This document shows, piece after piece, positions 1 to 64,000 of a stretch of DNA of 64,000 nt. Each line of letters starts with the position of its first letter. Within the stretch, counting starts at the first letter, position 1. Source of the DNA: an uncultured delta proteobacterium (lineage in GTDB: Bacteria; Myxococcota_A; UBA9160; SMWR01); contig CAWHTE010000001.1 in assembly GCA_963832165.1 (NCBI GenBank), positions 83,855 through 147,854 of the forward strand. The letters run 5' to 3'. The notes beneath the pieces are model-generated. The model ran no database searches. It was given only the letters and a program-made list of their open reading frames with translations, and was not told where the DNA came from. Position numbers and translations under genes: made by a program.

Positions 1-13
1 CGCTCCTCCCGCT

Positions 14-1585
14 CTACACAAGCGAGCGCGTCACGAACGAGCGGAGCGGCCAGTCGCCGCCCGCATCCTCGCCGAGCAGCGCGAGCGCATCGCGGCGCAC
101 GAGGTTGAACGTGCGCTCGGCCTGCTCGAGCGTCTCCTTCTGCGAGCGCGGCAGGCCGATCTGCGGCAGGAAGTCGATGTTCTCGAGCCCGTACGAGAAC
201 ACGCCGCGGTTGCTGCGGTAGTAGTCGCCCTGCTCGCGCAGCGTCTCCTCCACGCGGCCGAACAGGCCGCGAAGTTCTCCATCGCGCGCAGCACCAGGTT
301 GCGCAGGCGGAGCTGGCGTCGCAGCCAGCCCTCGTCGAGGTGCAGGTCGGTCATGAACGGCGCGACCCACAAGTTGTGGTAGGACGCGATGTCGAAATCC
401 CACTTGAGCCGCATCAGCTCGTACGAGCCGATCATTCCGTACAGGCCGCGGTACAGGCGCATCACCGCCTCGTGGCGGAAGTCGAGGAAGCGGTCGTAGA
501 GGTCGATCCGCTTCGCGAGCGCGTCGGCCGGCTCGCCGTCGGCCTCGCGCGCGACGATGTCGGTGATGAAGTCGCACTCGAGCGCGACGAAGTCGAGCCC
601 GGGGCTGTAGAGCGGGTCGGTCGCGGTCGCGCCCTCGCCGACGAGCGCCCAGCGCCCGTGTCCGAGGAAGCGCTTCGTGCCGTAGGCGATCCGCGCGAAG
701 CTGCCGTGATCGATCACCTTCGAGTCGGCGAGGATCTCGCGCAGCGCGCGGTGCCCGTCGAGGAACGCGCGGAACCCCTCCGGGCTGCGCACGACGCGAT
801 CGCGCGCGGGCGTTCCGACCACGCCGACGCTCGTGACCCCGCCGCGCAGCCGGATCAGCCACACCCAGTAGCCCGGGTTCAGGAAGTGGATCGTCGAGAG
901 CCCGCGCGTGGTGTGGCGCACGCGGCCGTGGAACGTCTCGTCGCTCGATCCGGTCGACGTCGGCGAGCCCCTCGAAGCGGCCCCACGCCGAGCCGATCAG
1001 GTGATGCGGCTCGGGCACGCGCAGGCCGAGCTGGCGCGCGAGCGTGCCCTGGCGCCCGGCCGCGTCGATCACCCAGCGCGGACGCACGCGCTCGGTGCCC
1101 GCGGGTGTCTCGACGGTGAGCTCGTGGCGCTTGCGACCCTCGCCCAGCGCGATCTCGGTGACGCGCGCGCCGATCCGCACCTCGATGCCCTCGCTGCGGC
1201 ACATCTCGATGAGGTCCGTCTCGAGCCGCGCGCGGTCGAGCTGGAACGCGGCGTGGAACGGCAGGTTGATCGTGCCGAGCTCGCTCATCTCGGTGAGCGG
1301 GGTGTTGCGCTTCGGGCCGTCGAAGAAATAGCGGATGCCGTTCTTCGGCAGGTGATTCTCGTACAGGTACTGCGCGAGCTTCTGGCGGCGCACGAGGTAG
1401 TGCGCCGCGATCTCGACGGTCGACTCGCCGACCTTGAACGCTCCCCCGCCGCCGCCGCGCTCGAACACGGTGATCGAGAGATCCGGCAGGCGCATGCGCA
1501 GCTGGCGCGCGAGCAGCGTGCCCGCGATGCCGCCGCCGACGATCGCGACATCGGGCCCTGCGCTGCGCCTTCGGCGCCGCTTCAC
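14..1585 (-). pseudogene. Flavin-dependent halogenase-like FAD monooxygenase (tryptophan-halogenase family); reading frame broken twice as assembled
   Basis: The start is GTG 1585 (GTGA overlap with the upstream stop at 1582). The N-terminal GxGxxG (VAIVGGGIAG) and KVGEST lie in the frame of ORF 14..2374. The middle part (NPGYWVWLIRL, TDPLYSPGL) lies in the frame of ORF 31..921. The C-terminal part (EETLREQGDYYRSNRGVF...) returns to the first frame. The junctions are at about 935-955 and 265-280. Confidence 0.75.
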
Positions 1586-2304
1586 AGCATCCCTCCGTTC
1601 ACCGAGATCACCTGTCCCGTAACATAGGACGCACCCTCGGAGAAGAGAAACGCCACCACGGCCGCGACCTCCTCGGGCCGTCCGAGCCGGCGCATCGGGA
1701 TCTGCGGCAGGAGCGGCTCCGCGGCTGCAGCGTCGACCATGTCGGTCTCGATCAGCCCGGGCGCGACGCAGTTCACGGTGATCTCGCGCTTCGCGAGCTC
1801 CTGCGCGAGCGACTTCACGGCGCCGATCAGGCCCGCCTTGGACGCGGCGTAGTTCACCTGCCCGCGGTTGCCGACGATTCCCGCCAGCGACGACATCGCG
1901 ACGATCCGCCCGCCGTCGTGCGCGCGCACCATCGGCATCACGATCGGGTGCAGCGTGTTGTAGAACCCGTCGAGGTTCGTGCGCAGCACGCGGTCCCAGT
2001 TTTCGCCCGAGAGCGACGGAAACGCCGCGTCCGCGCGGACGCCCGCGTTGTGGACGGCGCCCCAGAACGGCCCGTGCTCGGCGATCGCGCGCTCGAGCTC
2101 GCTGCGGCACGCGTCGCGGTCGGCCACGTCGCAACACAAGAGCGTCGCTTCGGCGCCGAGCTTGCGCACTTCGTCGGCGACGGCGCGCGCGGCCTCGTGC
2201 TGGCTGCGGTAGTGGATCGCCAGCGCGAAGCCCTGCTCGGCGAGCGCGAGCGCCACCGCGCGCCCGATCCCGCGGCTCGCGCCCGTCACGAGCACGCGCC
2301 TCAT
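1582..2304 (-). CDS. fabG: 3-oxoacyl-ACP reductase, SDR family (FabG-like ketoreductase of the polyene cluster)
   Basis: The start [15 protein letters not shown] contains the TGxxxGIG motif. The catalytic YAASKAG motif is present. There is an ATGA overlap with the upstream dehydratase stop (2301-2304). The start is in frame within ORF 1582..2598. Confidence 0.9.
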
Positions 2305-2756
2305 GCCGAGAATCTCGTGTGTCCGGAGAGGCCCGGCAGCACGTTGAGGCGAGCCTCGGCGAGCAGCTCGCCACCGGGCGCGTCGAACACCGCGCAGTCG
2401 AACGCGAGCAGCTCGCGGCGGCCCGCGGCGTGGCGGGCTGTCACCTCGAGGCGCTGTGCCGGGTCGAAGCCCGCGCAGTGGAACGTGACCCGGCGCGATC
2501 CGATCAAGAGCGCCGGCAGCTGCTCTTCGCCCCGCGCGCGCCTGCGCAGACTGCCGTCGGCGGCCGCGCACTGCGCCATGTACTCGAGCGCGATCCAAAC
2601 GGGCACGCGGCCGCTGGCGTCGCGAAACAGCGGGCTCTGCGACGGATTCACGCCGCAGCGCGTTCCGCCATCGTCGTGCCCGAGCACGCGCTCGAGCAGG
2701 CGCATCGCTCCGGCCTGGGGCAGCAGCTCGGCGATCGGCGGAAAGTCGCTCGTCAT
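2301..2756 (-). CDS. Hot-dog fold 3-hydroxyacyl-ACP dehydratase-like protein (APE-cluster type)
   Basis: This is the C-terminal 151 aa of the composite ORF 2301..5204 ([24 protein letters not shown]...). There are ATGA overlaps at both ends (2753-2756 and 2301-2304). Its position matches the dehydratase of APE/xanthomonadin loci. Confidence 0.7.
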
Positions 2757-3476
2757 GCCCGGCTCCACAGATCCGGCGCGCGCTGCAGCATGCCCCCGAT
2801 CAGGCGCAGATAGGCCCAGGCCAGGCGCGGATAGTCGCGCGCGAGGCTGAAGTGGGAGACGCCGTCGGGGGGGTAGATCACGCGCGTCGGCACCGTCGCG
2901 ATCGGGGTTCCGTGCCACACCAGTCGCACGGCGAACTCGGGCTCGAAGTCCATCCAATCGCCCGTCTGCGACGATTCGAGCACCGTCGAGCGCGGGTGCG
3001 AGCGGCACACCGCGGAATCCGCACAGAGGATCGGGCACCGCGCGCGAGAGACACGCGAGCCACACCAGCCCGCGCGACAGCTGGCGCGCGTAGATGCGCG
3101 CGAGCGGAGCGCTCGCGTCGAACTCGGGCACGCCGAGCACGAGCGCGTCCGGGTGCGCGCGGATCGCGGCGACGAAGCGCGACACGTCGCCCGTGTCGTG
3201 CTGAGCGTCGGCGTCGAGCTGCACCACGTGCGTGAAGCCGCTCGCTGCGGCGGCGCGGTAGCCGGTCTTGAGCGCGGCTCCCTTGCCGCCGTTGCGCGCG
3301 CGCCGGACGACAGTCGTGCTCGCGCGCGCGGCGGTCACGCGCTGCAACGCATCGCGCGTGGGCTGCGCGCTGCCGTCGTCGACGATCAGGCACGGAATGT
3401 CGGGAGGCAGCCCGGCCACGACCTTCTCGATGGTCGTCGGGTGGTCGAAGATCGGGATCAGGACGCAGATCTTCAT
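2753..3476 (-). pseudogene. Family 2 glycosyltransferase; one frame switch near 2980-2990 as assembled
   Basis: The N-terminal part MKICVLIPIFDHPTTIEKV...VDDGS...QLDADAQH...PLCGFRGVPLAPAL is in the frame of ORF 2301..5204. The C-terminal part LESSQTGDWMDFEPEFAVRLVWHGTPIATVPTRVIYPPDGVSHF is in ORF 2753..3010. There is an ATGA overlap with the ligase stop at 3473. Confidence 0.8.
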
Positions 3477-5221
3477 CGCCGGCGCTCCAGACGGCCGCGC
3501 CCGCTCGCGAACGATCGCTCGGCGCGGTCCGCGTCGCCGAGCGAGAAGCGGAAGCGGTCCGCGTCCTCGAGCGCGACGCGCAGCACCACCTCCTGTCCCG
3601 GCAGCAGCACGTCGTGGAACTTGAGCGCCTCGAGCGACGCGAGTACGGGCGCCTCGCCGAGCAGCTCTTCGAGCGCCTGCATCGCGAAGTGCACCTGCAC
3701 CGCCCCGGCGACCATGGGCGCGCCCGGGAAGTGTCCGTCGAGATGGGCCAGATCCCACGGGATGCGCAGGCGCATCTCGATCGCGTCGTCGGCGCGAGCG
3801 GTCGCGAGCAGCTCGGGCGCATCGGGCGGGGCGTCCGTGGCGAACAGCGCGCGCAGTGCTTCCTGGGTCACCTTGCCCTGCGCGTTGGTCGGCAACGCCG
3901 CCACGAAGCGCCACGCGCGCGGCACGAGCACGCGCTCGAAGTACGCGGCCAGATGCTCGGACAGCGCCTTCGCGAGCGCGCGGCGTCCGTCGGACGCCAC
4001 CGCGTCCCAGGCCGTGGCCGACGGCACCACGACCGCCGCCACGCGCGGCTCGAGGGCCAGCAGCACCGCGTCCTGCACGCTCGCGTGCGCGCGCAGCCGC
4101 TCCTCCATGTCGGGCAGTGAGAGGCGCTTCTCGCCGACCTTGATCACGCGGTCCGCGCGTCCGAGCAGATGAAACTCTCCGGTGTCGGTGAAGGACGCGC
4201 GGTCGCCGGTCACGAAGCGTTCGCGGCCGGTCGTGGCGGATTCGCCTGCGCTCACGAATGGCGATGTGATCGCGAGGCAGTCCGTCGCGGGATCGATGTC
4301 CGCCTCGACGCCGGGCATGAGCTGCCACGCTTCGTCGCCGCGCCGCTGCTGGCGCACCGCGGCGCCGCCCGTCTCCGTCGATCCGTACACCTCGATCGGC
4401 GCGTCGCCGAGCGTCTCGGCGGCGCGCAGCGCGAGGTCGGTCGCGAGCGGTCCTCCCGACGAGAAGATCGCGCGGCAGCTCGCGCGCCGCCGCGATAGCT
4501 CTCCGCGCTCCACGAGATGGCGCAGCGTGACCGGCGTCGTCACCACGGCGAACGGTACGTCGCCGCTCGAGTGTGGCGCGAGCTCCTCGGGGTGCAGCAC
4601 CGCGCTGCGCAGGAACGGCCGGCCGCTCGCGAGCGGCCACAACACGCGGAACAGCAGGCCGTAGAGGTGCTGGGGCGCGACGGTCGCGAGGATCCGCGCG
4701 TCGGGGCCGAGCTGCGCCGCGAAGCGCTGCTCGAGCACCGCGACCTCGTCCTCGAGGTGGCGCACCGCCTTCTCGATGCGCCGGCCCTCGCCGGTCGTGC
4801 CCGACGTGAACAGCACCGCGAGCGGCGCGTCGCGATCGAGTCGCACCGGGGGCTGCGCACCAGCCGCGCCCGCGGCCTCGAGCGGGTGCCAGCACGGCAG
4901 ATCGGAGAGCGCGTCGGGGGGATCTCCGTCGAACAACGCGCCGTGCACCTTCTGCGCGAGCTCGCGCAGCATCGCGGGCTGACGCGACGGTGCGAGCACC
5001 GCGCGGGCGCCCGTGTGCGCGATCGCGAGCAGCCCGACGGCGAATGCGTAGACGTCGTCGCAGTGCAGCAGGAGATCTCTGCCCTGGGCGGGCGACAGGC
5101 GCGCCGCGAGCGCGGCCACGTCGCGCCGCAGGTCCGCGTCGCTGCGCTCGCCCTCGCGGCCGAACGCCACGAGCCGGTCGCCGCGCGGCTCCGCCGCGAA
5201 CCAATGCGAGAGGCCGAGCAC
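3473..5221 (-). CDS. AMP-dependent synthetase/ligase fused to a C-terminal FabA/FabZ-type hot-dog domain (aryl or acyl:ACP ligase type)
   Basis: Adenylation motifs are present: LFTSGTTGEG, YGSTETGG, GDRASFTDTGEFHLLGRADRVIKVGEKR and NAQGKV. The C-terminal part carries LDGHFPGAPMVAGAVQ, a dehydratase His motif. Confidence 0.9.
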   Translation of the reverse strand: MLGLSHWFAAEPRGDRLVAFGREGERSDADLRRDVAALAARLSPAQGRDLLLHCDDVYAFAVGLLAIAHTGARAVLAPSRQPAMLRELAQKVHGALFDGDPPDALSDLPCWHPLEAAGAAGAQPPVRLDRDAPLAVLFTSGTTGEGRRIEKAVRHLEDEVAVLEQRFAAQLGPDARILATVAPQHLYGLLFRVLWPLASGRPFLRSAVLHPEELAPHSSGDVPFAVVTTPVTLRHLVERGELSRRRASCRAIFSSGGPLATDLALRAAETLGDAPIEVYGSTETGGAAVRQQRRGDEAWQLMPGVEADIDPATDCLAITSPFVSAGESATTGRERFVTGDRASFTDTGEFHLLGRADRVIKVGEKRLSLPDMEERLRAHASVQDAVLLALEPRVAAVVVPSATAWDAVASDGRRALAKALSEHLAAYFERVLVPRAWRFVAALPTNAQGKVTQEALRALFATDAPPDAPELLATARADDAIEMRLRIPWDLAHLDGHFPGAPMVAGAVQVHFAMQALEELLGEAPVLASLEALKFHDVLLPGQEVVLRVALEDADRFRFSLGDADRAERSFASGRGRLERRR

Positions 5222-5231
5222 GGCTACTCGC

Positions 5232-5519
5232 CTAAGCGTTCGCGCGGTCGGCCCCTGCGCGCTGGTCGGCCACGAACGCCGCGAGGCTCGAGACGGAAGC
5301 GAAGATTCTCTGGTTGCGCTCCGGATCGTCTTCGATCGCGACGCCGTAGCGCTCCTCGAGCGCCATGGCGAGCTCGAGTGCGTCGATCGAATCGAGTCCG
5401 AGCCCTTCGACGAAGAGCGGAGCGTCGGTCTCGATCTCCTCGGGCTGAACGTCTTCGAGCGCGAGCGCTTCGACGATCAGCTTCTTGATCTCGGCCTCGA
5501 GCCCACTAGCAGATGCCAC
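5232..5519 (-). CDS. Acyl carrier protein
   Basis: The protein is 95 aa with the phosphopantetheine site LGLDSIDALE. It overlaps the acyltransferase 3' end by 14 nt. Confidence 0.9.
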   Translation of the reverse strand: MASASGLEAEIKKLIVEALALEDVQPEEIETDAPLFVEGLGLDSIDALELAMALEERYGVAIEDDPERNQRIFASVSSLAAFVADQRAGADRANA

Positions 5520-6360
5520 GGTCCCACCTCTTCTCGAAATAGTCCTGGAGTGCGGCGGTCAGGCGCCGGGCGCCGGCTGACATCGATTCGCCCTCGCGCA
5601 GATGATCGGCGGGATGGATCGGGTCCCCCACCTCCACGCGCCATACCGGACACCGCTCGGGGACATCGGCGAACGCCTGTCCCTTCATCAGCGTGCGAGG
5701 GTGTACGCTGATCACGACCGGCACGATGTCACATCCCGCGAGCAGCGCAATCTGCGCGGCGCCGCGTTCGAAGGCGCGCAGGCCCTCGGGCGGCGTGCGC
5801 GAGCCCTCGGGATACACCACGAGGTTTCGCCCCGCGCGCAGGCGCTCGATCGCGTGGCGCACCATCACCGGACCGCGCTCGGCGCGCAGATAGCCCGCCC
5901 CCTCGACGCAGCGGCGCAGGAACGGGTTGTCGCCCCAGTCCGCGTTCACGATCAGATCGGCCTGGGGCATCACGCTGAGCAGGATCGGTGTGTCGATCAG
6001 CGAGGGATGGTTGGCCACCACGACGACCGGGCCCCTGCGAAGCGCCTCACCGCCGTGCACCGAGACGCGCGCCACGCCGCACGCATGGCTGAAGCGTACC
6101 CAGAGCCCCATCCCGCGATGGATCGCGTACTGCGCGCGCAGGTCGGTGCCGTGGCCTCGACCGCGCAGTCGCGCGGCGAGGCGTTGCAGTGGCAGCACGA
6201 TGAACCCGAGCGCGAGCGTGTCGAGCGCGAAGGTCGCGAAGCCGAGCGCCCGCAGCGCGACCCGCCACGGCCGGAACGGCGCGGCCGGGGTCGCTCGCAC
6301 GTTGGCCGACTTCGCATTTTCCTGAATCACTGTGGCCACTTGTGCGCGCAAGTCTATCAC
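5506..6360 (-). CDS. Lysophospholipid (1-acyl-sn-glycerol-3-phosphate type) acyltransferase
   Basis: The NHxxxxD motif (ANHPSLIDT) and the YPEGSRT motif are present. There is an N-terminal membrane helix. It is the first gene of the minus-strand operon. Confidence 0.85.
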   Translation of the reverse strand: MIDLRAQVATVIQENAKSANVRATPAAPFRPWRVALRALGFATFALDTLALGFIVLPLQRLAARLRGRGHGTDLRAQYAIHRGMGLWVRFSHACGVARVSVHGGEALRRGPVVVVANHPSLIDTPILLSVMPQADLIVNADWGDNPFLRRCVEGAGYLRAERGPVMVRHAIERLRAGRNLVVYPEGSRTPPEGLRAFERGAAQIALLAGCDIVPVVISVHPRTLMKGQAFADVPERCPVWRVEVGDPIHPADHLREGESMSAGARRLTAALQDYFEKRWDRGIC

Positions 6361-6429
6361 CCGGCGAATCGCGGTCGCAATCGAATACGGCCGGGCGCCG
6401 CACTGTCGCCGCGTTAGAATCCGCCCGTT

Positions 6430-7107
6430 TTGCGGCGATCTCCGGCCTCACACCGACGGTATCGATCGCGGGGCGCCGTGCGGATCGCGGCGCTGTGCGC
6501 GGGAGTGCTGCTCGCGCTGCCGGCGTCGGGCGAGCCGCCCGCGACGCTCGAGGCGCTGATGCAGGGCATGGCCGGGGCGCCGGGCGTGGTGGCCCGCTTC
6601 CGCGAGCAGAAGCAGCTCGCGCTGCTCTCCGAGCCGCTCGAATCGCGCGGCACGCTCTACTTCGTGCCGCCGAATCGGCTCAGCCGCGAGACGAGCGAGC
6701 CCAGCCAGACGCGGCTCGTGATCGACGGGGACCGCTTCTTCTTCCGGGACGCCGCCGGGAGCGAGGCGATGGATCTCTCCGCGAGCCCGATTGCGCGCGC
6801 GTACGTCAGCAACTTCATCGTGCTGTTCAACGGAGATCTCGCGGCGCTGCGCCAGCGCTACGAGCCACGCTTCACCGCCGACGCGAAGGGCTGGACGCTC
6901 GAGCTCGTGCCGCGCGCAAAGCGGCTGCGCGAGTTCATCGAGCGCGTGACGCTCGTGGGTCACGCGCGCACGCTCGACCGGATGGAGCTCGTCGAGGTGG
7001 GCGGCGACCGCACGACCACATGGTTCGAGGCGGTGCGCACCGATCGCGCGTTCAGCGACGAGGAGCTCGCGCAGATCTTTCGGAAGCCGTCCGCTCCCGT
7101 GCAATGA
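6430..7107 (+). CDS. LolA-like outer-membrane lipoprotein carrier protein (APE export type)
   Basis: A signal-like N-terminus AALCAGVLLALPASG is followed by a LolA-like body (RFREQKQLALLSEPLESRGTLYFVPPNRL). The true start may be GTG 6478. There is an ATGA overlap with the MMPL start. Confidence 0.75.
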   Translation: MRRSPASHRRYRSRGAVRIAALCAGVLLALPASGEPPATLEALMQGMAGAPGVVARFREQKQLALLSEPLESRGTLYFVPPNRLSRETSEPSQTRLVIDGDRFFFRDAAGSEAMDLSASPIARAYVSNFIVLFNGDLAALRQRYEPRFTADAKGWTLELVPRAKRLREFIERVTLVGHARTLDRMELVEVGGDRTTTWFEAVRTDRAFSDEELAQIFRKPSAPVQ

Positions 7108-9470
7108 GCGATCGCGCGATCCGCTGGCTGTTCGGGGTCGTGCTCGCCGCGCTCGGAGCGTGGACCGCGACGCACGTCGAGCTCTCCACGGACATCAGCC
7201 GCTTCATGCCGGCCGAGAGCGATGCCGAGCTGGCCTCGCTGGCGTCGCGGCTCTCGGACAGCGAGCTCACGCGCACGATGATCCTGACCGTGGGCGCGCC
7301 AGACCCCGTTGCGGCCGTGGCCGCCGCGCGCTCGCTCGCCGAGCGCCTGCGCGCGCACCCCGAGCTCGAGAGCGTGCGCAGCGGCGTCGACCCCGAGCAG
7401 CTCGAGGAGGTGTATCGGCTCTACTTTCCGCGCCGCCACGCCTTCGTCTCCGAGGATCCCGAGCGCGAGATCCCCGCGCTCGCGGCGCCCGACGCGCTGC
7501 GCCGGCGCGCGCGCGAGGTGCGCGAGAGCCTCGCGCTCCCGACCGCCGCGCTGACCAAGCGCCTCGCGACGAGCGATCCGATCGGCGCATTCGAGCGACT
7601 CGTCGGACGGCTGCGCAGCCAACGGCCGCCGCTCGACATGCTCGACGGCAGCTTCGTCACGCCCGACCACCGTTTCGCGGTGGTGTTCCTCACCACGCGC
7701 TCCTCCGCGTTCGACTCCGATCCGCAGGCGCGCCTGCTCGCGGACATCGACGCGGCGTTCGCAGAGATCGCGGGCGCGAGCTCTGCTCCGCTCGCGCTCG
7801 AGAAGAGCGGCGCGAACCGCTTCGCCGTGGCCGCCGAGGCCGGCATCCGGCGCGACATGAACTGGATCATCGCGGTGTCGTCGCTCGGCGTCGCGGTGGT
7901 GTTCATCGCGTTCCTGCGCTCGCTGCACTACTTCCTGCTCGTGGTGCTGCCCGCGGTGTCGGGAATCGTCGTCGCGACCGCGGTCACGCGGCTCGCGTTC
8001 GGGCGCATCGACGGTGTCACGATGGCGTTCGGCGCGTCGCTGATCGGCGTCGCGATCGACTACTCGATCCACGTGCTCGACCACCACGCGCTCGATCCGA
8101 GCGCCGAGATCCGCACGCTCGTGCGCAAGCTGCGCGCGTCGGTCGCAGTGGGCGGGCTCACCACGATGGCGAGCTTCGTCGGGCTCGCGTTGACCTCGTT
8201 CCCGGGCTTCCGCGAGATCGGTTTCTTCTCGACGGTGGGGATCGGCGTCTCGATCGCGGTGACGCTGTTCGTGCTGCCCGCGTTCCTGTCGGGCGAGCTG
8301 CCGGGGCGATCGGTTCCGCCGCTCGCCGCGCGCGTCTCGGGGGCGTTCGGCGACGCGGTGCGCGGGCTCGCGGCGCGCCCGCGCGTGCTCGCGCTCGTGC
8401 CGATCGCGTGCATCGCCGCGACGGCGGTGTTCGCGCCGCGGCTGGATTTCGACGACGACCTCACGCATCTCATGTCGCTCGATCCCGGGCTGCGCGCCGA
8501 GGAGGAGCGCGTGCGCGCGCGCGTCGCGCGCGAGGATTCCGGGCGCGTGATCTTCGCGCTCGGCGCCGACGCCGACGAAGCGGTCGCGCGCAACGACGCG
8601 GTGGCGGAGCGGCTCGCGGCCGCCCACGCGGCGGGGCGGATCGGCGAGTTCCGCTCGCTGCACGCGCTGCTCTGGTCGCGCGAGCTGCAGCAGCGCAACC
8701 TCGCCGCGCTCGGTGCGATCCCCGACCTCGCCGACCGCGTCGAGGCTGCGTTCGCAGCCGAGGGCTTTCGCGCGGAGGCGCTCGCGCCGTTCCGCGCCGC
8801 GCTCGCCGAGCCCGCGCCTGCGCCGCTCGACGCAGCGGCGCTGCGCGCCTCACCGCTGCGCGATCTCGTCGCGCCGCTGCTGCTCGATCTCGGCGACCAG
8901 GCGGCGGCCGTCACCTATCTGCGCGGGAGCTCCTCGGTCGAGCAGCTCGAAGGCGAGCTCGCGGGCCTCGAGCACGTACACGTGTTCGATCAGGGGCGAT
9001 TCGCGAACGCGATCTACCGCGAGTTCCGCATCACCACGATCGAGCAGATCGGCGTGGGCAGCGGCCTCGTCCTGCTCGTGCTCGCGCTCTACTACCGGCG
9101 CCTGCGGCCCGCGCTCGCGGCATTCCTGCCCTCGCTGCTGGTCGCGGGCGCCGTGGTTGCGGTGTTCGCGGCCGTCGGCGCGCCGATGAACCTCCTGCAC
9201 GTGACGAGCCTCGTGATGGTGATGGGCATGGGCGTCGACTACGGCGTGTTCCTCGTCGACAGCGCGCGCGACCGCAAGGAGCTCGACGGCACGCTCTTCT
9301 CGCTCTTCCTGTCCTGTCTCACCACGGTGTTCGTGTTCGGCACGCTCGCGATCTCCGAGCACACCGCGCTGCGCGCGATGGGCGCGACCACGGGCCTGGG
9401 CATCCTGCTCTCGTTCGCACTCGCGCCCGTGACGCTGTTGCTGTTGCCGCGAGCCGAGCGCACGCCGTGA
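7104..9470 (+). CDS. MMPL/RND-superfamily membrane exporter
   Basis: The start is ATG 7104, in frame inside ORF 6342..9470. The protein is 788 aa with two blocks of multiple TM helices separated by soluble loops, which is typical of the APE/xanthomonadin exporter. The upstream 254 codons of the ORF are Arg/Ala shadow sequence that overlaps the LolA-like gene. Confidence 0.85.
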   Translation: MSDRAIRWLFGVVLAALGAWTATHVELSTDISRFMPAESDAELASLASRLSDSELTRTMILTVGAPDPVAAVAAARSLAERLRAHPELESVRSGVDPEQLEEVYRLYFPRRHAFVSEDPEREIPALAAPDALRRRAREVRESLALPTAALTKRLATSDPIGAFERLVGRLRSQRPPLDMLDGSFVTPDHRFAVVFLTTRSSAFDSDPQARLLADIDAAFAEIAGASSAPLALEKSGANRFAVAAEAGIRRDMNWIIAVSSLGVAVVFIAFLRSLHYFLLVVLPAVSGIVVATAVTRLAFGRIDGVTMAFGASLIGVAIDYSIHVLDHHALDPSAEIRTLVRKLRASVAVGGLTTMASFVGLALTSFPGFREIGFFSTVGIGVSIAVTLFVLPAFLSGELPGRSVPPLAARVSGAFGDAVRGLAARPRVLALVPIACIAATAVFAPRLDFDDDLTHLMSLDPGLRAEEERVRARVAREDSGRVIFALGADADEAVARNDAVAERLAAAHAAGRIGEFRSLHALLWSRELQQRNLAALGAIPDLADRVEAAFAAEGFRAEALAPFRAALAEPAPAPLDAAALRASPLRDLVAPLLLDLGDQAAAVTYLRGSSSVEQLEGELAGLEHVHVFDQGRFANAIYREFRITTIEQIGVGSGLVLLVLALYYRRLRPALAAFLPSLLVAGAVVAVFAAVGAPMNLLHVTSLVMVMGMGVDYGVFLVDSARDRKELDGTLFSLFLSCLTTVFVFGTLAISEHTALRAMGATTGLGILLSFALAPVTLLLLPRAERTP

Positions 9471-9929
9471 CGTCGAGCGCTCGCGTCGCCGCGCTCGCTG
9501 CGTTCGCGCTCGGCTGCGCCGCGTTCCCGCTCGCGGCTCCGCCGCGGATCGCCGACTGCGGCGGGCCGCTGCTCTCGACCGCCGAGATTCCGGGCGGGAA
9601 CTTCCGGCTGCGCGAGCGCGTACGGATCGCGGGCGGCGGCGTCGACCTCGCGCTCGAAGTGCTCGCGGAGCGGCGCGCGGATCGCCTGGTCGTCGTCGCG
9701 TTCAACGAGTTCGGGGCGCCGGGTGTTCTCTGCGGTGCAGAGCGGACTCGAGGTCGAGACCGAAACGAAGCTCGGCCGCGCGCTCGCGGTGTCGCCCGAG
9801 AACGTGCTGCGCGATCTGCACGAGGCGCGGTTCTTCCACCCGGAGTCGGGCGAGCGGACCGTCGTGCGCAGGACCGGCTGCGACTACAGCGCCACGTTCG
9901 TGCGCGTCGAGCGCCGGCCGCTGCGCTGA
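9467..9929 (+). pseudogene. Small lipoprotein (DUF3261-like, APE cluster associated); +1 G in run 9719-9723 as assembled
   Basis: The start is GTG 9467 (GTGA overlap with the MMPL stop). A lipobox FALGC is present. ...VVVAFNEFGAP lies in the frame of ORF 7160..10015, then VFSAVQSGLEVETE... lies in ORF 9723..9929. Deleting one G restores APVFSAVQ. Confidence 0.65.
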
Positions 9930-9950
9930 GCTCCGACCGGGGTCGGAGCT
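9929..9950 (+). terminator. Stem-loop directly after the export operon stop
   Basis: AGCTCCGACC/GGTCGGAGCT forms a near-perfect inverted repeat of 8-9 bp effective stem around CCGG. It begins at the last base of TGA 9927-9929 and is followed by GGTCTGGATT. Confidence 0.5.
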
Positions 9951-10040
9951 GGTCTGGATTCCGCGCACGCACACAGTATTGTTCCGCCGCCCCCCTCCTC
10001 GCTCCCGCGGCCTGAATTGCCCAACTCGGGGAGGAATCCG

Positions 10041-11114
10041 ATGAAGCGCCGATCGTGCGTCTTCGGCTCGGTGGCGATCAGTCTCTGCTTGGGGGGCGGT
10101 CCGATCGCCGCGGAGGAATCCGCGCCGGCGCCCGAGATCGTCGAGGAGGAATCGGCGCCCGTGCCGGAGGTTGCCGCGCCCGTCGCCGCGGCGGAGGACA
10201 CCGGAGCCGGCAACGCGGGCAGCCGGGGGTTCCATATCGTCGGCGAGCTCCTGATCGTCCAGCCCACGCTCGACGACAGCTACTTCGTGTTGACCGCACC
10301 GAGCTCGAACGTCCCGAGCGGACAGCGCAAGAACAACGAGTACGACGGCGAGCCCGCGTTCCGCTTCGGGGTCGGCTACGCGGTCGGCGACACGGGCCGC
10401 GAGCTCGAGCTCGGCTACACGTGGATCGACGCCGAGGCGTCGGAGACGGTCGGTGGGACCAATCTGTCGGCGGCGCTCGGGAGCCCCGACTTCGCCAGCT
10501 CGTTCGAAGACTACGCCGGGGTCGCGTCGGCCGATTCCGAGTTCTCGTTCCAGCGCATCGACGCGCAGGTGATCCAGTCGTGGGACCTCTCGGACGCGGA
10601 GTTCAACCTCCGGTTCGGCGTCGAGTGGGTCGACTTCCGCGTCTCCGAGGAATACGTGTTCGTGAACGCAGTGACGGCGGGCCTGGTCCATGGCGCGTCG
10701 CGCAGCTGGGGCATCGGCCCCGACGTCGGTATCGGTCTCCGCTACGACATCTGTCAGGCGTGCGGCATTCCGGGCGTGTTCTCGCTGAACCTGGGCTCCT
10801 CGGTTGGACTCGTGCTCGGCGAGACCCACTCGCGCACGACCGAGCTGATCACGGGAGTCGCCCCGAACGCGGTGCGCGACGACGAGACCTCGCGCGTGAT
10901 CCCGTCGCTGCACGCGCGCGGCGGATTCAGCTACGCGGTTCCGGTCGCGGAGCGCGTCGGCCTTTCGGTCAACGTCGGCTACCAGATCGACAGCTATCTC
11001 GACGGCGCCCGGCGCATCGCGTTCGTGGACGACGTCGCGGACGGGCTCGCCTCGACCGACAGCTACGACGTGAGCGTGCAGGGGCTCTACGCGTCGCTGG
11101 GTGTCGTGTTCTAG
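10041..11114 (+). CDS. Outer-membrane beta-barrel protein (Legionella MOMP-like family is my guess)
   Basis: The motif GGGGAGGAA precedes ATG 10041. There is a signal peptide, an acidic Pro/Ala linker, alternating beta-strand pattern, and a C-terminal aromatic end LGVVF. Confidence 0.7.
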   Translation: MKRRSCVFGSVAISLCLGGGPIAAEESAPAPEIVEEESAPVPEVAAPVAAAEDTGAGNAGSRGFHIVGELLIVQPTLDDSYFVLTAPSSNVPSGQRKNNEYDGEPAFRFGVGYAVGDTGRELELGYTWIDAEASETVGGTNLSAALGSPDFASSFEDYAGVASADSEFSFQRIDAQVIQSWDLSDAEFNLRFGVEWVDFRVSEEYVFVNAVTAGLVHGASRSWGIGPDVGIGLRYDICQACGIPGVFSLNLGSSVGLVLGETHSRTTELITGVAPNAVRDDETSRVIPSLHARGGFSYAVPVAERVGLSVNVGYQIDSYLDGARRIAFVDDVADGLASTDSYDVSVQGLYASLGVVF

Positions 11115-11115
11115 T

Positions 11116-11640
11116 TCACTTCACCGGGACGTAGTAGAGCCAGGCGTCCTGGTCGACCACGATGTCGATCAGGCTCCCGTTGCGCACGTCGAGATGGACG
11201 TAGATCGGGGTTCCCTTGTCGACGATGATCCCGTAGCCGGGGGGGAACGCCGTGTAGGTGTTCGTGATGTTCGAGCCGAGGTAGGTGCTGCCCGAGGTGG
11301 CACCGTAGGAGAACAAGCCCGGGCCCACGTACTTCGCGCGCGAGATGCAGCCCTGGGAGTCGGTCCCCGAGCACATGTACATCTGGGGTCGCGTGCTCAC
11401 CTCGATGTCGACGTAGAGGGCGAGGTCGGTCTGCTCGGCGAGCGATACGGCCAGGATCGCGATCTTCTGTGGGGGCACCCACACCCCGGCCTGGGCGCGG
11501 TGACAGGTCTTCCCCTTCAGACACATCCCCGTCGTGCTCTTGATCACGGCGGTCGAGAGCGGCTTCACCTGCGCCGGAGCCGGCGAGGGCAGGAGCAGCG
11601 CGAGCAGCAGCGCGAACGGCAGGCGGCGCAGTGTCGTCAT
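11116..11640 (-). CDS. Secreted hypothetical protein
   Basis: A clear signal peptide is present (MTTLRRLPFALLLALLLPSPAPAQ). The composition is not Arg/Ala biased. I recognise no family. Confidence 0.6.
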   Translation of the reverse strand: MTTLRRLPFALLLALLLPSPAPAQVKPLSTAVIKSTTGMCLKGKTCHRAQAGVWVPPQKIAILAVSLAEQTDLALYVDIEVSTRPQMYMCSGTDSQGCISRAKYVGPGLFSYGATSGSTYLGSNITNTYTAFPPGYGIIVDKGTPIYVHLDVRNGSLIDIVVDQDAWLYYVPVK

Positions 11641-11798
11641 CGCGTTGCGCGAGAGAGTATCGGGCCCGCGTCGCCTATGCTCCGGTGCGTCGCTGGCGTC
11701 CCCAGCCTGGTTTCGGCTCGGCGGGAATCCCGTAAGCGAGAGCGCCGGATGGACGAAGAGAGTGGGAGGAGCCGGAGGCGCGCCGGTGCGGCGAGACG

Positions 11799-13511
11799 AT
11801 GACCGCTGAACGGATTCCGCTCGATCGGCTCGGCTGGGCGCGCCATACCATCCAGGCGTTCGGGGCCTCGGATGTGGGCCGCCACGCCGTGCGGCTCTCC
11901 GTGTCGCTCGTGGTGCTGATGCTCGCGATCAGCGCGATGAACGTCGTGAACAGCTTCGTGGGCCGCGATTTCATGACGTCGATCGAGCAGCGCGACGCGA
12001 ACGCGTTCGTCTACATGGCGTTCGTCTACGTGGGGGTGTTCGCCGCCTCCACGGTGCTCGCGGTGTTGTTCCGCTTCTGCGAGGAGCGCCTGGGCCTGCT
12101 CTGGCGCCAGTGGCTCACGCGGGCGCTCGTGCTCGACTACCTCGGGATCGCGACGCCCTACCGCATGCGCGAAGCCGGCGAGATCGACAATCCCGACCAG
12201 CGGATCGCCGACGACGCGCGCATGTTCACGACCACCACGCTCTCGTTCGTGCTCATGGTGTTGAACGGCACGATCACGATCGTCGCGTTCGCGAGCGTGC
12301 TCTGGTCGATCACGCCGGTACTGTTCGCGGCCACGGTTGCGTACGCGGCCGCGGGATCGATCCTGACCGTGTGGCTCGGCCGACCGCTGATCGGGCTCAG
12401 CTCCACGCAATCCGACCGCGAGGCCAGCTTCCGCGCCGATCTCGTGCATGTGCGCGCCAACGCGGAATCCGTGGCGCTGCTGCGGCGCGAGGGGCGGCTG
12501 CGCACGCGCTTGTTGCGCCGTGTCGACGCGCTGACCGCGAATGCGCGGCGCATGATCGCGGTGAACCGCAACGTCTCGTTCTTCACCGCGGGCTACAACT
12601 ACCTGATCCAGATCATCCCGGCGTTGATCGTGGGCCCGCTGTTCATGCGCGGTGAGGTCGAGTTCGGAGTGATCACGCAGGCGGCGATGGCGTTCTCGCA
12701 CCTGATCGGGGCGTTCTCGCTGATCGTCACGCAGTTCCAGTCGATCTCCTCGTACGCCGCGGTGCTCACGCGCCTGCGCAACCTCTCCGAGGGCATGCAC
12801 CAGGCGGCGTCGGCGTCGCCGATCGTGTTCGTCCAGGAGAAGGACGCGCGCGTCGCGTTCGAGCACCTGACGCTGCGCTCGCCCGGCGATGGGCGCGTGC
12901 TGATCGCGGATCTCGACGTCGTGATCCCGTACGGCACGCGCGTGCTGGTGTCGGGGGAGAATCACGCGGCGAAGGTCGCGCTGTTCCGCGCGGCGGCAGG
13001 GGTGTGGAGCACCGGCGAGGGTCGCATCCGGCTGCCCGAGCCGGATCAGATCATGTTCGTGGCCGAGCGGCCGTATCTGCCGCCGGGCACGCTGCGCGAG
13101 GCGCTCCTGCGCACGGGACGCGAGATCGATCACTCCGACGAGCGGGTCCTCGCGGTGCTCGAATCGCTCGGGCTCGAAGCGGTGGTGGAGAGAGTGGGTG
13201 GACTCGACGTCGAGCGCGATTGGGACGATCTGCTCGCACTCGGCGAGCAGCAGCGCGTGGTGATCGCGCGGCTCGTGCTCGCACAGCCGCGCTTCGGCGT
13301 GCTGCACCGCATCGACACGACGCTCTCGCCCGATCAGGTGTCGAGCACGCTGCGTTTGCTCGCCGAGGCATCGCTCACCGCGATCGTGTTCGGAGGCGGG
13401 GACGGGCTCTCGGGCCATTTCGATTCCGTGCTCGAGCTCAAGAGCGACGGAAACTGGAGCTACGGACCCGCGGACCGCGGACCCGCGCAGCGCGAGCGGA
13501 GCGCGGGCTGA
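11799..13511 (+). CDS. SbmA/BacA-like (ABCD-type) ABC membrane protein with degenerate nucleotide-binding domain
   Basis: The TMD matches the SbmA/BacA/YddA pattern (NPDQRIADD, FRADLVHVR). The NBD motifs are decayed: Walker A reads SGENHAAKVA, the Q-loop reads AERPY, the signature reads LALGEQQR, Walker B reads VLHRIDTT, and the H-loop His is absent. Confidence 0.8.
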   Translation: MTAERIPLDRLGWARHTIQAFGASDVGRHAVRLSVSLVVLMLAISAMNVVNSFVGRDFMTSIEQRDANAFVYMAFVYVGVFAASTVLAVLFRFCEERLGLLWRQWLTRALVLDYLGIATPYRMREAGEIDNPDQRIADDARMFTTTTLSFVLMVLNGTITIVAFASVLWSITPVLFAATVAYAAAGSILTVWLGRPLIGLSSTQSDREASFRADLVHVRANAESVALLRREGRLRTRLLRRVDALTANARRMIAVNRNVSFFTAGYNYLIQIIPALIVGPLFMRGEVEFGVITQAAMAFSHLIGAFSLIVTQFQSISSYAAVLTRLRNLSEGMHQAASASPIVFVQEKDARVAFEHLTLRSPGDGRVLIADLDVVIPYGTRVLVSGENHAAKVALFRAAAGVWSTGEGRIRLPEPDQIMFVAERPYLPPGTLREALLRTGREIDHSDERVLAVLESLGLEAVVERVGGLDVERDWDDLLALGEQQRVVIARLVLAQPRFGVLHRIDTTLSPDQVSSTLRLLAEASLTAIVFGGGDGLSGHFDSVLELKSDGNWSYGPADRGPAQRERSAG

Positions 13512-13543
13512 CCGCGGTCGTCTTTCACCGCTGACGCGGTACC

Positions 13544-14323
13544 TTGCGACCCGTGGAGAAACCCCGCACGAGCTGGCTGCACCAGGTCGCACCGTTCGCG
13601 GTGATCGGGCTCGCGCTCGCCGCGTGGTGGGGCGCCGCCGCGCAGAGCGCGATCTTCCCGACGCCGCTCGAGGTCGTGGCGGGGATCGGCGAGCTCGCGC
13701 GCGAGGGCACGCTCGCGCGACACGTGATGGCGTCGCTGTTTCGCGTGACGGTCGGCTACGGCGCGGCGCTCGCGCTCGCGATTCCGCTCGGCAGCTTGAT
13801 GGGCTGGTACGGCGGCGTGTTCCGCGCGTTCAACCCGATGATCCAGCTGCTGCGGCCGATCTCCCCGATCGCGTGGATCCCGCTCGCGATCCTGTGGTTC
13901 GGCGTCGGCGACGAGTCGCCGACGTTCCTCATCTTCCTCTCGTCGTTCTTTCCGGTCGTGGTGGCCACCACCGCGGGCGTCCATCTCGTCGAGCGCCGCT
14001 ATGTCCAGGCCGCGCAGAACTTCGGCGTGGACGGGCTGCGCATGTTCCGCACCGTGGTGTTCCCGGCGGCGCTGCCGGAGATCGTCACGGGAATGCGGAT
14101 CGGTCTCGGCGTCGCGTGGCTCGTGGTGGTGGCAGCCGAGATGGTCGCGATCAACTCCGGGCTCGGTTACCTGATCATCGACGCGCGCAACGCGGGCACG
14201 CGCTACGACCTCGTGGTGGCGGGCATGGTGTTGATCGGCGCGATCGGCTTCGGGCTCGACCTCTCGATGCGCCGTCTCGAGCTGCTCGACGTCGTGCGCT
14301 GGCGTTACGACCGTGCCCGTTAA
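13544..14323 (+). CDS. ABC transporter permease, nitrate/sulfonate/taurine (NitT/TauT) family
   Basis: It is an inner-membrane component of about six TM helices with an SsuC/TauC-like sequence (NPMIQLLRPISPIAWIPLAILWFG). It overlaps the ATPase start by 11 nt. Confidence 0.85.
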   Translation: MRPVEKPRTSWLHQVAPFAVIGLALAAWWGAAAQSAIFPTPLEVVAGIGELAREGTLARHVMASLFRVTVGYGAALALAIPLGSLMGWYGGVFRAFNPMIQLLRPISPIAWIPLAILWFGVGDESPTFLIFLSSFFPVVVATTAGVHLVERRYVQAAQNFGVDGLRMFRTVVFPAALPEIVTGMRIGLGVAWLVVVAAEMVAINSGLGYLIIDARNAGTRYDLVVAGMVLIGAIGFGLDLSMRRLELLDVVRWRYDRAR

Positions 14324-16392
14324 GATCTCGATCCGCGATCTCTGGAAGTCGTATCCGCTCGAGGACGGCCGCCTGTCCGCGGTCGAGGACGTGAGCTTCG
14401 AGCTCGCCGACGGCGAGTTCGTATCGATCGTGGGTCCGTCGGGCTGCGGAAAATCGACGCTCCTGCACATGCTCGCGGGCTTCGAGCGGCCGGATCGCGG
14501 CGAGATCCAGATGGACGGCCGCGCGGTCGAGCGGCCGAGCCCGCGCGCGGTGCTGATCGCACAGCGCGGCTCGGTGTTCCCGTGGATGACCGTGCGGCGC
14601 AATCTGCTGTTCGGCGCGGTGCAGCGCTCTCGCGAAGAGCGCGAGGAGACGGTGCGCCGCTACATCGAGCTGGTCGGCCTCGTCGGATTCGAAGACAGCT
14701 TCCCCGGGCAGCTCTCGGGCGGGATGCTGCAGCGCGTGGAGGTTGCGCGTGCGCTGATGGCGCGCCCCGACGTGCTCTACATGGACGAGCCGTTCGGCGC
14801 GCTCGACGCGCTCACGCGCCTGCGCATGCGCTGCGAGCTGCAGAGCATCCTCGCGCGCGACCGCCACACCTGTCTGCTCGTCACGCACGACGTCGACGAG
14901 GCGCTGCACCTCTCGGACCGCGTGGTGGTGATGACGCCGCGCCCGGGGCGGATCCAGTGCGTGGTCGAGGTCGACACGCCGCACCCGCGCGCGCTCTCGA
15001 ACCCCGCGCTCGTGGCGCTGAAGCAGCGCCTGCTGCGCGAGCTGGGGGTTCCCGACGGCGAAGTCGAGCGCGACACGGCCGCGCCGCATCCGCGCGCGCC
15101 AGCGCGGCCGCGCGCGCTGCGGAGCGCGCCACCCGCATCCGATCCGTCGCCCGCGCGCGCGGACGTCGTGGTGGTCGGCGGCGGGCCCGCGGGCGCCAGT
15201 GCGGCCGCGATCCTCGCCGAGAACGGGCTCCGCGTGCTCGTGCTCGAGCGCGAGTCGTTCCCGCGCTATCACGTCGGCGAGTCGCTCCTGCCGGCGCTCT
15301 GGGAGCACTGGGATCGCCTCGGGGTGACCGAGCAGATCGAGTCCGCGGGCTTCGTCGTGAAGCAGGGGATCCGGTTCGCGCGCTCCGACGACCCCAAAGA
15401 CGTGGTGCTGCTCTCGGCGCAGTACCCGGAGTACTTCCCGCGCTCCTACACCTATCACGTCGATCGAGCGCGCTTCGACGCGCTCCTGCTCGACAACGCG
15501 CGCGCCAAGGGCGCCGACGTACGCGAGGGATGGACGGTCTCGGACGTGGTGATGGACGGACGACTGGGTGAAGGGCGTGCTCGCGGCGCCGAACGGCGAG
15601 GCACCGCGGCCGATCGCCGCCGACGTGGTGATCGATGCGACGGGCCGCGACTGCCTGATCGCGCGCCGCATGGGCTGGCGACGGCCCGATCCCTCGCTGA
15701 ACAAGGTCGCCCACTTCACGCAGTACGCGGGCGGGCGGCGCAGCAAAGTGGGAGATCTGCTGCATCCCACCGATCGGATCGCCGGCGCCACCACCACCGA
15801 CGTGCACACGGTCGACGGCGGATGGCTCTGGTACATCCCGCTGCACGGCGACGTCGTGAGCGTGGGCGCGGTGCTCGACGCGCACCGCGCGGGTCGCGTT
15901 GCGCGCGAGCCCGAGGCGGTGTTCGAAGCCGCGCTGGCCGCGTGCCCGAGGGTGCGCGCGCAGCTCGAGGGTGCGCGCCGCACGATGCCCGTGCAGACGA
16001 TCTCGGGAATCTCGTACATCAACGAGTCGTTCGCGGGCAACGGCTTCGTGCTCGTGGGCGATGCGTCGATGTTCGTCGACCCGATCTTCTCGGCGGGTGT
16101 CACGCTCGCGGTGCGCGGCGGGATCTACGCCGCCGACACGATCCTCGACGCGTTCCAGCTCCGCGACTTCAGCGCCGCGCGTCTCGCGTCGTACGAGGCG
16201 CGCATCCGCCCGCCGATGGACCGGATCTTCGAGCTGATCCGGCTCTGGTACGACGGCATCGATCGCCCGGACGACATGATCCGCCGCTCGCGCGACCTGC
16301 CCTGGCTGCGCGAGCGCCTCGTCGTGCTGCTCTCGGGCGGCTACGACAAGATGGACCTCGAGTCGTTTGCGCGCGCGCTGCGCGCATCGTGA
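14313..16392 (+). pseudogene. NitT/TauT-type ABC ATPase fused in frame to a flavin-dependent halogenase-like domain; halogenase part frame-switched at GGG 15566-15568 as assembled
   Basis: The ATPase part carries GPSGCGKST, LSGGMLQR and LYMDEPFGALD, and ends at about 15060. A 35-aa Pro/Ala linker with no stop follows. Then come VVVVGGGPAGAS and FPRYHVGESL. The rest (GGWLWYIPL matching WxWxIP, and FVDPIFSAGV) is in ORF 15568..16392. Removing one G gives DGRLVKGVLAAP. Confidence 0.75.
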
Positions 16393-16399
16393 GGCGCGC

Positions 16400-17263
16400 A
16401 TGATCGTCGGGCGAGTGAAGGAGATCTGGCGCTACCCCGTGAAGTCGATGGCGGGGGAGCGCCTGGAGCGCAGCGCGATCGATCGGGGCGGGTTGCCCGG
16501 CGACCGCTCGTGGGCCACGCGCGACGAGAGGCGCGGAGGGATCCGCGGCGCGAAGAAGATCCCGGACCTGATGCGCTGCCACGCGCGCTTCGTCGAGCCG
16601 CCGACGCGACAGCGGCCCGGCGCTCCCGAGATCACGCTGCCCGACGGGTCACGCCTGCGCGCGGATGCGCCCGACGCCGCTGCGCGCGTCTCCGCTGCGG
16701 TGGGCAACGAGGTCACCCTGTGGCCGCTCCAGCCCGCCGATGCGCTCGACCACTACCGCCGCGGCGCGCCCGATCACGCCGACGTCGCGACCGAGCTGCG
16801 CGCGATGTTCGGCCGCGAGCCGGACGAGCCGCTGCCGAACCTCGGCGCTTTCCCTCCCGAGCTGATGCAGTACGAGTCGCCGCCGGGAACCTACTTCGAC
16901 GCGTTCCCACTGCTGCTGCTCACGACCGCCTCGCTCGCGCGGCTGGCGCAGGCGGCGCCGCAATCGCGCGTCGACGTGCGGCGCTTCCGGCCCAACCTGC
17001 TGATCGAGACGCCGCCCGATCTCGAGGGATACGTCGAGAGCGCGTGGGCGGGCCGCAAGCTGCGCGTGGGTGGGCTGGAGATCGAGTGCACGCTCGCGTG
17101 CCCGCGCTGCGTGATGATCACGCACGGCTTCGACGATCTGCCAAAGGACCCCGCGATCATGCGCGCCGTCGTACGCGACGCGGACCAGTCGATGGGCGTC
17201 TACGCGCGCGCGCTCGGTGCCGCGCGCGTCGCGATCGACGATGTGGTGGAGCTCGTCGAGTAG
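16400..17263 (+). CDS. MOSC domain-containing protein (MOSC_N beta-barrel plus MOSC)
   Basis: The start MIVGRVKEIWRYPVKSMAGE resembles the MOSC N-terminal domain. The conserved Cys region LACPRCVMIT is present. ATG 16400 is in frame in ORF 16367..17263. Confidence 0.85.
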   Translation: MIVGRVKEIWRYPVKSMAGERLERSAIDRGGLPGDRSWATRDERRGGIRGAKKIPDLMRCHARFVEPPTRQRPGAPEITLPDGSRLRADAPDAAARVSAAVGNEVTLWPLQPADALDHYRRGAPDHADVATELRAMFGREPDEPLPNLGAFPPELMQYESPPGTYFDAFPLLLLTTASLARLAQAAPQSRVDVRRFRPNLLIETPPDLEGYVESAWAGRKLRVGGLEIECTLACPRCVMITHGFDDLPKDPAIMRAVVRDADQSMGVYARALGAARVAIDDVVELVE

Positions 17264-17307
17264 CCTAGGACGGGACGGGCGCTCGGGACGCTCGAAAAAC
17301 TAACAGT

Positions 17308-18164
17308 ATGGCCGGCAAGCTGCTCCTTATCGCTGGCGCGGTCGCGCTTCTGGTGAGTGCAGGGGTCGTCTGGGCGCTCGGGTCTGCGCTCTCTGCTGCG
17401 GCGCCGCGGGAGATCGGCGCGCCACCGGCCGGTCTCGACGCGCAGCCGTGCTTCCGAGCGAGTCGGGCAGCTCGATCCATTGCTGGATTGCGCACGGCCG
17501 CACGGGCGGTGGAGGCGTCGTGCTCGCCCATTCCGTACGCTCGAATCGCCTCGAGCTGGTCGGGCGCGCTCGGTTCCTGCAAGCTGCGGGATATGCGGTG
17601 CTGCTCTTCGACGCCCAGGCGCACGGTGAGAGTCCCGGCGAGTACATCACGTTCGGCCACCTCGAGTCGCGCGACGCAGCAGCGGCAGTGGCCTTCGTGC
17701 GCGATCGGATTCCACACGAGAGGATCGCCTACCTGGGAGTGTCGCAGGGCGGCGCCGCGGCGCTGCTCGCGTCCCCCCCACTGCCCGTCGATGCGCTGGT
17801 TATCGAGGCGGTCTATCCCACGCTGCGCGACGCGGTCCGCGACCGCATCGCGATCCGCGCCGGCCCGCTGGCGCATCTGCTCGCGCCGCTGCTGCTAGGC
17901 CAGGTCTACCTGCGGCTGGGTGTCGCTGCGGACGCGATCGCTCCGATCGAGGGGATCCGTCGCATCCGCGCCCCGCTGCTTCTTGTCGCCGGGGAGGTGG
18001 ACCGCCATACGCGACTCGAAGAATCGCGGGCGCTCTTCGCCGCAGCGCCCGAGCCGAAGACGCTCTGGGTGATCCCGGGCGCCGCGCACCAGAGCTTCCA
18101 CGCGTTCACCCGGGTGGAATACGAGCGGCGCGTGCTCGACTTTCTCGCGCGCACGCTTCGCTAG
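17308..18164 (+). pseudogene. Membrane-anchored alpha/beta hydrolase; frame switch near 17440-17450 as assembled
   Basis: The N-terminal TM helix MAGKLLLIAGAVALLVSAGVVWALG lies in ORF 17308..17898. The catalytic body lies in ORF 17448..18164, with the nucleophile elbow GVSQGG and GAAHQSF. Confidence 0.75.
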
Positions 18165-18396
18165 CGCCACTTCGAGAAGAGCCAGAGCGCGACGGAGAGC
18201 ACGGCGCTCACGAGCGGTCTGCTCGCAATGCACGACCGAGGGAGCCCACATGGGTGAGCATATGGCTCCTCGCCAGCGCTTGCGGTCGCTGAAGAGATTT
18301 GGTGCGCTGTATTGCTTCGAGGCAGAAGATCTGGGTGGCCTCCGCGTCGACTAACGTCTAATGGCGACGACTAATGCACAATTTATCGACGGCCTA

Positions 18397-18425
18397 TTGA
18401 TCCGAGTGGATCATCGCCCTAATCT
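18397..18425 (+). promoter_or_regulatory. Candidate sigma70-type promoter of the transposase gene
   Basis: TTGATC (18397-18402) is followed by a 17-nt spacer and TAATCT (18420-18425). The ATG lies 8 nt downstream, which would give a near-leaderless transcript. Confidence 0.3.
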
Positions 18426-18433
18426 ACACTTCG

Positions 18434-19117
18434 ATGCGTCGTGTAGCGGAACAGCTCGAGCTAGATCCGGTCCGACATGGGGGTCGAAGACCGAGCGCCG
18501 GGCGGAAGGCAGGGCCGAATCCGCGCATTCGACATCGGTCGCGAGGCGCGTTTGCGCATCGCGTTCCTTGTCACGTGACTTTGAAGGTCCGCGAAGGGAT
18601 TCCGTCGCTGCGCACCGTCCGACTCGTGCGCGAGCTCGAGCGTAGCTTTGCCGCCAGCTGCGAGCGGAACGACTTTCGGCTGGTCCACTATTCGATCCAG
18701 GGAAACCATGCGCACCTGATCGTCGAAGCGGACAGCGAAGCTGCACTCGGCCGCGGGATGAAGGCGATCGGTTCACGGCTCGCTAGATCAGTGAACCGCG
18801 TCTTCAGGCTTTCAGGACCGGTCCTGGCCGATCGGTATCACCTGCACGTGCTCCGCACGCCGCGCGAGGTGCGAAATGGGCTCGCTTACGTGCTGTTGAA
18901 CACACGTCGGCACGCCCCGAGGGCCGGCCGCACGCTTTCGCGTGCGTACGGAATCGATCCCGCGTCGTCGGGGCGCTGGTTCGATGGATGGAGCCGTCCA
19001 TGCGGCGCCGCCGGACCCTCGAGTCCTGCACCTACCGCCTTGCCACGAAGCTGGTTGCTCGCGGTAGGATGGAGACGAGCCGGACTCATCGATCCAGACG
19101 CGATTCCGGGACGCTGA
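18434..19117 (+). CDS. IS200-like / REP-associated tyrosine transposase (Y1 HUH family)
   Basis: The HUH motif is present in YSIQGNHAHLIVEA. The catalytic Tyr region is NGLAYVLLN. The N-terminal part PCHVTLKVREGIPSLR is typical of this family. Confidence 0.8.
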   Translation: MRRVAEQLELDPVRHGGRRPSAGRKAGPNPRIRHRSRGAFAHRVPCHVTLKVREGIPSLRTVRLVRELERSFAASCERNDFRLVHYSIQGNHAHLIVEADSEAALGRGMKAIGSRLARSVNRVFRLSGPVLADRYHLHVLRTPREVRNGLAYVLLNTRRHAPRAGRTLSRAYGIDPASSGRWFDGWSRPCGAAGPSSPAPTALPRSWLLAVGWRRAGLIDPDAIPGR

Positions 19118-19145
19118 CGCCGTTCTGGTTCGATCCGCGGCCCCG

Positions 19146-19168
19146 GCCGGCCGTTCCGCCCGGCCGGC
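19146..19168. terminator. GC-rich hairpin between convergent genes
   Basis: GCCGGCCG (19146-19153) pairs with CGGCCGGC (19161-19168) across a 7-nt loop. It sits between the transposase stop (19117) and the ligase stop (19213). Confidence 0.35.
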
Positions 19169-19212
19169 GGTCCCTTTCCTCAAAGCAAAACAGCCGAACG
19201 CGCGGCAGGTAG

Positions 19213-20628
19213 CTACCGCTGCACCTTCCCGGTCGTCGTGCGTGCGAGCGAGTCGACGATCCGGAACTCGCGCGGAACCTTGTAGGCGGGCAGTGCAGCG
19301 CGGCACGCGGCGATCAGCGCCGCGCGCGCGGGCGCGCGCTCGGGATCCTCGGCGACGATCTCGGCGACCGGAATCTCGCCGAGCCGCTCGTGCTCGCGCG
19401 AGAACACGCGGCACTCGCGCACGCCCGGAACGGCCGCGATCACGTCCTCCACCTCTTCGCAGAAGAACTTCATGCCGGCCATGTTGATCCGGTTGTGGCG
19501 CCGGCCCGCGAGGAAGAGCGTGCCGTCGGCGTCGAAGAAGCCCTGATCGCCGGTGCGGAAGCCGTCGGGCTCGAGCAGCCGCGCCGACGGCGTCCACGGC
19601 GAGAGATAGGCGTCGAACAGGCCCGGCCCGCGGATGCAGATCTCGCCCGTGCGCTCGGGAGAGCCGGGGCCGAGGATCGGCTTCCCTTCGTCGTCGCGCA
19701 GCCACACGTCGTAGGCGGGCAGCGGACGGCCTAGCGCGGTCGGCTTGCTCTCGGACTCGGAGCTGTTGAGCACGGGCAGCCCGACCTCGATGATGCCGAG
19801 CGCCTGGGCCAGTGCGAGGCCGAAGCGCGCGCGGAAGCCCGCGGCGATCTCCGCGCGCAGACCCTCGGCCGTGGAGATCGCGAGGCGCACGTCGAGCCCG
19901 ATCTCCGACGCATCCTTCGCGAGCAGCGAGTAGTGGAACGGCGACGCGTACGAGAGCGTCGCGCGCTCGCGCTGCGCGAACTCGAGTACGGGCCGCGCGA
20001 GCGAGCTCGCGGGCAAGAGGATCGTCGCCCCGAAGCGCAGGTAGAGCAGGATCGACACCACGAAGTGGTGGGCCATCGGCAGGAGCCACAGGATCCGGTC
20101 GTCGGGACCGATCGCGAGCGCCTGGTTCGCGGCGATCAGCCGCTCCGCGATCCGCGCGTGCGACAGCACCACTCCCTTGCGCTCGCTCGTGGTGCCCGAG
20201 GTGAAGCGCAGATACGCCGGGTCGAGTGCGCGGAACTCCCGCTCTTCGCGCAGCGCGCCGGGCCACGGCCGACACGTGAATCCGTCGTCCTCCGCGACGA
20301 GGCGCTGGAGCTGCGCCGCGTCGGCGAATCGATCGCGCGCGGCGCCGGCCGCGTCGTCGGGGATCGGCACGAGACAGCCACCCGCGGCCAGGATCGCGAG
20401 CGCGTGCTCGATGAAGCCCTCGCCCTGCCGCGCGACGAGACCGCAGCGCTCGCCGCGCGCGAGGCCCGCGGCGCGCAGCCGCGCTGCACCCGCGTCGAAG
20501 CGCGCGACCAGCTCGGCGTAGGAGGTCACCTGCGTCGCCCCCCCGTGATCCGCGCACAGCGCAGGGTGATCCGGGTGCGCGCGTGCGTGGGCGCGGATCG
20601 CGTCGATCGGGGCGGCGGGCGGGCTCAC
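19213..20628 (-). CDS. AMP-dependent acyl-CoA/acyl-ACP synthetase (adenylate-forming enzyme)
   Basis: The start is GTG 20628 (GTGA overlap with the upstream stop at 20625). Motifs FTSGTTSERKG, GDQGFFDADGTLFLAGRRHNRINMAGMKF and TTGKVQR are present. The remaining N-terminal part of ORF 19213..21255 is shadow sequence. Confidence 0.85.
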   Translation of the reverse strand: MSPPAAPIDAIRAHARAHPDHPALCADHGGATQVTSYAELVARFDAGAARLRAAGLARGERCGLVARQGEGFIEHALAILAAGGCLVPIPDDAAGAARDRFADAAQLQRLVAEDDGFTCRPWPGALREEREFRALDPAYLRFTSGTTSERKGVVLSHARIAERLIAANQALAIGPDDRILWLLPMAHHFVVSILLYLRFGATILLPASSLARPVLEFAQRERATLSYASPFHYSLLAKDASEIGLDVRLAISTAEGLRAEIAAGFRARFGLALAQALGIIEVGLPVLNSSESESKPTALGRPLPAYDVWLRDDEGKPILGPGSPERTGEICIRGPGLFDAYLSPWTPSARLLEPDGFRTGDQGFFDADGTLFLAGRRHNRINMAGMKFFCEEVEDVIAAVPGVRECRVFSREHERLGEIPVAEIVAEDPERAPARAALIAACRAALPAYKVPREFRIVDSLARTTTGKVQR

Positions 20629-21923
20629 GGAAGCGGATAGCCGTCGGCCTGGGCCAGGATCCGCTCGCGCACGTGCTCGGGATCCACCGACGCGAGCTGG
20701 GTGTTCTCGCGCGCGGCGAGCGCGGCGGCGATGCCGATCGCCTCGCCCGTGGCGAGCGCCGTGCCGATCACGCGCAGCGCCCCGAGCGCCTCGTGAGTGG
20801 CGGACAAACAGCGACCCGCCATCCCCAGCATCGGGGCGCTCTTCGAGACGAGCGCGCCGAGCGGCACCGAGCACGGACCCTGTGGATACTCGTAACGCGG
20901 GCGGCGGTGATCTTCCCAGAGCTCGATCGGCCACGAGGACAGCGCGACCTCTTCGCGAAAGCGCCGGCCCTCGAGCACGTCCTCGCGCGACAGCTCGATG
21001 CGTCCGATCGCGCGGCGCGTCTCGCGGATCCCGACGCGCGCGGGCCAGTCGGCGACGCGCGCGGCGGCGAACCCGGGCCGCGACGTGCGCAGGAACCCCA
21101 CCACCTGCCGCGCCCAGTCGTACGCGCGCACGCGCAGCGCGGCGAGATAGTCGGGATCGAGCGGCTCGAACGGCCGGCCTGCGAGCGGCGGAATCGTGAG
21201 CGTCGCGTAGAGCGAGCCGGGACGGACGTCGCCGCGCACCACGAGCGACTCGCATTCGGGCGGGAGCCCGCCGCTACGAGCTGCGTGCGCCACCGACGAC
21301 GACAGGCGCAGCCGCTCGAAACCTGCGAACGCCTCGCCCACCACGCCCTCGAGCCGGAAGATGAACGACGGGCGCTGCAGGATCCTGCCCTCGGCCATCG
21401 CGGTTTCGGCGCCGCCGAGCGATGCCGCGGCCGCTTCGCCGCTCGTGTCGATCACCACGCGCGCCTCGAGCGCGTCGGTGCCCGAGGGCCCGCGCAGCGA
21501 GAGCTGCGACGCGCGCCGCGAGCTCTGCGCGAGCTCGGCGCCGACCAGTGCCGTGCGCGTGCGCACGATCAGGCCCGGCGTCTTTGCGCACGTCTGCGCG
21601 GCGAGCTCCGCGAACACGGGCGGGCGGATCGGCAGATAGCGCACGCGTCCCGCGACCTCGGGGTCGCCGGCACCGCCCGCGCGCGCGAGCGCCTCGGCAA
21701 AGCGCGAGGGCAGGCCGGGATGGATGAGCTGCGGATAGTCGGTGTCCTGGAGGTAGAGGCCGCAGATCGTGTGTACGAGCGCGTGGGTAGCGTTGCCGCC
21801 CAGCGCGGGATCGCGCTCGACGAGCACCGTCGCCGCGCCCGACGCGGAAGCCGCGAGCGCCGCGGCGATGCCGGCGGGCCCGCCGCCCACCACGGCCACA
21901 TCGCAGTGTGCTGCGCCCGTCAA
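20625..21923 (-). CDS. FAD-dependent oxidoreductase (FAD_oxidored type)
   Basis: The start is TTG 21923 (TTGA overlap with the upstream stop at 21920). The dinucleotide-binding motif VAVVGGGPAGIAAALAAS is present, and the C-terminal part carries RVIGTALATGEAIG. Confidence 0.75.
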   Translation of the reverse strand: MTGAAHCDVAVVGGGPAGIAAALAASASGAATVLVERDPALGGNATHALVHTICGLYLQDTDYPQLIHPGLPSRFAEALARAGGAGDPEVAGRVRYLPIRPPVFAELAAQTCAKTPGLIVRTRTALVGAELAQSSRRASQLSLRGPSGTDALEARVVIDTSGEAAAASLGGAETAMAEGRILQRPSFIFRLEGVVGEAFAGFERLRLSSSVAHAARSGGLPPECESLVVRGDVRPGSLYATLTIPPLAGRPFEPLDPDYLAALRVRAYDWARQVVGFLRTSRPGFAAARVADWPARVGIRETRRAIGRIELSREDVLEGRRFREEVALSSWPIELWEDHRRPRYEYPQGPCSVPLGALVSKSAPMLGMAGRCLSATHEALGALRVIGTALATGEAIGIAAALAARENTQLASVDPEHVRERILAQADGYPLP

Positions 21924-23278
21924 CCGAGCAGATCCGCTGCGAGCTGATCGCGAAACACCTCGAGCTCGCCGGGTCGCCACGCATCGCGCTGACGCACATG
22001 CGTGTAGCCGACGCGGCCCGCGTGGAACGCGAGCACGAGCGCGCTGCCGGGCGACGCCGGAACCGAGGGCACGCCGAAGCCGTCTTCGATCGGAGCCCCG
22101 AAGAAGCTCTCGAGCCCGGGACAGAACTCGCCCGTGTATGCGAAGAAGAACGAGCACAGCTCGCCGCCGAGCGGGCGGCGCGCGAGGGTCCCGTACAAGC
22201 GGCTCGGCGCGAGACGCGCGAAGTCCATCGCCGCGACCCCGTTCTCGATCTGGCCGCTTCGGATCGCGCGCCGGCGCTGCTCCTTGAGCTCCCCGAGCAG
22301 CGCAGCGAGATCGTCGACGCACGGGGTCGGTACCTGGAACCAGAGCAGCGACACGCGCGTGCGGAAGATCGCGCCGTCGCTGCCCTTGGGCCGCAGATTC
22401 ACGGGCAGCGGCACGACGTAGCTCGCCGGCACCGTTCCGCGCCGGCGCATCACGGCGTGGTGTGCGCGGATCGCCGCGCCCAGATAGAAGATCATCGGCG
22501 TGAGGAAGCCCGCGAGCTCACGCGCGCGCTTCAGGATCTGCACGCTGTCGGCGCGGCTCATGTGATGGCGCGAAACCGTGAGGTCCTGGCGCGCGCCGTG
22601 TTCGGGTCCCGCCGGTGAGCACACGGGCAGGCGTCCGAGCCCGTTCATCCAGCGCTGCCACTCCATGGCCATGTTGCCGCGCTCGCTCGAGCGTTCGGGC
22701 AGCTCGACGTCGGGCGGCGCACCGGGCCGATCGGCCGCGGGCACCGCATCGGGTGCGCGCGTGCCCGCACCGCACTCGGCCAGGAACTCGACGAAACGCT
22801 CGCTGCCCCAGCCGTCGAAGAGCATGTGCAGCCACGTGAGTGCGAGATCGGTGTGGCCGTTCGCATAACGCACGGCGTCTGCGCGCAGGAGGCCCGCGCG
22901 GCCATCGGGGTGCAGCTCGTTCAGCCGCTCGGAAAAGAGCTCCGGGAGCACGGCGGGGGCATCCCAATCGCCCGGAGGCGCGCCGCGCGACTCGTGCAGC
23001 TCGAACGTGGGTCCGGCCGCGCGCGCGGCGAGATCGAGTCGATACTCGGCGAGTCCGACGACCGCACGGCGGCGGATCGGCGCTCGCAGGATCGGGTTCG
23101 CCTCCACCACCTCGCGCAGAACGCGCTCGAACGTGTCGGGCGCGAAGCCGGGACCGAGCCGGAGCACGATCTGGGACAGATGATTGGCGCGGTTCCGGCG
23201 CCGCGTCTCGGCGTCGAACGCGAGCAGGAAGGCGTCGGCCCCGGTCAACGGGAGCCGGTCATTCGCCGCGCGAAACAT
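21920..23278 (-). CDS. Condensation-domain / WS-DGAT-like acyltransferase
   Basis: The protein is 452 aa. The active-site-like motif WLHMLFDGWG matches the HHxxxDG class. It overlaps the upstream ACP stop by 20 nt. Confidence 0.7.
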   Translation of the reverse strand: MFRAANDRLPLTGADAFLLAFDAETRRRNRANHLSQIVLRLGPGFAPDTFERVLREVVEANPILRAPIRRRAVVGLAEYRLDLAARAAGPTFELHESRGAPPGDWDAPAVLPELFSERLNELHPDGRAGLLRADAVRYANGHTDLALTWLHMLFDGWGSERFVEFLAECGAGTRAPDAVPAADRPGAPPDVELPERSSERGNMAMEWQRWMNGLGRLPVCSPAGPEHGARQDLTVSRHHMSRADSVQILKRARELAGFLTPMIFYLGAAIRAHHAVMRRRGTVPASYVVPLPVNLRPKGSDGAIFRTRVSLLWFQVPTPCVDDLAALLGELKEQRRRAIRSGQIENGVAAMDFARLAPSRLYGTLARRPLGGELCSFFFAYTGEFCPGLESFFGAPIEDGFGVPSVPASPGSALVLAFHAGRVGYTHVRQRDAWRPGELEVFRDQLAADLLG

Positions 23279-23528
23279 ACTCGTGGATCGAGGCGGCCAG
23301 CGTCTCGGCCGTCTCCAGATTCTCCGGGGTGAGCAGGCTCTCGTCGGCCCAGACGCCGGTGGCCTCTTCGATCGCGAGCATGAGCTGGGTGACGGCGAGC
23401 GAGTCGAGCCCCGACTCGATCAGGTTCGATTTCGGCGTGAGATCGGGCGCCGACGCGAGCAGATCGTCGCGCAGGATCCGATGGATCAGATCCGTGAGCT
23501 TCTCGCGTGTCCAGCCGTTCACACTCAT
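23259..23528 (-). CDS. Acyl carrier protein (second ACP)
   Basis: This is the 89-aa C-terminal part of ORF 23259..24281, beginning MSVNGWTREKL. The phosphopantetheine site is SGLDSLAVTQL. Confidence 0.8.
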   Translation of the reverse strand: MSVNGWTREKLTDLIHRILRDDLLASAPDLTPKSNLIESGLDSLAVTQLMLAIEEATGVWADESLLTPENLETAETLAASIHEYVSRGE

Positions 23529-23624
23529 CCCGAAAGCAATGTAGGCGAGCGCTGGATCGGTTGCAGGGTGCAAGCGGCCGAAGGCCGCGCGCAGCGAGGC
23601 GAAGCCGAGCGAAGACCAGAAGGC

Positions 23625-24899
23625 GTGCACTATGCTGCCGTCGTGCCCCGACACGTGGCGATCCTGGGGGCGGGCCCTGCAGGCGCCTCGCTCGCGGCCT
23701 ATCTGGCGCGTCACCGCGCGCGCCGCGGCGGAGCTCCCGAGTTCGAGGTCACGCTCTTCGACGGCGGTACGCGGCCGCCGATCGTCGTCGGCGAATCGCT
23801 CGTGCCCGCGGTAGTGCCGTTCCTCCAGCGACTCGGGATCGAGGAGGAGGTGGCGTCCTACTCCACCTTGAAGCCGGGCGCGACCTTCCGCTTCGGCCTC
23901 GAAGACGTGCTCATGTTCCGCTTCAACGAGGTGCGCGGCGCGCGAACCACGTACTCCTACAACGTGCCGCGCGATCGCTTCGACGCGTCGATCCGCGGTG
24001 CCGCACTCGCAGCGGGGGCGCGCCTGGTAACGCAGAACGCGCGCGTCGAGCGCGACGGATCGGGCGAGCGCGTGCGGCTCGCGGACGCGAGCCTCGCGGC
24101 GGCCGGGCTCACGCGCCAGCCGGATTTCATCGTCGACGCAGGCGGCCGAAACCGGCAGCTCGCGCGGCTGCTCGATCTCCCGGTCGTGCAGGGCGACCGG
24201 CGCGACACCGCGCTGCACGCGCACCTCGAGGGCGTGACGCTGATCAATCCGGGCGACGTCCACACCGACCGGCTCGAGCACGGCTGGGCGTGGCGGATCC
24301 CGCTGCCGGGCCGCGTGTCCGTGGGTCTCGTGATGGACTCATCCGCGCTGCGCGAGTTCGGCTCCGACGTCGAGGAGCAGTACGACAACTACCTGCGCTA
24401 CGACCCGCTGCTCTCCGAGTGGGGCGTCACCGCGAAGCGCATCTCGCCCGTGATCAAGTACACGAACTACCAGCTGCGCCACACGCGCGGCCTCGGTCCG
24501 AACTGGGCGCTCGCCGGCGATGCGTTCGGCTTCATCGATCCGGTGTTCTCGAGCGGTCTCATGATCGCGCTCGACGGCGCGTTGCACCTCGCGCAGGCGC
24601 TGATCGCGAACAGCGAGCGCAAGCTGCGCCAGTTCGAGGTGCGCAACCTGCGCCAGCTCGAGAACTGGCAGCGCATCGTTTCCTACTTCTACAACGGGCG
24701 GCTCTTCACGCTGTTCAAGATCGGCGAGGAGATGAGCGAGCGCTGGCTCGGCCGGATGACCGACTTCCACTTCCGCCGCCACTTCCCGCGTGTCGTCACG
24801 GGCGAGGCCACCACCCACGCCTACAGCATGGGTCTGCTCGACTTCATGGTGAAATACGCGCTCTGGGACCTCGATCCCAGCGAGCGCGCGGTGCGTTAG
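23625..24899 (+). CDS. Flavin-dependent halogenase-like FAD monooxygenase (third paralogue)
   Basis: GTG 23625 (or 23643/23655) is in frame in ORF 23184..24899. Motifs VAILGAGPAGAS, VVGESLVP, HGWAWRIPL (WxWxIP) and FIDPVFSSGL are present. It is divergent from the ACP operon. Confidence 0.85.
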   Translation: MHYAAVVPRHVAILGAGPAGASLAAYLARHRARRGGAPEFEVTLFDGGTRPPIVVGESLVPAVVPFLQRLGIEEEVASYSTLKPGATFRFGLEDVLMFRFNEVRGARTTYSYNVPRDRFDASIRGAALAAGARLVTQNARVERDGSGERVRLADASLAAAGLTRQPDFIVDAGGRNRQLARLLDLPVVQGDRRDTALHAHLEGVTLINPGDVHTDRLEHGWAWRIPLPGRVSVGLVMDSSALREFGSDVEEQYDNYLRYDPLLSEWGVTAKRISPVIKYTNYQLRHTRGLGPNWALAGDAFGFIDPVFSSGLMIALDGALHLAQALIANSERKLRQFEVRNLRQLENWQRIVSYFYNGRLFTLFKIGEEMSERWLGRMTDFHFRRHFPRVVTGEATTHAYSMGLLDFMVKYALWDLDPSERAVR

Positions 24900-24906
24900 G
24901 CAAGCG

Positions 24907-26430
24907 ATGAGATTCCACGAGGAGGCCGCGCGCGACCGCTACGACGTGGTCGTGATCGGCAGCGGGCTCGGCGGCCTCACGAGCGCCGCGCTGCTCGCGC
25001 GCGCGGGCAAGAGCGTGCTGATCGTCGAACGCCACGACCGCGCGGGCGGCTATGCGCACGCGTTCCGGCGCCGCGGCTACCGCTTCGACTCCGCGGTGCA
25101 CCTCGTCTCGGGCTGCGAGCCGGTGCCGTTCGAGGGCGGCGGCGTGCTGCACGACCTGCTCAGCACGCTCGGCGTGCGCGACCGCTGCGAGTTCGTGCGC
25201 GTCGACCCGTGCTACCGCGTCGAGTGGCCCGGCATGACGCTCGACGCGCCTTGCGAGCTCGAGCGCTTCGTCGAAGCGCACGCCGAGCGCTTCCCGCGCG
25301 AGGAGAAGGGGATCCGCGGCTTCCTCGAGGACTGTCTCACGATCCGCGGCGAGGCGAGCCGCGCCGAGGAGCAGGCCGGCTCGGGCCCGCTCGCGCGTCC
25401 CGAGCGCTATCCACTGCTCCTGCGCTATCGGCGCGCCACGCTCGCGCAGGCGCTCGAGGCGCGCGTCGAAGATCCCGCCGCGCGCGCGGCGCTCGCCGCG
25501 CTGTGGCCCTACCTCGGGCTGCCGCCCTCGCGCGTATCGTTCCTCTACTTCGCGACCATGCTCACGAGCTACGTCGCCGACGGCGCCTACTACTGCCGCG
25601 GATCGTTCCAGGCGTTTGCCGACGCGCTCGTGGCCGCCGCGGTCGGCGCGGGCGGCGAGCTCTTGTTGCGCGCACCCGTGCGGCGGATCCTCGTGGAGCA
25701 GGGCCGCGCGGTGGGCGTGCTGCTCGAGAACGGACAGCACGTGCGCGCTCCGTGCGTGATCTCGAACGCCGACGCGCGCCAGACGATCGACGAGCTGTGC
25801 GGCGCGGAGCACTTCCCCGCGCGCTACGTCGCGCGCCTGCACTCGGCGCAGCGCTCGATCTCCGCGTTCGTCGTGTACGCGGCGACCTCGCTCGATCTCG
25901 CCGCGGCCGACCTCGCGCACGAGACGTTCGTGTACCGGAGCCCGGACCACGAGGCCGCGCACGCGAGCGGCGTCACGGGCGAGCCGAGCTGGTTCTCGCT
26001 CACGGTGCCGACGCTGGTCGATCCCTCGCTCGCGCCGCCCGGACAGCACCTGCTCGTGCTCACGACGCTCGTCGGCGCGCAGCAGGGCGTGCCGTGGCGC
26101 GACCTCAAGGCGGCGCGCACCGAGGCGCTGCTGCGCCGCGCCGAGCGGCGGCTGCCGGGGCTGCGCGCGTCGCTGCGGCTCGCGGAGGCGGCCACGCCGC
26201 GCACGATGGAGCGCTACACGCGCAACAGCGACGGCGCGATCTACGGCTTCGACGTCACGCCCGCACAGGTCGGGCCGGGCCGGCTCGACAACCGCACGCC
26301 GCTTCCGGGCCTCTATCTCGCCGGCCACTGGACGCGCCCGGGCGGCGGCGTCGCGGGCGTCGTGCGCTCGGGACTTCGCACGGCGGGGCTCGTGCTCGGC
26401 GGGGAATCGAGCCCGTACGCGGCCCCGTAG
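24907..26430 (+). CDS. Phytoene desaturase (CrtI)-family NAD(P)/FAD-dependent oxidoreductase
   Basis: The N-terminal part is DVVVIGSGLGGLTSAALLARAG...ERHDRAGGYA. The C-terminal part is LYLAGHWTRPGGGVAG. Confidence 0.85.
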   Translation: MRFHEEAARDRYDVVVIGSGLGGLTSAALLARAGKSVLIVERHDRAGGYAHAFRRRGYRFDSAVHLVSGCEPVPFEGGGVLHDLLSTLGVRDRCEFVRVDPCYRVEWPGMTLDAPCELERFVEAHAERFPREEKGIRGFLEDCLTIRGEASRAEEQAGSGPLARPERYPLLLRYRRATLAQALEARVEDPAARAALAALWPYLGLPPSRVSFLYFATMLTSYVADGAYYCRGSFQAFADALVAAAVGAGGELLLRAPVRRILVEQGRAVGVLLENGQHVRAPCVISNADARQTIDELCGAEHFPARYVARLHSAQRSISAFVVYAATSLDLAAADLAHETFVYRSPDHEAAHASGVTGEPSWFSLTVPTLVDPSLAPPGQHLLVLTTLVGAQQGVPWRDLKAARTEALLRRAERRLPGLRASLRLAEAATPRTMERYTRNSDGAIYGFDVTPAQVGPGRLDNRTPLPGLYLAGHWTRPGGGVAGVVRSGLRTAGLVLGGESSPYAAP

Positions 26431-26532
26431 CCGCGGGTTTCCCGCTATTGCCGCAATGAGATACGCTGCGCCCCGGTCGGCGCGCCCGCGGCGCCGGAAC
26501 CAACGAACGATCAACCCTGGGGGAGGGAAGAG

Positions 26533-26982
26533 ATGATGGTGATCCGACTTTCGAACACGCTTGCCGCCGGTCTCGCCGCAATGGGACTCGTGCTGGGCTC
26601 GGGCGCGCTGCTCTCCGGCTGCAAGTCGAGCGAGGCTGGTGCGCCGGCACAAGCGACGCCCGCCGCCGAGAAGCCGGCTGCGCCCGCGAAGGCCGAGCCC
26701 TCGAAGGCCACGACGGCGCCGGCACCCTCGGGCAGCCCGCTCTCGAAGGTCGCCACGAACATGTCGCCCGAGCAGGTGCAGGAGGTCATGGGATCGCCGA
26801 CCGGTCAGGCGAGCTACCCCACGGGCAAGACTTTCAATCCCTACAACTTCGGGAACGACAGCGGCAACCGCGTCGAGTACAAATACAAGGGTGAGGGCCG
26901 CGTCGTCTTCGCCGTTCCGAAGTGGGGAGGCAACATGAAGGTGGTGCGCGTCGATTACGACCCGGCTGAAGACGGCAACTGA
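26533..26982 (+). CDS. Lipoprotein with SmpA/OmlA (BamE-like) domain
   Basis: A strong SD (GGGGGAGGGAAGAG) is present. The lipobox is LLSGC. A Pro/Ala linker is followed by MSPEQVQEVMGSP...YKYKGEGRVVF. Confidence 0.75.
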   Translation: MMVIRLSNTLAAGLAAMGLVLGSGALLSGCKSSEAGAPAQATPAAEKPAAPAKAEPSKATTAPAPSGSPLSKVATNMSPEQVQEVMGSPTGQASYPTGKTFNPYNFGNDSGNRVEYKYKGEGRVVFAVPKWGGNMKVVRVDYDPAEDGN

Positions 26983-27002
26983 GCTTCGGCGCCCCCCCGC
27001 CG

Positions 27003-28554
27003 ATGACGGCCCAGCCCACCCCCGGCTTCGGGGAAGATGCGTCCCGGGAGGTGATCCCGATCGGGTTCGCGTCGCTCTCCGCGGCCGACGTCGTGGCGAT
27101 CGCGCGCGACGGTGCACGCCTCGAGCTCGAGCGCGATCCGGCCTATCGCGCGCGGCTCGAGGCCGGGCGCGTCGCGCTCGAAGCGGCGCTGCGCAAAGGG
27201 GTCGCGGTCTACGGCGTGACGACGGGCGTCGGCGCTTCGCAGGGCCGCGAGGTGCCCGAGTCGGAGCGCAAGCTCGTCACGCAGAACCTGCTGCGCTTCC
27301 ACGGCTGCGGCACGGGCCGCATCCTCGACCGAGAGGAATCGGCCGCGGTCGTGGTGGCGCGGCTGGTGTCGCTCGCGCGCGGCTATTCGGGCGTGCGGCC
27401 CGTCGTGCTCGAGCGCCTGGTCGAGCTCGTGAATCGCCGCATCCTGCCGCGGATCCCCGAAGAGGGGTCGGTCGGCGCGAGCGGCGATCTCACGCCGCTC
27501 TCCTACGTCGCGGCGCTGCTCGTCGGCGAGCGCGAGGCGCTCGTGGGCGGGGAAGTCGTGGACGCCGTCGGATGCGCTCGCGCGCGCGGGGCTCGAGCCG
27601 CTCGAGCTCGAGCCCAAGGAGAGCCTCGCGCTCATGAACGGCACGAGCGTGATGACCGCGCTCGCGTGCCTCTCCGTGGAGCGCGCGGCGCGCCTCGCGC
27701 GCTGGGCGTGCTCGATCACCGCGATGACGGTGCGCGCGATCGCGGGCAACCCGCGCCACTTCGAGCGCGCGATCTTCGAGCTCAAGCCGCACCCGGGCAC
27801 GCGGCGCGCGGCCGAGTGGATCCGCGAGGACCTCGAGCCGATCGCAGGGCTGCGCCCCGTTCGGCTGCAGGACGTCTACTCGGTGCGCTGCGCGCCGCAC
27901 GTGATCGGGGTGCTGCTCGATGCGCTCGCGTTCGCGCGGCAGGTGGTCGAGATCGAGCTCAACAGCGTGAACGACAACCCGATCGTCGATCCCGACACGG
28001 GCGCGGTGCTCCACGGCGGAAACTTCTACGGCGGTCACGTCGCGTTCGCGATGGACGGGCTCAAGAGCGCGGTGGCGAGCGTCGCCGATCTGCTCGATCG
28101 CCAGATGCAGCTCTTGTGCGCTCCGTCGACGAGTGGCGGGCTGCCCGAGAATCTGTCGCCGAACGGCGGCGGCAATCACGGCTTCAAGGCGATGGGCATC
28201 TCCACCTCGGCGCTCACGGCCGAGGCGCTCAAGCTCACGATGCCCGCGGCATCGTTCTCGCGCAGCACCGAATCGAACAACCAGGACAAGGTCAGCATGG
28301 GCACGATCGCCGCGCGCGACTGCCGGCGGATCCTCGAGCTCTCCGAGACGGTGGCCGCGATCGTGTTGCTCGCCGACTGCCAGGGGCTCGAGCTGCGCGG
28401 CGACGCGGGCGGCGGGCGCACGCGCGAGCTGCGCGAGCTGGTGCGCCGCTCCGTGCCCGCGCTCGCGGCCGATCGCCGCCAGGACCACGACATCGAGAGC
28501 GTGCTCGCGCGCTACCGCGCGGGAGAGCTGCGCATCGACGCGTCGCTGGTATAG
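27003..28554 (+). pseudogene. MIO-dependent aromatic amino acid ammonia-lyase (HAL/TAL/PAL family); frame switch near 27564-27571 as assembled
   Basis: The MIO triad is present in GSVGASGDLTPLSY, in the frame of ORF 27003..29009. The continuation SDALARAGLEPLELEPKESLALMNGTSVM...NDNPIVD...NQDKVSMG lies in the frame of ORF 27634..28554. Confidence 0.8.
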
Positions 28555-28556
28555 GG

Positions 28557-29009
28557 ATGGCCCCGCGAGCGGCAGTGGCCGCCGCGCGTCGCGACGTCGC
28601 CGGGGTGCGACTCCACGAAACGCGCGTGGAGCTCGACGTTCCGTTCCACCACGTCGACGCGCTCGGGATCGTCTGGCACGGGCACTATCCGAAGTACTTC
28701 GAGGCGGCGGGCATGGCGCTCCTGCGCAAGCTCACGCTCGACGGCGGCGATCTGATCGGCGAGCGCTATCGGCTCGTGGTGATCGAGACGGCGTGCCGCC
28801 ACGGATTCCCGCTGCGCTACGCCGACCGCGTCGCGGTCACGGCCTGGGTGTCCGAGTTCACGCGGCGCCTCGTGATCCGCTACGAGGTGCGCAACGAGAC
28901 CCACGGCCGCCGCGCCGCCCACGGCCACACGGCGCTCGCCACGCTCGACGCGGGCGGGCGCCTCCTGCTCGAGACGCCGGCCGAAATCGTGGCGCGGATC
29001 CGCGCGTGA
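28557..29009 (+). CDS. 4HBT-type hot-dog acyl-CoA/acyl-ACP thioesterase
   Basis: ATG 28557 lies 2 nt after the lyase stop. The YbgC/4HBT-like motif VPFHHVDALGIVWHGHYPKYFE is present. Confidence 0.75.
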   Translation: MAPRAAVAAARRDVAGVRLHETRVELDVPFHHVDALGIVWHGHYPKYFEAAGMALLRKLTLDGGDLIGERYRLVVIETACRHGFPLRYADRVAVTAWVSEFTRRLVIRYEVRNETHGRRAAHGHTALATLDAGGRLLLETPAEIVARIRA

Positions 29010-29042
29010 TCCAGTAGCATCGGTTTTCCGACGGAGGTTTGG

Positions 29043-29807
29043 ATGCAGACGGCCCCGGGCACACGACGAGATCCCCTGGAAGTTCCGCCGCACTCGCCGC
29101 TCACCGAGTATTACGAGCGCGATCGCCAGGAATACGTCGTCGATCTGTTCAACCGCACCGCGCAGCACTACGACACGATCGAGAGCCTGTTCCTGAAGGG
29201 CGGGCTCTGGTATCGGCGCTTCGGGATGAAGCGCGCGGGCATGAAGCCGGGGATGAAGGTCCTCGACATGGCGACCGGCACGGGCGCGGTCGCGCGCGGC
29301 GCCGTGCGCATCGTGGGTCCGACCGGGCGCGTGTTCGGCTGCGACCCCTCGCCGGGCATGCTCGCTCAGGCCAAGAAGGTGTTCAAAGGGCCGCTCACGC
29401 ATGGCGTCGGCGATGCGCTGCCGTTCAAGAGCGAGTATTTCGATTTCGTGACGATGGGCATCGCGCTGCGCCACGTATCGAGCCTCGCGCGCACGTTCGA
29501 GGAGTACCTGCGCGTGCTCAAGCCCGGCGGGCGCGCCTGGATCCTCGAGGGCCACGTGCCGAAGTCGAAGCTCGGCCACAGCGTGACGCGCTTCGTGTGG
29601 GCGAAGCTGATCCCGGGCATGACGCTCGTCTCGACGGGCAGCCGCGAGGCGAAGCTGCTCATGGACTACTACTGGGACACGGTCGAGAAGTGCGTGCCGC
29701 CCGAGACGATCGTGGCCGCGATGCGCGATGCGGGATTCGCGAACGTGAAGTTCGAGGTGGTGGTCCCGGGCGCGTTCTGCGAGTACACGGGCACGAGACC
29801 GAAGTAG
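29043..29807 (+). CDS. Class I SAM-dependent methyltransferase (UbiE/MenG-like)
   Basis: Motif I is VLDMATGTGAVA. The region LPFKSEYFDFVTMGIALRHV and LKPGGRAWILE are also present. Confidence 0.85.
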   Translation: MQTAPGTRRDPLEVPPHSPLTEYYERDRQEYVVDLFNRTAQHYDTIESLFLKGGLWYRRFGMKRAGMKPGMKVLDMATGTGAVARGAVRIVGPTGRVFGCDPSPGMLAQAKKVFKGPLTHGVGDALPFKSEYFDFVTMGIALRHVSSLARTFEEYLRVLKPGGRAWILEGHVPKSKLGHSVTRFVWAKLIPGMTLVSTGSREAKLLMDYYWDTVEKCVPPETIVAAMRDAGFANVKFEVVVPGAFCEYTGTRPK

Positions 29808-29819
29808 GCTGGCTGTAAC

Positions 29820-29848
29820 GGCGGGATCCGCCTTCGGCTCCTCCCGCC
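29820..29848. terminator. Hairpin between convergent methyltransferase genes
   Basis: GGCGGGA (29820-29826) pairs with TCCCGCC (29842-29848) around a 15-nt loop that contains GCC-TTC-GGC. It lies between the stops at 29807 and 29849. Confidence 0.4.
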
Positions 29849-30874
29849 CTACTTGTAGGCGACCGCTGCGCTGGCTGGGCCGCGCAGCGGGATCACCTCG
29901 GTGCGCGAGAAGCCCGCGTCGCGGCACCAGCCCGCGAAGTCGGCGCCCGTGTAGTCGAACGCTTCTCCGAACTCGATCAGCATGTTGAGCGACATGAGCA
30001 GGCCGAATGCGTTGGTGCGGCGCTCGTCGTCGATCAGATTCTCGATCGCGATGAACGCGCCGCCGTCGGGCAGCGCGTCGTAGGCCTTCGCGATCAGCAT
30101 GCGCTTGTGCTCGAGATTCCAGTCGTGGAGGATCATGCCCATCGTGATCACGTCCGCGCGCGGCAGCGCGTCCGTGAAGAAGTCGCCCGAGGCGGTCTTC
30201 ACGCGGCCGCCGAGCCCCTCCGCGGCGATCGCGCGCTTCGCGATCGGCTCGACGACGGGCAGGTCCCACGACGTGCAGGCGAGATGCGGATGGCGCGCCG
30301 CGATCAGGCGCGAGAGCAGCCCGTTCGCGCCGCCGATGTCGCAGACCGTCTTGTAGCGCGAGAAGTCGAACTTCTCCGCGAGCGCCTCGAAGTTCGGCCG
30401 CGAGATGCCCTGCATCGCGTTCATGAACCCTTCGAGCCGCGACTCGTCGCTGTACAGCGTCGCGAACATGGGCGCGCCCGTGTGCTTGATCTCGTTCTGC
30501 GGCTTGCCCGTGCGCAGCGCTTCGGTGAGATCGCCCCAGTAGCTGTACAGACGCGCTTCCAGCATCTCGAGCATCCCGCCCACGTAGGTCGGCTTGGCGC
30601 GGTCGAGGAAGTGGTCGGTCAGCGCGGTGTTGCGGTAGACCGCGCTCGCGCCGTTGCCGTCGCGCTCGAGGAAGCCGAGCGCGACGAGCGCGTCGAACAG
30701 GTCCATCGAGCCGCGCGGATGGATCCCGAGCGCGGCGCCGAGCCCGTCGCGCGTGCGCGGCTTCACCGCGAGCTCCGTGAACACGCCGAGCTCGACGGCG
30801 GAGAGCAATACCTTCGAAGACCAGAACCCGAAGCCGAGGTCGAGAATCGGTTTGGGATCGAGCGGCGCGGTCAT
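29849..30874 (-). CDS. O-methyltransferase (dimerisation domain plus class I SAM domain)
   Basis: The start is ATG 30874 (ATGA overlap with the upstream stop at 30871). The SAM motif is VCDIGGANGLL. MILHDWNLEHK is typical of the COMT/CrtF-like family. Confidence 0.85.
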   Translation of the reverse strand: MTAPLDPKPILDLGFGFWSSKVLLSAVELGVFTELAVKPRTRDGLGAALGIHPRGSMDLFDALVALGFLERDGNGASAVYRNTALTDHFLDRAKPTYVGGMLEMLEARLYSYWGDLTEALRTGKPQNEIKHTGAPMFATLYSDESRLEGFMNAMQGISRPNFEALAEKFDFSRYKTVCDIGGANGLLSRLIAARHPHLACTSWDLPVVEPIAKRAIAAEGLGGRVKTASGDFFTDALPRADVITMGMILHDWNLEHKRMLIAKAYDALPDGGAFIAIENLIDDERRTNAFGLLMSLNMLIEFGEAFDYTGADFAGWCRDAGFSRTEVIPLRGPASAAVAYK

Positions 30875-31305
30875 TTCGCCACCGGCTTCTCGATCTTGGC
30901 GCCGTCCATCGACCAGTAGCCGCGCAGCGCCTTGATCCTGTGCTCGTCGTCGATCGTGTACGTGAAGATGCCGTGCACGCTCATCTTCGTCCCATTCGGG
31001 AACGTGGTCGTGAGCGTGAGCACGTGCGCGGACTCGTTGCCGGCCGCGAACGACTCGTGCGCGGTGATCTCGACGCTCTGCGTCGGCGCGAGATTCTTGT
31101 CCCAGAACTCCTCGGCCTCGCCCTTGCCGCGAAAGCCCTTGCCCGTGGGATTGGTCGGGCCGATTCCGATCGGGTCCTCGATCGCCACGTCCTCGGCCAT
31201 CAGCTCGAGCCACTGCTCGCGCGCGCGCGCCTGCACGCAGCGCCAGGAGTGGTGCGCAGCCAGTATCGCGGGGTGAATGTCCTTGCTGCTCATGGGATCC
31301 TCCAC
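30871..31305 (-). CDS. SnoaL-like / ketosteroid-isomerase-like NTF2-fold protein
   Basis: The protein is 144 aa and non-biased, with a pattern typical of NTF2-like small enzymes (W..C......W..L...D..I.DP). The start may be the second ATG, 12 nt downstream. Confidence 0.6.
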   Translation of the reverse strand: MEDPMSSKDIHPAILAAHHSWRCVQARAREQWLELMAEDVAIEDPIGIGPTNPTGKGFRGKGEAEEFWDKNLAPTQSVEITAHESFAAGNESAHVLTLTTTFPNGTKMSVHGIFTYTIDDEHRIKALRGYWSMDGAKIEKPVAK

Positions 31306-31314
31306 GAGTCCAGA

Positions 31315-33290
31315 TTACAGCGCTGCGGCGACGCGTGTCGCCTCCTCGGTGGCCTTGCGGATCAGACCCAGGCCCGTGCAGTCGCCGACCGCGTGGGCTT
31401 CGGGGACCTCACCCTTCACGGCGTCGAAGAACGAGGTATCGGCCTCGAGCTCGCCCGCGATCACGATCGTGTCGGCGAGGATCTCGTGGCGCGAGCCGCG
31501 CTCGGGCCGGATCGCGATGCCGCGCGGCGTGATCTCCTCGTACGCGACGCCCGTGTTCACGGCGACGCCGAGCCGGTCGAGCGCGTCCATGTGCTCGGTG
31601 AGGCGCTTGGTGCCGACCTCGGGCGCGAGCCGCTCGCCGCGCTCCACGATCGTCACGGTGCGCCCGCGCAGCGCGAGCAGCTCGGCGAGCTCGAGCGCGG
31701 CGAGGTCGGCGCCGACCACCACCACGCGCTTGCCGAACGGCATCCACAGACGCGAGGCAGCGCGCAGCTGCAGCGGAGAGAGCCAGCGCGCCGCGGGCCG
31801 CAGCCACTGGCGCAGCTGCGGGCCGCTCTTCACGTGCCGCTGATCGTCGCCGGGGATCTTCGGCAGCACGACGCGGCCGCCCGTCGCGACCACGACCGCG
31901 TCGGGCGCGAGCGCGCGCACCGCTTCGGGGGAGAGCGCGCGGCCGCGCCGGATCTCGATCGGCAGACGCGCCACTTCGCTGCGCAGGAACGCGAGGAACG
32001 ACGCGTTCTCGGGGTGCGCCATCGCGGCCCAGACCAGCGAGCCGCCGAGGTAATGCTCGCGCTCGACGAGCGTCACGCGGTGGCCGCGCAGCGCCGCGAG
32101 TCGCGCGGTCTCGAGCCCGCCCGGCCCCGCGCCCACGATCACGACGCGCTTGGGCGCGGACGTCGGCGCGAGCGAGAGCTCGCTCTCGCGGCCGGAGAGC
32201 CCGTTGACCGCGCAGCTCATGTTCGCGCTCTCCATCGAGTCGATGCAGTTCTCGCAGGAGATGCATGACCGCGGATCTGCGCGCGGCGCCGCGTGCGCAG
32301 CTTCTCGGGCAGGTCCGGGTCGGCGAGCAGCGGGCGCGCCATCACGATCAGATCGGCATCGCCGCGCTGCAGAATCGCCTCGGCGAGATCGGGATCGTGG
32401 ATCCGGCCGACCGTCATCACGGGCACGTCGACGGCGTTCTTCACCGCGCGCGCCCCGCCGACGTTGTGCGCGGGGCCCCAGTGCGATCCCGTGATGATCA
32501 TGGAAGTGAGCCGGTCGATCACGCCGCCCGACACGTGGAACGCGTCGACGCCGGCCTCCACGAGCCGCGGCGCGATGCGCGCCGTGTCGTCGATCGTGCG
32601 CCCGCCCGGCGTGCGCTCGTACCCCGAGATGCGCAGCGTGATCGGGAAGTCGGCGCCGACCTCCCGGCGGATCGCGCCGAGTACCTCGAGGAGGAATCGC
32701 AGCCGCGTGTCGCGCTTGCGACCCGCATACTCGTCGCCGCGCTTGTTGCGCCACGGCGAGAGGAACGAGCCGAGCAGCATGTAGCCGTGCGCCGCGTGCA
32801 GCTCGATGCCGTCGTAGCCGGCCTCGCGCACGCGCCGCACCGCCGACGCGTACTGGTCGAGGATCGCGGGCAGCTCGTCGGCCGCGAGCTCGCGCGAGGG
32901 CGAGCCCGTGAGGTAGGACGTGACCACCGACGGGCCCAGGCTCGGGATCTTCTCCATCTGCGGCGAGAGCGCATCCGGGCCCGCGTGCACGATCTGCGGC
33001 TGCACCTTGGCGCCGTGGGCGTGGATCGCATCCGTGATCGCGCGGTGCGCGTCGATCACGTCGTCGCTCGAGAAGTGCATCGACTGGGGCACTTCGCGGT
33101 GCCGGCGGTCGACCACGCACGCCTCCAGCGTGATCAGGCCCACGCCGCCGCGCGCGCGCGCGGCCAGGTAGTCGATCAGGCGGCGCGTGGGCAGCTGGTC
33201 GAGACCCGCGTAGCCCGTCGTCATCGGCGACATCACGATCCGGTTCTTGAGCTGCATGCTCCCGATCGAGATCGGTTCGAGGAGCAACAT
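31315..33290 (-). pseudogene. 2,4-dienoyl-CoA reductase (FadH)-like enzyme: OYE-type FMN domain, Fe-S linker, FAD/NAD(P) domain; frame switch near 32268-32275 as assembled
   Basis: The OYE domain lies in ORF 32217..33290 (MSPMTTGY, HAAHGYLL-like HAAHGYMLLGSFLSP). CISCENCIDS and the VVIVGAGPGGLE Rossmann part lie in the frame of ORF 31315..35754. Confidence 0.8.
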
Positions 33291-33301
33291 TGTTCGATCT
33301 C

Positions 33302-33367
33302 CGCTCGCCTACGGCTCGCTGCGCGCGCCCTTCCGATGGCCTTCGCTCGCCTGCGACTCGCTGCGCG
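33302..33367. repeat. Two 24-nt units of a short repeat family (copy A), 42-nt period
   Basis: CGCTCGCCTACGGCTCGCTGCGCG (33302-33325) and CGCTCGCCTGCGACTCGCTGCGCG (33344-33367) match at 22 of 24 positions. They are related to 47146-47169 and share the flank GCGCGCCCTTC...GGCCTTCGC with 47086-47110. Confidence 0.6.
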
Positions 33368-34862
33368 AAACTTGCGGGCGCTTGCTGGGGGCTGGTTCCC
33401 ATGCGGGCATCGCGGCCGCATTGCGGCCCGCGACGCGTCCGAAGAAGGTCGCCTCGCCGATCGAGAGCCCGCTCGCATAGCCGCGGCCCTCGAGGCACAG
33501 GCCCGCGGTATTGCGGCCCGCCGCGAACAGGCCCGGGATCACCGCGCCCTCGGGCGTGACCACCTCGGCGCTCGCGCGAATCGCGAGGCCGCCCAGCGTG
33601 AACACTCCGTAGAACGAGTTCGCGGTGCTGCAATCGAGCGCCGCGAACGGCGGCACCGAGAGCGGGCGCAGGTACTTGGGCGCCTTGTGGAAGAGCGGAT
33701 CCTCGCCGCGCGCGGCCGCGCGGTTGTAGCTCTCGAGCGTGTGCACGAGCTCTCCCTCGGGCATGTCCAGCGCGCGCTCGAGCGCCTCGAATGATTCCTC
33801 GACCGCGGCGACCTTGTGCAGCGCCTGGGTGCGCCCGTAGATCTCGTCGTCGACGACGAGGTACGCGCGGCCGCTGCAGCGGTACACCATCGCGTCGCTC
33901 GTGCGCCCGAGATACGCGTCCTCGTTGATGAAGCGCTGACCCTGCGCGTTCACGAGCACGCCCTTGAGGTGGCTCGCAGGCGGGTAGTAGGCGTTCAGCA
34001 CGAGGCCCTCGTGCATGTTCGCGGTCGCCGCGCCCGCGCCGGCGCCGATCCGGATCCCGAGGCCGTCGTCGCCGGGCGAGGCGGCCTTCCAGTTGCACTG
34101 GAGCAGCTCGGGCGCGTGCTCCGCGACCATCGCCGGGTTCATGATGAAGCCGCCCGCGCACAGGATCACGCCGCGGCGCGCCGCGATCGCGAGCTCGGCG
34201 CCCGCATGCTTCGCGATCACGCCGACGACGCGCCCGTCCTCGCGCTGCACGAGGCGCAGCGCCATCGTGTCGTTCAACACCGCGGCGCCGGCACCGTCGC
34301 TCGCGCGCAGCAGGCACTCCATCAGGTAGCCGCCCGCCTCGCCCGCGCGCGCGGGCTTGTGGCCGCGCGGCGCGGGGACCGCGGCCTCCGCGAACGGGTG
34401 CACCTCCTCGTTGCCGCTGTAGAAAAGGCATTCGTCGCCGAACGTGTGGGTGGTCTTCTCCGCGACGTAGCTCTCGCGGAACTCGACGCCGTGCGAGCTG
34501 ATCCACGCGAAGTGCTCGAGGCTCTGCTCGCAGAACGCGCGCACCTTCTCCTCGTCGGACTGTGTGCCCGCGGCCATCCGCACGTGCTTGAACATCTCCT
34601 CGACGGAGTCCTCGAAGCCGCACGCCTTCTGGATCCGCGTGCCGGCGCCGAAGTACATCACGCCGGTCGAGAGCGCCGTGGTGCCGCCGCCGCGCCCCAT
34701 CCGCTCGAGCACGAGCGTGTCCGCGCCCGCGCGCGCCGACTCGATCGCGGCGCACGCGCCCGCGCTGCCGTGTCCCACGATCACGACGTCGTGCACGCGG
34801 TCCCAGCCCGAGAGCGACTCGGCGCGCTGCGCGCGGGTCGGGCTCGGGTCCCGATCGGACAC
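33309..34862 (-). CDS. FAD-binding dehydrogenase, 3-ketosteroid-delta1-dehydrogenase / fumarate reductase flavoprotein family
   Basis: The start is GTG 34862. The dinucleotide-binding motif VVIVGHGSAGACAAIESARAG is present, as is the C-terminal LFAAGRNTAG. The last approximately 30 codons run into the repeat element and may not belong to the native C-terminus. Confidence 0.8.
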   Translation of the reverse strand: MSDRDPSPTRAQRAESLSGWDRVHDVVIVGHGSAGACAAIESARAGADTLVLERMGRGGGTTALSTGVMYFGAGTRIQKACGFEDSVEEMFKHVRMAAGTQSDEEKVRAFCEQSLEHFAWISSHGVEFRESYVAEKTTHTFGDECLFYSGNEEVHPFAEAAVPAPRGHKPARAGEAGGYLMECLLRASDGAGAAVLNDTMALRLVQREDGRVVGVIAKHAGAELAIAARRGVILCAGGFIMNPAMVAEHAPELLQCNWKAASPGDDGLGIRIGAGAGAATANMHEGLVLNAYYPPASHLKGVLVNAQGQRFINEDAYLGRTSDAMVYRCSGRAYLVVDDEIYGRTQALHKVAAVEESFEALERALDMPEGELVHTLESYNRAAARGEDPLFHKAPKYLRPLSVPPFAALDCSTANSFYGVFTLGGLAIRASAEVVTPEGAVIPGLFAAGRNTAGLCLEGRGYASGLSIGEATFFGRVAGRNAAAMPAWEPAPSKRPQVSRSESQASEGHRKGARSEP

Positions 34863-34865
34863 GGC

Positions 34866-35732
34866 CTAGACCCGCCGAGCGAGCTCGGCCAGCTCGTCGA
34901 CGAAGCGCAGCATGCCGTCGATCGCGGACGGTCCGGCGAAGCCCGCGGGCGAGAGCGCCACGAGCCGGTGCACGCCGAGCTCCGCATACTGCTTCACGAG
35001 GTCGGGCGTGATCGGCGGCGGCGGCGTCACGCTGATCTCGAGCGGCCCGAGGTTCGCGGGACGCAGACCGGCGCGCTCCGCCTCGCGGATCCAGTCGAGC
35101 GAGCGCGCGGTGAGCTCGGGGTTGGTGAAGAAGCCGTACCAGCCGTTGCCGCGCGCGGCTGCGCGCCGCGCGGCGGGCCGGCTCATCCCGCCGATCACGA
35201 TCGGCGGGTGCGGCTTCTGCACCGGACGCGGGTGCGCATCGATACCCGAGAAGCGGAAATAACGGCCCGAGAACGTCGGCTTCTCCTGGGTCCAGAGCGC
35301 GCGCAGCGCGTCGATCGCCTCGTCGGTGATCGCGCCGCGCTCCTCGTAGTTCGCGCCGAGCGCGCGGAACTCGGGCTCCAGGTAGCCCGCGCCGAGGCCG
35401 AAGATCAGCCGTCCACCCGACACGGCGTCGACGCTCGCGAGCTCCTTCGCGAGCTCCACGGGGTTGCGCTGCGGCAGGATGATGATGCCCGTGGCGAGCT
35501 TGACTCGCTGCGTGTGCGCCGCGAGGTGTGCGAGCGCGACCGACGGATCCAGGAACGGCGTGCGCGGCGCTGCGGGCGACGGCGGCGCCTGCGGGTCGGG
35601 CAGCACGACGTGCTCGCCGGTCCAGAGCGATTCGAGCTCGGATTCCTCCGCGTGGCGCGCGACGTGCACCATCGCGGCTACGTCCGCGCACAGGCCGAAG
35701 TTGATCCCGAACAGTCCGATCTTCATGTCCAT
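34866..35732 (-). CDS. Luciferase-like (LLM class) flavin/F420-dependent oxidoreductase
   Basis: The LLM pattern is present (GINFG, LATGIIILPQRNP, RLIFGLGAGY, PHPPIVIGG). Its start codon overlaps the upstream TAA by 1 nt (TAATG). Confidence 0.8.
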   Translation of the reverse strand: MDMKIGLFGINFGLCADVAAMVHVARHAEESELESLWTGEHVVLPDPQAPPSPAAPRTPFLDPSVALAHLAAHTQRVKLATGIIILPQRNPVELAKELASVDAVSGGRLIFGLGAGYLEPEFRALGANYEERGAITDEAIDALRALWTQEKPTFSGRYFRFSGIDAHPRPVQKPHPPIVIGGMSRPAARRAAARGNGWYGFFTNPELTARSLDWIREAERAGLRPANLGPLEISVTPPPPITPDLVKQYAELGVHRLVALSPAGFAGPSAIDGMLRFVDELAELARRV

Positions 35733-37420
35733 TACGCTCCGCGCAGTACCTCACCCGGCAGTGCGCCGGTGGGTTTGCCGTGCTCCATCGCGGGCACGCC
35801 GTTCACGATCACCATCTCGTAGCCCTGGGCATCGACGAAGTAGCGCTCGGTGCCGGCCGGGAAGTCGCGCACCACGGTGTGCTCGCTCGCAGAGAGATTC
35901 GCGCGATCGAAGAGCACGAGGTCGGCCTTCGCGCCGGTGCGGATCACGCCGCGGTCGACGAGCCCGTGCACCGCGGCCGGCATGCCCGCGAGCCGCCACA
36001 CCGCGTGCTCGAGCGAGATCGGATCGGGCACCCAGTCGGTGAGCAGAAGCGTCGTGTAGTCGGCTCCCGTGAAGCTCGCGAGGTGGGCGCCGCCGTCGCT
36101 CGAGCCCGCCATCACGAGCGGATCGAGCACCGACTCGCGCACGACGTTGGCGATGAACGCCTGCGCAGCGGGATTCGGCCGCGTGCGCCAGCCCGTCTGG
36201 AGATCCTCGGCGATCGACACGTCGAGGAACGCGTCGAGCGGGTCGCCGCCGCGCTCGGCCGCGAGCTCGACGGCCGAGCGGCCGATCCACGCGCGGTTCT
36301 TCTCGTCGCGTACGTATTCGACCTCGAGCACCTCGATCGGGAACGGCGCCGCGCGCTGGACGCTCTTGAGCTCGTGGCGCATCCGGTCGCGCAGCGCCGG
36401 ATCGGCGAGCTTGCGGCAGCGCTCCGCGACGCTGCCCCCCTGGAGTGCGGAGAGCCACGCGGGCATCTCGTCGAACACGAACGTGTCGGCGAGCCGCAGG
36501 TGCAGTCCGAGCCGCTGCGAGGTGAACTGCGGGTGGATCCGCACGCCGCGAGCGCGCGCCTCGTGCATGAACTCGAGCGTGCGCTGCCAGGCCATCGGGG
36601 CGTCGGGCGTGGGGCCGAGCGGCCCGATCTCGACCGGCTTGCCCGACGCGGCGGCGATCGCGTAGAGCAGCGCGCGGTCGGCGTCGTCGTGTCCGACCGA
36701 GTGACTGCGCGGGATGATCTCGATCGCGCCGTACGGGAACTCCGCGAGCACCGAGCACAGCTCGGTGATCTCCTCGGGCGTCGCGAAGTTCGACGGCACG
36801 CCGCGTCCGTCGGCGCCGACGTGGATGTCGAGCTGCGAGGTGGAGAATCCGACCGCGCCCTCGCGCATCGCCGCGCGCACGAGCTCCTTCATCGCAAGCG
36901 TCTCGGCGGGCGTGGCGGCCCGCTCGGACGCCGCGTCGCCCATCACGTAGCGGCGCACCGCGGAGTGTCCGACGTAGCCTCCGACGTTCAGCGCGAGCTT
37001 GCCCTCGAGCCGGCGCCAGTAGTCGGCGAACCCGCCGCCCTTCCAGCGGAAGCCCTCGCGCATCGCGTCGCGCGACATTCCCTCGACGCGCGTGAGCATG
37101 CCCGTGAGCCAGTCGACGTCCTCGGGCCTGGCGGGGTAGAGCGTGAACCCGCAGTTGCCCGTGAGCACGGTGGTGACGCCGTGCTGCATCGCGGGCGAGG
37201 CGACCGGATCCCAGTCGAGCTGGACGTCGTAGTGCGTGTGCACGTCGATGAAGCCCGGTGCAACCACGAGCCCGTCCGCGTCGACCACGCGCAGCGCGTC
37301 GCCCGCGACGCGGCCGATCGCGGCGATCCGCCCGTCCCGTACTGCGATGTCGGCGGTGTAGCCCGGGAGCCCAGTGCCATCGACGACGTTGCCGCCGCGG
37401 AGCAAGAGGTCGTAGGTCAT
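35732..37420 (-). CDS. D-aminoacylase-type amidohydrolase
   Basis: The start is ATG 37420 with a GAGGTGGA SD. The metal site is PGFIDVHTHYD. The N-terminal part DLLLRGGNVVDGTG is typical of N-acyl-D-amino-acid deacylases. The remaining 321 N-terminal codons of ORF 35732..38383 are shadow sequence. Confidence 0.8.
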   Translation of the reverse strand: MTYDLLLRGGNVVDGTGLPGYTADIAVRDGRIAAIGRVAGDALRVVDADGLVVAPGFIDVHTHYDVQLDWDPVASPAMQHGVTTVLTGNCGFTLYPARPEDVDWLTGMLTRVEGMSRDAMREGFRWKGGGFADYWRRLEGKLALNVGGYVGHSAVRRYVMGDAASERAATPAETLAMKELVRAAMREGAVGFSTSQLDIHVGADGRGVPSNFATPEEITELCSVLAEFPYGAIEIIPRSHSVGHDDADRALLYAIAAASGKPVEIGPLGPTPDAPMAWQRTLEFMHEARARGVRIHPQFTSQRLGLHLRLADTFVFDEMPAWLSALQGGSVAERCRKLADPALRDRMRHELKSVQRAAPFPIEVLEVEYVRDEKNRAWIGRSAVELAAERGGDPLDAFLDVSIAEDLQTGWRTRPNPAAQAFIANVVRESVLDPLVMAGSSDGGAHLASFTGADYTTLLLTDWVPDPISLEHAVWRLAGMPAAVHGLVDRGVIRTGAKADLVLFDRANLSASEHTVVRDFPAGTERYFVDAQGYEMVIVNGVPAMEHGKPTGALPGEVLRGA

Positions 37421-37458
37421 TGGAGTTCCACCTCTTCGATGGGCGCTTGCGGACTTAC

Positions 37459-37488
37459 ATAGTACACGAAATGTTTTTGAGCGGTCAA
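37459..37488 (-). promoter_or_regulatory. Candidate sigma70 promoter for the amidohydrolase operon
   Basis: On the minus strand, TTGACC (37488-37483) is followed by an 18-nt AT-rich spacer and TACTAT (37464-37459), about 38 nt upstream of ATG 37420. This is the only AT-rich patch in the neighbourhood. Confidence 0.4.
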
Positions 37489-37491
37489 CGA

Positions 37492-37995
37492 CTAGAGCAC
37501 GATGGGCCGGTCCGGCTGCTCGCCGCGGCCCGGGCCGCGTGCGGGGAAGTGGCGCGCGAGCAGGTCGCTCGCCGCGCGGATCCCCGCGAGCGCGCCAGCC
37601 TCGTAGCGGCCCGCGCGCAGCTCGGTCTCCATCGCGCGGCAGATCGCCTCCCAGTCGGCAGGGCTCACCACCGCGGCGAGGCCGCGGTCGGCGACGATCT
37701 CGACGTCGCGGTCCGCGAGCAGGAGATAGATCAACACGCCCGTGTTGTGCTCGGTGTCCCAGACGCGCTGCTCGCTGAATACCTCGATCGCGCGCGCGCG
37801 CGGCGTGATACCGCGCAGGATCGCGCGCGGATCGAGCGCGCCTTCCACGGCGAACCGGATCTCGGGCTCGTGTCGCCGCTCGCCTTCCGCGATCGCGGCT
37901 TCGATCGCGCGCATCGCCGCGTCGGGGAAGCGCCGGTGCACGAGCGACGAGCTCGTGGCGAGATGACGCAGGAGTCGTGCCAGATCGATCACCAT
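37492..37995 (-). CDS. TPM-domain protein (second, soluble member of the LemA-TPM-TPM triad)
   Basis: The start is ATG 37995, in frame in ORF 37492..38208. The sequence EIRFAVEGALD...NTGVLIYLLLADRDVEIVADRG matches the TPM phosphatase-like fold pattern. Confidence 0.7.
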   Translation of the reverse strand: MVIDLARLLRHLATSSSLVHRRFPDAAMRAIEAAIAEGERRHEPEIRFAVEGALDPRAILRGITPRARAIEVFSEQRVWDTEHNTGVLIYLLLADRDVEIVADRGLAAVVSPADWEAICRAMETELRAGRYEAGALAGIRAASDLLARHFPARGPGRGEQPDRPIVL

Positions 37996-38852
37996 CGCCC
38001 CGATGCGCCGCCGCCGCCGAAGCCCCCGCCGCCTCCCGAGAATCCGCCACCACCGCCGAATCCGCCTCCACCGAATCCGCCGCCCGACCACCCTCCACTC
38101 GCCCAACCTCCTCCCTGTCCGCGCACTCCGGGGCGGCTGAACAGGATGAAGAGGAAGGTGAATACCGCGAGCGCAGTCGCTGCCGTGGCGGTTCCGATGA
38201 TCCACCACGCGAGCGCACCCGCGAGCCCGCCCGCGGCCGTCGCGCCGACCAGGCGATTGAGCGCGAGACGCAACAAACCGCCGACGGCGAGCGGCACCAG
38301 CAGCAGGAGCCAGATCGCGTTCTGCGACGGAATCCGACCCACTTCTCGCACGCGAGTCGGCGGTGGCAGCGGCAGCGGCTCACCCTCGATCACGCCGATG
38401 ATGCGCTCGACTCCTTCGGAGATGCCGCGGTAGAAGTCGCCCGCGCGGAAGGCGGGCACGATCACGTCGTCGATGATCCGCTTCGATACCGCATCGGGCA
38501 GCGTGCCCTCGAGCCCGTAGCCTATCTCTAGCCGTAGCTTGCGGTCGTCCTTCGCGACGATCAGGATCACGCCGTCGTCGATGCTTCCGCCGCGGCCGAT
38601 CTTCCACGCGTCGGCGACGCGGATACCGTACTGCTCGATCGTCTCGGGCTGCGTGGTCGGCACGATCAGCACGACCACCTGGCTGCCCTTCGCGCGCTCG
38701 AACGCCTCGAGGCGCGCCTCGAGCGCAGCGTGCTCGCCCGCGTCGAGCGTGCCGGTGAGGTCGGTGACGCGCGCCGAGAGCGCGGGTACGGGGACTTCGG
38801 CGGCTGCGACTCCGGCCCACAGCAACGCGAGAGCCAGCGCGCGTGCGAGCAC
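37989..38852 (-). CDS. TPM-domain membrane protein (YgcG-like) with Gly-rich C-terminal tail
   Basis: A signal peptide is followed by VTDLTGTLD...VVVLIVPT...GVILIVAKDDRKLRLEIGYGLEG and TM helices. The tail is GGGFGGGGFGGGGGFSGGGGGFGGGGASGRW. Confidence 0.8.
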   Translation of the reverse strand: MLARALALALLWAGVAAAEVPVPALSARVTDLTGTLDAGEHAALEARLEAFERAKGSQVVVLIVPTTQPETIEQYGIRVADAWKIGRGGSIDDGVILIVAKDDRKLRLEIGYGLEGTLPDAVSKRIIDDVIVPAFRAGDFYRGISEGVERIIGVIEGEPLPLPPPTRVREVGRIPSQNAIWLLLLVPLAVGGLLRLALNRLVGATAAGGLAGALAWWIIGTATAATALAVFTFLFILFSRPGVRGQGGGWASGGWSGGGFGGGGFGGGGGFSGGGGGFGGGGASGRW

Positions 38853-38858
38853 GAGCGA

Positions 38859-39488
38859 CTACTGCGGCGGCGCGGGCGCGGGGGCAGGCGCAGGTGCTTC
38901 GTTGCCGAAATCCACCGTGGGCGGCTTCGCGATCGCCTTCTCGTCTTCGACCGTGAAGCTCGGCTTGGTCTGGAAGCCGAACATCATCGCCGTGAGATTG
39001 CTCGGGAACGAGCGCACCATGACGTTGAACTCGCGCACGGCCTCGATGTAGCGGTTGCGCGCCACGGTGATGCGGTTCTCGGTGCCCTCGAGCTGGGCCT
39101 GGAGGTCGCGGAAGCCCTGATCGGCCTTCAGCTGCGGGTAGTTCTCCGCCACCACGAGCAGGCGCGACAGCGCCGAGGTCATCTCGTTCTGCGCGGCCTG
39201 GAACTTCGCGAACGCCTCCGGATCGTCGATCATCTGCGGAGTCACCTGCATGCTTCCCACGCGCGCGCGCGCTTCGGTCACTTGCGTGAGCACGTCCTTC
39301 TCGTGTGCGGCATAACCCTTCACGGTGTTCACGAGGTTGGGCACGAGGTCGTTGCGGCGCTGGTACTGGTTCAGCACCTCGGCCCACGTGGCCTTCACGC
39401 CCTCATCGAGCGTCTGCAGGCGGTTGTAGCCGCAGCCGCCGAGCAGCACCGTGATCGAGATCAGGATCGCGAGCGAGATCCGTTGCAT
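38859..39488 (-). CDS. lemA: LemA family protein
   Basis: The 209-aa protein has a lipobox-like LLGGCGYN followed by the LemA pattern NLVNTVKGYAAHEKDVLTQVTEARA...AENYPQLKADQGFRDLQAQLEGTENRI. Confidence 0.9.
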   Translation of the reverse strand: MQRISLAILISITVLLGGCGYNRLQTLDEGVKATWAEVLNQYQRRNDLVPNLVNTVKGYAAHEKDVLTQVTEARARVGSMQVTPQMIDDPEAFAKFQAAQNEMTSALSRLLVVAENYPQLKADQGFRDLQAQLEGTENRITVARNRYIEAVREFNVMVRSFPSNLTAMMFGFQTKPSFTVEDEKAIAKPPTVDFGNEAPAPAPAPAPPQ

Positions 39489-39499
39489 CGGGTCCTCCG

Positions 39500-40283
39500 T
39501 CACATTCCGTAGATCATGCGGCCACCGTCGACCGTGATCAGGTCGCCCGTGTGATAGCGCGCGGCGTCGCTGATCAGGTAGACCACGATCCCCGCGATCT
39601 CGTCGGGCTCGGCCATCCGGCCGAGCGGGATCCGCGTGATCGCCGCCTGGCCGAGCGGGTGCGCGTCGTCGAACGGCACCATCTCGGTCTTCGTGAGCCC
39701 CGCGCACACCATGTTCGCGCGGATCTGGTGCGGACCGAGCTCGAGCGCAAAGGTGCGGATCAGACCCGCCACCGCGCTCTTCGCGGCCGCGTAGTGGCCG
39801 ATCCCGGGCACGCCGGCGAAGTTGGTCAGGCTGCCCGTCGCGACGAGCGAGCCCGCCGCGATCGCCGGCCTTCACCCGCGCCACCATGTGCCGCGCGCCC
39901 TCGCGCAGCGTGATGAACGCGCCGTGCTGCGCCACGCGCAGGAGCGCGTCGTACTTCTCGAGCGTCATGTCGACGAGGGGCGAGATCGTGGCGGAGCCCG
40001 CGTTCGCGATCACGCCGTCGAGCCGCCCCATCGCCTCGAGCGCGCGCGCGAAGCCGCGCTGCTGCGCGGCCTCGTCGGAGACGTCGACCGCGTCGGTCAG
40101 CACGCGCACGCCGTGCTTGCGCAGCCGCTCCGCAGCTTCGGCGTTGCGGTCCTCGCGCCGGCCCCAGATCACCACGTCGCCGCCCGCGAGTGCAATCGCT
40201 TCGGCGAAGCCGAAGCCCAGACCCGAGTTCGCTCCGGTGATCAGCGTGACCTTGCCGGAGAGGTCGAAGGGGTGGGAGGGCAT
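39500..40283 (-). pseudogene. SDR-family oxidoreductase; extra base in CCC run 39852-39854 as assembled
   Basis: MPSHPFDLSGKVTLITGANSGLGFG lies in the frame of ORF 38859..40352. The catalytic YAAAKSA and the C-terminal part lie in ORF 39500..39811. Removing one base gives DRGGSLVATGSLTNFAG. Confidence 0.8.
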
Positions 40284-40335
40284 CGCCGCGCCACCGTAGC
40301 TCAAGCCCGGTTCGCCGCGAGTCGATCCATCGGCC

Positions 40336-40560
40336 ATGGAATCGAGACGCAAGAACGAGTGTCCGCGCTGTGGTTTCGTCTACACCGCGTTCAACAGGCC
40401 CCGGCCCGCGAACAGCACCTTCGGAGAGCGGTTCGCCCGAAGCCTGCGCGATCAGGGGCGACACGGGCTCGGAGCGTTCGGGAGAGTTCGTTATGTCGCG
40501 GCCGAACACACGCGGCCGTTCCAGTGCCGCTGCGGCACGTGGTTGCAAGCGGCTCCGTGA
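40336..40560 (+). CDS. Small zinc-ribbon protein; an in-frame TGA separates it from a downstream membrane-helix ORF
   Basis: CPRCG...CRCG forms a four-Cys ribbon. ORF 40573..40920 is in the same frame after TGA 40558-40560 and encodes hydrophobic helices (IAVLAVLHGYL, FAVPIGLWIGY). Third-position GC is lower than in the neighbours. The region would otherwise be a 450-nt gap. Confidence 0.35.
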   Translation: MESRRKNECPRCGFVYTAFNRPRPANSTFGERFARSLRDQGRHGLGAFGRVRYVAAEHTRPFQCRCGTWLQAAP

Positions 40561-40735
40561 TCGTTCGGATGGGTGGACGTTGCGGGGATCGCCGTGCTTG
40601 CGGTGCTGCATGGGTACCTGGCGGAACAGTTCCCGTGGCTGCACAACGCCTATGCGTTCGCGGTCCCGATCGGCCTCTGGATCGGCTACCGCCTCACGCG
40701 GCAAGTCGCAGTCGCGGAAGTTGCCACTCCGGCGC

Positions 40736-41758
40736 TCAGTTCACCCGCAGCCGGCTCGCGGTCCGGCGCGCCGACCAGTGGCTCTCGCGGTTGGCGAAGT
40801 AGGGCGGCCGGCTCGCGAGCACCGACGTCTCCAGCCACAGCCTCTTCAGGTGCCGCACCCGGCCTGACGACCGGTCGTCTTCGTAGGCCGTGCGCCCGTG
40901 CATCACGTGGTAGTTGTTGATGAACTGGATGTCGCCGGGGAGCAGGTCCATCAAGACGTGGTTCACCGGGTCGTCGGCCATGCGGACGACCTCGACGAGC
41001 GCCTCTCGTTGGAGCTCGGAGAGCCGGGGAGCGTCCGGATGTCGCTGCGACGCAACGATGTAGGGCGGGATGCAGCGCACGAACAGGCGCTCGTCCCATT
41101 CCGTGAAGACCGGCAGCGAGTAGTAGGGTGAGCCGCCGGGCGGCTGCTCCCCGCGGTAGTCGTACGGGAACTCCGTGTACAGCGCGGCCGCGAGGTCTGG
41201 CCGCGAACGCACGAGCTGGTTGTGGATCGTCACCGAGTTGGCGACCGCCGAGAGTCCGCCCGCCCGGCCGTTCTCGAGGCACATGAGCCCGACGAGATCC
41301 GACCCATCGCAGTGGAACGGCAGCGCCGCCCCGCCGATCTCGTTGCCCCGCGCGGTCGGATCGTTCAGGGCCTTCTGCTGATCGGTGACGTCGCCGAGCA
41401 CGTGACCGTGCTTGTTCTGCGCCCAGGGCGAACCGAGGTGCATGCCGATGCCCCAGTAGATGAGCTCCATCTCGGTTTGTGTGTAGGCCTCGCGATCGAC
41501 GCCGCGCAGTCGGACGAAGCCGCGCCCGTCGATCAGCTCGCGCTCGATGCGCGCCAACCGGGCCGCGAGCTTCGGAAGCGGGAAGTCGTCGCGTCCGAGC
41601 ACCAACACGTCCTCGGACTTCTCCATCGCGTGACGCAGTGCGCTGTCGAGCTCCGCCAGCTCGGCGTCGTCGAAGCGTTCGGTCCAGACGTCCTCGTCGG
41701 CGACGTCTCCGGCCGTCCACTCGCACCGGGGCTCGAGAATCCGGAGTTCGCGCATCAT
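40736..41758 (-). CDS. TauD/TfdA-family Fe(II)/2-oxoglutarate-dependent dioxygenase
   Basis: The start is ATG 41758 (MMRELRIL). The facial triad is HxD in PFHCDGSD plus His in NNYHVMHGR. The protein is 340 aa. Confidence 0.85.
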   Translation of the reverse strand: MMRELRILEPRCEWTAGDVADEDVWTERFDDAELAELDSALRHAMEKSEDVLVLGRDDFPLPKLAARLARIERELIDGRGFVRLRGVDREAYTQTEMELIYWGIGMHLGSPWAQNKHGHVLGDVTDQQKALNDPTARGNEIGGAALPFHCDGSDLVGLMCLENGRAGGLSAVANSVTIHNQLVRSRPDLAAALYTEFPYDYRGEQPPGGSPYYSLPVFTEWDERLFVRCIPPYIVASQRHPDAPRLSELQREALVEVVRMADDPVNHVLMDLLPGDIQFINNYHVMHGRTAYEDDRSSGRVRHLKRLWLETSVLASRPPYFANRESHWSARRTASRLRVN

Positions 41759-41821
41759 GTGTCTCCTGGGGCGGTCGGCGGCGGTACCACGGGAGTTCAC
41801 GGTACTGTAGGACCGAGCCGC

Positions 41822-43054
41822 ATGGCGAAGCCTCCCTACCGCGTCCGTCCCGAGACCGCGATCCTCACGCGGGGCTTCGACCCGTCGCTCTCGGTCGGCG
41901 CAGCGCGCCCTCCGGTCTACCGCACGTCGACGTTCGTGTTCTCGAGCCCCGAGGCCGCCGAGCGCGCGTTCGCGATCGCGCTCGGCAAGCTCTCGCCGAC
42001 CGAGAACGAGGACGTCGATCTGATCTACGCGCGCCTCTCCCACCCGAACGCCGAGATCCTCGAAGATCAGCTCGTGCCGCTCGAGCGCGCCGCGAAATGC
42101 TCCGCGGTATTCAACTCGGGGATGGCGGCAATCGCCACGTGCTGCTTCGCGTTCGTGCCGCGCGGGGCTGCGATCCTTCACACACAGCCGCTCTACGGCG
42201 GTACGCAGCACCTGATCCACCAGGTGCTCGAGCCGCTCGGCTTCACGGTGGTCGGCGTGCCGGCCGGCGATCGCGAGGCGCTCGCTCGCGCGGCCGCGAG
42301 GCTGCCCGAGCTCAAGCTCGTCTTCGTCGAGACGCCGGCCAATCCGACGCTGTGCATGACCGACATCGCGCACGCGGTCGACGTCGCGCGCGCGCACCCG
42401 GCGAAGCCGCTCGTGGCCGTCGACAACACCTTCCTCGGGCCGACGTTCCAACACCCGCTCGACATCGGCGCCGATCTCGCGATCTACTCGGCGACCAAGT
42501 TCCTCGGCGGGCAGAGCGACATTCTCGGCGGCGTCGTGCTCGCGAACGACGAGACGCTCGTGCAGGTGCTCCGCGGTGTCCGCGCGCTGTTCGGCAACAT
42601 CCTCCAGGCGGACGAGGCCTGGATCCTCGATTCGCGTCTCGCGACCGTCACGCTGCGGATGAACCGCCAGAGCAAGAATGCCCAGCGGATCGCGGAGCGA
42701 CTCGCCGCGCACCCGCGCGTGCGGCGCGTGTACTATCCCTCGCTGTTCGACGATCCCGAGCAGCAGCGGATCCGCGACGCGCAGTGCGATTTTCCGGGCT
42801 CGGTGTTCTCGATCGAGGTCGAGGGCGGCAAGCGCGGTGCGTTCGAGTTCCTGCGCCGGCTCAAGATCGCGCGCAACGCCGTGAGCCTGGGCGGCATCGA
42901 GTCGCTCGCGTGTCACCCGAAGACGACGACGCACAGCGAGCTCTCCGACGAGGAGCTCGCGACGTCCGGCATCACGGACGGGCTCGTGCGCATCTCGATC
43001 GGCACCGAGCACTGGAAGGATCTGATCGAGGATTTCGAGAGGTCGCTCTCGTAG
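41822..43054 (+). CDS. PLP-dependent Cys/Met-metabolism enzyme (cystathionine gamma-synthase / methionine gamma-lyase family)
   Basis: The start is ATG 41822. The PLP lysine motif is YSATKFLGGQSD. The N-terminal part TRGFDPSLSVGAARPPVYRTSTFVF is also typical of the family. Confidence 0.85.
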   Translation: MAKPPYRVRPETAILTRGFDPSLSVGAARPPVYRTSTFVFSSPEAAERAFAIALGKLSPTENEDVDLIYARLSHPNAEILEDQLVPLERAAKCSAVFNSGMAAIATCCFAFVPRGAAILHTQPLYGGTQHLIHQVLEPLGFTVVGVPAGDREALARAAARLPELKLVFVETPANPTLCMTDIAHAVDVARAHPAKPLVAVDNTFLGPTFQHPLDIGADLAIYSATKFLGGQSDILGGVVLANDETLVQVLRGVRALFGNILQADEAWILDSRLATVTLRMNRQSKNAQRIAERLAAHPRVRRVYYPSLFDDPEQQRIRDAQCDFPGSVFSIEVEGGKRGAFEFLRRLKIARNAVSLGGIESLACHPKTTTHSELSDEELATSGITDGLVRISIGTEHWKDLIEDFERSLS

Positions 43055-43066
43055 CGCGCAGGCGCC

Positions 43067-43444
43067 TCAGCCGCGCTGGATCACGAGCACCTCGAAGCGC
43101 CCGCTCGGGCCGATCGTCCACGACACCGCGGCGCTCACGAGGCTCACGACCAGCGAGCCCAGGAGCGCCGCGCCGAAGCCCGAGAGCATGAAGCCGTCGA
43201 GCAGCGCGGCCACGAGCGCGAGCATCGCCGCGTTGACCACGAGGATGAACAGACCGAGCGAAAGGATCGTGAACGGCAGCGTGAGCAGCAGGGCGAGCGG
43301 TCGTACCACCGCGTTCACGAGGCCGAGCAGCAGCGCGGCCACCACGATCGTCACGGTCCCCGTGATCGCCATGCCCGGCACGATCACGCTCGCGACCCAG
43401 AGCGCGAACGCACTGATCGCCATGCGCAACAGAAAACCGGGCAT
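43067..43444 (-). CDS. Phage-holin-4_2/DUF360-like small membrane protein
   Basis: The protein is 125 aa with four hydrophobic helices. GLVNAVVRPLALLLTLPFTILSLGLF is typical of the family. Confidence 0.7.
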   Translation of the reverse strand: MPGFLLRMAISAFALWVASVIVPGMAITGTVTIVVAALLLGLVNAVVRPLALLLTLPFTILSLGLFILVVNAAMLALVAALLDGFMLSGFGAALLGSLVVSLVSAAVSWTIGPSGRFEVLVIQRG

Positions 43445-43461
43445 GACGTGAGCCTAGTGGT

Positions 43462-43830
43462 TCAGTGCCGGGCGTGCCGGGCGACCTTTTCGGAATCATC
43501 TCCCGGTCCGAAATAGCTCCAGGGGTATTCCGGCTCGAGGATCGGCTCGAAGTTGGCGGGAGCCGCGATCGGCGCCGTGAGCAGCTCGTAGACGCCGATC
43601 GGCGGTCGCAGGATCGCCATGCCGAGGCCCTTGGCGAAGCCCGCGGTCCAGCCCGCGGGCGCTCCCTCGCGGCGGGTCGTCTCCATGATGTTGCCGGGGA
43701 TCTCCAGGAACGGCGTCGTCATGGCCGCGAGTCCGCGACCGGCCTTCTCGAGCGGCGTGTCCGCGCTCGAAGCGATCGGCCAGCACAACATCGCCACGGC
43801 CACCAGAAGCAAGTTGTATCGAGTCCTCAT
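43462..43830 (-). CDS. Small secreted protein resembling the exosortase-system-associated TIGR04073 family
   Basis: A signal peptide is followed by KAGRGLAAMTTPFLEIPGNI...GFAKGLGMAILRPPIGVYELLTAPI...PEYPW. The family call is made from memory of the consensus. Confidence 0.55.
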   Translation of the reverse strand: MRTRYNLLLVAVAMLCWPIASSADTPLEKAGRGLAAMTTPFLEIPGNIMETTRREGAPAGWTAGFAKGLGMAILRPPIGVYELLTAPIAAPANFEPILEPEYPWSYFGPGDDSEKVARHARH

Positions 43831-43991
43831 GACTTCATACCTCCATCACCAACGCGGCATAGAAGCAGAACACGTGCCAACTTCTCTCGGTGCATCGCGG
43901 GTGTGCGCGTTCGCGTTTGCAAAGAGGAACCCGCGCCTTTCTACAATCGCGCAGCCAGCGCAGTAGAATCGCTGTGCGCGCGGAGGTCGCC

Positions 43992-44996
43992 ATGCTGCAG
44001 CTTCGCATCCACGGCCCGAACAAGGTCAGCCTCGACGACGTGCCGATGCCCGCGCTCGGGCCGCGCGACGCGCTGCTGCGCGTGAAGGCGTGCGGCATCT
44101 GCGGCAGCGATCTCGGCTACGTGAAGTACGGCGGGGTCGCGGGACCGCGGCCCGAGCCGACGCCGATCGGCCACGAGTTCTCCGCGGTGATCGAGCGCGT
44201 GGGCGGCGAGGTGAAGCGCTACCGCGCGGGCGCGCGCGTGGTGGTGAATCCGCTCGCGGGTTCCAACCTGATCGGAAACGGCGGCGAGCTCGGCGCTTTC
44301 GGGCCCGAGCTGATCGTGCGCGAGGTCGATGCGGGCGGCGTGCTGTTCCCGATTCCCGACGACCTGCCGTTCGACCGCGCGGCGCTCGCCGAGCCGCTCG
44401 GCGTGGGCATGCACGCGGTCGAGCGCGCGCAGCTCGTGCCGGGTGAGAAGGTGGCGATCTTCGGCGCGGGTCCGATCGGCCTGATGTCGCTCGCGGCGCT
44501 GCGCTGGCGCGGCTTCGAAGACGTCGCGATCGTCGATCTATCGGAGAAGCGCCTCGGCATCGCGCGCGAGCTGGGCGCGACGCTCGCGCTCAATGCAGGT
44601 GCGGGCGACGTGTGGGGCCCGTTGTGCGAGCTGCACGGCGTCGAGAAGTGGCTCGGCATGGTTCCGTGCGCGGGCACTCACGCCTACATCGAGGCGTCCG
44701 GTGCGCCGTCGGTGATCGGCGAGATCATCGCGAAGGCGCGCCCGCGCGCGCGCATCTCGGTGGTGGCGCTGCACCGCGAATCCCGGCCGGTCGATTTCCT
44801 GTCGCTGATGGCGAAGGAGATCACGCTCACGGGCTCGATGGCCTATCCCGACGACTACGCCGAGATGGTGCGCATCCTCACCGAGGTGGACCTCTCGCCC
44901 GCGATCACGCACCGCTTCCCGCTAGCGCGCTTCGAGGAGGCGTTCGATACCGCGCGCGACGCGAGCACCTCGGGCAAGGTGATCATCGAGCCGTAG
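43992..44996 (+). CDS. Zinc-dependent medium-chain alcohol dehydrogenase
   Basis: The start is ATG 43992. Zinc ligands lie in VKACGICGSD and GHEFSAV. The NAD fold motif is IFGAGPIGLM. Confidence 0.85.
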   Translation: MLQLRIHGPNKVSLDDVPMPALGPRDALLRVKACGICGSDLGYVKYGGVAGPRPEPTPIGHEFSAVIERVGGEVKRYRAGARVVVNPLAGSNLIGNGGELGAFGPELIVREVDAGGVLFPIPDDLPFDRAALAEPLGVGMHAVERAQLVPGEKVAIFGAGPIGLMSLAALRWRGFEDVAIVDLSEKRLGIARELGATLALNAGAGDVWGPLCELHGVEKWLGMVPCAGTHAYIEASGAPSVIGEIIAKARPRARISVVALHRESRPVDFLSLMAKEITLTGSMAYPDDYAEMVRILTEVDLSPAITHRFPLARFEEAFDTARDASTSGKVIIEP

Positions 44997-44997
44997 A

Positions 44998-46170
44998 TCA
45001 AGCGCCCGTGGATTGCTGCGCGGCGATGGACGCGTAGGCCGCCGAGACGAGCCGCTCCGAGCGCGGGTCGCCCGCGATGCCGAGCTGCATCTGGTTCATG
45101 ACGTAGCCGAACGCGAGGCCCGCGGCGGGATCCGCGAGGCCGAGCGAGCCGCCCGCGCCCGGGTGACCGAATGCGGTGTCGGGGGCGTCGAGGGACAGCA
45201 TCGGCGGCAGCGCGAAGCCCGATGCGAAGCGCGTGGGCATCAGGATCACGCGGTCGGGGCCTTCGACCTGTGGCGCCACCGCTGCGGCCAGGGTCTCGGG
45301 CGAGAGCAGCCGCACGCCGTCGACCTCACCGATCAGCGACGCGTAGAAGCGAGCGAGCCCGCGCGCGGTGCCGATGCCGTTCGACGACGGCATTTCCGCA
45401 GCGTGCAGCGCGCGCGTGTTCCAGATCGGTCCGTAGGGCAGCACGCCCGACGGGCCCTCGAGCGCGCGACCGAGCAGCGTGTCGGGTCCCATGAACTTGT
45501 CGCGCAGCGCGCGCTGCTCGGGATCGCCGGGCTCGGGCGCGGTGTAGTTCGTGGCGACGCGCGGCTCGATCGCCTCGGGCAATCCGATCCAGAGCTCGAG
45601 CCCGAGCGGGCGCGCGGCTTCCTGCGCGAGCAGCTGCCCGACGGTCTTGCCCGTCACGCGCCGCACCACCTCGCCGAGGATCCAGCCGAACGTGCGCGCG
45701 TGGTAGCCGTGTGCGGTGCGGGGCTCCCAGTTGGGCTTCTGCGCCGCGATCGCGGCGCACACGGGGTGCCACGCGAACACGTCGTCGAGCGTGAGCTGGC
45801 CGTCCACCGCAGCGATTCCCGCGCGATGCGTGAGCACGTCGCGCACCGTGATCGCGTGCTTGCCGTTCGCGGCGAACTCGGGCCAATAGCGCGCGACGGG
45901 TGCGTCGAGCTCGAGTCGACCCCGCTCTGCGAGCCGGTGGACGAGCGCCGCGGTCACGCCCTTCGTCGACGAGAACACGAGCGCAGCGGTGTCGCGCTGC
46001 CACGGCCGGCCCGACTCGCGATCGGCGAAGCCGCCCCACACGTCGACGACGCGCTCGCCATTCCAGTAGACGCAGCAGGCTGCGCCCACCTCGCTGTCGG
46101 CGAGGTTCTTCGCGAACGCCTCGCGCACCCACTCGAATCCGTCCGTCCAGGCGCCGTGTACCGTCGTCAT
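44998..46170 (-). CDS. Class C beta-lactamase-fold serine hydrolase / esterase
   Basis: The start is ATG 46170. The S-x-x-K motif is FSSTKGV. The protein is 390 aa. The N-terminal part of ORF 44998..46839 is shadow sequence. Confidence 0.85.
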   Translation of the reverse strand: MTTVHGAWTDGFEWVREAFAKNLADSEVGAACCVYWNGERVVDVWGGFADRESGRPWQRDTAALVFSSTKGVTAALVHRLAERGRLELDAPVARYWPEFAANGKHAITVRDVLTHRAGIAAVDGQLTLDDVFAWHPVCAAIAAQKPNWEPRTAHGYHARTFGWILGEVVRRVTGKTVGQLLAQEAARPLGLELWIGLPEAIEPRVATNYTAPEPGDPEQRALRDKFMGPDTLLGRALEGPSGVLPYGPIWNTRALHAAEMPSSNGIGTARGLARFYASLIGEVDGVRLLSPETLAAAVAPQVEGPDRVILMPTRFASGFALPPMLSLDAPDTAFGHPGAGGSLGLADPAAGLAFGYVMNQMQLGIAGDPRSERLVSAAYASIAAQQSTGA

Positions 46171-46190
46171 CGGGGGCCTCTGTAGCAGGT

Positions 46191-47069
46191 TCAGCGCCCG
46201 CGCCGCACCTCGAGCGCGACGCCGCACAGGATCGCCGTGGCGCCGATGAGCGCGAGCGCACCCGTGCGCTCGCCGAGCCCGAGCGTGCTCGCGGCGAGGC
46301 CCACGATCGGCTGCACGAAGATCATCACGCCCATCGTACCCGCGCGCGTGCGATGCAGCGCCCAGTTCCAGAGCCACGTGACGAGCGCGGTCGAGGTCGC
46401 AGCCAGCACGAACACCCAGAGCAGCGCGGGAACCGCACGCGCGGGATCGACGGACTCCGTGCTCGCGAGCAGCGCGAGCGGCGGCAGCGTGAGCGCGACC
46501 GCCGCGAGCGAGACGCGGCCCTCGTCGTGGCGCTCGAGCAGCGACTTGGCGCCGAGCGTGTAGATCGCCCACGCGAGATGGCCGGCCGCCATCAGCACAT
46601 CGCCGAGCGCGTCGCCGAGATCGGGGCGCAGCCCGTCCTGCAGCACGACGAGCCCCGCCCCGAGCGTGCCGAGCGCGACTGCGATCGCGCGCGTGCGCGG
46701 CAGGCCCTCGGAGAGCAGGAGCGCGCTGCCGAGCACGATGCCGATCGGTTCGAGCGGCGTGAGCAGCGCGTAGGCGACCGCGGTGGAGCGCTCGGCGCCC
46801 GTCGCGAGCAGGACCTGCGGCAGCGCGAAGCCGCCCCACGAGATCAGCAGCAGGAGTGCGATGTCGCGAGCCGTCCAGGGAGCGCGGCGGCGCGGCGCTG
46901 CGCTGCGCCCGACGTGCGCGAGCGCGAACAAGAACACGATGCCGATCGCCTGGCGCGAGAACACGAGCGTCCAGGGCGGAAGGCCCGCGAGCGCGAGCTT
47001 GGTCCAGATCGGGGTGAGCCCGCCGAGCACCTGGGCGGCGAGTGCGGCGGCGAGCACGAGCGGCGGCAT
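46191..47069 (-). CDS. DMT-superfamily (EamA-like) transporter
   Basis: The protein has about ten TM helices and a duplicated EamA-like organisation, and is 292 aa. Confidence 0.8.
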   Translation of the reverse strand: MPPLVLAAALAAQVLGGLTPIWTKLALAGLPPWTLVFSRQAIGIVFLFALAHVGRSAAPRRRAPWTARDIALLLLISWGGFALPQVLLATGAERSTAVAYALLTPLEPIGIVLGSALLLSEGLPRTRAIAVALGTLGAGLVVLQDGLRPDLGDALGDVLMAAGHLAWAIYTLGAKSLLERHDEGRVSLAAVALTLPPLALLASTESVDPARAVPALLWVFVLAATSTALVTWLWNWALHRTRAGTMGVMIFVQPIVGLAASTLGLGERTGALALIGATAILCGVALEVRRGR

Positions 47070-47082
47070 GGCGCGCGCACGC

Positions 47083-47198
47083 TAGCGCGCCCTTCTCGCC
47101 GGGCCTTCGCGCTCGCTAACCGCTCGCGCTCGGGCTCCGAGCCTTCGCTCGGCTACGCCTCGCTGCGCGTCGGCCGACTCCGTCGGCCTCCTTGCTGG
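47083..47198. repeat. Copy B of the short repeat family, with an embedded perfect hairpin
   Basis: The sequence GCGCGCCCTTC...GGCCTTCGCGCTCGC...GCCTTCGCTCGGCTACGCCTCGCTGCGCG is present. The core at 47146-47169 matches 33302-33325 at 22 of 24 positions. It is followed by GGCCGAC-TCC-GTCGGCC (47172-47188) and CTTGCTGG, as in copy A. Confidence 0.6.
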
Positions 47199-47530
47199 AG
47201 CAGCGCCTTCAGATCCGGCGGGATCTCCATGCGCTCGAAGAAGCCGACGTTCGCGCCGCCCGTGTTGCCGCCGGGCGGAATGCCGAGCGCCGACCCGATC
47301 GCCGCGGCGGGCAGCCGCACGATCTGCCCCACGATCTCGCGCACGTCGCGGCGCAGCCAGCCGATGTGCAGCATCTCGACGTGCGTGCGCACGTGCGGCA
47401 CGACGTACTGCTGACCCAGGATGTGCGCGCGCTCGAGGTGGCGGAACGCGTCGTCGAGCGAGCCCGCGCGGCGCGCGGCTTCGGCCTCGCGCAGCTCGGA
47501 CTCGAACGCCGAGCGCAGCTTCGGATTCAT
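47153..47530 (-). CDS. DUF3703-like small protein
   Basis: The start is ATG 47530 (ATGA overlap with the P450 stop at 47527). FRHLERAHILGQQYVVPHVRTHVEML is typical of the family as I recall it. The 3' end runs into repeat copy B. Confidence 0.6.
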   Translation of the reverse strand: MNPKLRSAFESELREAEAARRAGSLDDAFRHLERAHILGQQYVVPHVRTHVEMLHIGWLRRDVREIVGQIVRLPAAAIGSALGIPPGGNTGGANVGFFERMEIPPDLKALLQQGGRRSRPTRSEA

Positions 47531-48774
47531 CGCGCCGAGGATAGTCGAACCCGCAGGTGATCGGGACCGCGGAAGGCGACGCCCCGGATGCACGGGGCCC
47601 GGAAGCGCGGATCGACATGGAGCTCGGCGAAGCGATCGAGCAGCGCGCCGATCGCGACGGTCGCTTCGAGGATCGCGAGGCGCGAGCCCGCGCAGTAGTG
47701 GCGGCCGAGCCCGAACGCGAGGTGCGCCTCGCCCTGCCGATCGACGTCGAAGCGGTCCGGGTCGGGGAAGCGGGTCTCGTCGCGATTCGCGGAGCCGATC
47801 CCGAGCACGAGGTCGCGGCCGCGCGCGATGCGCGTCCCCGCGATCTCGACGTCCTCCGTCGCCGTGCGCGAAAGGATCTGGATCGGCGACTCCCAGCGCA
47901 GCGTCTCCTCGAGCAGACGGCCGATCCGGCTGCGGTCCGCGCGCACCGACGCGAAGAGCGCCGGGTCGCGCAGCATCGCGAAGAGCGCACTCCCGAGCAG
48001 GTGATAGGTCGTCTCGGCTCCCGCGAGCACGAGCAGGTAGAGAAAGCTGATCACCTCCTCGTCGGTCAGCGCACCTCCAAGGGCGGTGGCCGAGGCGAGC
48101 TCGCTGATCAGATCGTTGCCGGGCCGGGATCGCTTCTGGGAGACGAGCGGCGCGAGCGCGGCCGCCATGTTCTTCACCGCGGCGAAGCCGCGCCCGGGAT
48201 CGGTCGCGACCATCGAGAGATCGGCCGACCAGCCGTGAAACGTCCTCACGTGCTCGGGCGCAAGACCGAGGATCTCCGTGAACACGCGCAGCGGATACAC
48301 GTACGTGAACTCCGCCACGAGATCGGCGGCATCCCGCTGCTCGAACGAGTCGATCACGGCCTCGGCGATCGACGCGACGATGCGCGGAAACTCACCCGCG
48401 AGCGAGCGCGGAGCGAGCGACGGCGTGATCAGGCTGCGGTGCTTCAAGTGCTCCCGGCCGTCCATTCCGATCAGCGTCCGCCCGATCACGATGCCGATGC
48501 CGCGGTCCGTGTTCGACCGGCTCGAGAAGCGCTCGTGGTCGCGCAGGACGGCGAGTACGTCGTCGTAGCGGGACACGAAGTACGAAGTCCCGGAGAGCAG
48601 CTCGACCACGGGCGCTTCGCGGCGCGCTCGGGCATAGAGCGGGTAGGGGTTCGCGATCGGCGCGGTCGGCCCGGCCAGGAACATGTCGGGGACCGTGAGC
48701 GGCAGGATCTCGTCGGTGGACCCGATCGTTTGCAGCGAACTGATATCGACAGCGGCGGCGGCTACATCGTGCAT
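47527..48774 (-). CDS. Cytochrome P450
   Basis: The heme-thiolate loop is FGLGRHYCAGSRLA, the ExxR motif is EETLRW, and the I-helix is LAGAETT. Confidence 0.9.
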   Translation of the reverse strand: MHDVAAAAVDISSLQTIGSTDEILPLTVPDMFLAGPTAPIANPYPLYARARREAPVVELLSGTSYFVSRYDDVLAVLRDHERFSSRSNTDRGIGIVIGRTLIGMDGREHLKHRSLITPSLAPRSLAGEFPRIVASIAEAVIDSFEQRDAADLVAEFTYVYPLRVFTEILGLAPEHVRTFHGWSADLSMVATDPGRGFAAVKNMAAALAPLVSQKRSRPGNDLISELASATALGGALTDEEVISFLYLLVLAGAETTYHLLGSALFAMLRDPALFASVRADRSRIGRLLEETLRWESPIQILSRTATEDVEIAGTRIARGRDLVLGIGSANRDETRFPDPDRFDVDRQGEAHLAFGLGRHYCAGSRLAILEATVAIGALLDRFAELHVDPRFRAPCIRGVAFRGPDHLRVRLSSAR

Positions 48775-48779
48775 GGATC

Positions 48780-48808
48780 AGTCAATCGAGACGCGCCACC
48801 CCTGTCAA
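48780..48808 (-). promoter_or_regulatory. Candidate promoter in front of the P450 gene
   Basis: On the minus strand, a perfect TTGACA (48808-48803) is followed by a 17-nt spacer and a weak -10 TTGACT (48785-48780). The ATG is at 48774, so the transcript would be leaderless. Confidence 0.25.
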
Positions 48809-48889
48809 CGAAAATCCGAGCGGCGAGACGAGCCGTTAGGCGCAAGTCGCGCGCAGGCGATGTGCAACTGCGACGCGAACAGCGCTCCG

Positions 48890-50629
48890 CTACGCGAGTC
48901 CGAGCTCCGCGAGCACGGCCATCTGCGCCAGGTCGCCGTCGATCACGAGGCGCCGCGTGTTGAAGGCCTCCGCGCCCGAGAGATCTCCGTTCGCGATCTG
49001 CAGATAGCTCGCCGCATCGGCACGGATCGTCACCGTGGCATCGGCGCGCTCGGCGGGCGCGGTGTCGATCGTGAGCGCGCCGTCGCGCACCGCGAGGATC
49101 CACGTGCCGCCGTGCTCTCCCGTGAGCGCGTACTGCACCACGAGCTCGACGCCCGCGGCCTTCGCGGGATCGAAGCGGCTCGCCATCGCGGCGAACAGCT
49201 GCTCGACGGAGTCGACGCGGCGGGCCGCGAGCCGCGCGGCGCGCGCCCGCTCGCGCGCGAGCACGTCGGCTTCCATCGCCGCGATCGACTCGGCGAGGAT
49301 CGCCGCGATCTGGTCCGCGCACGCGCGATCGATCGTGAGCGGAGGCGCGAGTCCCACCACCTCCGTCCCCATCGCGCGCACGTAGAGCCCGCGCTGCCAG
49401 GCTTCCGCTTCCACGCGTGCACAGGCCGAGTGCGGCTTCGAGAAGCCGCGCCGCGTCGCCTTGTCGGCGACGAGCTCGATGCCGATCATGAGCCCCACGC
49501 CGCGGATATCGCCCACGGAATCGAAGCCGCCGAGCATCTCGCGCAAGCGCTCGATCAGATAGGCGCCCACGTCGGCTGCGTTCTCGGCCAGGCGTTCGCG
49601 TTCGAGGATCTCGATGTTGGCGAGGGCCGCGGCGCAGCACGTGGGATGGCCCATGTACGTGAAGCCGTGGCTGATCGGCATCTGGTTCGGCAGCTTCGCG
49701 CTGATCGTCTGGTAGATCTCCTCGGAGACCACCGACGCGCCGAGCGGCAGATAGCCGCTCGTGATCCCCTTCGCGAGCGTCACGACGTCGGGCCGCACGC
49801 GATAGCGCTCGAAGCCGAACATCGTTCCCGTGCGCCCGAAGCCCGTCACGACCTCGTCGAGGATCAACAGGATCCCGTGGCGGTCGCAGATCTCGCGGAT
49901 GCGCTCGAAGTAGTCGTCGGGCGGGGGGATGATGCCGCCTGCGCCGTACACGGGCTCGGCGATGAACGCCGCGATCGTCTCGGCGCCGTCGCGCTCGATC
50001 AGGCGCTCGAGCTCGTCGGCGCACGCGAGCCGGCAGCTCGGATAGGTCTTGCCGAGCTCGCACTTGAAGCAGTAGGGTGCCGCGACGTGCGCGAAGCCGG
50101 GCGCCTCGGGTCCGAAGTTCCAGCGCAGCGGCATGATGCCCGTGGCGGTCATCGTCGCGATCGTGAGTCCGTGATAGGCATGGTGGCGAGCCACGATCGT
50201 CGTGCGCCGCTCCTCGCCGCGCAGCGCCCAGTAGAGGCGCACGAGCTTGATCGACGTCTCGTTGGCCTCCGACCCGCCCGACGAGAACATCACGTGCGAG
50301 AGGCCGTACTCGCGCGGGAACATCGAGCACAGCTTCTCGGCGAGCTCGATCGCGCGCGGGTGGGACTGGCCGTGGAAGGTCGTGAAGTACTCGAGCGTCT
50401 CCATCTGCTCGCGCACGGCCGCGATGATCTCGGGGCGCCCGTGCCCGACCGCCACGCACCAGAGCCCGGAGAACCCGTCGATCAGGCGGTGTCCGCGATC
50501 GTCGGTGATCCACCAGCCGTCGCCTTCGACGATCACGCGCGCGCCGTCGCTCTCCATCTCGCGTGGCGGCGTGAGCGGGTGGATCAGATGGGCGGCGTCG
50601 CGCTCGGCGAGCGGGGTCCGCCCGGGCAT
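48890..50629 (-). CDS. Class III (omega) aminotransferase fused to a C-terminal SCP2 sterol-carrier-like domain
   Basis: The aminotransferase part carries SGGSEANE, LILDEVVTGFGRTG and the PLP lysine in TLAKGITSGY. The last approximately 108 aa (48890 to about 49220) read FDPAKAAGVELVVQYALTGEHGGTWILAVRDGALTI...NGDLSGAEAFNTRRLVIDGDLAQMAVL, which matches the SCP2 pattern. Confidence 0.85.
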   Translation of the reverse strand: MPGRTPLAERDAAHLIHPLTPPREMESDGARVIVEGDGWWITDDRGHRLIDGFSGLWCVAVGHGRPEIIAAVREQMETLEYFTTFHGQSHPRAIELAEKLCSMFPREYGLSHVMFSSGGSEANETSIKLVRLYWALRGEERRTTIVARHHAYHGLTIATMTATGIMPLRWNFGPEAPGFAHVAAPYCFKCELGKTYPSCRLACADELERLIERDGAETIAAFIAEPVYGAGGIIPPPDDYFERIREICDRHGILLILDEVVTGFGRTGTMFGFERYRVRPDVVTLAKGITSGYLPLGASVVSEEIYQTISAKLPNQMPISHGFTYMGHPTCCAAALANIEILERERLAENAADVGAYLIERLREMLGGFDSVGDIRGVGLMIGIELVADKATRRGFSKPHSACARVEAEAWQRGLYVRAMGTEVVGLAPPLTIDRACADQIAAILAESIAAMEADVLARERARAARLAARRVDSVEQLFAAMASRFDPAKAAGVELVVQYALTGEHGGTWILAVRDGALTIDTAPAERADATVTIRADAASYLQIANGDLSGAEAFNTRRLVIDGDLAQMAVLAELGLA

Positions 50630-50632
50630 CGG

Positions 50633-51448
50633 CTAGCGCGCACCGCGCTTCGCGCGCGCGTCGATCGTGTTGCGCTTCACCGCGCGCCGCATGAACTCGG
50701 GTGCGACCGCCTGGATCACGTAGGCGGGCGAGATCCCGCCCGGGTAGGTGATCTCGTGCTTGCCCTTCGCAAGCGCATCCATCGTCGCGTCGACGAGCGC
50801 TTCCACCTCCACCATGCCGCGCTTCGCGGCCGGCGGCATGCGCGACAGCGCCTCCTCGTCGAAGAACGGCGTGCGGATCACGCCCGGGCACACCGTGAGC
50901 ACGTGCACGCCCGCGTCCTCGACCTCGAGCGAGAGCGAGGCGGCCAGTCCGACCATCGCGAACTTCGAGGCCGCGTAGGCCGACTCCTCGGGAGGTGCGA
51001 TCTTGCCCGCGACCGACGCGACGAACACGAGCCAGCCGCGCCGCTGCTCCACCATCGCAGGCAAGAGCGCCTTCGTGAAGTAGAGCGTTCCGAAGTAGTT
51101 CACGCGCATCACGCGTTCCATGTCCTCGACCGACCACTCGAGGAAGGTGCGGTGATGTCCGTAGCCCGCATTGTTCACGAGCATGTCGATGCCGCCCCAG
51201 ACCTCGCGCGCGCGCGCCGCCGTGGCCGCGACCTCCGCCGCGCTGGACACGTCGCACGGCAGCACCACGGCCTCGCTTCCGCCGGAGCGGATCTCGGCCG
51301 CGAGCTTCTCGAGCTCCTCCGCGCGGCGCGCCACGAGCGCCACGCGCGCGCCCTCGCGCGCGAGCCGCAGCGCGAGCGTGCGGCCGATGCCGCTCGAGGC
51401 GCCCGTCACGAGCGCGCGCAGCCCCTGGTAGGAGCGCAGCCGCGTCAT
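50633..51448 (-). CDS. SDR-family oxidoreductase
   Basis: The start is ATG 51448 (ATGA overlap with the TetR stop at 51445). Motifs TGASSGIGR, NNAG and YAASKFA are present. Confidence 0.85.
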   Translation of the reverse strand: MTRLRSYQGLRALVTGASSGIGRTLALRLAREGARVALVARRAEELEKLAAEIRSGGSEAVVLPCDVSSAAEVAATAARAREVWGGIDMLVNNAGYGHHRTFLEWSVEDMERVMRVNYFGTLYFTKALLPAMVEQRRGWLVFVASVAGKIAPPEESAYAASKFAMVGLAASLSLEVEDAGVHVLTVCPGVIRTPFFDEEALSRMPPAAKRGMVEVEALVDATMDALAKGKHEITYPGGISPAYVIQAVAPEFMRRAVKRNTIDARAKRGAR

Positions 51449-52086
51449 CGCGCGTTCTCGACGAGCGCGAGGATCACCGACTGCAGGTGCTGCTTGGTGC
51501 GCTCGCGGATGCGCGGGTCGGAGAGGTCCTTTCCGAACAGCTTCTTGTAGTGCGCAGTCGACAGGATGTGGTGGTGCAAGATTCCCTCCACGGTGATCAG
51601 CAGCAGGCCCAGATCGTGTTTGGGGGCGCCGAGCCTCTGGCCCGAGAGCGACTCGTCGATGAACTGCACCCAGCTCTGCTCCTTCAGCGAGACGCCCTTC
51701 GCGAGGCCTTCGCCGAGTGTTGCGCGTACCGAGAGCGCCACCCAGCCGCGCTTCTCGAGAAAGAAATCGAACAGCTCCTCGACGACCTTCTCGACCGTCG
51801 TCGCGAGATCGCCCTGGCCCGCGACCACCGCGCCGACGCGCTTGAGGATCTCGTCGTCCCAGCGCGAGAGCACCGCCTGGTACAGGCCCGGCTTCGAGCC
51901 GAAGTGGTGCTGGATCGTGAACGGGCGCACGCCGCATGCGCGCGAGAGCTCGCGCACCGACACGCCGCGGTAGCCGCGGTTCGCGAACAGGCGCTCGGCG
52001 CGGTCGAGGATCCGGGTGCGCGTGCGCTCGGCCTCCTCCTGCGAGCGCCGGCCGGCCGGGCGCGACTGGACTTTCTTATTGGCCAT
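51445..52086 (-). CDS. TetR/AcrR-family transcriptional regulator
   Basis: The start is ATG 52086 (MANKKVQSRPAG...). The HTH region is RILDRAERLFANRGYRGVSVRELSRACGVRPFTIQHHF. No obvious SD is present, so the start is uncertain. Confidence 0.8.
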   Translation of the reverse strand: MANKKVQSRPAGRRSQEEAERTRTRILDRAERLFANRGYRGVSVRELSRACGVRPFTIQHHFGSKPGLYQAVLSRWDDEILKRVGAVVAGQGDLATTVEKVVEELFDFFLEKRGWVALSVRATLGEGLAKGVSLKEQSWVQFIDESLSGQRLGAPKHDLGLLLITVEGILHHHILSTAHYKKLFGKDLSDPRIRERTKQHLQSVILALVENAR

Positions 52087-52119
52087 GTGTACAGTAAAAC
52101 ACCGCGCGCGCTCCGAGTC

Positions 52120-52131
52120 AACGCGCGCGTT
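52120..52131. promoter_or_regulatory. Perfect 12-bp palindrome in the TetR/dehydrogenase divergent intergenic region (operator candidate)
   Basis: AACGCGCGCGTT lies at 52120-52131, midway between ATG 52086 (minus strand) and ATG 52170 (plus strand). TGTACA at 52088-52093 is a second short palindrome. Confidence 0.3.
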
Positions 52132-52169
52132 CCCCGAAACCCCCCGGAATCCAGGCATCTGGAGGTCGC

Positions 52170-53417
52170 ATGCGCGCGCTCGTGATCGGCAGCGAGATGG
52201 CGCGGCTCATCGTCACCCGGTTGCTCGCCGCGCTCTCGCCGCGCGCGTTCGTGGGCCCGACCTCGACGCTGCGGCTGTGCGAAATCCCCGAGCCCACGCT
52301 GCCGGCACCCGATTGGGCGGTCGCGCGCACGCGCCTGTGCGGTCTGTGCGGCAGCGACTACAAGCAGGTGTTCATGAACGGGGCGTTCGACAGCCCGATG
52401 ACCGCGATGATCTCGTGGCCGCAGGTGCTCGGGCACGAAGTGGTCGGCGTGATCGACGAGGTCGGACCCGCAGCGACGCGCCGCCGGATCGGCGAGCGCG
52501 TGGTGTTGAACCCGTGGCTGTCGTGCGAGACGCGCGGCCTGCCGCTGTGCGACTGGTGCGAGGAGGGCGACCTCGCGCAGTGCCTGAACTTCGCGCGCGG
52601 CAGCGCGGCACCCGGCATCCACACCGGCAACAGCTCGACCGCGACGGGCGGATTCGCGCAGCGCGTGCCCGCGCACGAATCGCAGTGGATCCCGATTCCC
52701 GACGAGATCAGCGACGACGCGGCCGTGCTCGCCGACCCGTTCTCGGTCTCGCTGCACGCGATCCTGCGCACGCCGCCGCCGCCGGGCGGCACCGCGCTCG
52801 TGTACGGTGCCGGCACGCTGGGTCTGTTCGCGATCGCGATCCTGCGCCTGCTCCACCCGCACGTACGCGTGCTCGCGGTGGCGCGCTTCGATCACCAGGC
52901 GCAGCTCGCGGAGAAGTTCGGTGCGGATCGCGTGTTTTCTTACCGGCCGGCGCTCGGGATCATCGAGGCCGTCGCGGAGGCGTGCGGCGCCGAGATCGCG
53001 CGCCCCTGGAGAGGGCTCCCGATGCTTCTCGGCGGTGCCGACGTGGTGTACGACACCGTGTCGTCGCCCGAGACTCTCGAGGTCGGACTCCGGATCGCGA
53101 ACATCCGCGGGAGCATCGTGGCGCTCGGCGTCGAGCCGCCGCGCCGCTTCGAGTGGACGCCGCTCTACTTCAAGGAGATCTCGATCGTCGGATCGAACGG
53201 CTTCGGGATCGAGGAGTACGACGGGCGCCGGCAACACGCGATCGAGTGGTACTTCGAGTTCCTGCGCACGAAGCAGATCGATCTGACTCCGATCATCACG
53301 CACCGCTTCCCGCTCGCGGGCTACCGCGATGCCTTCATGACCTGTTATTCGCAAGGCGACAACGGCGCCGTGAAGGTGCTGTTCGACCGCTTCACCGACG
53401 AGGAGACTTTGCGATGA
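52170..53417 (+). CDS. Zinc-dependent alcohol dehydrogenase family protein (long form)
   Basis: Zinc ligands lie in LCGLCGSDYK and GHEVVGV. A structural Zn Cys cluster lies in CETRGLPLCDWCEEGDLAQC. The NAD fold motif is VYGAGTLGLF. Its stop overlaps the next start (ATGA at 53414-53417). Confidence 0.85.
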   Translation: MRALVIGSEMARLIVTRLLAALSPRAFVGPTSTLRLCEIPEPTLPAPDWAVARTRLCGLCGSDYKQVFMNGAFDSPMTAMISWPQVLGHEVVGVIDEVGPAATRRRIGERVVLNPWLSCETRGLPLCDWCEEGDLAQCLNFARGSAAPGIHTGNSSTATGGFAQRVPAHESQWIPIPDEISDDAAVLADPFSVSLHAILRTPPPPGGTALVYGAGTLGLFAIAILRLLHPHVRVLAVARFDHQAQLAEKFGADRVFSYRPALGIIEAVAEACGAEIARPWRGLPMLLGGADVVYDTVSSPETLEVGLRIANIRGSIVALGVEPPRRFEWTPLYFKEISIVGSNGFGIEEYDGRRQHAIEWYFEFLRTKQIDLTPIITHRFPLAGYRDAFMTCYSQGDNGAVKVLFDRFTDEETLR

Positions 53418-56400
53418 GCCGCGTGCTCTTGGGAATCGATCTCGGAGGCGGCAGCGTCCACTGCACGCTGCTGGACGCCGACACGGGCGCGCGCTTCGAG
53501 GCCGCGCTCGCGATCACGAGCCAGTCGGCGGAAGGCACGAGCGGCCTCGGCTACGAGATCGCCACCGATGAGCTCTGGGCGCGCGTGGGCGAGACCACGC
53601 GCGCGGTGCTCGCTTGCGCGGGCGCCACGGGCGATGCCGTCGCGGGCGTGTCGGTGACAGCGATGCGCTTCACGTCGGTGGTGCTCGACGCGGCCGGCGA
53701 GGTGCTGTTCGCGGTGCCCAACCGCGATGCGCGCTCGGTCGGCGAGAGCATGCGGATCGCGGCCGAGCGCGGCCAGGCGGTGCTCGCGACCAGCGGCATG
53801 TGGCCGCTGCCGATCCACGCTGCGCCGCGCCTGTCGTGGCTGCGCAGCGCGCGGCCTGACGTGTTCGGGCGCGCGGTTACGCTGCTCTCGCTCTCGGACT
53901 GGCTGAACTTCCGGCTCTGCGGACGGCGGATCACCGACGAGACACAGGCGGGCTGCACGGGCCTGTTCGATCTGCGCAAACGCGAGTGGAACGCGGAGCT
54001 GATCGACGCGTTCGGGCTGCCGCGCGCGATCTTCCCCGAGGTGCGACCGTCGGGCGAGCGGATCGGCGAGCTCGACGCGCGCGCCGCGCGCGAGCTCGGG
54101 CTCGCACCCGGCACGCCCGTGGCGCTCGGCGGCGGCGACACGCGCTGCGGACTGCTCGGCGCGGGCGCGATCGCCGACGGCGACGTGGGCCTGATTGCGG
54201 GAACCACCGCTCCGCTCGAGCTCGTGACCGACGAGCCCGTGATCGACGGCGAGGGACGGCTGCGCAGCGGGCTTCACGCGGTGCCGGGGCGTTATGTGCT
54301 CGAGGCGAACGTGGGACCGGTCGGCGAGGGCCTGGCCTGGCTCGCGCGCCTGCTCCACCCGGACGACGCGCGGCCCGACGACCGCTTTGCGGCCGAGGCT
54401 TCGACCGCGGCGATCGGCTCGGCCGCGATGCTCGCGAACGTGGGCGCACTCGTGGCGAACGATCGCCAGCCCGCTTTCCCCGTCGGCATGTACTCGCTCT
54501 CCCACATGACGGGCACGCAGGGGCGCAGTGCGCGCGCGAGCCTCGCGCGCTCCGCGCTCGAGGGAGTGGCGTGTGCGGTGCGCGCGAACCTCGAGCAGCT
54601 CACGCGCGTCACGGGGCGCGATCTGCGCCGCATTCATCTCGCGGGCGGGCTCTCGCGCAGCGCGCTGTTCGCGCGGATCCTCGCGGGCATCACGCGCGCC
54701 GAGGTGGTGCGCGCGGCGGCGCCCGAGGCGACCGGCCTCGGCGCTGCGCTGTGCGCGGGCATCGGCGCGGGCGTGTTCGCGGACGCGCTCGACGCGGTGA
54801 GCCACGGCGTGCGCGCAGCGGAGACCTCCGCGCCGCAGGCGGCCGAGGCCGACGCGTACGAGCGGCTCTACGAGAGCTGGAGCGAGCTGCGCGACGCGGC
54901 CGAGCAGACCACGGCGCCGATCGCGATGCGCCACACGGTTCCGGCCGCGCTCGCCGCCTCGCAGCGCAACGGGCGGCGCGCCAAGGCCGCGCATCGGCCC
55001 AAGGCGCTCGTCACCGCGGCGTTCGACGACGCGTCGATCGAGCGGCTGCGCGGCTTCGCCGACGTCGAATACGCGAGCTTCCGCGACCGCATGCAGCTGC
55101 TCACGGGCGCGAGCCTGGTCTCGGCGCTCGCCGACTGCGACGTGCTGGTCACCGAGGTCGACGTCGTCGACGCGAAGGCGCTCGAAAAGCTTCCGAACCT
55201 GCGCGTGGTGGCGGCCTGCCGCGGCGACGCCGTGAACGTGGACGTGGCCGCGTGCAGCGCGTTCGGGATCCCGGTGCTGTTCGCGCCGGGCCGCAACGCC
55301 GACGCGGTGGCCGACCTCACCGTCGCGTTCCTGCTCAACCTCGCGCGGCGGCTGCCCGCGGCCACGAAGTTCCTCGCCGACCCGGCGGTGACGGCCGGCA
55401 ATCTCGCGGCGATGGGCAAGGCGTTCCGGGGCCTGCAGGGCTACGAGCTCTGGTCGAAGACGGTGGGTCTGGTCGGACTCGGCGCGGTCGGGCGCGGCGT
55501 GGCGCGCCGGCTCTCGGGCTTCGGCGTGCGCCTGCTGGTCGCCGATCCGTACGTCTCCGCGGAGGAGGCCGCGCTCGCGGGCGCCGAGAAGGTCGAGCAG
55601 GGCGAGCTCCTGCGCACGAGCGACTTCGTGAGCCTGCACGCGGCCGTCACCGACGCGACGCGCGGGCTGCTCGGCCCCGCGCAGTTCGCCGCGATGAAGC
55701 CCGGCGCGTATCTGATCAACACCGCACGCGCGGCGCTGGTCGACGAGGCCGCGCTGCTCGCGGCGCTCGACAGCGGGCACCTCGCGGGCGCTGCGCTCGA
55801 CACGTTCGCGGTCGAGCCGCCCGGCGCCGATCACCCGCTCGTGCGCCACGGCAGCGTGATCCACACGCCGCACATCGGCGGCAACACGAACGAGGTCGCT
55901 GCGCACCAGGGCCGGAGTATCTCCGATGCGCTCGAGCAGCTCGTGCGCGGTGAGGCGCCGCGCTGTCTGCTCAATCCCGAGGCGCTCGCGGGCTTCAGCT
56001 GGACGGGTTCGCGCCGCGTGCCGACGGCCGACGAGCTCACCGCGCTCGCCAATCGCGCGGGCCCGGCCGTCACCGACCTGCAGCGCGACGCGCAGGCCGA
56101 GGCCCAGGAGGAGAAGCTCGAGCCGAGCGCCGCGCCCGCGGAGACGGTCGCGGCGATGAAGCGGATCCTCGAGACGTTCACGGCCGCGATGGCGCAGGAC
56201 GAGCGCGTGCACGCGTTCAGCGCCGACAAGGACGTCGCGCTCTACTTCGTGCTGCCCGACATCGGCCTCGACCTCCACATCGCGCTGCGCGAGGGACGGG
56301 TCTCGGGCGGGCTCGGCAAGCCCGAGGGTGGCTCCGTGGTCCAGCTGCGCATGCGCGCGGCGATCCTGGACGGGATGTTCACGGGCAAGGTGAACGCGAT

Positions 56401-57229
56401 GGAAGCCGCGATGCAGGGCGAGGTCGCGTTCACGGGCGACGCCGGCAAGGCGATGGCGATCCAGCAGCTCCAGGGCGACATGCGGCGGCTCTACAGCGCC
56501 GCGCGCGAAGAGGTGGGCGATCCGGGCGACCTCGCCGCGATTCCGCAGCCGGGCGCGGCGCCGGGCGCCGCCGCTGCGGCGAAGCCCGTCGGCTCCGACG
56601 ACGTCCGCGTCGAGATCGTCTCGATCACCCAGGAGCTCTACGAGAACCAGGTGATCACCGCGACGGGCGGCAACGTGTGCGCGCGGATCCCGGGCAAGCC
56701 GGACGAGGTCTGGATCACGCCGAGCCAGCTGTTCAAGGGCGATCTGCGGCCCGAGGTACTCGTGCGGATCGACCTCGATGGCAAGTCGCTCGACGAGGGC
56801 TCGCGCTCGGCGTCGTCCGAGTGGAGCATGCACACGCAGATCCTCAAGAAGAAGCCCGAGGCGAAGGCCGTGATCCACGCCCACGCGCCGTTCGCGACCA
56901 CGCTCGCGAACACGGGGCTGCCGTTCCTGCCGATCAGCACCGAGGCCGCCTTCTTCGGCGACATCCCGCGCGTGCCGTTCATCATGCCCGGCACCGACGC
57001 GCTCGCGGAGGCGGTCTCCGAAGCGATGAAGGACAGCTGGGCCGTGTTCATGGTGAACCACGGGCTGGTCGTGTGCGGGCGCAGCCTGCGCCGCGCGGCC
57101 GACATGGTGGAGATCGTCGAGCGCTCGGCACAGCTGATCCTGGGCTGCTATGCGGTGGGCAAGGAGCCGCCGGTGCTGCCCGAGAAGACGGTCGCGATGC
57201 TGCGCAAGATGGGCGATCTGGTCGCGTAG
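53414..57229 (+). CDS. 1271-aa four-domain fusion: FGGY carbohydrate kinase, D-isomer 2-hydroxyacid dehydrogenase, SCP2-like domain, class II aldolase/adducin domain
   Basis: The ORF is uninterrupted in one frame. The FGGY part (53414 to about 54910) carries GIDLGGGS, ALGGGDTRCG and HLAGGLSRSA. The 2-HADH part (about 55003-55990) carries GLVGLGAVGRGVA, NTARAALVDE and TPHIGGNT. The SCP2 part (about 56140-56520) carries VALYFVLPDIGLDLHIAL...GKVNAMEAAMQGEVAFTGDAGKAM. The aldolase II part (about 56605-57229) carries SSEWSMH, VIHAHAP and MVNHGLVVCG. Confidence 0.85.
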   Translation: MSRVLLGIDLGGGSVHCTLLDADTGARFEAALAITSQSAEGTSGLGYEIATDELWARVGETTRAVLACAGATGDAVAGVSVTAMRFTSVVLDAAGEVLFAVPNRDARSVGESMRIAAERGQAVLATSGMWPLPIHAAPRLSWLRSARPDVFGRAVTLLSLSDWLNFRLCGRRITDETQAGCTGLFDLRKREWNAELIDAFGLPRAIFPEVRPSGERIGELDARAARELGLAPGTPVALGGGDTRCGLLGAGAIADGDVGLIAGTTAPLELVTDEPVIDGEGRLRSGLHAVPGRYVLEANVGPVGEGLAWLARLLHPDDARPDDRFAAEASTAAIGSAAMLANVGALVANDRQPAFPVGMYSLSHMTGTQGRSARASLARSALEGVACAVRANLEQLTRVTGRDLRRIHLAGGLSRSALFARILAGITRAEVVRAAAPEATGLGAALCAGIGAGVFADALDAVSHGVRAAETSAPQAAEADAYERLYESWSELRDAAEQTTAPIAMRHTVPAALAASQRNGRRAKAAHRPKALVTAAFDDASIERLRGFADVEYASFRDRMQLLTGASLVSALADCDVLVTEVDVVDAKALEKLPNLRVVAACRGDAVNVDVAACSAFGIPVLFAPGRNADAVADLTVAFLLNLARRLPAATKFLADPAVTAGNLAAMGKAFRGLQGYELWSKTVGLVGLGAVGRGVARRLSGFGVRLLVADPYVSAEEAALAGAEKVEQGELLRTSDFVSLHAAVTDATRGLLGPAQFAAMKPGAYLINTARAALVDEAALLAALDSGHLAGAALDTFAVEPPGADHPLVRHGSVIHTPHIGGNTNEVAAHQGRSISDALEQLVRGEAPRCLLNPEALAGFSWTGSRRVPTADELTALANRAGPAVTDLQRDAQAEAQEEKLEPSAAPAETVAAMKRILETFTAAMAQDERVHAFSADKDVALYFVLPDIGLDLHIALREGRVSGGLGKPEGGSVVQLRMRAAILDGMFTGKVNAMEAAMQGEVAFTGDAGKAMAIQQLQGDMRRLYSAAREEVGDPGDLAAIPQPGAAPGAAAAAKPVGSDDVRVEIVSITQELYENQVITATGGNVCARIPGKPDEVWITPSQLFKGDLRPEVLVRIDLDGKSLDEGSRSASSEWSMHTQILKKKPEAKAVIHAHAPFATTLANTGLPFLPISTEAAFFGDIPRVPFIMPGTDALAEAVSEAMKDSWAVFMVNHGLVVCGRSLRRAADMVEIVERSAQLILGCYAVGKEPPVLPEKTVAMLRKMGDLVA

Positions 57230-57230
57230 T

Positions 57231-57851
57231 CTACGCCGAGTCGACTCTCGCCCGGAGCGCCGTCCGTTCCGCCGCGGTGACCACGCGCGGCGCGCACACC
57301 AGCGCGCCGGTCGCGTCGAAGAACGGCCCGCGGCGGTGATCGCCGCGCAGCCGCGCGGCGAGAGCGATCCAGAAGAGCCGGAGGATCACCGACGCAGGAA
57401 AGCGGTCGTGCGCATCCAGCTGCTCGCGATGCTTCGCGAAGCGGGCGTGACCGCGGGTGCGGATCGGTCCGAGCACCTGCTCGCGCGCGCTCTCGGGCGC
57501 ATCGATGCAGCTGTGGATCAGGCCCACGAACGGCACCTGCCGCGAGGCGAGCGTATTGCCGATCGGGGTGCGGCAGCACGCCGCGTACCAGCGCACGAGG
57601 CCGCCGGGTGCGAGGCGCATGCAGGCCAGGCGATCGGCGCCCGCGCTGATCTCGAGATGGGCGGGAGACATCTGGAAGATCTCGGTGCCGCCGTGTTCGT
57701 CGAGCGTCTCCTTCGCGGCGTCGAGGAAGTGCGCGAACGCCTGGCAGTCGTCGCAGTAGCAGTAGACGCGGTTCCCGAGCTCGCCCGAGACGCCGCGCGC
57801 GCTCCCGCGCAGCGCTCCGCAGCTGCATCGGATCGGGAGATCGGCGGGCAT
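57231..57851 (-). CDS. Cys-rich GFA/CENP-V-like (DUF6151-like) zinc-binding protein
   Basis: The Cys pattern is CSCGALRG...VYCYCDDCQAF...YAACCRTPIG. The protein is 206 aa. Confidence 0.6.
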   Translation of the reverse strand: MPADLPIRCSCGALRGSARGVSGELGNRVYCYCDDCQAFAHFLDAAKETLDEHGGTEIFQMSPAHLEISAGADRLACMRLAPGGLVRWYAACCRTPIGNTLASRQVPFVGLIHSCIDAPESAREQVLGPIRTRGHARFAKHREQLDAHDRFPASVILRLFWIALAARLRGDHRRGPFFDATGALVCAPRVVTAAERTALRARVDSA

Positions 57852-57869
57852 CGGACGTGCGCCGTACGC

Positions 57870-59102
57870 CTAGCGCGCCGGCGCGAGCTCCCAGCGCAGG
57901 GGCACGCGCTTGATGCCGCCCACGAACGACGACCGCACGCGGTCGACCGGCCCCGCGAGCTCGGCGCGCACGAGTCGCGTGCGCAGCTCCTCGAACACGG
58001 CGCGGATCTCGAGCCGCGCGAGATGGGCACCCAGGCACACGTGCTCGCCGCGCCCGAAGCCGACATGGTCGTTGGGCTGGCGGTCGATCCGGAACACGTC
58101 GCCGTCGGGGAAGATCTGCTCGTCGCGGTTCGCCGACGGGTAGAACAGGCACAGCGACTGTCCGGCGCGGATCGCCTGGCCGCGCAGCGAGAAATCCTCG
58201 GTCGCGGTGCGGCAGAACTGGATCACAGGCGTCGTCCAGCGCACGATCTCCTCGATCGCGGGTGTCACGAGCGCCTCGTTCTCCTGGAGCCGCTTCCACT
58301 CGCCCGGATTCTCGAGGAACGCGAGCATGCCACCCGTCATCGCGTTGCGCGTCGTCTCGTTGCCGGCCACCACGAGCAGGAAGAGGTAGGACAGCAGCTC
58401 GACGGGGGGCAGCGCGCGCCCGTCCACAGAGGCGTTGGCCACCTCGCTCACGATGTCGTCGTTCGGCTGGCTCCGCCGGCGCTCGGCGAGCTCGTGGAAG
58501 TAGGCGAACACCTCGTGGCGCGCGCCGTCGATCGTCTTCTGCGCGTCGCCATCGCGCTGAAACTCCGGGTCTTCGGGCGCGATGACCTCGTTGGTCCAGC
58601 GGAACAAGAGCGGCCAGTCCTCGTCGGGCAGGCCCAGCATCAGCGCGATCACCGCGATCGTGATCGGCGCGGACACGTCCTTCACGAAGTCGATCTGCTC
58701 GCGCTGCGCAGCGGCGTCGAGCACGTCGCGCGTGATCCGGCGCACCTTCGACTCCCAGCCCTGCGCCGCGCGCGGCGTGAAGCGCTTGCTCGCGACCTGG
58801 CGGTACTTCGCGTGGTCGGGCGGGTCCATGTTGAGCAGATGGCGCGTCTCGCCCTCGGGCGGCGGCGGGACCTTGTTGTCGAACACCGCGAGGCGCGGCG
58901 CATTCTGGAGCGTCTTGGGGTGCTTGCCCAGCCAGACGACATCGGCGTGCTTGGTGACGACCCAGAACGGATCGAAGTTCGGCCGCTCGTACCACAACAC
59001 CGGCGCGTGCTGGCGCAGGTATGCCCACTCGCGATGCGGATAGCCGTGCTGCTCGTAGTGCTCGGGGTTCATCACGTCGATCGTCGCGAGATCGAAGCTC
59101 AT
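57870..59102 (-). CDS. Cytochrome P450 (second)
   Basis: The start is ATG 59102 (ATGA overlap with the upstream stop at 59099). The heme loop is FGRGEHVCLGAHLA, the ExxR motif is EEIVRW, and the I-helix is VAGNETT. Confidence 0.9.
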   Translation of the reverse strand: MSFDLATIDVMNPEHYEQHGYPHREWAYLRQHAPVLWYERPNFDPFWVVTKHADVVWLGKHPKTLQNAPRLAVFDNKVPPPPEGETRHLLNMDPPDHAKYRQVASKRFTPRAAQGWESKVRRITRDVLDAAAQREQIDFVKDVSAPITIAVIALMLGLPDEDWPLLFRWTNEVIAPEDPEFQRDGDAQKTIDGARHEVFAYFHELAERRRSQPNDDIVSEVANASVDGRALPPVELLSYLFLLVVAGNETTRNAMTGGMLAFLENPGEWKRLQENEALVTPAIEEIVRWTTPVIQFCRTATEDFSLRGQAIRAGQSLCLFYPSANRDEQIFPDGDVFRIDRQPNDHVGFGRGEHVCLGAHLARLEIRAVFEELRTRLVRAELAGPVDRVRSSFVGGIKRVPLRWELAPAR

Positions 59103-60397
59103 CGCGAGCCTCCGTTCGCCTTCGTCGCCACCTTCGGGAACGCGCGCGCGATCGCGAGCAGCCACTCCACGATGCGCACCACGTGCAGCGAGAGCACGGG
59201 CTTGCCGCTCGTGCACAGCGCAACCGACAGCGCGCGATCGGGGTCGGCCCACGAGAAGATGTTCGAGAATCCCAGGTGTCCGAACGCGCTCTCGCTGTCG
59301 GGCCCGAACAGCGAGAAGTTGGGGCTGCCGAGCATGAAGCCGAGCCCGTAGCGGAGCGGGAAGCCGAGCGTGAAGTCGACCTCCCACCACGCGGACTCGC
59401 CTGTGGCGTGGCGGATCGTCGCGGGGTCGAGCACGCGCACGCCGTTCTGCTCGCCGCCGTCGAGCAGGCACTGGTAGAACGCACACAGCTCGCTCGCGGT
59501 GGTGACCACGTTCGCGGACGGGATGATCCCGGTGAGGTAGCGCGGATCGTTCGCGAGCTCGATCACGTGCTCGATGTCGGCCCCGAGCGCGTTGCGCAGG
59601 ATCGCCGAGCCGGGCCACGGCACGGGCGGACCCGTCACCGCGTCGCGCGCAACGAGCGGCAGATCCTCCTTGCCCACGCCGTAGCGCATCCAGCGGTAGC
59701 CGAGCGGCTCGATCAGCTCGCGCTCGAGCACGGTGCGGATGTCGGACCCCGTGACCCGCCGCACCACCTCGGCGAGCACGAAGCCGCCCGAGACGGCGTG
59801 ATAGGCGAGCACGCGCCCGGGCCGCGACCGCAGCTCCGCGTCGCACATGATCTCGACCACCTTCTCGGGCTGACCGAGCAGATCGAGGTCCATCGACTCG
59901 GGCGGCAGATTCGGGATGCCGGCCTTGTGCGCGAGCAGGTGGCGCAACGTGATGCGCTGCTTGCCGTGCTTGGCGAACTCGGGGATGAAATCGCACACGC
60001 GGTCTTCGAGGTGCAGCACGCGCTTCTCGTCGAGCTTGTGGATCACCATCGCCGTGATCGCCTTGCTCGCCGAGAAGATGTCGAACGGGGTCTCGGTGCT
60101 GACCGAGAGCTTCGGCGCGTCGGGCGGGTCCTGCGGCGCGTTACCGCGCGCGTGGCCGATCGCGCGGTTGAGCACCACGACGCCCTGGCGCCGCACGCAC
60201 AGCGACAGCGCGGGGTGTACGCCCGTGGCGTAGATCGCCTGCGTCGCGTCCCACACGCGCTCGACTTCGGCGGCCGCCACGTCCGAGCCGCCGGGATCCT
60301 CGGGGCCCACGTCGAGGTTTTCTTCGAGGTCGCGCGGGAGGCGACACCGCTTCGTGCCGGGCAGGTTCAGCTGACCGATCCAGTGGAGGGGGTCCAT
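59099..60397 (-). CDS. Beta-lactamase-fold serine hydrolase
   Basis: The S-x-x-K motif is FSASKAIT. The preferred start is ATG 60397 (MDPLHW), because the longer ORF start at 60439 would overlap the SWIM gene. Confidence 0.8.
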   Translation of the reverse strand: MDPLHWIGQLNLPGTKRCRLPRDLEENLDVGPEDPGGSDVAAAEVERVWDATQAIYATGVHPALSLCVRRQGVVVLNRAIGHARGNAPQDPPDAPKLSVSTETPFDIFSASKAITAMVIHKLDEKRVLHLEDRVCDFIPEFAKHGKQRITLRHLLAHKAGIPNLPPESMDLDLLGQPEKVVEIMCDAELRSRPGRVLAYHAVSGGFVLAEVVRRVTGSDIRTVLERELIEPLGYRWMRYGVGKEDLPLVARDAVTGPPVPWPGSAILRNALGADIEHVIELANDPRYLTGIIPSANVVTTASELCAFYQCLLDGGEQNGVRVLDPATIRHATGESAWWEVDFTLGFPLRYGLGFMLGSPNFSLFGPDSESAFGHLGFSNIFSWADPDRALSVALCTSGKPVLSLHVVRIVEWLLAIARAFPKVATKANGGSR

Positions 60398-60422
60398 GGG
60401 GGGATCTCTTTCTGTGGGTTGA

Positions 60423-61748
60423 CTACGACTTTTCATCATCCTCGTTCACGGCGCCCGCGCCCAGGTAGACGTCGAGACCCGTGATCGAAGCGTTGCGGTA
60501 GGTGCGCGCCATCGCGGCTTCACAGTTCGATTGGCCGCGCCAGAACGGGAAGCCGCCGAGCCGCGCCACGATCGCGCCGGGCTTGCGCGGGATGCGCACC
60601 TCGATCGCCTCGTCGCGGCTGCGCACGGCGCCGCCCCAGAACACCTCGGGATCCTCCGGGAGCGGCTCGTCGGGAATCACGCGCTCGGGCGGCGGCTCGA
60701 TCACGGCGATGTTCGGCGCCACGAACGGCTCGCCCTCGTCCCCTTCGAGCAGCTCGCCGTCGGCTCCGTACGTGGGCTCGGAAGACGATGGCGGCATCGG
60801 CGCCCGCGGGATCGCCGCGGGTCCGAGCGCCGCGAGCAGCTCGCTGCGCTCCATGCCGCGAAGCTGGAAGATCAGGAACGGATCGCGGTCGAACTCCTCG
60901 CCGAGCAGGTAGTAGACGGCCGCCACGTGCTTGCATGGGTTCGCGTTGTCGGGGCACGAGCACGCGGCCTTGAGATCGCCGCTCGCGTTGGGGAAGAGCG
61001 ACAGGCGCTGCTCTTCGAACACGCTCTCGATGCTTTCGGGGATGGTCCCCATGCCGAGTTCGACGGCGATGTCGGGGCGCTGCGCGAGCGCGCGCGTGAG
61101 CTTCTTCCAATCGGTGCTCGACAGCATCGAGAAGTGCATGCGCACGAGATACGGTGCGTCGCGCGAGCCCTGAACGTGCGCGGTGACGAAGCCCTTGCCG
61201 ATCTCGATGTCGACGATGTGGCCCTGGCGCGCGTAGTTGCGGCCGCGTCCGAGCCGACGCCCGACCGCGAACCGCTCGAGCACTTCCACCCAGCGCCGCG
61301 CCCACCAGTTCTCACCGGTGCGCCCGCGCCGCGGGCGTCCGCGTTGATTGTTGTTGCGCTGCGGTCGCCCTTGTCCGCGCCCGCGCCGGTTCCGGCCGCC
61401 GCTCTTGCCGCGCTGCTGGCCCTGCCAGCCGCCGCCGCCATTCCCGCCGCGCTGCGCACCATCGCCGTCGTCGCCGTCGTCGTGGAACACCTCGAGGTCG
61501 CGGAACAGCTCGGGCGGCCTCGCCGCGACGTCTGCGCCGCTCGCGCCCTCCACGCCCGGCGCGGCCGTCGGCGCGGCGTTCCAGGATCCGTTTCCGCCCG
61601 CGCCGCCGTTCTGCGCGTTCGGATCGACCGGGCCGCTCGGACCGCCGGGACCGCGCCCGCCGCGCCGGCGCCGCGGCCGTCGCCGCCGGCGGCGGGGTTC
61701 TCCGCCGCCTCCGCCGACTTGTCCGCCGCCCGGGCCTTCTTCGCTCAT
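60423..61748 (-). CDS. SWIM zinc-finger protein with approximately 150-aa N-terminal Arg/Gly-rich low-complexity region
   Basis: The start is ATG 61748, 2 nt after the helicase TAG. The SWIM CxC...CxH motif is CSCPDNANPCKHVAAV. The conserved part begins at WWARRWVEVLERF...RGRNYARQG. Confidence 0.8.
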   Translation of the reverse strand: MSEEGPGGGQVGGGGGEPRRRRRRPRRRRGGRGPGGPSGPVDPNAQNGGAGGNGSWNAAPTAAPGVEGASGADVAARPPELFRDLEVFHDDGDDGDGAQRGGNGGGGWQGQQRGKSGGRNRRGRGQGRPQRNNNQRGRPRRGRTGENWWARRWVEVLERFAVGRRLGRGRNYARQGHIVDIEIGKGFVTAHVQGSRDAPYLVRMHFSMLSSTDWKKLTRALAQRPDIAVELGMGTIPESIESVFEEQRLSLFPNASGDLKAACSCPDNANPCKHVAAVYYLLGEEFDRDPFLIFQLRGMERSELLAALGPAAIPRAPMPPSSSEPTYGADGELLEGDEGEPFVAPNIAVIEPPPERVIPDEPLPEDPEVFWGGAVRSRDEAIEVRIPRKPGAIVARLGGFPFWRGQSNCEAAMARTYRNASITGLDVYLGAGAVNEDDEKS

Positions 61749-61750
61749 CG

Positions 61751-64000
61751 CTAGTCCCGCACCGCGTCCTTGCGCAGCGAGAACACCTCGTGCAGCTCCG
61801 CGTTGGAGAGCTCGGTGATCCACTGCTCGCCGGTGCCCACGATGTCCTCGGCGATCGATCTGCTTGCGCTCGATCATCTCGTCGATGCGCTCTTCGAGCG
61901 TTCCGACGCACACGAACTTGTGTACCTGCACGTTGCGCGTCTGGCCGATGCGGAACGCGCGGTCGGTGGCCTGGTTCTCGACGGCGGGGTTCCACCAGCG
62001 ATCGAAGTGGAACACGTGGTTGGCGCCGGTCAGGTTGAGACCGAGGCCGCCCGCCTTGAGCGAGAGCACGAACACGGGCGGCGCATCCGAGCCGCCGGCC
62101 TGGAAGCGCTCGACCATCTGATCGCGTCGCTTCTTGGGCGTGCCGCCGTGCAGGAAGTACACCTCGCGACCGAGCTCGTCCTGCAGATGCTCCTGGAGCA
62201 GCTTGCCCATCTCGGCGAACTGCGTGAACACGAGCGTGCGATCGCCCGCGAGCGTGACCTCCTCGAGCATCTCGGAGAGGCGCGTGAGCTTGCCCGATCG
62301 CTTGGGCAGCTCGGAGCCGTCGCCGAGGAAGTGCGCCGGGTGGTTGCACACCTGCTTGAGCTTCACGAGCGTCGCGAGGATCACGCCGCGCCGCTCGATG
62401 CCCTCGGCGTCCTCGAGCTTGCGCTCCGCCTCCTTCACGACCTGCTCGTAGAGCGTGCCCTGCTCGCCCGTGAGCGTGCAGAACACCTTCATCTCGAGCT
62501 TGTCGGGCAGGTCGGAGATGATCGCGCGGTCGGTCTTCAGGCGGCGCATGATGAACGGCTTGGTGATGTGCGCGAGCTTCTCGACCGCGTCGGGATCGCG
62601 GTGGGCCTGGATCGGCACCAGGAAGTCGCGGCGGAACTGCTCCTGGCTGCCGAGGAAGTCGGGGTTCAGGAAGTCCATGATCGACCACAGGTCGCCCACG
62701 TGGTTCTCGACCGGCGTGCCCGTGAGCGCCGCGCGGTAGTCGGCCATCACGGCGCGCACTGCCATCGACTGCTTCGTGTCCGGGTTCTTGATGTTCTGCG
62801 CCTCGTCGAGGATCACGCCCGCCCAGCGCATCGAGCGCAGGTCTTCGAGATCGCGCTGGACGAGCGCATAGCTCGTGAGCACGAGCGCGTGGTCCTGCGC
62901 ATCGGAGACGAATTCGTAGCCCTTCTTCCGCTGCGGGCCGTGGTGGATCATCGTGCGCAGGTCCGGCGTGAAGCGCGCGGCCTCGCGCTCCCAGTTCGCG
63001 AGCACCGAGGTGGGGCACACGAGCAGCACGGGGCGGTCCTCGCCGTTGTTCCGCTCGCGCTCGATCAGCGCGAGCGTCTGGATCGTCTTGCCGAGACCCA
63101 TGTCGTCGGCGAGACAGGCGCCGAGCTCCCAGCGGCGCAGGAACTCGAGCCAGGCGAAGCCCTTCTCCTGATAGGGCCGCAGCGCGCCGATGAAACCGGG
63201 CGGTGTCGCGAGCGGCTCGATCGCGTTCTTGTCCGAGAGCCGCTCGAGCAGCGCGCCGAGCCAGCCCGTGGCCCGCACGCCCTCGAAGTGGATGCCCGCC
63301 GACGAGTCGGCGGCGCCGAGCGCCATGCGCACGATCTCGCGCGCGGTCACCTCGCCGCCGCGGCGGTTCTTGTAGAACTCGAGCGCTGCGTGGATCTCCT
63401 CGACGCTCGTCTGCACCCAGTGGCCGCGCACGCGCTGGAGCGGCTCCTTGAGGCGCGCGAGGTCCTCGAGGTCGCGGCCCGAGAGCGGGTTGCCCGCGAG
63501 ACACACCTCCCAGTCGAACGCGACCGTTTCGTCGAGACGCGGCTCGTAGTCGAGCTCGGTCTGCTCGGGCGTGCGTACGCGCGCGCGCACCGAGAGCCGA
63601 TGGCGCGTGCTGCCGCCGGTCCACCACTCGGGCAGGATCGTGCCGAAGCCCGCCTGCTCGAGCGCGGGCGCGGTCTGGGTCAGGAACTCGTGCGCGCCGC
63701 GCGCGTCGAGCGAATAACCCGACGGTTTGCGCGAGCGCAGGCTCATCTCGATCTTCGGGCACACCCCGGCCGCCTGCGCGAGCGAGAGCAGGAGCGTCTG
63801 GTGCACGTCGCTGCCGGAGCGCTGCAGCGCGGCCGCCTTCCGGCCGCGCAGGATCCACGCGTCGGCGGTCGGCACGAGCAGCGACGGGTCGTCGGTGCCC
63901 TGGAGCAGGTAGCGCACGTACCAGCGGCGCTGACCCGGGCCGCATCGCCTCGCGCGTGCGCGCCTTGTTGTTGCGCTTGCCGTACGGTCGCTTGCCCCGC
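61751..64000 (-). pseudogene. SNF2-family (RapA/HepA-like) helicase, N-terminus beyond the window edge; last approximately 35 codons in another frame as assembled
   Basis: The helicase motifs are LADDMGLGKT, ILDEAQNIKN, TGTPVENH and LKAGGLGLNLTGANHVFHFDRWWNPAVENQATDRAFRIGQ. After ...IDEMIERKQ the conserved tail AEDIVGTGEQWITELSNAELHEVFSLRKDAVRD-TAG (stop at 61751-61753) is in a different frame. The switch is near 61852-61860 (ATCGATCG). As assembled, the ORF reads through into the SWIM gene. Confidence 0.8.

Follow-up and report, generated by a model that had tools for sequence, protein, structure and literature searches.

Does a single open reading frame that joins a sugar-type kinase, a dehydrogenase, an SCP2 lipid-binding fold and a class II aldolase encode a genuine protein and, if so, on what kind of substrate could such a protein act? 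This question is raised by a plus-strand gene (53414..57229) in a 64,000-nucleotide stretch of DNA, the whole of which is hereinafter called the window.

A genuine and widespread four-domain protein

The first-pass annotation described the gene as one uninterrupted frame, and translation (53414-57229, 1271 amino acids plus a stop codon), the uniform coding signal and the public gene model all agree with this description. The start codon overlaps the stop codon of the upstream Zn-dependent alcohol dehydrogenase (Zn-ADH) gene (ATGA, 53414-53417), a Shine-Dalgarno-like GAGGAG lies upstream of it, and public gene callers yield the identical 1271-aa model on an 874,829-nt contig. The GC content by codon position is gene-like in all 300-nt segments of the gene, including the linkers, with a uniform third-position GC (GC3) of about 0.94 (range 0.88-0.97); the in-frame stretch 5' of position 53414 is non-coding, with GC3 of 0.53.

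The window has a GC content of about 71% and contains many long spurious frames, including a 1238-aa antisense ORF at 53345-57061, so that the long ORF might be suspected to be an assembly join, a run of frameshifted genes or a frame left open by chance at high GC. The frame-specific coding signal, however, continues across every linker, and the linkers contain conserved motifs (GPAVSDLQ and GDPGDL). Among 504 relatives, 80 metagenome loci were kept, and the architecture recurs in more than 60 of these; in these independent loci, which come from different studies and phyla, a single frame holds all four domains. Given that the full architecture is also common to more than 120 protein clusters, the fusion is not a chimera. 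Its occurrences in metagenome loci and in genomes (Myxococcota, Halioglobus, Spongiibacteraceae and Novosphingobium) show 38-86% identity. In view of the linker coding signal, the more than 60 loci and the linker motifs, an artefactual origin is vanishingly improbable and is effectively refuted. The fusion is a genuine, widely conserved bacterial protein in which every domain is under selection. We found neither a published description nor a curated family for this architecture in the literature and family databases, in agreement with the initial impression that it is not a described enzyme; it is conserved but unstudied.

Domain architecture

All four domains named in the first-pass annotation yield Pfam matches above the gathering cut-offs; the catalytic or binding residues are kept in each domain, and the catalytic residues are invariant among 46 homologues. 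The N-terminal FGGY carbohydrate-kinase domain (residues 5-451; 53426..54766, plus strand) matches FGGY_N (residues 5-249, 1e-40) and FGGY_C (residues 260-451, 5.8e-21), with D9, G11, D242, G263, T264/T265 and G411/G412 invariant or nearly so in the alignment of homologues. It most closely resembles the autoinducer-2 kinase LsrK, which is its best match both in the PDB (5ya0, 176 bits; next match, 118) and in NCBIfam, where its score of 231 bits nevertheless falls far short of the 528 set for the equivalog. The lsr genes (LsrACDB, LsrF, LsrG) are missing from the neighborhood of the fusion, and the label 'AI-2 kinase' that public pipelines attach to many homologues is almost certainly an over-annotation.

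The second domain (55019..55963, plus strand) is a PHGDH-like, D-isomer-specific 2-hydroxyacid dehydrogenase (2-Hacid_dh, residues 536-850; 2-Hacid_dh_C, residues 638-822, 8.5e-52), the best PDB matches being human PHGDH, McyI and glyoxylate reductase. It comprises 330 aa in 46/46 sequences, without indels and with a mean identity of 66%; G685/G688/G690 of the GxGxxG motif, D711, R772, E801 and H820 are invariant. The kinase and the dehydrogenase are fused in all relatives recovered.

The middle segment, initially assigned to SCP2 from motifs, indeed matches this family in Pfam (residues 945-1019, 1.2e-7; 32.4 bits, cut-off 21.3). An AlphaFold (AF2) model of residues 880-1058 (pLDDT 83, pTM 0.77) retrieves exclusively SCP2-fold structures among the top Foldseek matches in the PDB, namely the SCP2-like domains of alkylsulfatases, UbiJ-SCP2, SCP2 and the SCP2L domain of MFE-2, and thus this predicted structure confirms that residues about 916-1034 (56159..56515, plus strand) adopt the SCP2 fold. 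The domain is 117-121 aa long in every homologue, with a mean identity of 53% and invariant D986, G987, G1002, F1006, G1008, D1009, A1013 and M1014; such strong conservation of length and sequence indicates that it is more than a spacer.

The C-terminal domain (residues 1067-1242; 56612..57139, plus strand; Aldolase_II, 2.5e-45) is a metal-dependent class II aldolase of the FucA/DrdA type. Its best PDB match, followed by FucA, is 6BTD, the 5-deoxyribulose-1-phosphate aldolase DrdA (PMC6079011). Invariant residues include the catalytic E1136, H1155, H1157 and H1216 and the phosphate-binding N1087, T1102, S1134 and S1135. No residue clearly corresponds to FucA Tyr113, S-T-E occupying positions 1175-1177 in this family instead, and the domain misses the FucA equivalog cut-off (105.8 versus 264 bits). 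Where the aldolase is not part of the fusion, a separate adjoining gene encodes it (L062, L066, L068, L073, L057 and L065), and among the relatives compared, SCP2 is found only where an aldolase is also present.

The linkers (about residues 496-530, 861-915 and 1035-1064) lie close to the positions originally assigned to them, although they are Ala/Pro-rich only in part. The second one is between 55 and 247 aa long, depending on the homologue, and a two-domain SCP2-aldolase model (pTM 0.63, linker pLDDT below 50) has no confident inter-domain geometry.

Genomic context

The upstream gene (52170..53417, plus strand) encodes a Zn-dependent polyol/alcohol dehydrogenase (MDR, 415 aa; ADH_N and ADH_zinc_N) that is translationally coupled to the fusion; in NCBIfam, this dehydrogenase comes closest to the models for threonine, idonate, inosose and galactitol-1-P dehydrogenases. 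Orthologues (49-84% identity) adjoin the fusion in L001, L015 and L095, overlapping its start as in the window, and are located 3-7 kb away in L003, L079 and L051. The intergenic region (52087..52169) separates Zn-ADH from a divergent gene for a TetR-family regulator (51445..52086, minus strand; about 213 aa; TetR_N, 5.7e-14), the start of which is placed at 52086 by an in-frame MANKKV and which is syntenic in L001 and L095. A repeat scan of this region revealed the inverted repeat CGCGCGCG-N11-CGCGCGCG at 52103-52129, a candidate TetR operator.

The minus-strand string continues with a short-chain dehydrogenase (SDR) gene (50633..51448; 271 aa; adh_short, 3.2e-58), the start of which overlaps the TetR stop codon and which is syntenic in L001, L015 and L095. 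It is followed by a gene for a class-III aminotransferase (48890..50629; 579 aa; Aminotran_3, 3.9e-103) that falls in omega-aminotransferase subfamilies of NCBIfam and contains a C-terminal SCP2 domain of its own (residues 486-574, 8.6e-12 in Pfam). This aminotransferase-SCP2 fusion is present also in L001 and L095, and the SCP2 domain in it does not derive from that of the four-domain protein by recent duplication. A cytochrome P450 gene in the same string (47527..48774; 415 aa; p450, 5.7e-29; PDB relatives, CYP107/CYP125-type hydroxylases) is syntenic in L001 and L095, and an EamA/DMT-family transporter gene (46191..47069, minus strand; 292 aa; EamA, 8.3e-28), syntenic and 87% identical in L001 and present in L095, marks the end of the conserved block.

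Among the relatives, the gene overlapping the start of the fusion encodes a P450 in L010, L021, L022 and L023 and an aldehyde:ferredoxin oxidoreductase (AFOR) in L096; AFOR genes are directly upstream in L060 and L070, and aldehyde dehydrogenase (ALDH) genes are nearby in L006, L062, L071 and L086. Together with Zn-ADH, these redox enzymes indicate an aldehyde product. An acyl-CoA ligase is encoded directly downstream in L010-L012, L016, L017, L022 and L024, and fusion orthologues are also accompanied by genes for Ltp-type thiolase with ChsH2-OB, ACADs, MaoC, family-III CoA-transferase and KshA-like Rieske proteins, none of these neighbors reaching a steroid-specific equivalog cut-off; L033 includes a lipid-transport-type set (LolA-like, MMPL and DUF1302). 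The SCP2 fold, the second, unrelated SCP2 fusion in the same locus and these lipid- or steroid-type neighbors indicate a lipophilic substrate, in line with the original suggestion. Class-III aminotransferases occur with the fusion in two context types that are independent of each other, that of the window and the AFOR-AT3-M28-HpnA type, and are absent from most loci. The neighboring regulators are TetR, GntR, SorC or MalT. The gene context is heterogeneous: the Halioglobus locus L002 is surrounded only by GST and a capsule cluster, L013 by sugar genes, a subset of distant relatives (L050, L063 and L080) includes a SorC/LsrR-type sugar-phosphate regulator, and SCP2-less kinase-dehydrogenase variants reside in housekeeping contexts.

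Predicted reaction sequence

LsrK phosphorylates a deoxy-pentose derivative at the terminal CH2OH, and PHGDH oxidizes a CHOH beside a CH2-O-phosphate. DrdA converts 5-deoxyribulose-1-P to dihydroxyacetone phosphate (DHAP) and acetaldehyde (PMC6079011). These nearest solved relatives, along with the N-to-C domain order that coincides with the proposed reaction order, support the kinase, dehydrogenase and aldolase route that had been put forward, and an FGGY kinase and an NAD-dependent dehydrogenase as entry steps imply a polyol (alditol) substrate. Judging by homology and gene context, there is about an even chance that the fusion cleaves a linear polyol head off the end of a hydrophobic molecule. 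The kinase would phosphorylate the terminal CH2OH, the dehydrogenase would oxidize the neighboring CHOH to a ketone, producing a lipid analogue of a ketose 1-phosphate, and the aldolase would cleave the C3-C4 bond, releasing DHAP and a lipid aldehyde. SCP2, always just N-terminal of the aldolase on a flexible tether, may hold the substrate, or the aldehyde product, by its hydrophobic tail. The aldehyde would pass to the redox enzyme encoded directly upstream (Zn-ADH in the window, P450 in many aerobic relatives, AFOR in anaerobe-type relatives), and the resulting acid would enter CoA-dependent side-chain degradation; in the window, the SCP2-aminotransferase, SDR and P450 could generate the free polyol from forms of this lipid that bear an amino group or another cap. 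The initial notion of a self-contained machine was thus overstated because the translationally coupled redox partner and further neighbors appear to be part of the pathway. D-2-hydroxyacid dehydrogenases normally use carboxylate substrates, and a polyol phosphate would be unusual for this family, which counts against the mechanism, as do the lack of a clear equivalent of FucA Tyr113 and the heterogeneity of the gene context.

Parts of this scheme have counterparts in known systems. In the 5-deoxyribose disposal/DHAP shunt (DrdK-DrdI-DrdA; MtnK/MtnP-MtnA-Ald2), a class II aldolase likewise splits a 5-substituted 5-deoxy-pentulose 1-phosphate to DHAP and an aldehyde, and the fusion retains the Glu and the three His needed for catalysis in DrdA, the closest solved relative of its aldolase domain; the shunt, however, employs an MtnK-type kinase and an MtnA-type isomerase acting on an aldose, instead of an FGGY kinase and an NAD-dependent dehydrogenase, and its enzymes are separate and all lack a lipid-binding domain. 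L-fucose and L-rhamnose catabolism (FucI-FucK-FucA; RhaA-RhaB-RhaD) shares the succession of an FGGY kinase and a class II ketose-1-phosphate aldolase yielding DHAP and an aldehyde, as well as a dedicated partner that oxidizes or reduces the aldehyde. The fusion, in contrast, contains no isomerase, so that the keto group would come from the 2-hydroxyacid dehydrogenase domain, its kinase is LsrK-like rather than FucK/RhaB-like, and SCP2 is added. SCP2 folds are appended to enzymes that act on lipids at their polar end in MFE-2/HSD17B4, SCPx, alkylsulfatases (SdsA1, Pisa1) and UbiJ, but the partners there belong to beta-oxidation, thiolase, sulfatase or ubiquinone biosynthesis, none with sugar-phosphate-type chemistry. 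Finally, many aerobic carriers have, on the flanks of the fusion, homologues of the CoA ligase, ACAD, MaoC hydratase, Ltp2-ChsH2 aldolase and KshA of bacterial steroid and bile-acid side-chain degradation, whereas that pathway sets out from a side chain of the alkyl or carboxyl type and involves neither a kinase nor a class II aldolase. Sterol side chains are branched at C25 and therefore cannot give a linear ketose 1-phosphate.

Candidate substrates and alternative readings

The best-fitting substrate is a bacteriohopanepolyol, as the first-pass annotation had suggested by way of example; the hopanoid identity is tentative and rather doubtful. Bacteriohopanetetrol (BHT) is, chemically, a 5-substituted 5-deoxyribitol, and its cleavage would yield DHAP and a C32 hopanoid aldehyde. 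The side chain of the predicted C32 acid, -CH(CH3)CH2CH2COOH, is the C5 side chain of C24 bile acids, which agrees with the presence of steroid-type side-chain genes around the fusion. When BHT is degraded chemically by the Rohmer procedure, the same C32 skeleton results (PMC12583986). Besides the chemistry, this candidate has circumstantial support from HpnA-family genes that, together with an ornithine/acetylornithine-type aminotransferase gene, adjoin the fusion (L044, L061 and L090) or lie 2.6 kb downstream (L079) and score 420-431 bits on TIGR03466 HpnA (cut-off 367.65). However, these genes belong to an abundant Anaerolineae/Chloroflexi family, and the aminotransferase-M28-HpnA-like module also occurs without the fusion. 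The window itself contains no HpnA-like gene, and none of the loci examined showed a shc, hpnH or hpnG gene.

The same reactions could act on a small polyol that is soluble and hydrophobic over a short stretch at one end (for instance a 5-deoxypentitol, 6-deoxyhexitol or other sugar alcohol), with SCP2 serving only as a structural or oligomerization module or a lid. The SCP2-less kinase-dehydrogenase proteins with a separate aldolase in housekeeping contexts, the soluble substrate of DrdA, and the sugar-type neighbors or SorC-type regulator of some loci favor this possibility, and AFOR or ALDH could equally oxidize a small aldehyde. It nevertheless seems unlikely given the conserved length and sequence of SCP2, its independent presence in another enzyme of the same locus, and the recurrence of P450s, long-chain/steroid-type CoA ligases, Ltp/ChsH2, ACADs and lipid-transport genes rather than sugar transporters. 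Alternatively, the substrate might be a non-hopanoid amino-polyol lipid, such as a phytosphingosine-type base, a fumonisin-like aminopolyol or another long-chain polyol or aminopolyol, which the aminotransferase would convert to a ketone or aldehyde before the fusion phosphorylates and cleaves it. The two context types with class-III aminotransferases fit this scheme, as do the GT21 (ceramide-glucosyltransferase family) genes that adjoin the AT3-HpnA-like module in L099 and L100 and the carriers from Novosphingobium and Myxococcota, which are sphingolipid-making groups. But transamination of a 2-amino-1,3,4-triol gives the 2-ketose directly and would leave the dehydrogenase with no step to perform, although this domain is one of the most strongly conserved and is in every case fused to the kinase; with most loci devoid of an aminotransferase, we regard this reading as quite improbable.

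The pathway could also run in the biosynthetic direction, the kinase and dehydrogenase making DHAP from glycerol and the aldolase joining it to an SCP2-bound lipid aldehyde to form a polyol or aminopolyol lipid. The aminotransferase, SDR, P450 and EamA exporter would then tailor and export this lipid. The window locus does resemble a small biosynthetic cluster (TetR, P450, aminotransferase, SDR, EamA exporter), and AFOR is able, in principle, to reduce acids to aldehydes. The aldol equilibrium favors condensation (PMC6079011). Biosynthesis is nonetheless a poor prospect because there is little reason for a dedicated, fused supply of DHAP, an abundant central metabolite, the kinase resembles LsrK and not glycerol kinase, and the neighbors are of catabolic type (acyl-CoA ligase, ACADs, thiolase-like aldolases and ALDH, with TetR, GntR, SorC or MalT regulators).

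Conclusions

The SCP2-less relatives among housekeeping genes imply that the core chemistry needs no lipid, so that a universal lipid role is not established, and the first substrate of the enzymatic core was probably a soluble one. The four-domain protein itself, which joins this core to a lipid-binding fold, probably cuts the sugar-like tail from a membrane lipid and thereby forms a central metabolite and a lipid aldehyde.

Conservation and architecture of the four-domain fusion protein

The open reading frame at positions 53414-57229 of the window (plus strand) encodes 1271 residues followed by a stop codon, with no internal stops. Because the window, with a GC content of about 71%, is full of long spurious ORFs, codon-position composition was computed to tell coding from spurious frames. 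For the fusion gene, GC1, GC2 and GC3 are 0.74, 0.52 and 0.94, respectively, and GC3 stays at 0.88-0.97 in each 300-nt segment, the three linkers included; 5' of 53414, the same frame has a GC3 of 0.53 and is therefore non-coding. The ATG at 53414, just preceded by GAGGAG, overlaps the stop codon of the 415-aa Zn-ADH gene (52170-53417, plus strand) as ATGA (53414-53417), and public gene callers report identical 1271-aa and 415-aa products on an 874,829-nt contig. Two further open frames, a 1238-aa antisense ORF (53345-57061, minus strand) and the 466 codons by which the fusion frame extends upstream (52016-53413, plus strand), have non-coding codon-position GC patterns; they are open solely through the high GC content and would mislead callers that rely on ORF length. 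Rfam and tRNA scans of the 64-kb window yielded no tRNA, tmRNA or Rfam matches.

A search of 5.8 billion proteins recovered more than 120 clusters that share the same Pfam set and show 38-86% identity over about 100% of the length, and a metagenome scan found 504 relatives. Genomes with matches are Myxococcota MAGs (at 84% and 54% identity) and those of Haliea, Spongiibacteraceae, Novosphingobium and Halioglobus, the last including a complete genome (NZ_CP159826). Mapped separately, the four segments share a single reading frame in over 60 independent loci. Together with the coding signal that runs through the linkers and the conserved full-length clusters, this rules out an assembly or frameshift artefact, so that the single four-domain ORF noticed in the first-pass annotation is confirmed by unbroken translation, GC3, Pfam matches and conserved homologues alike. 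An alignment of 46 diverse members shows no variation at the catalytic and binding residues of any of the four domains; mean identity is 48% (kinase), 66% (dehydrogenase, without indels), 53% (SCP2, 117-121 aa) and 70% (aldolase). Mean identity falls to 26% in linker 1, and linker 2 ranges from 55 to 247 aa; GPAVSDLQ and GDPGDL are short conserved motifs inside the linkers.

The family includes several architectural variants. Some loci encode an 888-aa kinase-dehydrogenase that ends at the GPAV(S/T)DLQ motif (L070-L075, L078, L081, L083 and L084), and in some (L057, L062, L065, L066, L068 and L073) the kinase-dehydrogenase is followed by or adjacent to a separate class II aldolase gene, without SCP2. 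Forms of 1430-1480 aa have an insertion in linker 2; in the 1428-1476-aa homologues P0013, P0014, P0044 and P0109, as in the proteins of L014 and L060, the dehydrogenase and SCP2 are separated by 150-200 additional residues. Conversely, SCP2 and the aldolase alone make up proteins of 370-480 aa (P0242, P0246, P0249-P0251, P0255, P0256 and P0266), some of which may be fragments; an exhaustive query of 1.84 billion representatives with this half of the protein retrieved 93 sequences at E<=1e-30, with about twenty full-length representatives. SCP2 never occurs without the aldolase among the family variants recovered. Given these split variants, we infer that the evolutionary units of the family are kinase-dehydrogenase and SCP2-aldolase. 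Forms that lack SCP2 are sometimes surrounded by housekeeping genes, as in L073, where the gene string consists of aconitase, isocitrate dehydrogenase, RlmN, iPGM, Macro, the kinase-dehydrogenase and the aldolase. This suggests an origin of the core chemistry on a soluble substrate and a later adaptation.

Predicted activities of the individual domains

All the expected Pfam models, namely FGGY_N, FGGY_C, 2-Hacid_dh, 2-Hacid_dh_C, SCP2 and Aldolase_II, match the fusion protein above their gathering cut-offs. The kinase (FGGY_N, PF00370, 140.3 bits against a cut-off of 28.8; FGGY_C, PF02782, 75.6 against 27) is closest to the autoinducer-2 kinase LsrK, which gives 176 bits in the PDB search (118 for the next match) and 231.5 bits with NCBIfam NF008187. 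The latter score falls well short of the 528-bit equivalog cut-off, which makes the fusion kinase a non-member, and no lsr genes are present in the neighbourhood; a true LsrK/AI-2 system was accordingly rejected. Invariant among the 46 homologues are D9 and G11 of the DxG motif and D242, the Asp of the GGxDT motif, which we take, from GlpK and XylB, to be the phosphate-1 motif and the catalytic Asp, respectively.

The dehydrogenase (PF00389 and PF02826; 175.5 and 51.7 bits, both over the cut-off) has its nearest PDB relatives among human and bacterial 3-phosphoglycerate dehydrogenases (PHGDH, the best match), McyI and glyoxylate reductases; its score of 209.3 bits with the 3-phosphoglycerate dehydrogenase equivalog TIGR01327 does not reach the cut-off of 454 bits. 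The glycines G685, G688 and G690 of the GxGxxG NAD motif, its acidic residue D711, and the Arg-Glu-His catalytic triad R772, E801 and H820 are invariant in the 46 homologues.

The weakest of the Pfam matches is that of SCP2 (PF02036, 32.4 bits against a gathering cut-off of 21.3), and the domain is precomputed in nearly all homologues. An AF2 model of residues 880-1058, built from an alignment of 21 homologues (pLDDT 83, pTM 0.77), had 45 Foldseek matches in the PDB at E<=1e-3, all of them SCP2-fold domains, the best being the alkylsulfatases Pisa1 and SdsA1, UbiJ-SCP2, SCP2 proteins and the SCP2L domain of MFE-2. This segment is thus predicted to adopt the alpha/beta SCP2 fold, so that the assignment of the middle segment in the first-pass annotation held in both the profile and the structural comparison.

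The aldolase (PF00596, 155.1 bits, above the cut-off) retains, in all 46 homologues, the metal-binding histidines H1155, H1157 and H1216, the catalytic glutamate E1136 and the phosphate-binding residues N1087, T1102, S1134 and S1135. The nearest structure is 6BTD, followed by FucA, and the alignment places E1136 on Glu76 of 6BTD. The latter protein is the 5-deoxyribulose-1-phosphate aldolase DrdA, which cleaves its substrate to DHAP and acetaldehyde with Glu76 as the base (PMC6079011). The L-fuculose-phosphate aldolase equivalog NF005302 is not reached (105.8 bits, cut-off 264), and no clear counterpart was found for FucA Tyr113, which aligns ambiguously to T1176, E1177 or an Ile. In a two-domain SCP2-aldolase model, the docking geometry was not confident.

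Genomic context

All ORFs of 95 loci were clustered and the recurrent families were annotated; the context of the window type was compared through relatives with 86% and 84% identity. In this context, type C (the window, L001 at 84%, L015, and L095 at 86%), EamA, in some cases DUF3703, P450, a class-III aminotransferase with a C-terminal SCP2 domain, SDR and TetR lie on one strand, and Zn-ADH and the fusion gene diverge from them on the opposite strand. Type A, in which the fusion proteins are about 55% identical and the carriers are aerobic Gammaproteobacteria and Myxococcota, comprises ChsH2-OB, an Ltp-type thiolase, TetR, P450, the fusion gene, an optional VOC gene and an acyl-CoA ligase, with divergent KshA-like Rieske and Amidohydro_2 genes, and with ACADs, MaoC and family-III CoA-transferases nearby. 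Type B, from Chloroflexi/Anaerolineae-like organisms (43-49% identity), consists of GntR, aldehyde:ferredoxin oxidoreductase (AFOR), an ornithine/acetylornithine-type aminotransferase, M28 peptidase, an HpnA-family SDR and the fusion gene, or, in an alternative order, the fusion gene, aminotransferase, M28, HpnA and Zn-ADH. There are counter-examples as well: the fusion gene of L002 (Halioglobus) is flanked by a GST and a capsule cluster alone, an uninformative setting, that of L013 by sugar genes and that of L014 by housekeeping genes; L050, L063 and L080 contain a SorC-type regulator.

Directly 5' of the fusion gene and overlapping its start is a gene for P450 (L010, L021, L022 and L023), AFOR (L096) or Zn-ADH (window, L001, L015 and L095); the overlaps of start and stop codons are located, for instance, at 53414-53417 in the window, 10001-10004 in L010 and 4076-4079 in L096. 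In four further loci, an ALDH gene is found near the fusion. That three unrelated redox families occupy an identical overlapping position suggests that they can stand in for one another as partners in a single aldehyde or alcohol step. The window P450 is 34-38% identical to the type-A P450s, a level at which orthology is weakly indicated and the correspondence is read as functional analogy; PDB searches with the P450s lean slightly to CYP125/CYP142-type sterol side-chain hydroxylases. Among the type-A neighbours, the NCBIfam scan gave 67-76 bits for the KshA-like gene on SdmA and 206 bits for the ligase on CasG, and none reached a steroid-specific equivalog.

The 579-aa class-III omega-type aminotransferase of the window (48890-50629, minus strand), whose fusion to a C-terminal SCP2 domain is kept in L001 and L095, represents an architecture for which we found no published description. 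In a BLASTP comparison, its SCP2 domain shows no significant similarity to that of the four-domain protein, which rules out recent duplication; two enzymes of one locus have thus gained the lipid-binding fold independently.

In the 83-nt divergent region between TetR and Zn-ADH, positions 52099-52131 form a GC-rich inverted repeat, CGCGCGCG-N11-CGCGCGCG, with the flanks AAC/GTT; although flagged by the terminator scan, this element is more likely a putative TetR operator. Downstream of the fusion gene (57231-63917, minus strand) are genes for a DUF6151/GFA-like protein, for a serine hydrolase of the beta-lactamase family and for an SNF2-family helicase of 1164 aa that bears DUF3670 and a SWIM zinc finger. 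Homologues of the beta-lactamase-family gene and of the ORF at 57870-59996 follow the fusion gene in L001, where DUF6151 persists only as a 74-aa fragment; the recurrence of these three genes is confined to the window clade. In L033 (6833-22058), from an organism with 45% GC, a single strand encodes IspH with a long C-terminal extension, a LolA-like protein, the fusion, a BNR/Ycf48-like protein, an MMPL/HAE3 RND transporter, DUF1302, an epimerase and M28 peptidase, a string that looks like a putative envelope lipid-trafficking system.

Proposed reaction and candidate lipid substrates

The first-pass annotation envisaged a self-contained machine that acts on the polar polyol head of a lipid-linked substrate, for example, a hopanoid. 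This proposal is supported in part: its architecture and its kinase/dehydrogenase/aldolase logic are, the latter by the nearest relatives LsrK, PHGDH and DrdA, and so is a lipophilic substrate, by the SCP2 fold, the second SCP2 fusion at the locus and the gene context. LsrK-type kinases phosphorylate deoxy-pentose-like chains at the terminal CH2OH, PHGDH oxidizes a CHOH adjoining CH2-O-phosphate, and DrdA splits a deoxy-ketose 1-phosphate; in the scheme that we favor, the three domains would do likewise, one after the other. The net conversion would be R-CHOH-CHOH-CHOH-CH2OH -> DHAP + R-CHO, with the order of reactions matching the N-to-C order of the domains; alternatively, the dehydrogenase may act before the kinase. 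The upstream redox enzymes may be alternative handlers of the aldehyde product or may instead prepare the substrate. We consider the chances that this general mechanism, the trimming of a terminal polyol to DHAP and an aldehyde, is correct to be evenly balanced.

On chemical grounds, bacteriohopanetetrol (BHT) is the best-fitting substrate, although we regard a hopanoid identity as rather doubtful. The ribose of 5'-deoxyadenosine is the source of the BHT side chain (through HpnH and HpnG), so that BHT is formally a 5-substituted 5-deoxyribitol and, by analogy, would be the lipid counterpart of the alditol form of the DrdA substrate. Its cleavage would yield a C32 aldehyde, and the corresponding acid would end in -CH(CH3)CH2CH2COOH, the side chain of a C24 bile acid, which would account for the presence of steroid-type side-chain genes in type A. 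Steroid polyol side chains themselves (bile alcohols) were set aside because, on chemical grounds, the branching at C25 bars a linear ketose 1-phosphate; catabolism of alkylglycerol ether lipids via alkyl-DHAP was set aside as well, since no role was found there for a retro-aldol enzyme. Sphingoid or other aminopolyol lipids are a possible substrate, yet such a route could do without the dehydrogenase, a domain that is never missing and is one of the best conserved.

The gene neighbourhoods bear on the hopanoid reading in several ways. The SDR adjacent to the fusion in L044, L061, L079 and L090 scores 420-431 bits with the HpnA model TIGR03466 (cut-off 367.65); those of L033, L043 and L048 score 70-90 bits, below the cut-off, and the window has no such gene. 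We downgraded this hint because the HpnA-like protein of the four loci belongs to an abundant Anaerolineae/Chloroflexi family (75-89% identity over many MAGs), and because the aminotransferase-(M28)-HpnA-like module (L099, 7443-10999; L100, 7406-10990; L061, 6462-9990) is highly conserved in these MAGs with or without the fusion. The module adjoins GT21 (ceramide-glucosyltransferase family) genes, also where the fusion is absent, and may represent an amino-lipid pathway. The annotated flanks of about 10 kb contain no shc, hpnH or hpnG. According to PMC12583986, chemical Rohmer degradation takes BHT to this same C32 skeleton, and it is still not known what hpnA and the enzyme that converts ribosylhopane to BHT do. 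Literature searches on hopanoid degradation and on hopanoids with SCP2 returned nothing relevant, including any microbial route for degrading hopanoid side chains. The most specific version of the hopanoid reading, which we consider unlikely, is that the fusion would be the first enzyme of bacterial hopanoid catabolism, the enzymatic counterpart of Rohmer degradation that converts BHT to DHAP and bishomohopan-32-al and, with the neighbouring aminotransferase, P450 and reductases, also handles aminotriol and composite bacteriohopanepolyols, the aldehyde going on, by oxidation or reduction, to C32 hopanoic acid or hopanol.

Relationship to known systems and implications

In its working logic, with a kinase and a class II aldolase, the fusion resembles the DHAP shunt and the fucose/rhamnose pathways, but it has no isomerase, a kinase of another subfamily and an added SCP2 domain, and it failed every equivalog cut-off; hence, it is a member of neither. 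MFE-2, SCPx and the alkylsulfatases are similar solely in having SCP2 attached to a lipid-modifying enzyme. Database names of the family members are generic or misleading ('AI-2 kinase', 'phosphoglycerate dehydrogenase-like'), and our literature searches found no description of this architecture, in agreement with the first-pass annotation, which did not recognize it as a described enzyme. The chemistry is familiar, but we know of no earlier description of the fusion, its adaptation to lipids or the probable pathway.

Should the mechanism prove correct, bacteria have adapted a deoxy-sugar kinase/aldolase logic to lipids by enzyme fusion and a lipid-holding domain, such that three carbons are taken as DHAP from the polar tail of a membrane lipid and the remainder is opened to beta-oxidation. 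Recent sediments contain C32 hopanoic acid and C32 hopanol as prominent components. With a hopanoid as the substrate, the family would bear on how hopanoid biomarkers change before burial, and would provide a biological origin for these geolipids as well as a marker gene for hopanoid turnover. Even with another polyol lipid, the family, whose metagenomic relatives in bacteria of sea, soil and sediment number more than 500, merits study and a corrected label. Because Halioglobus carriers have complete genomes, the fusion protein is an experimentally tractable entry into an undescribed lipid-catabolic pathway.
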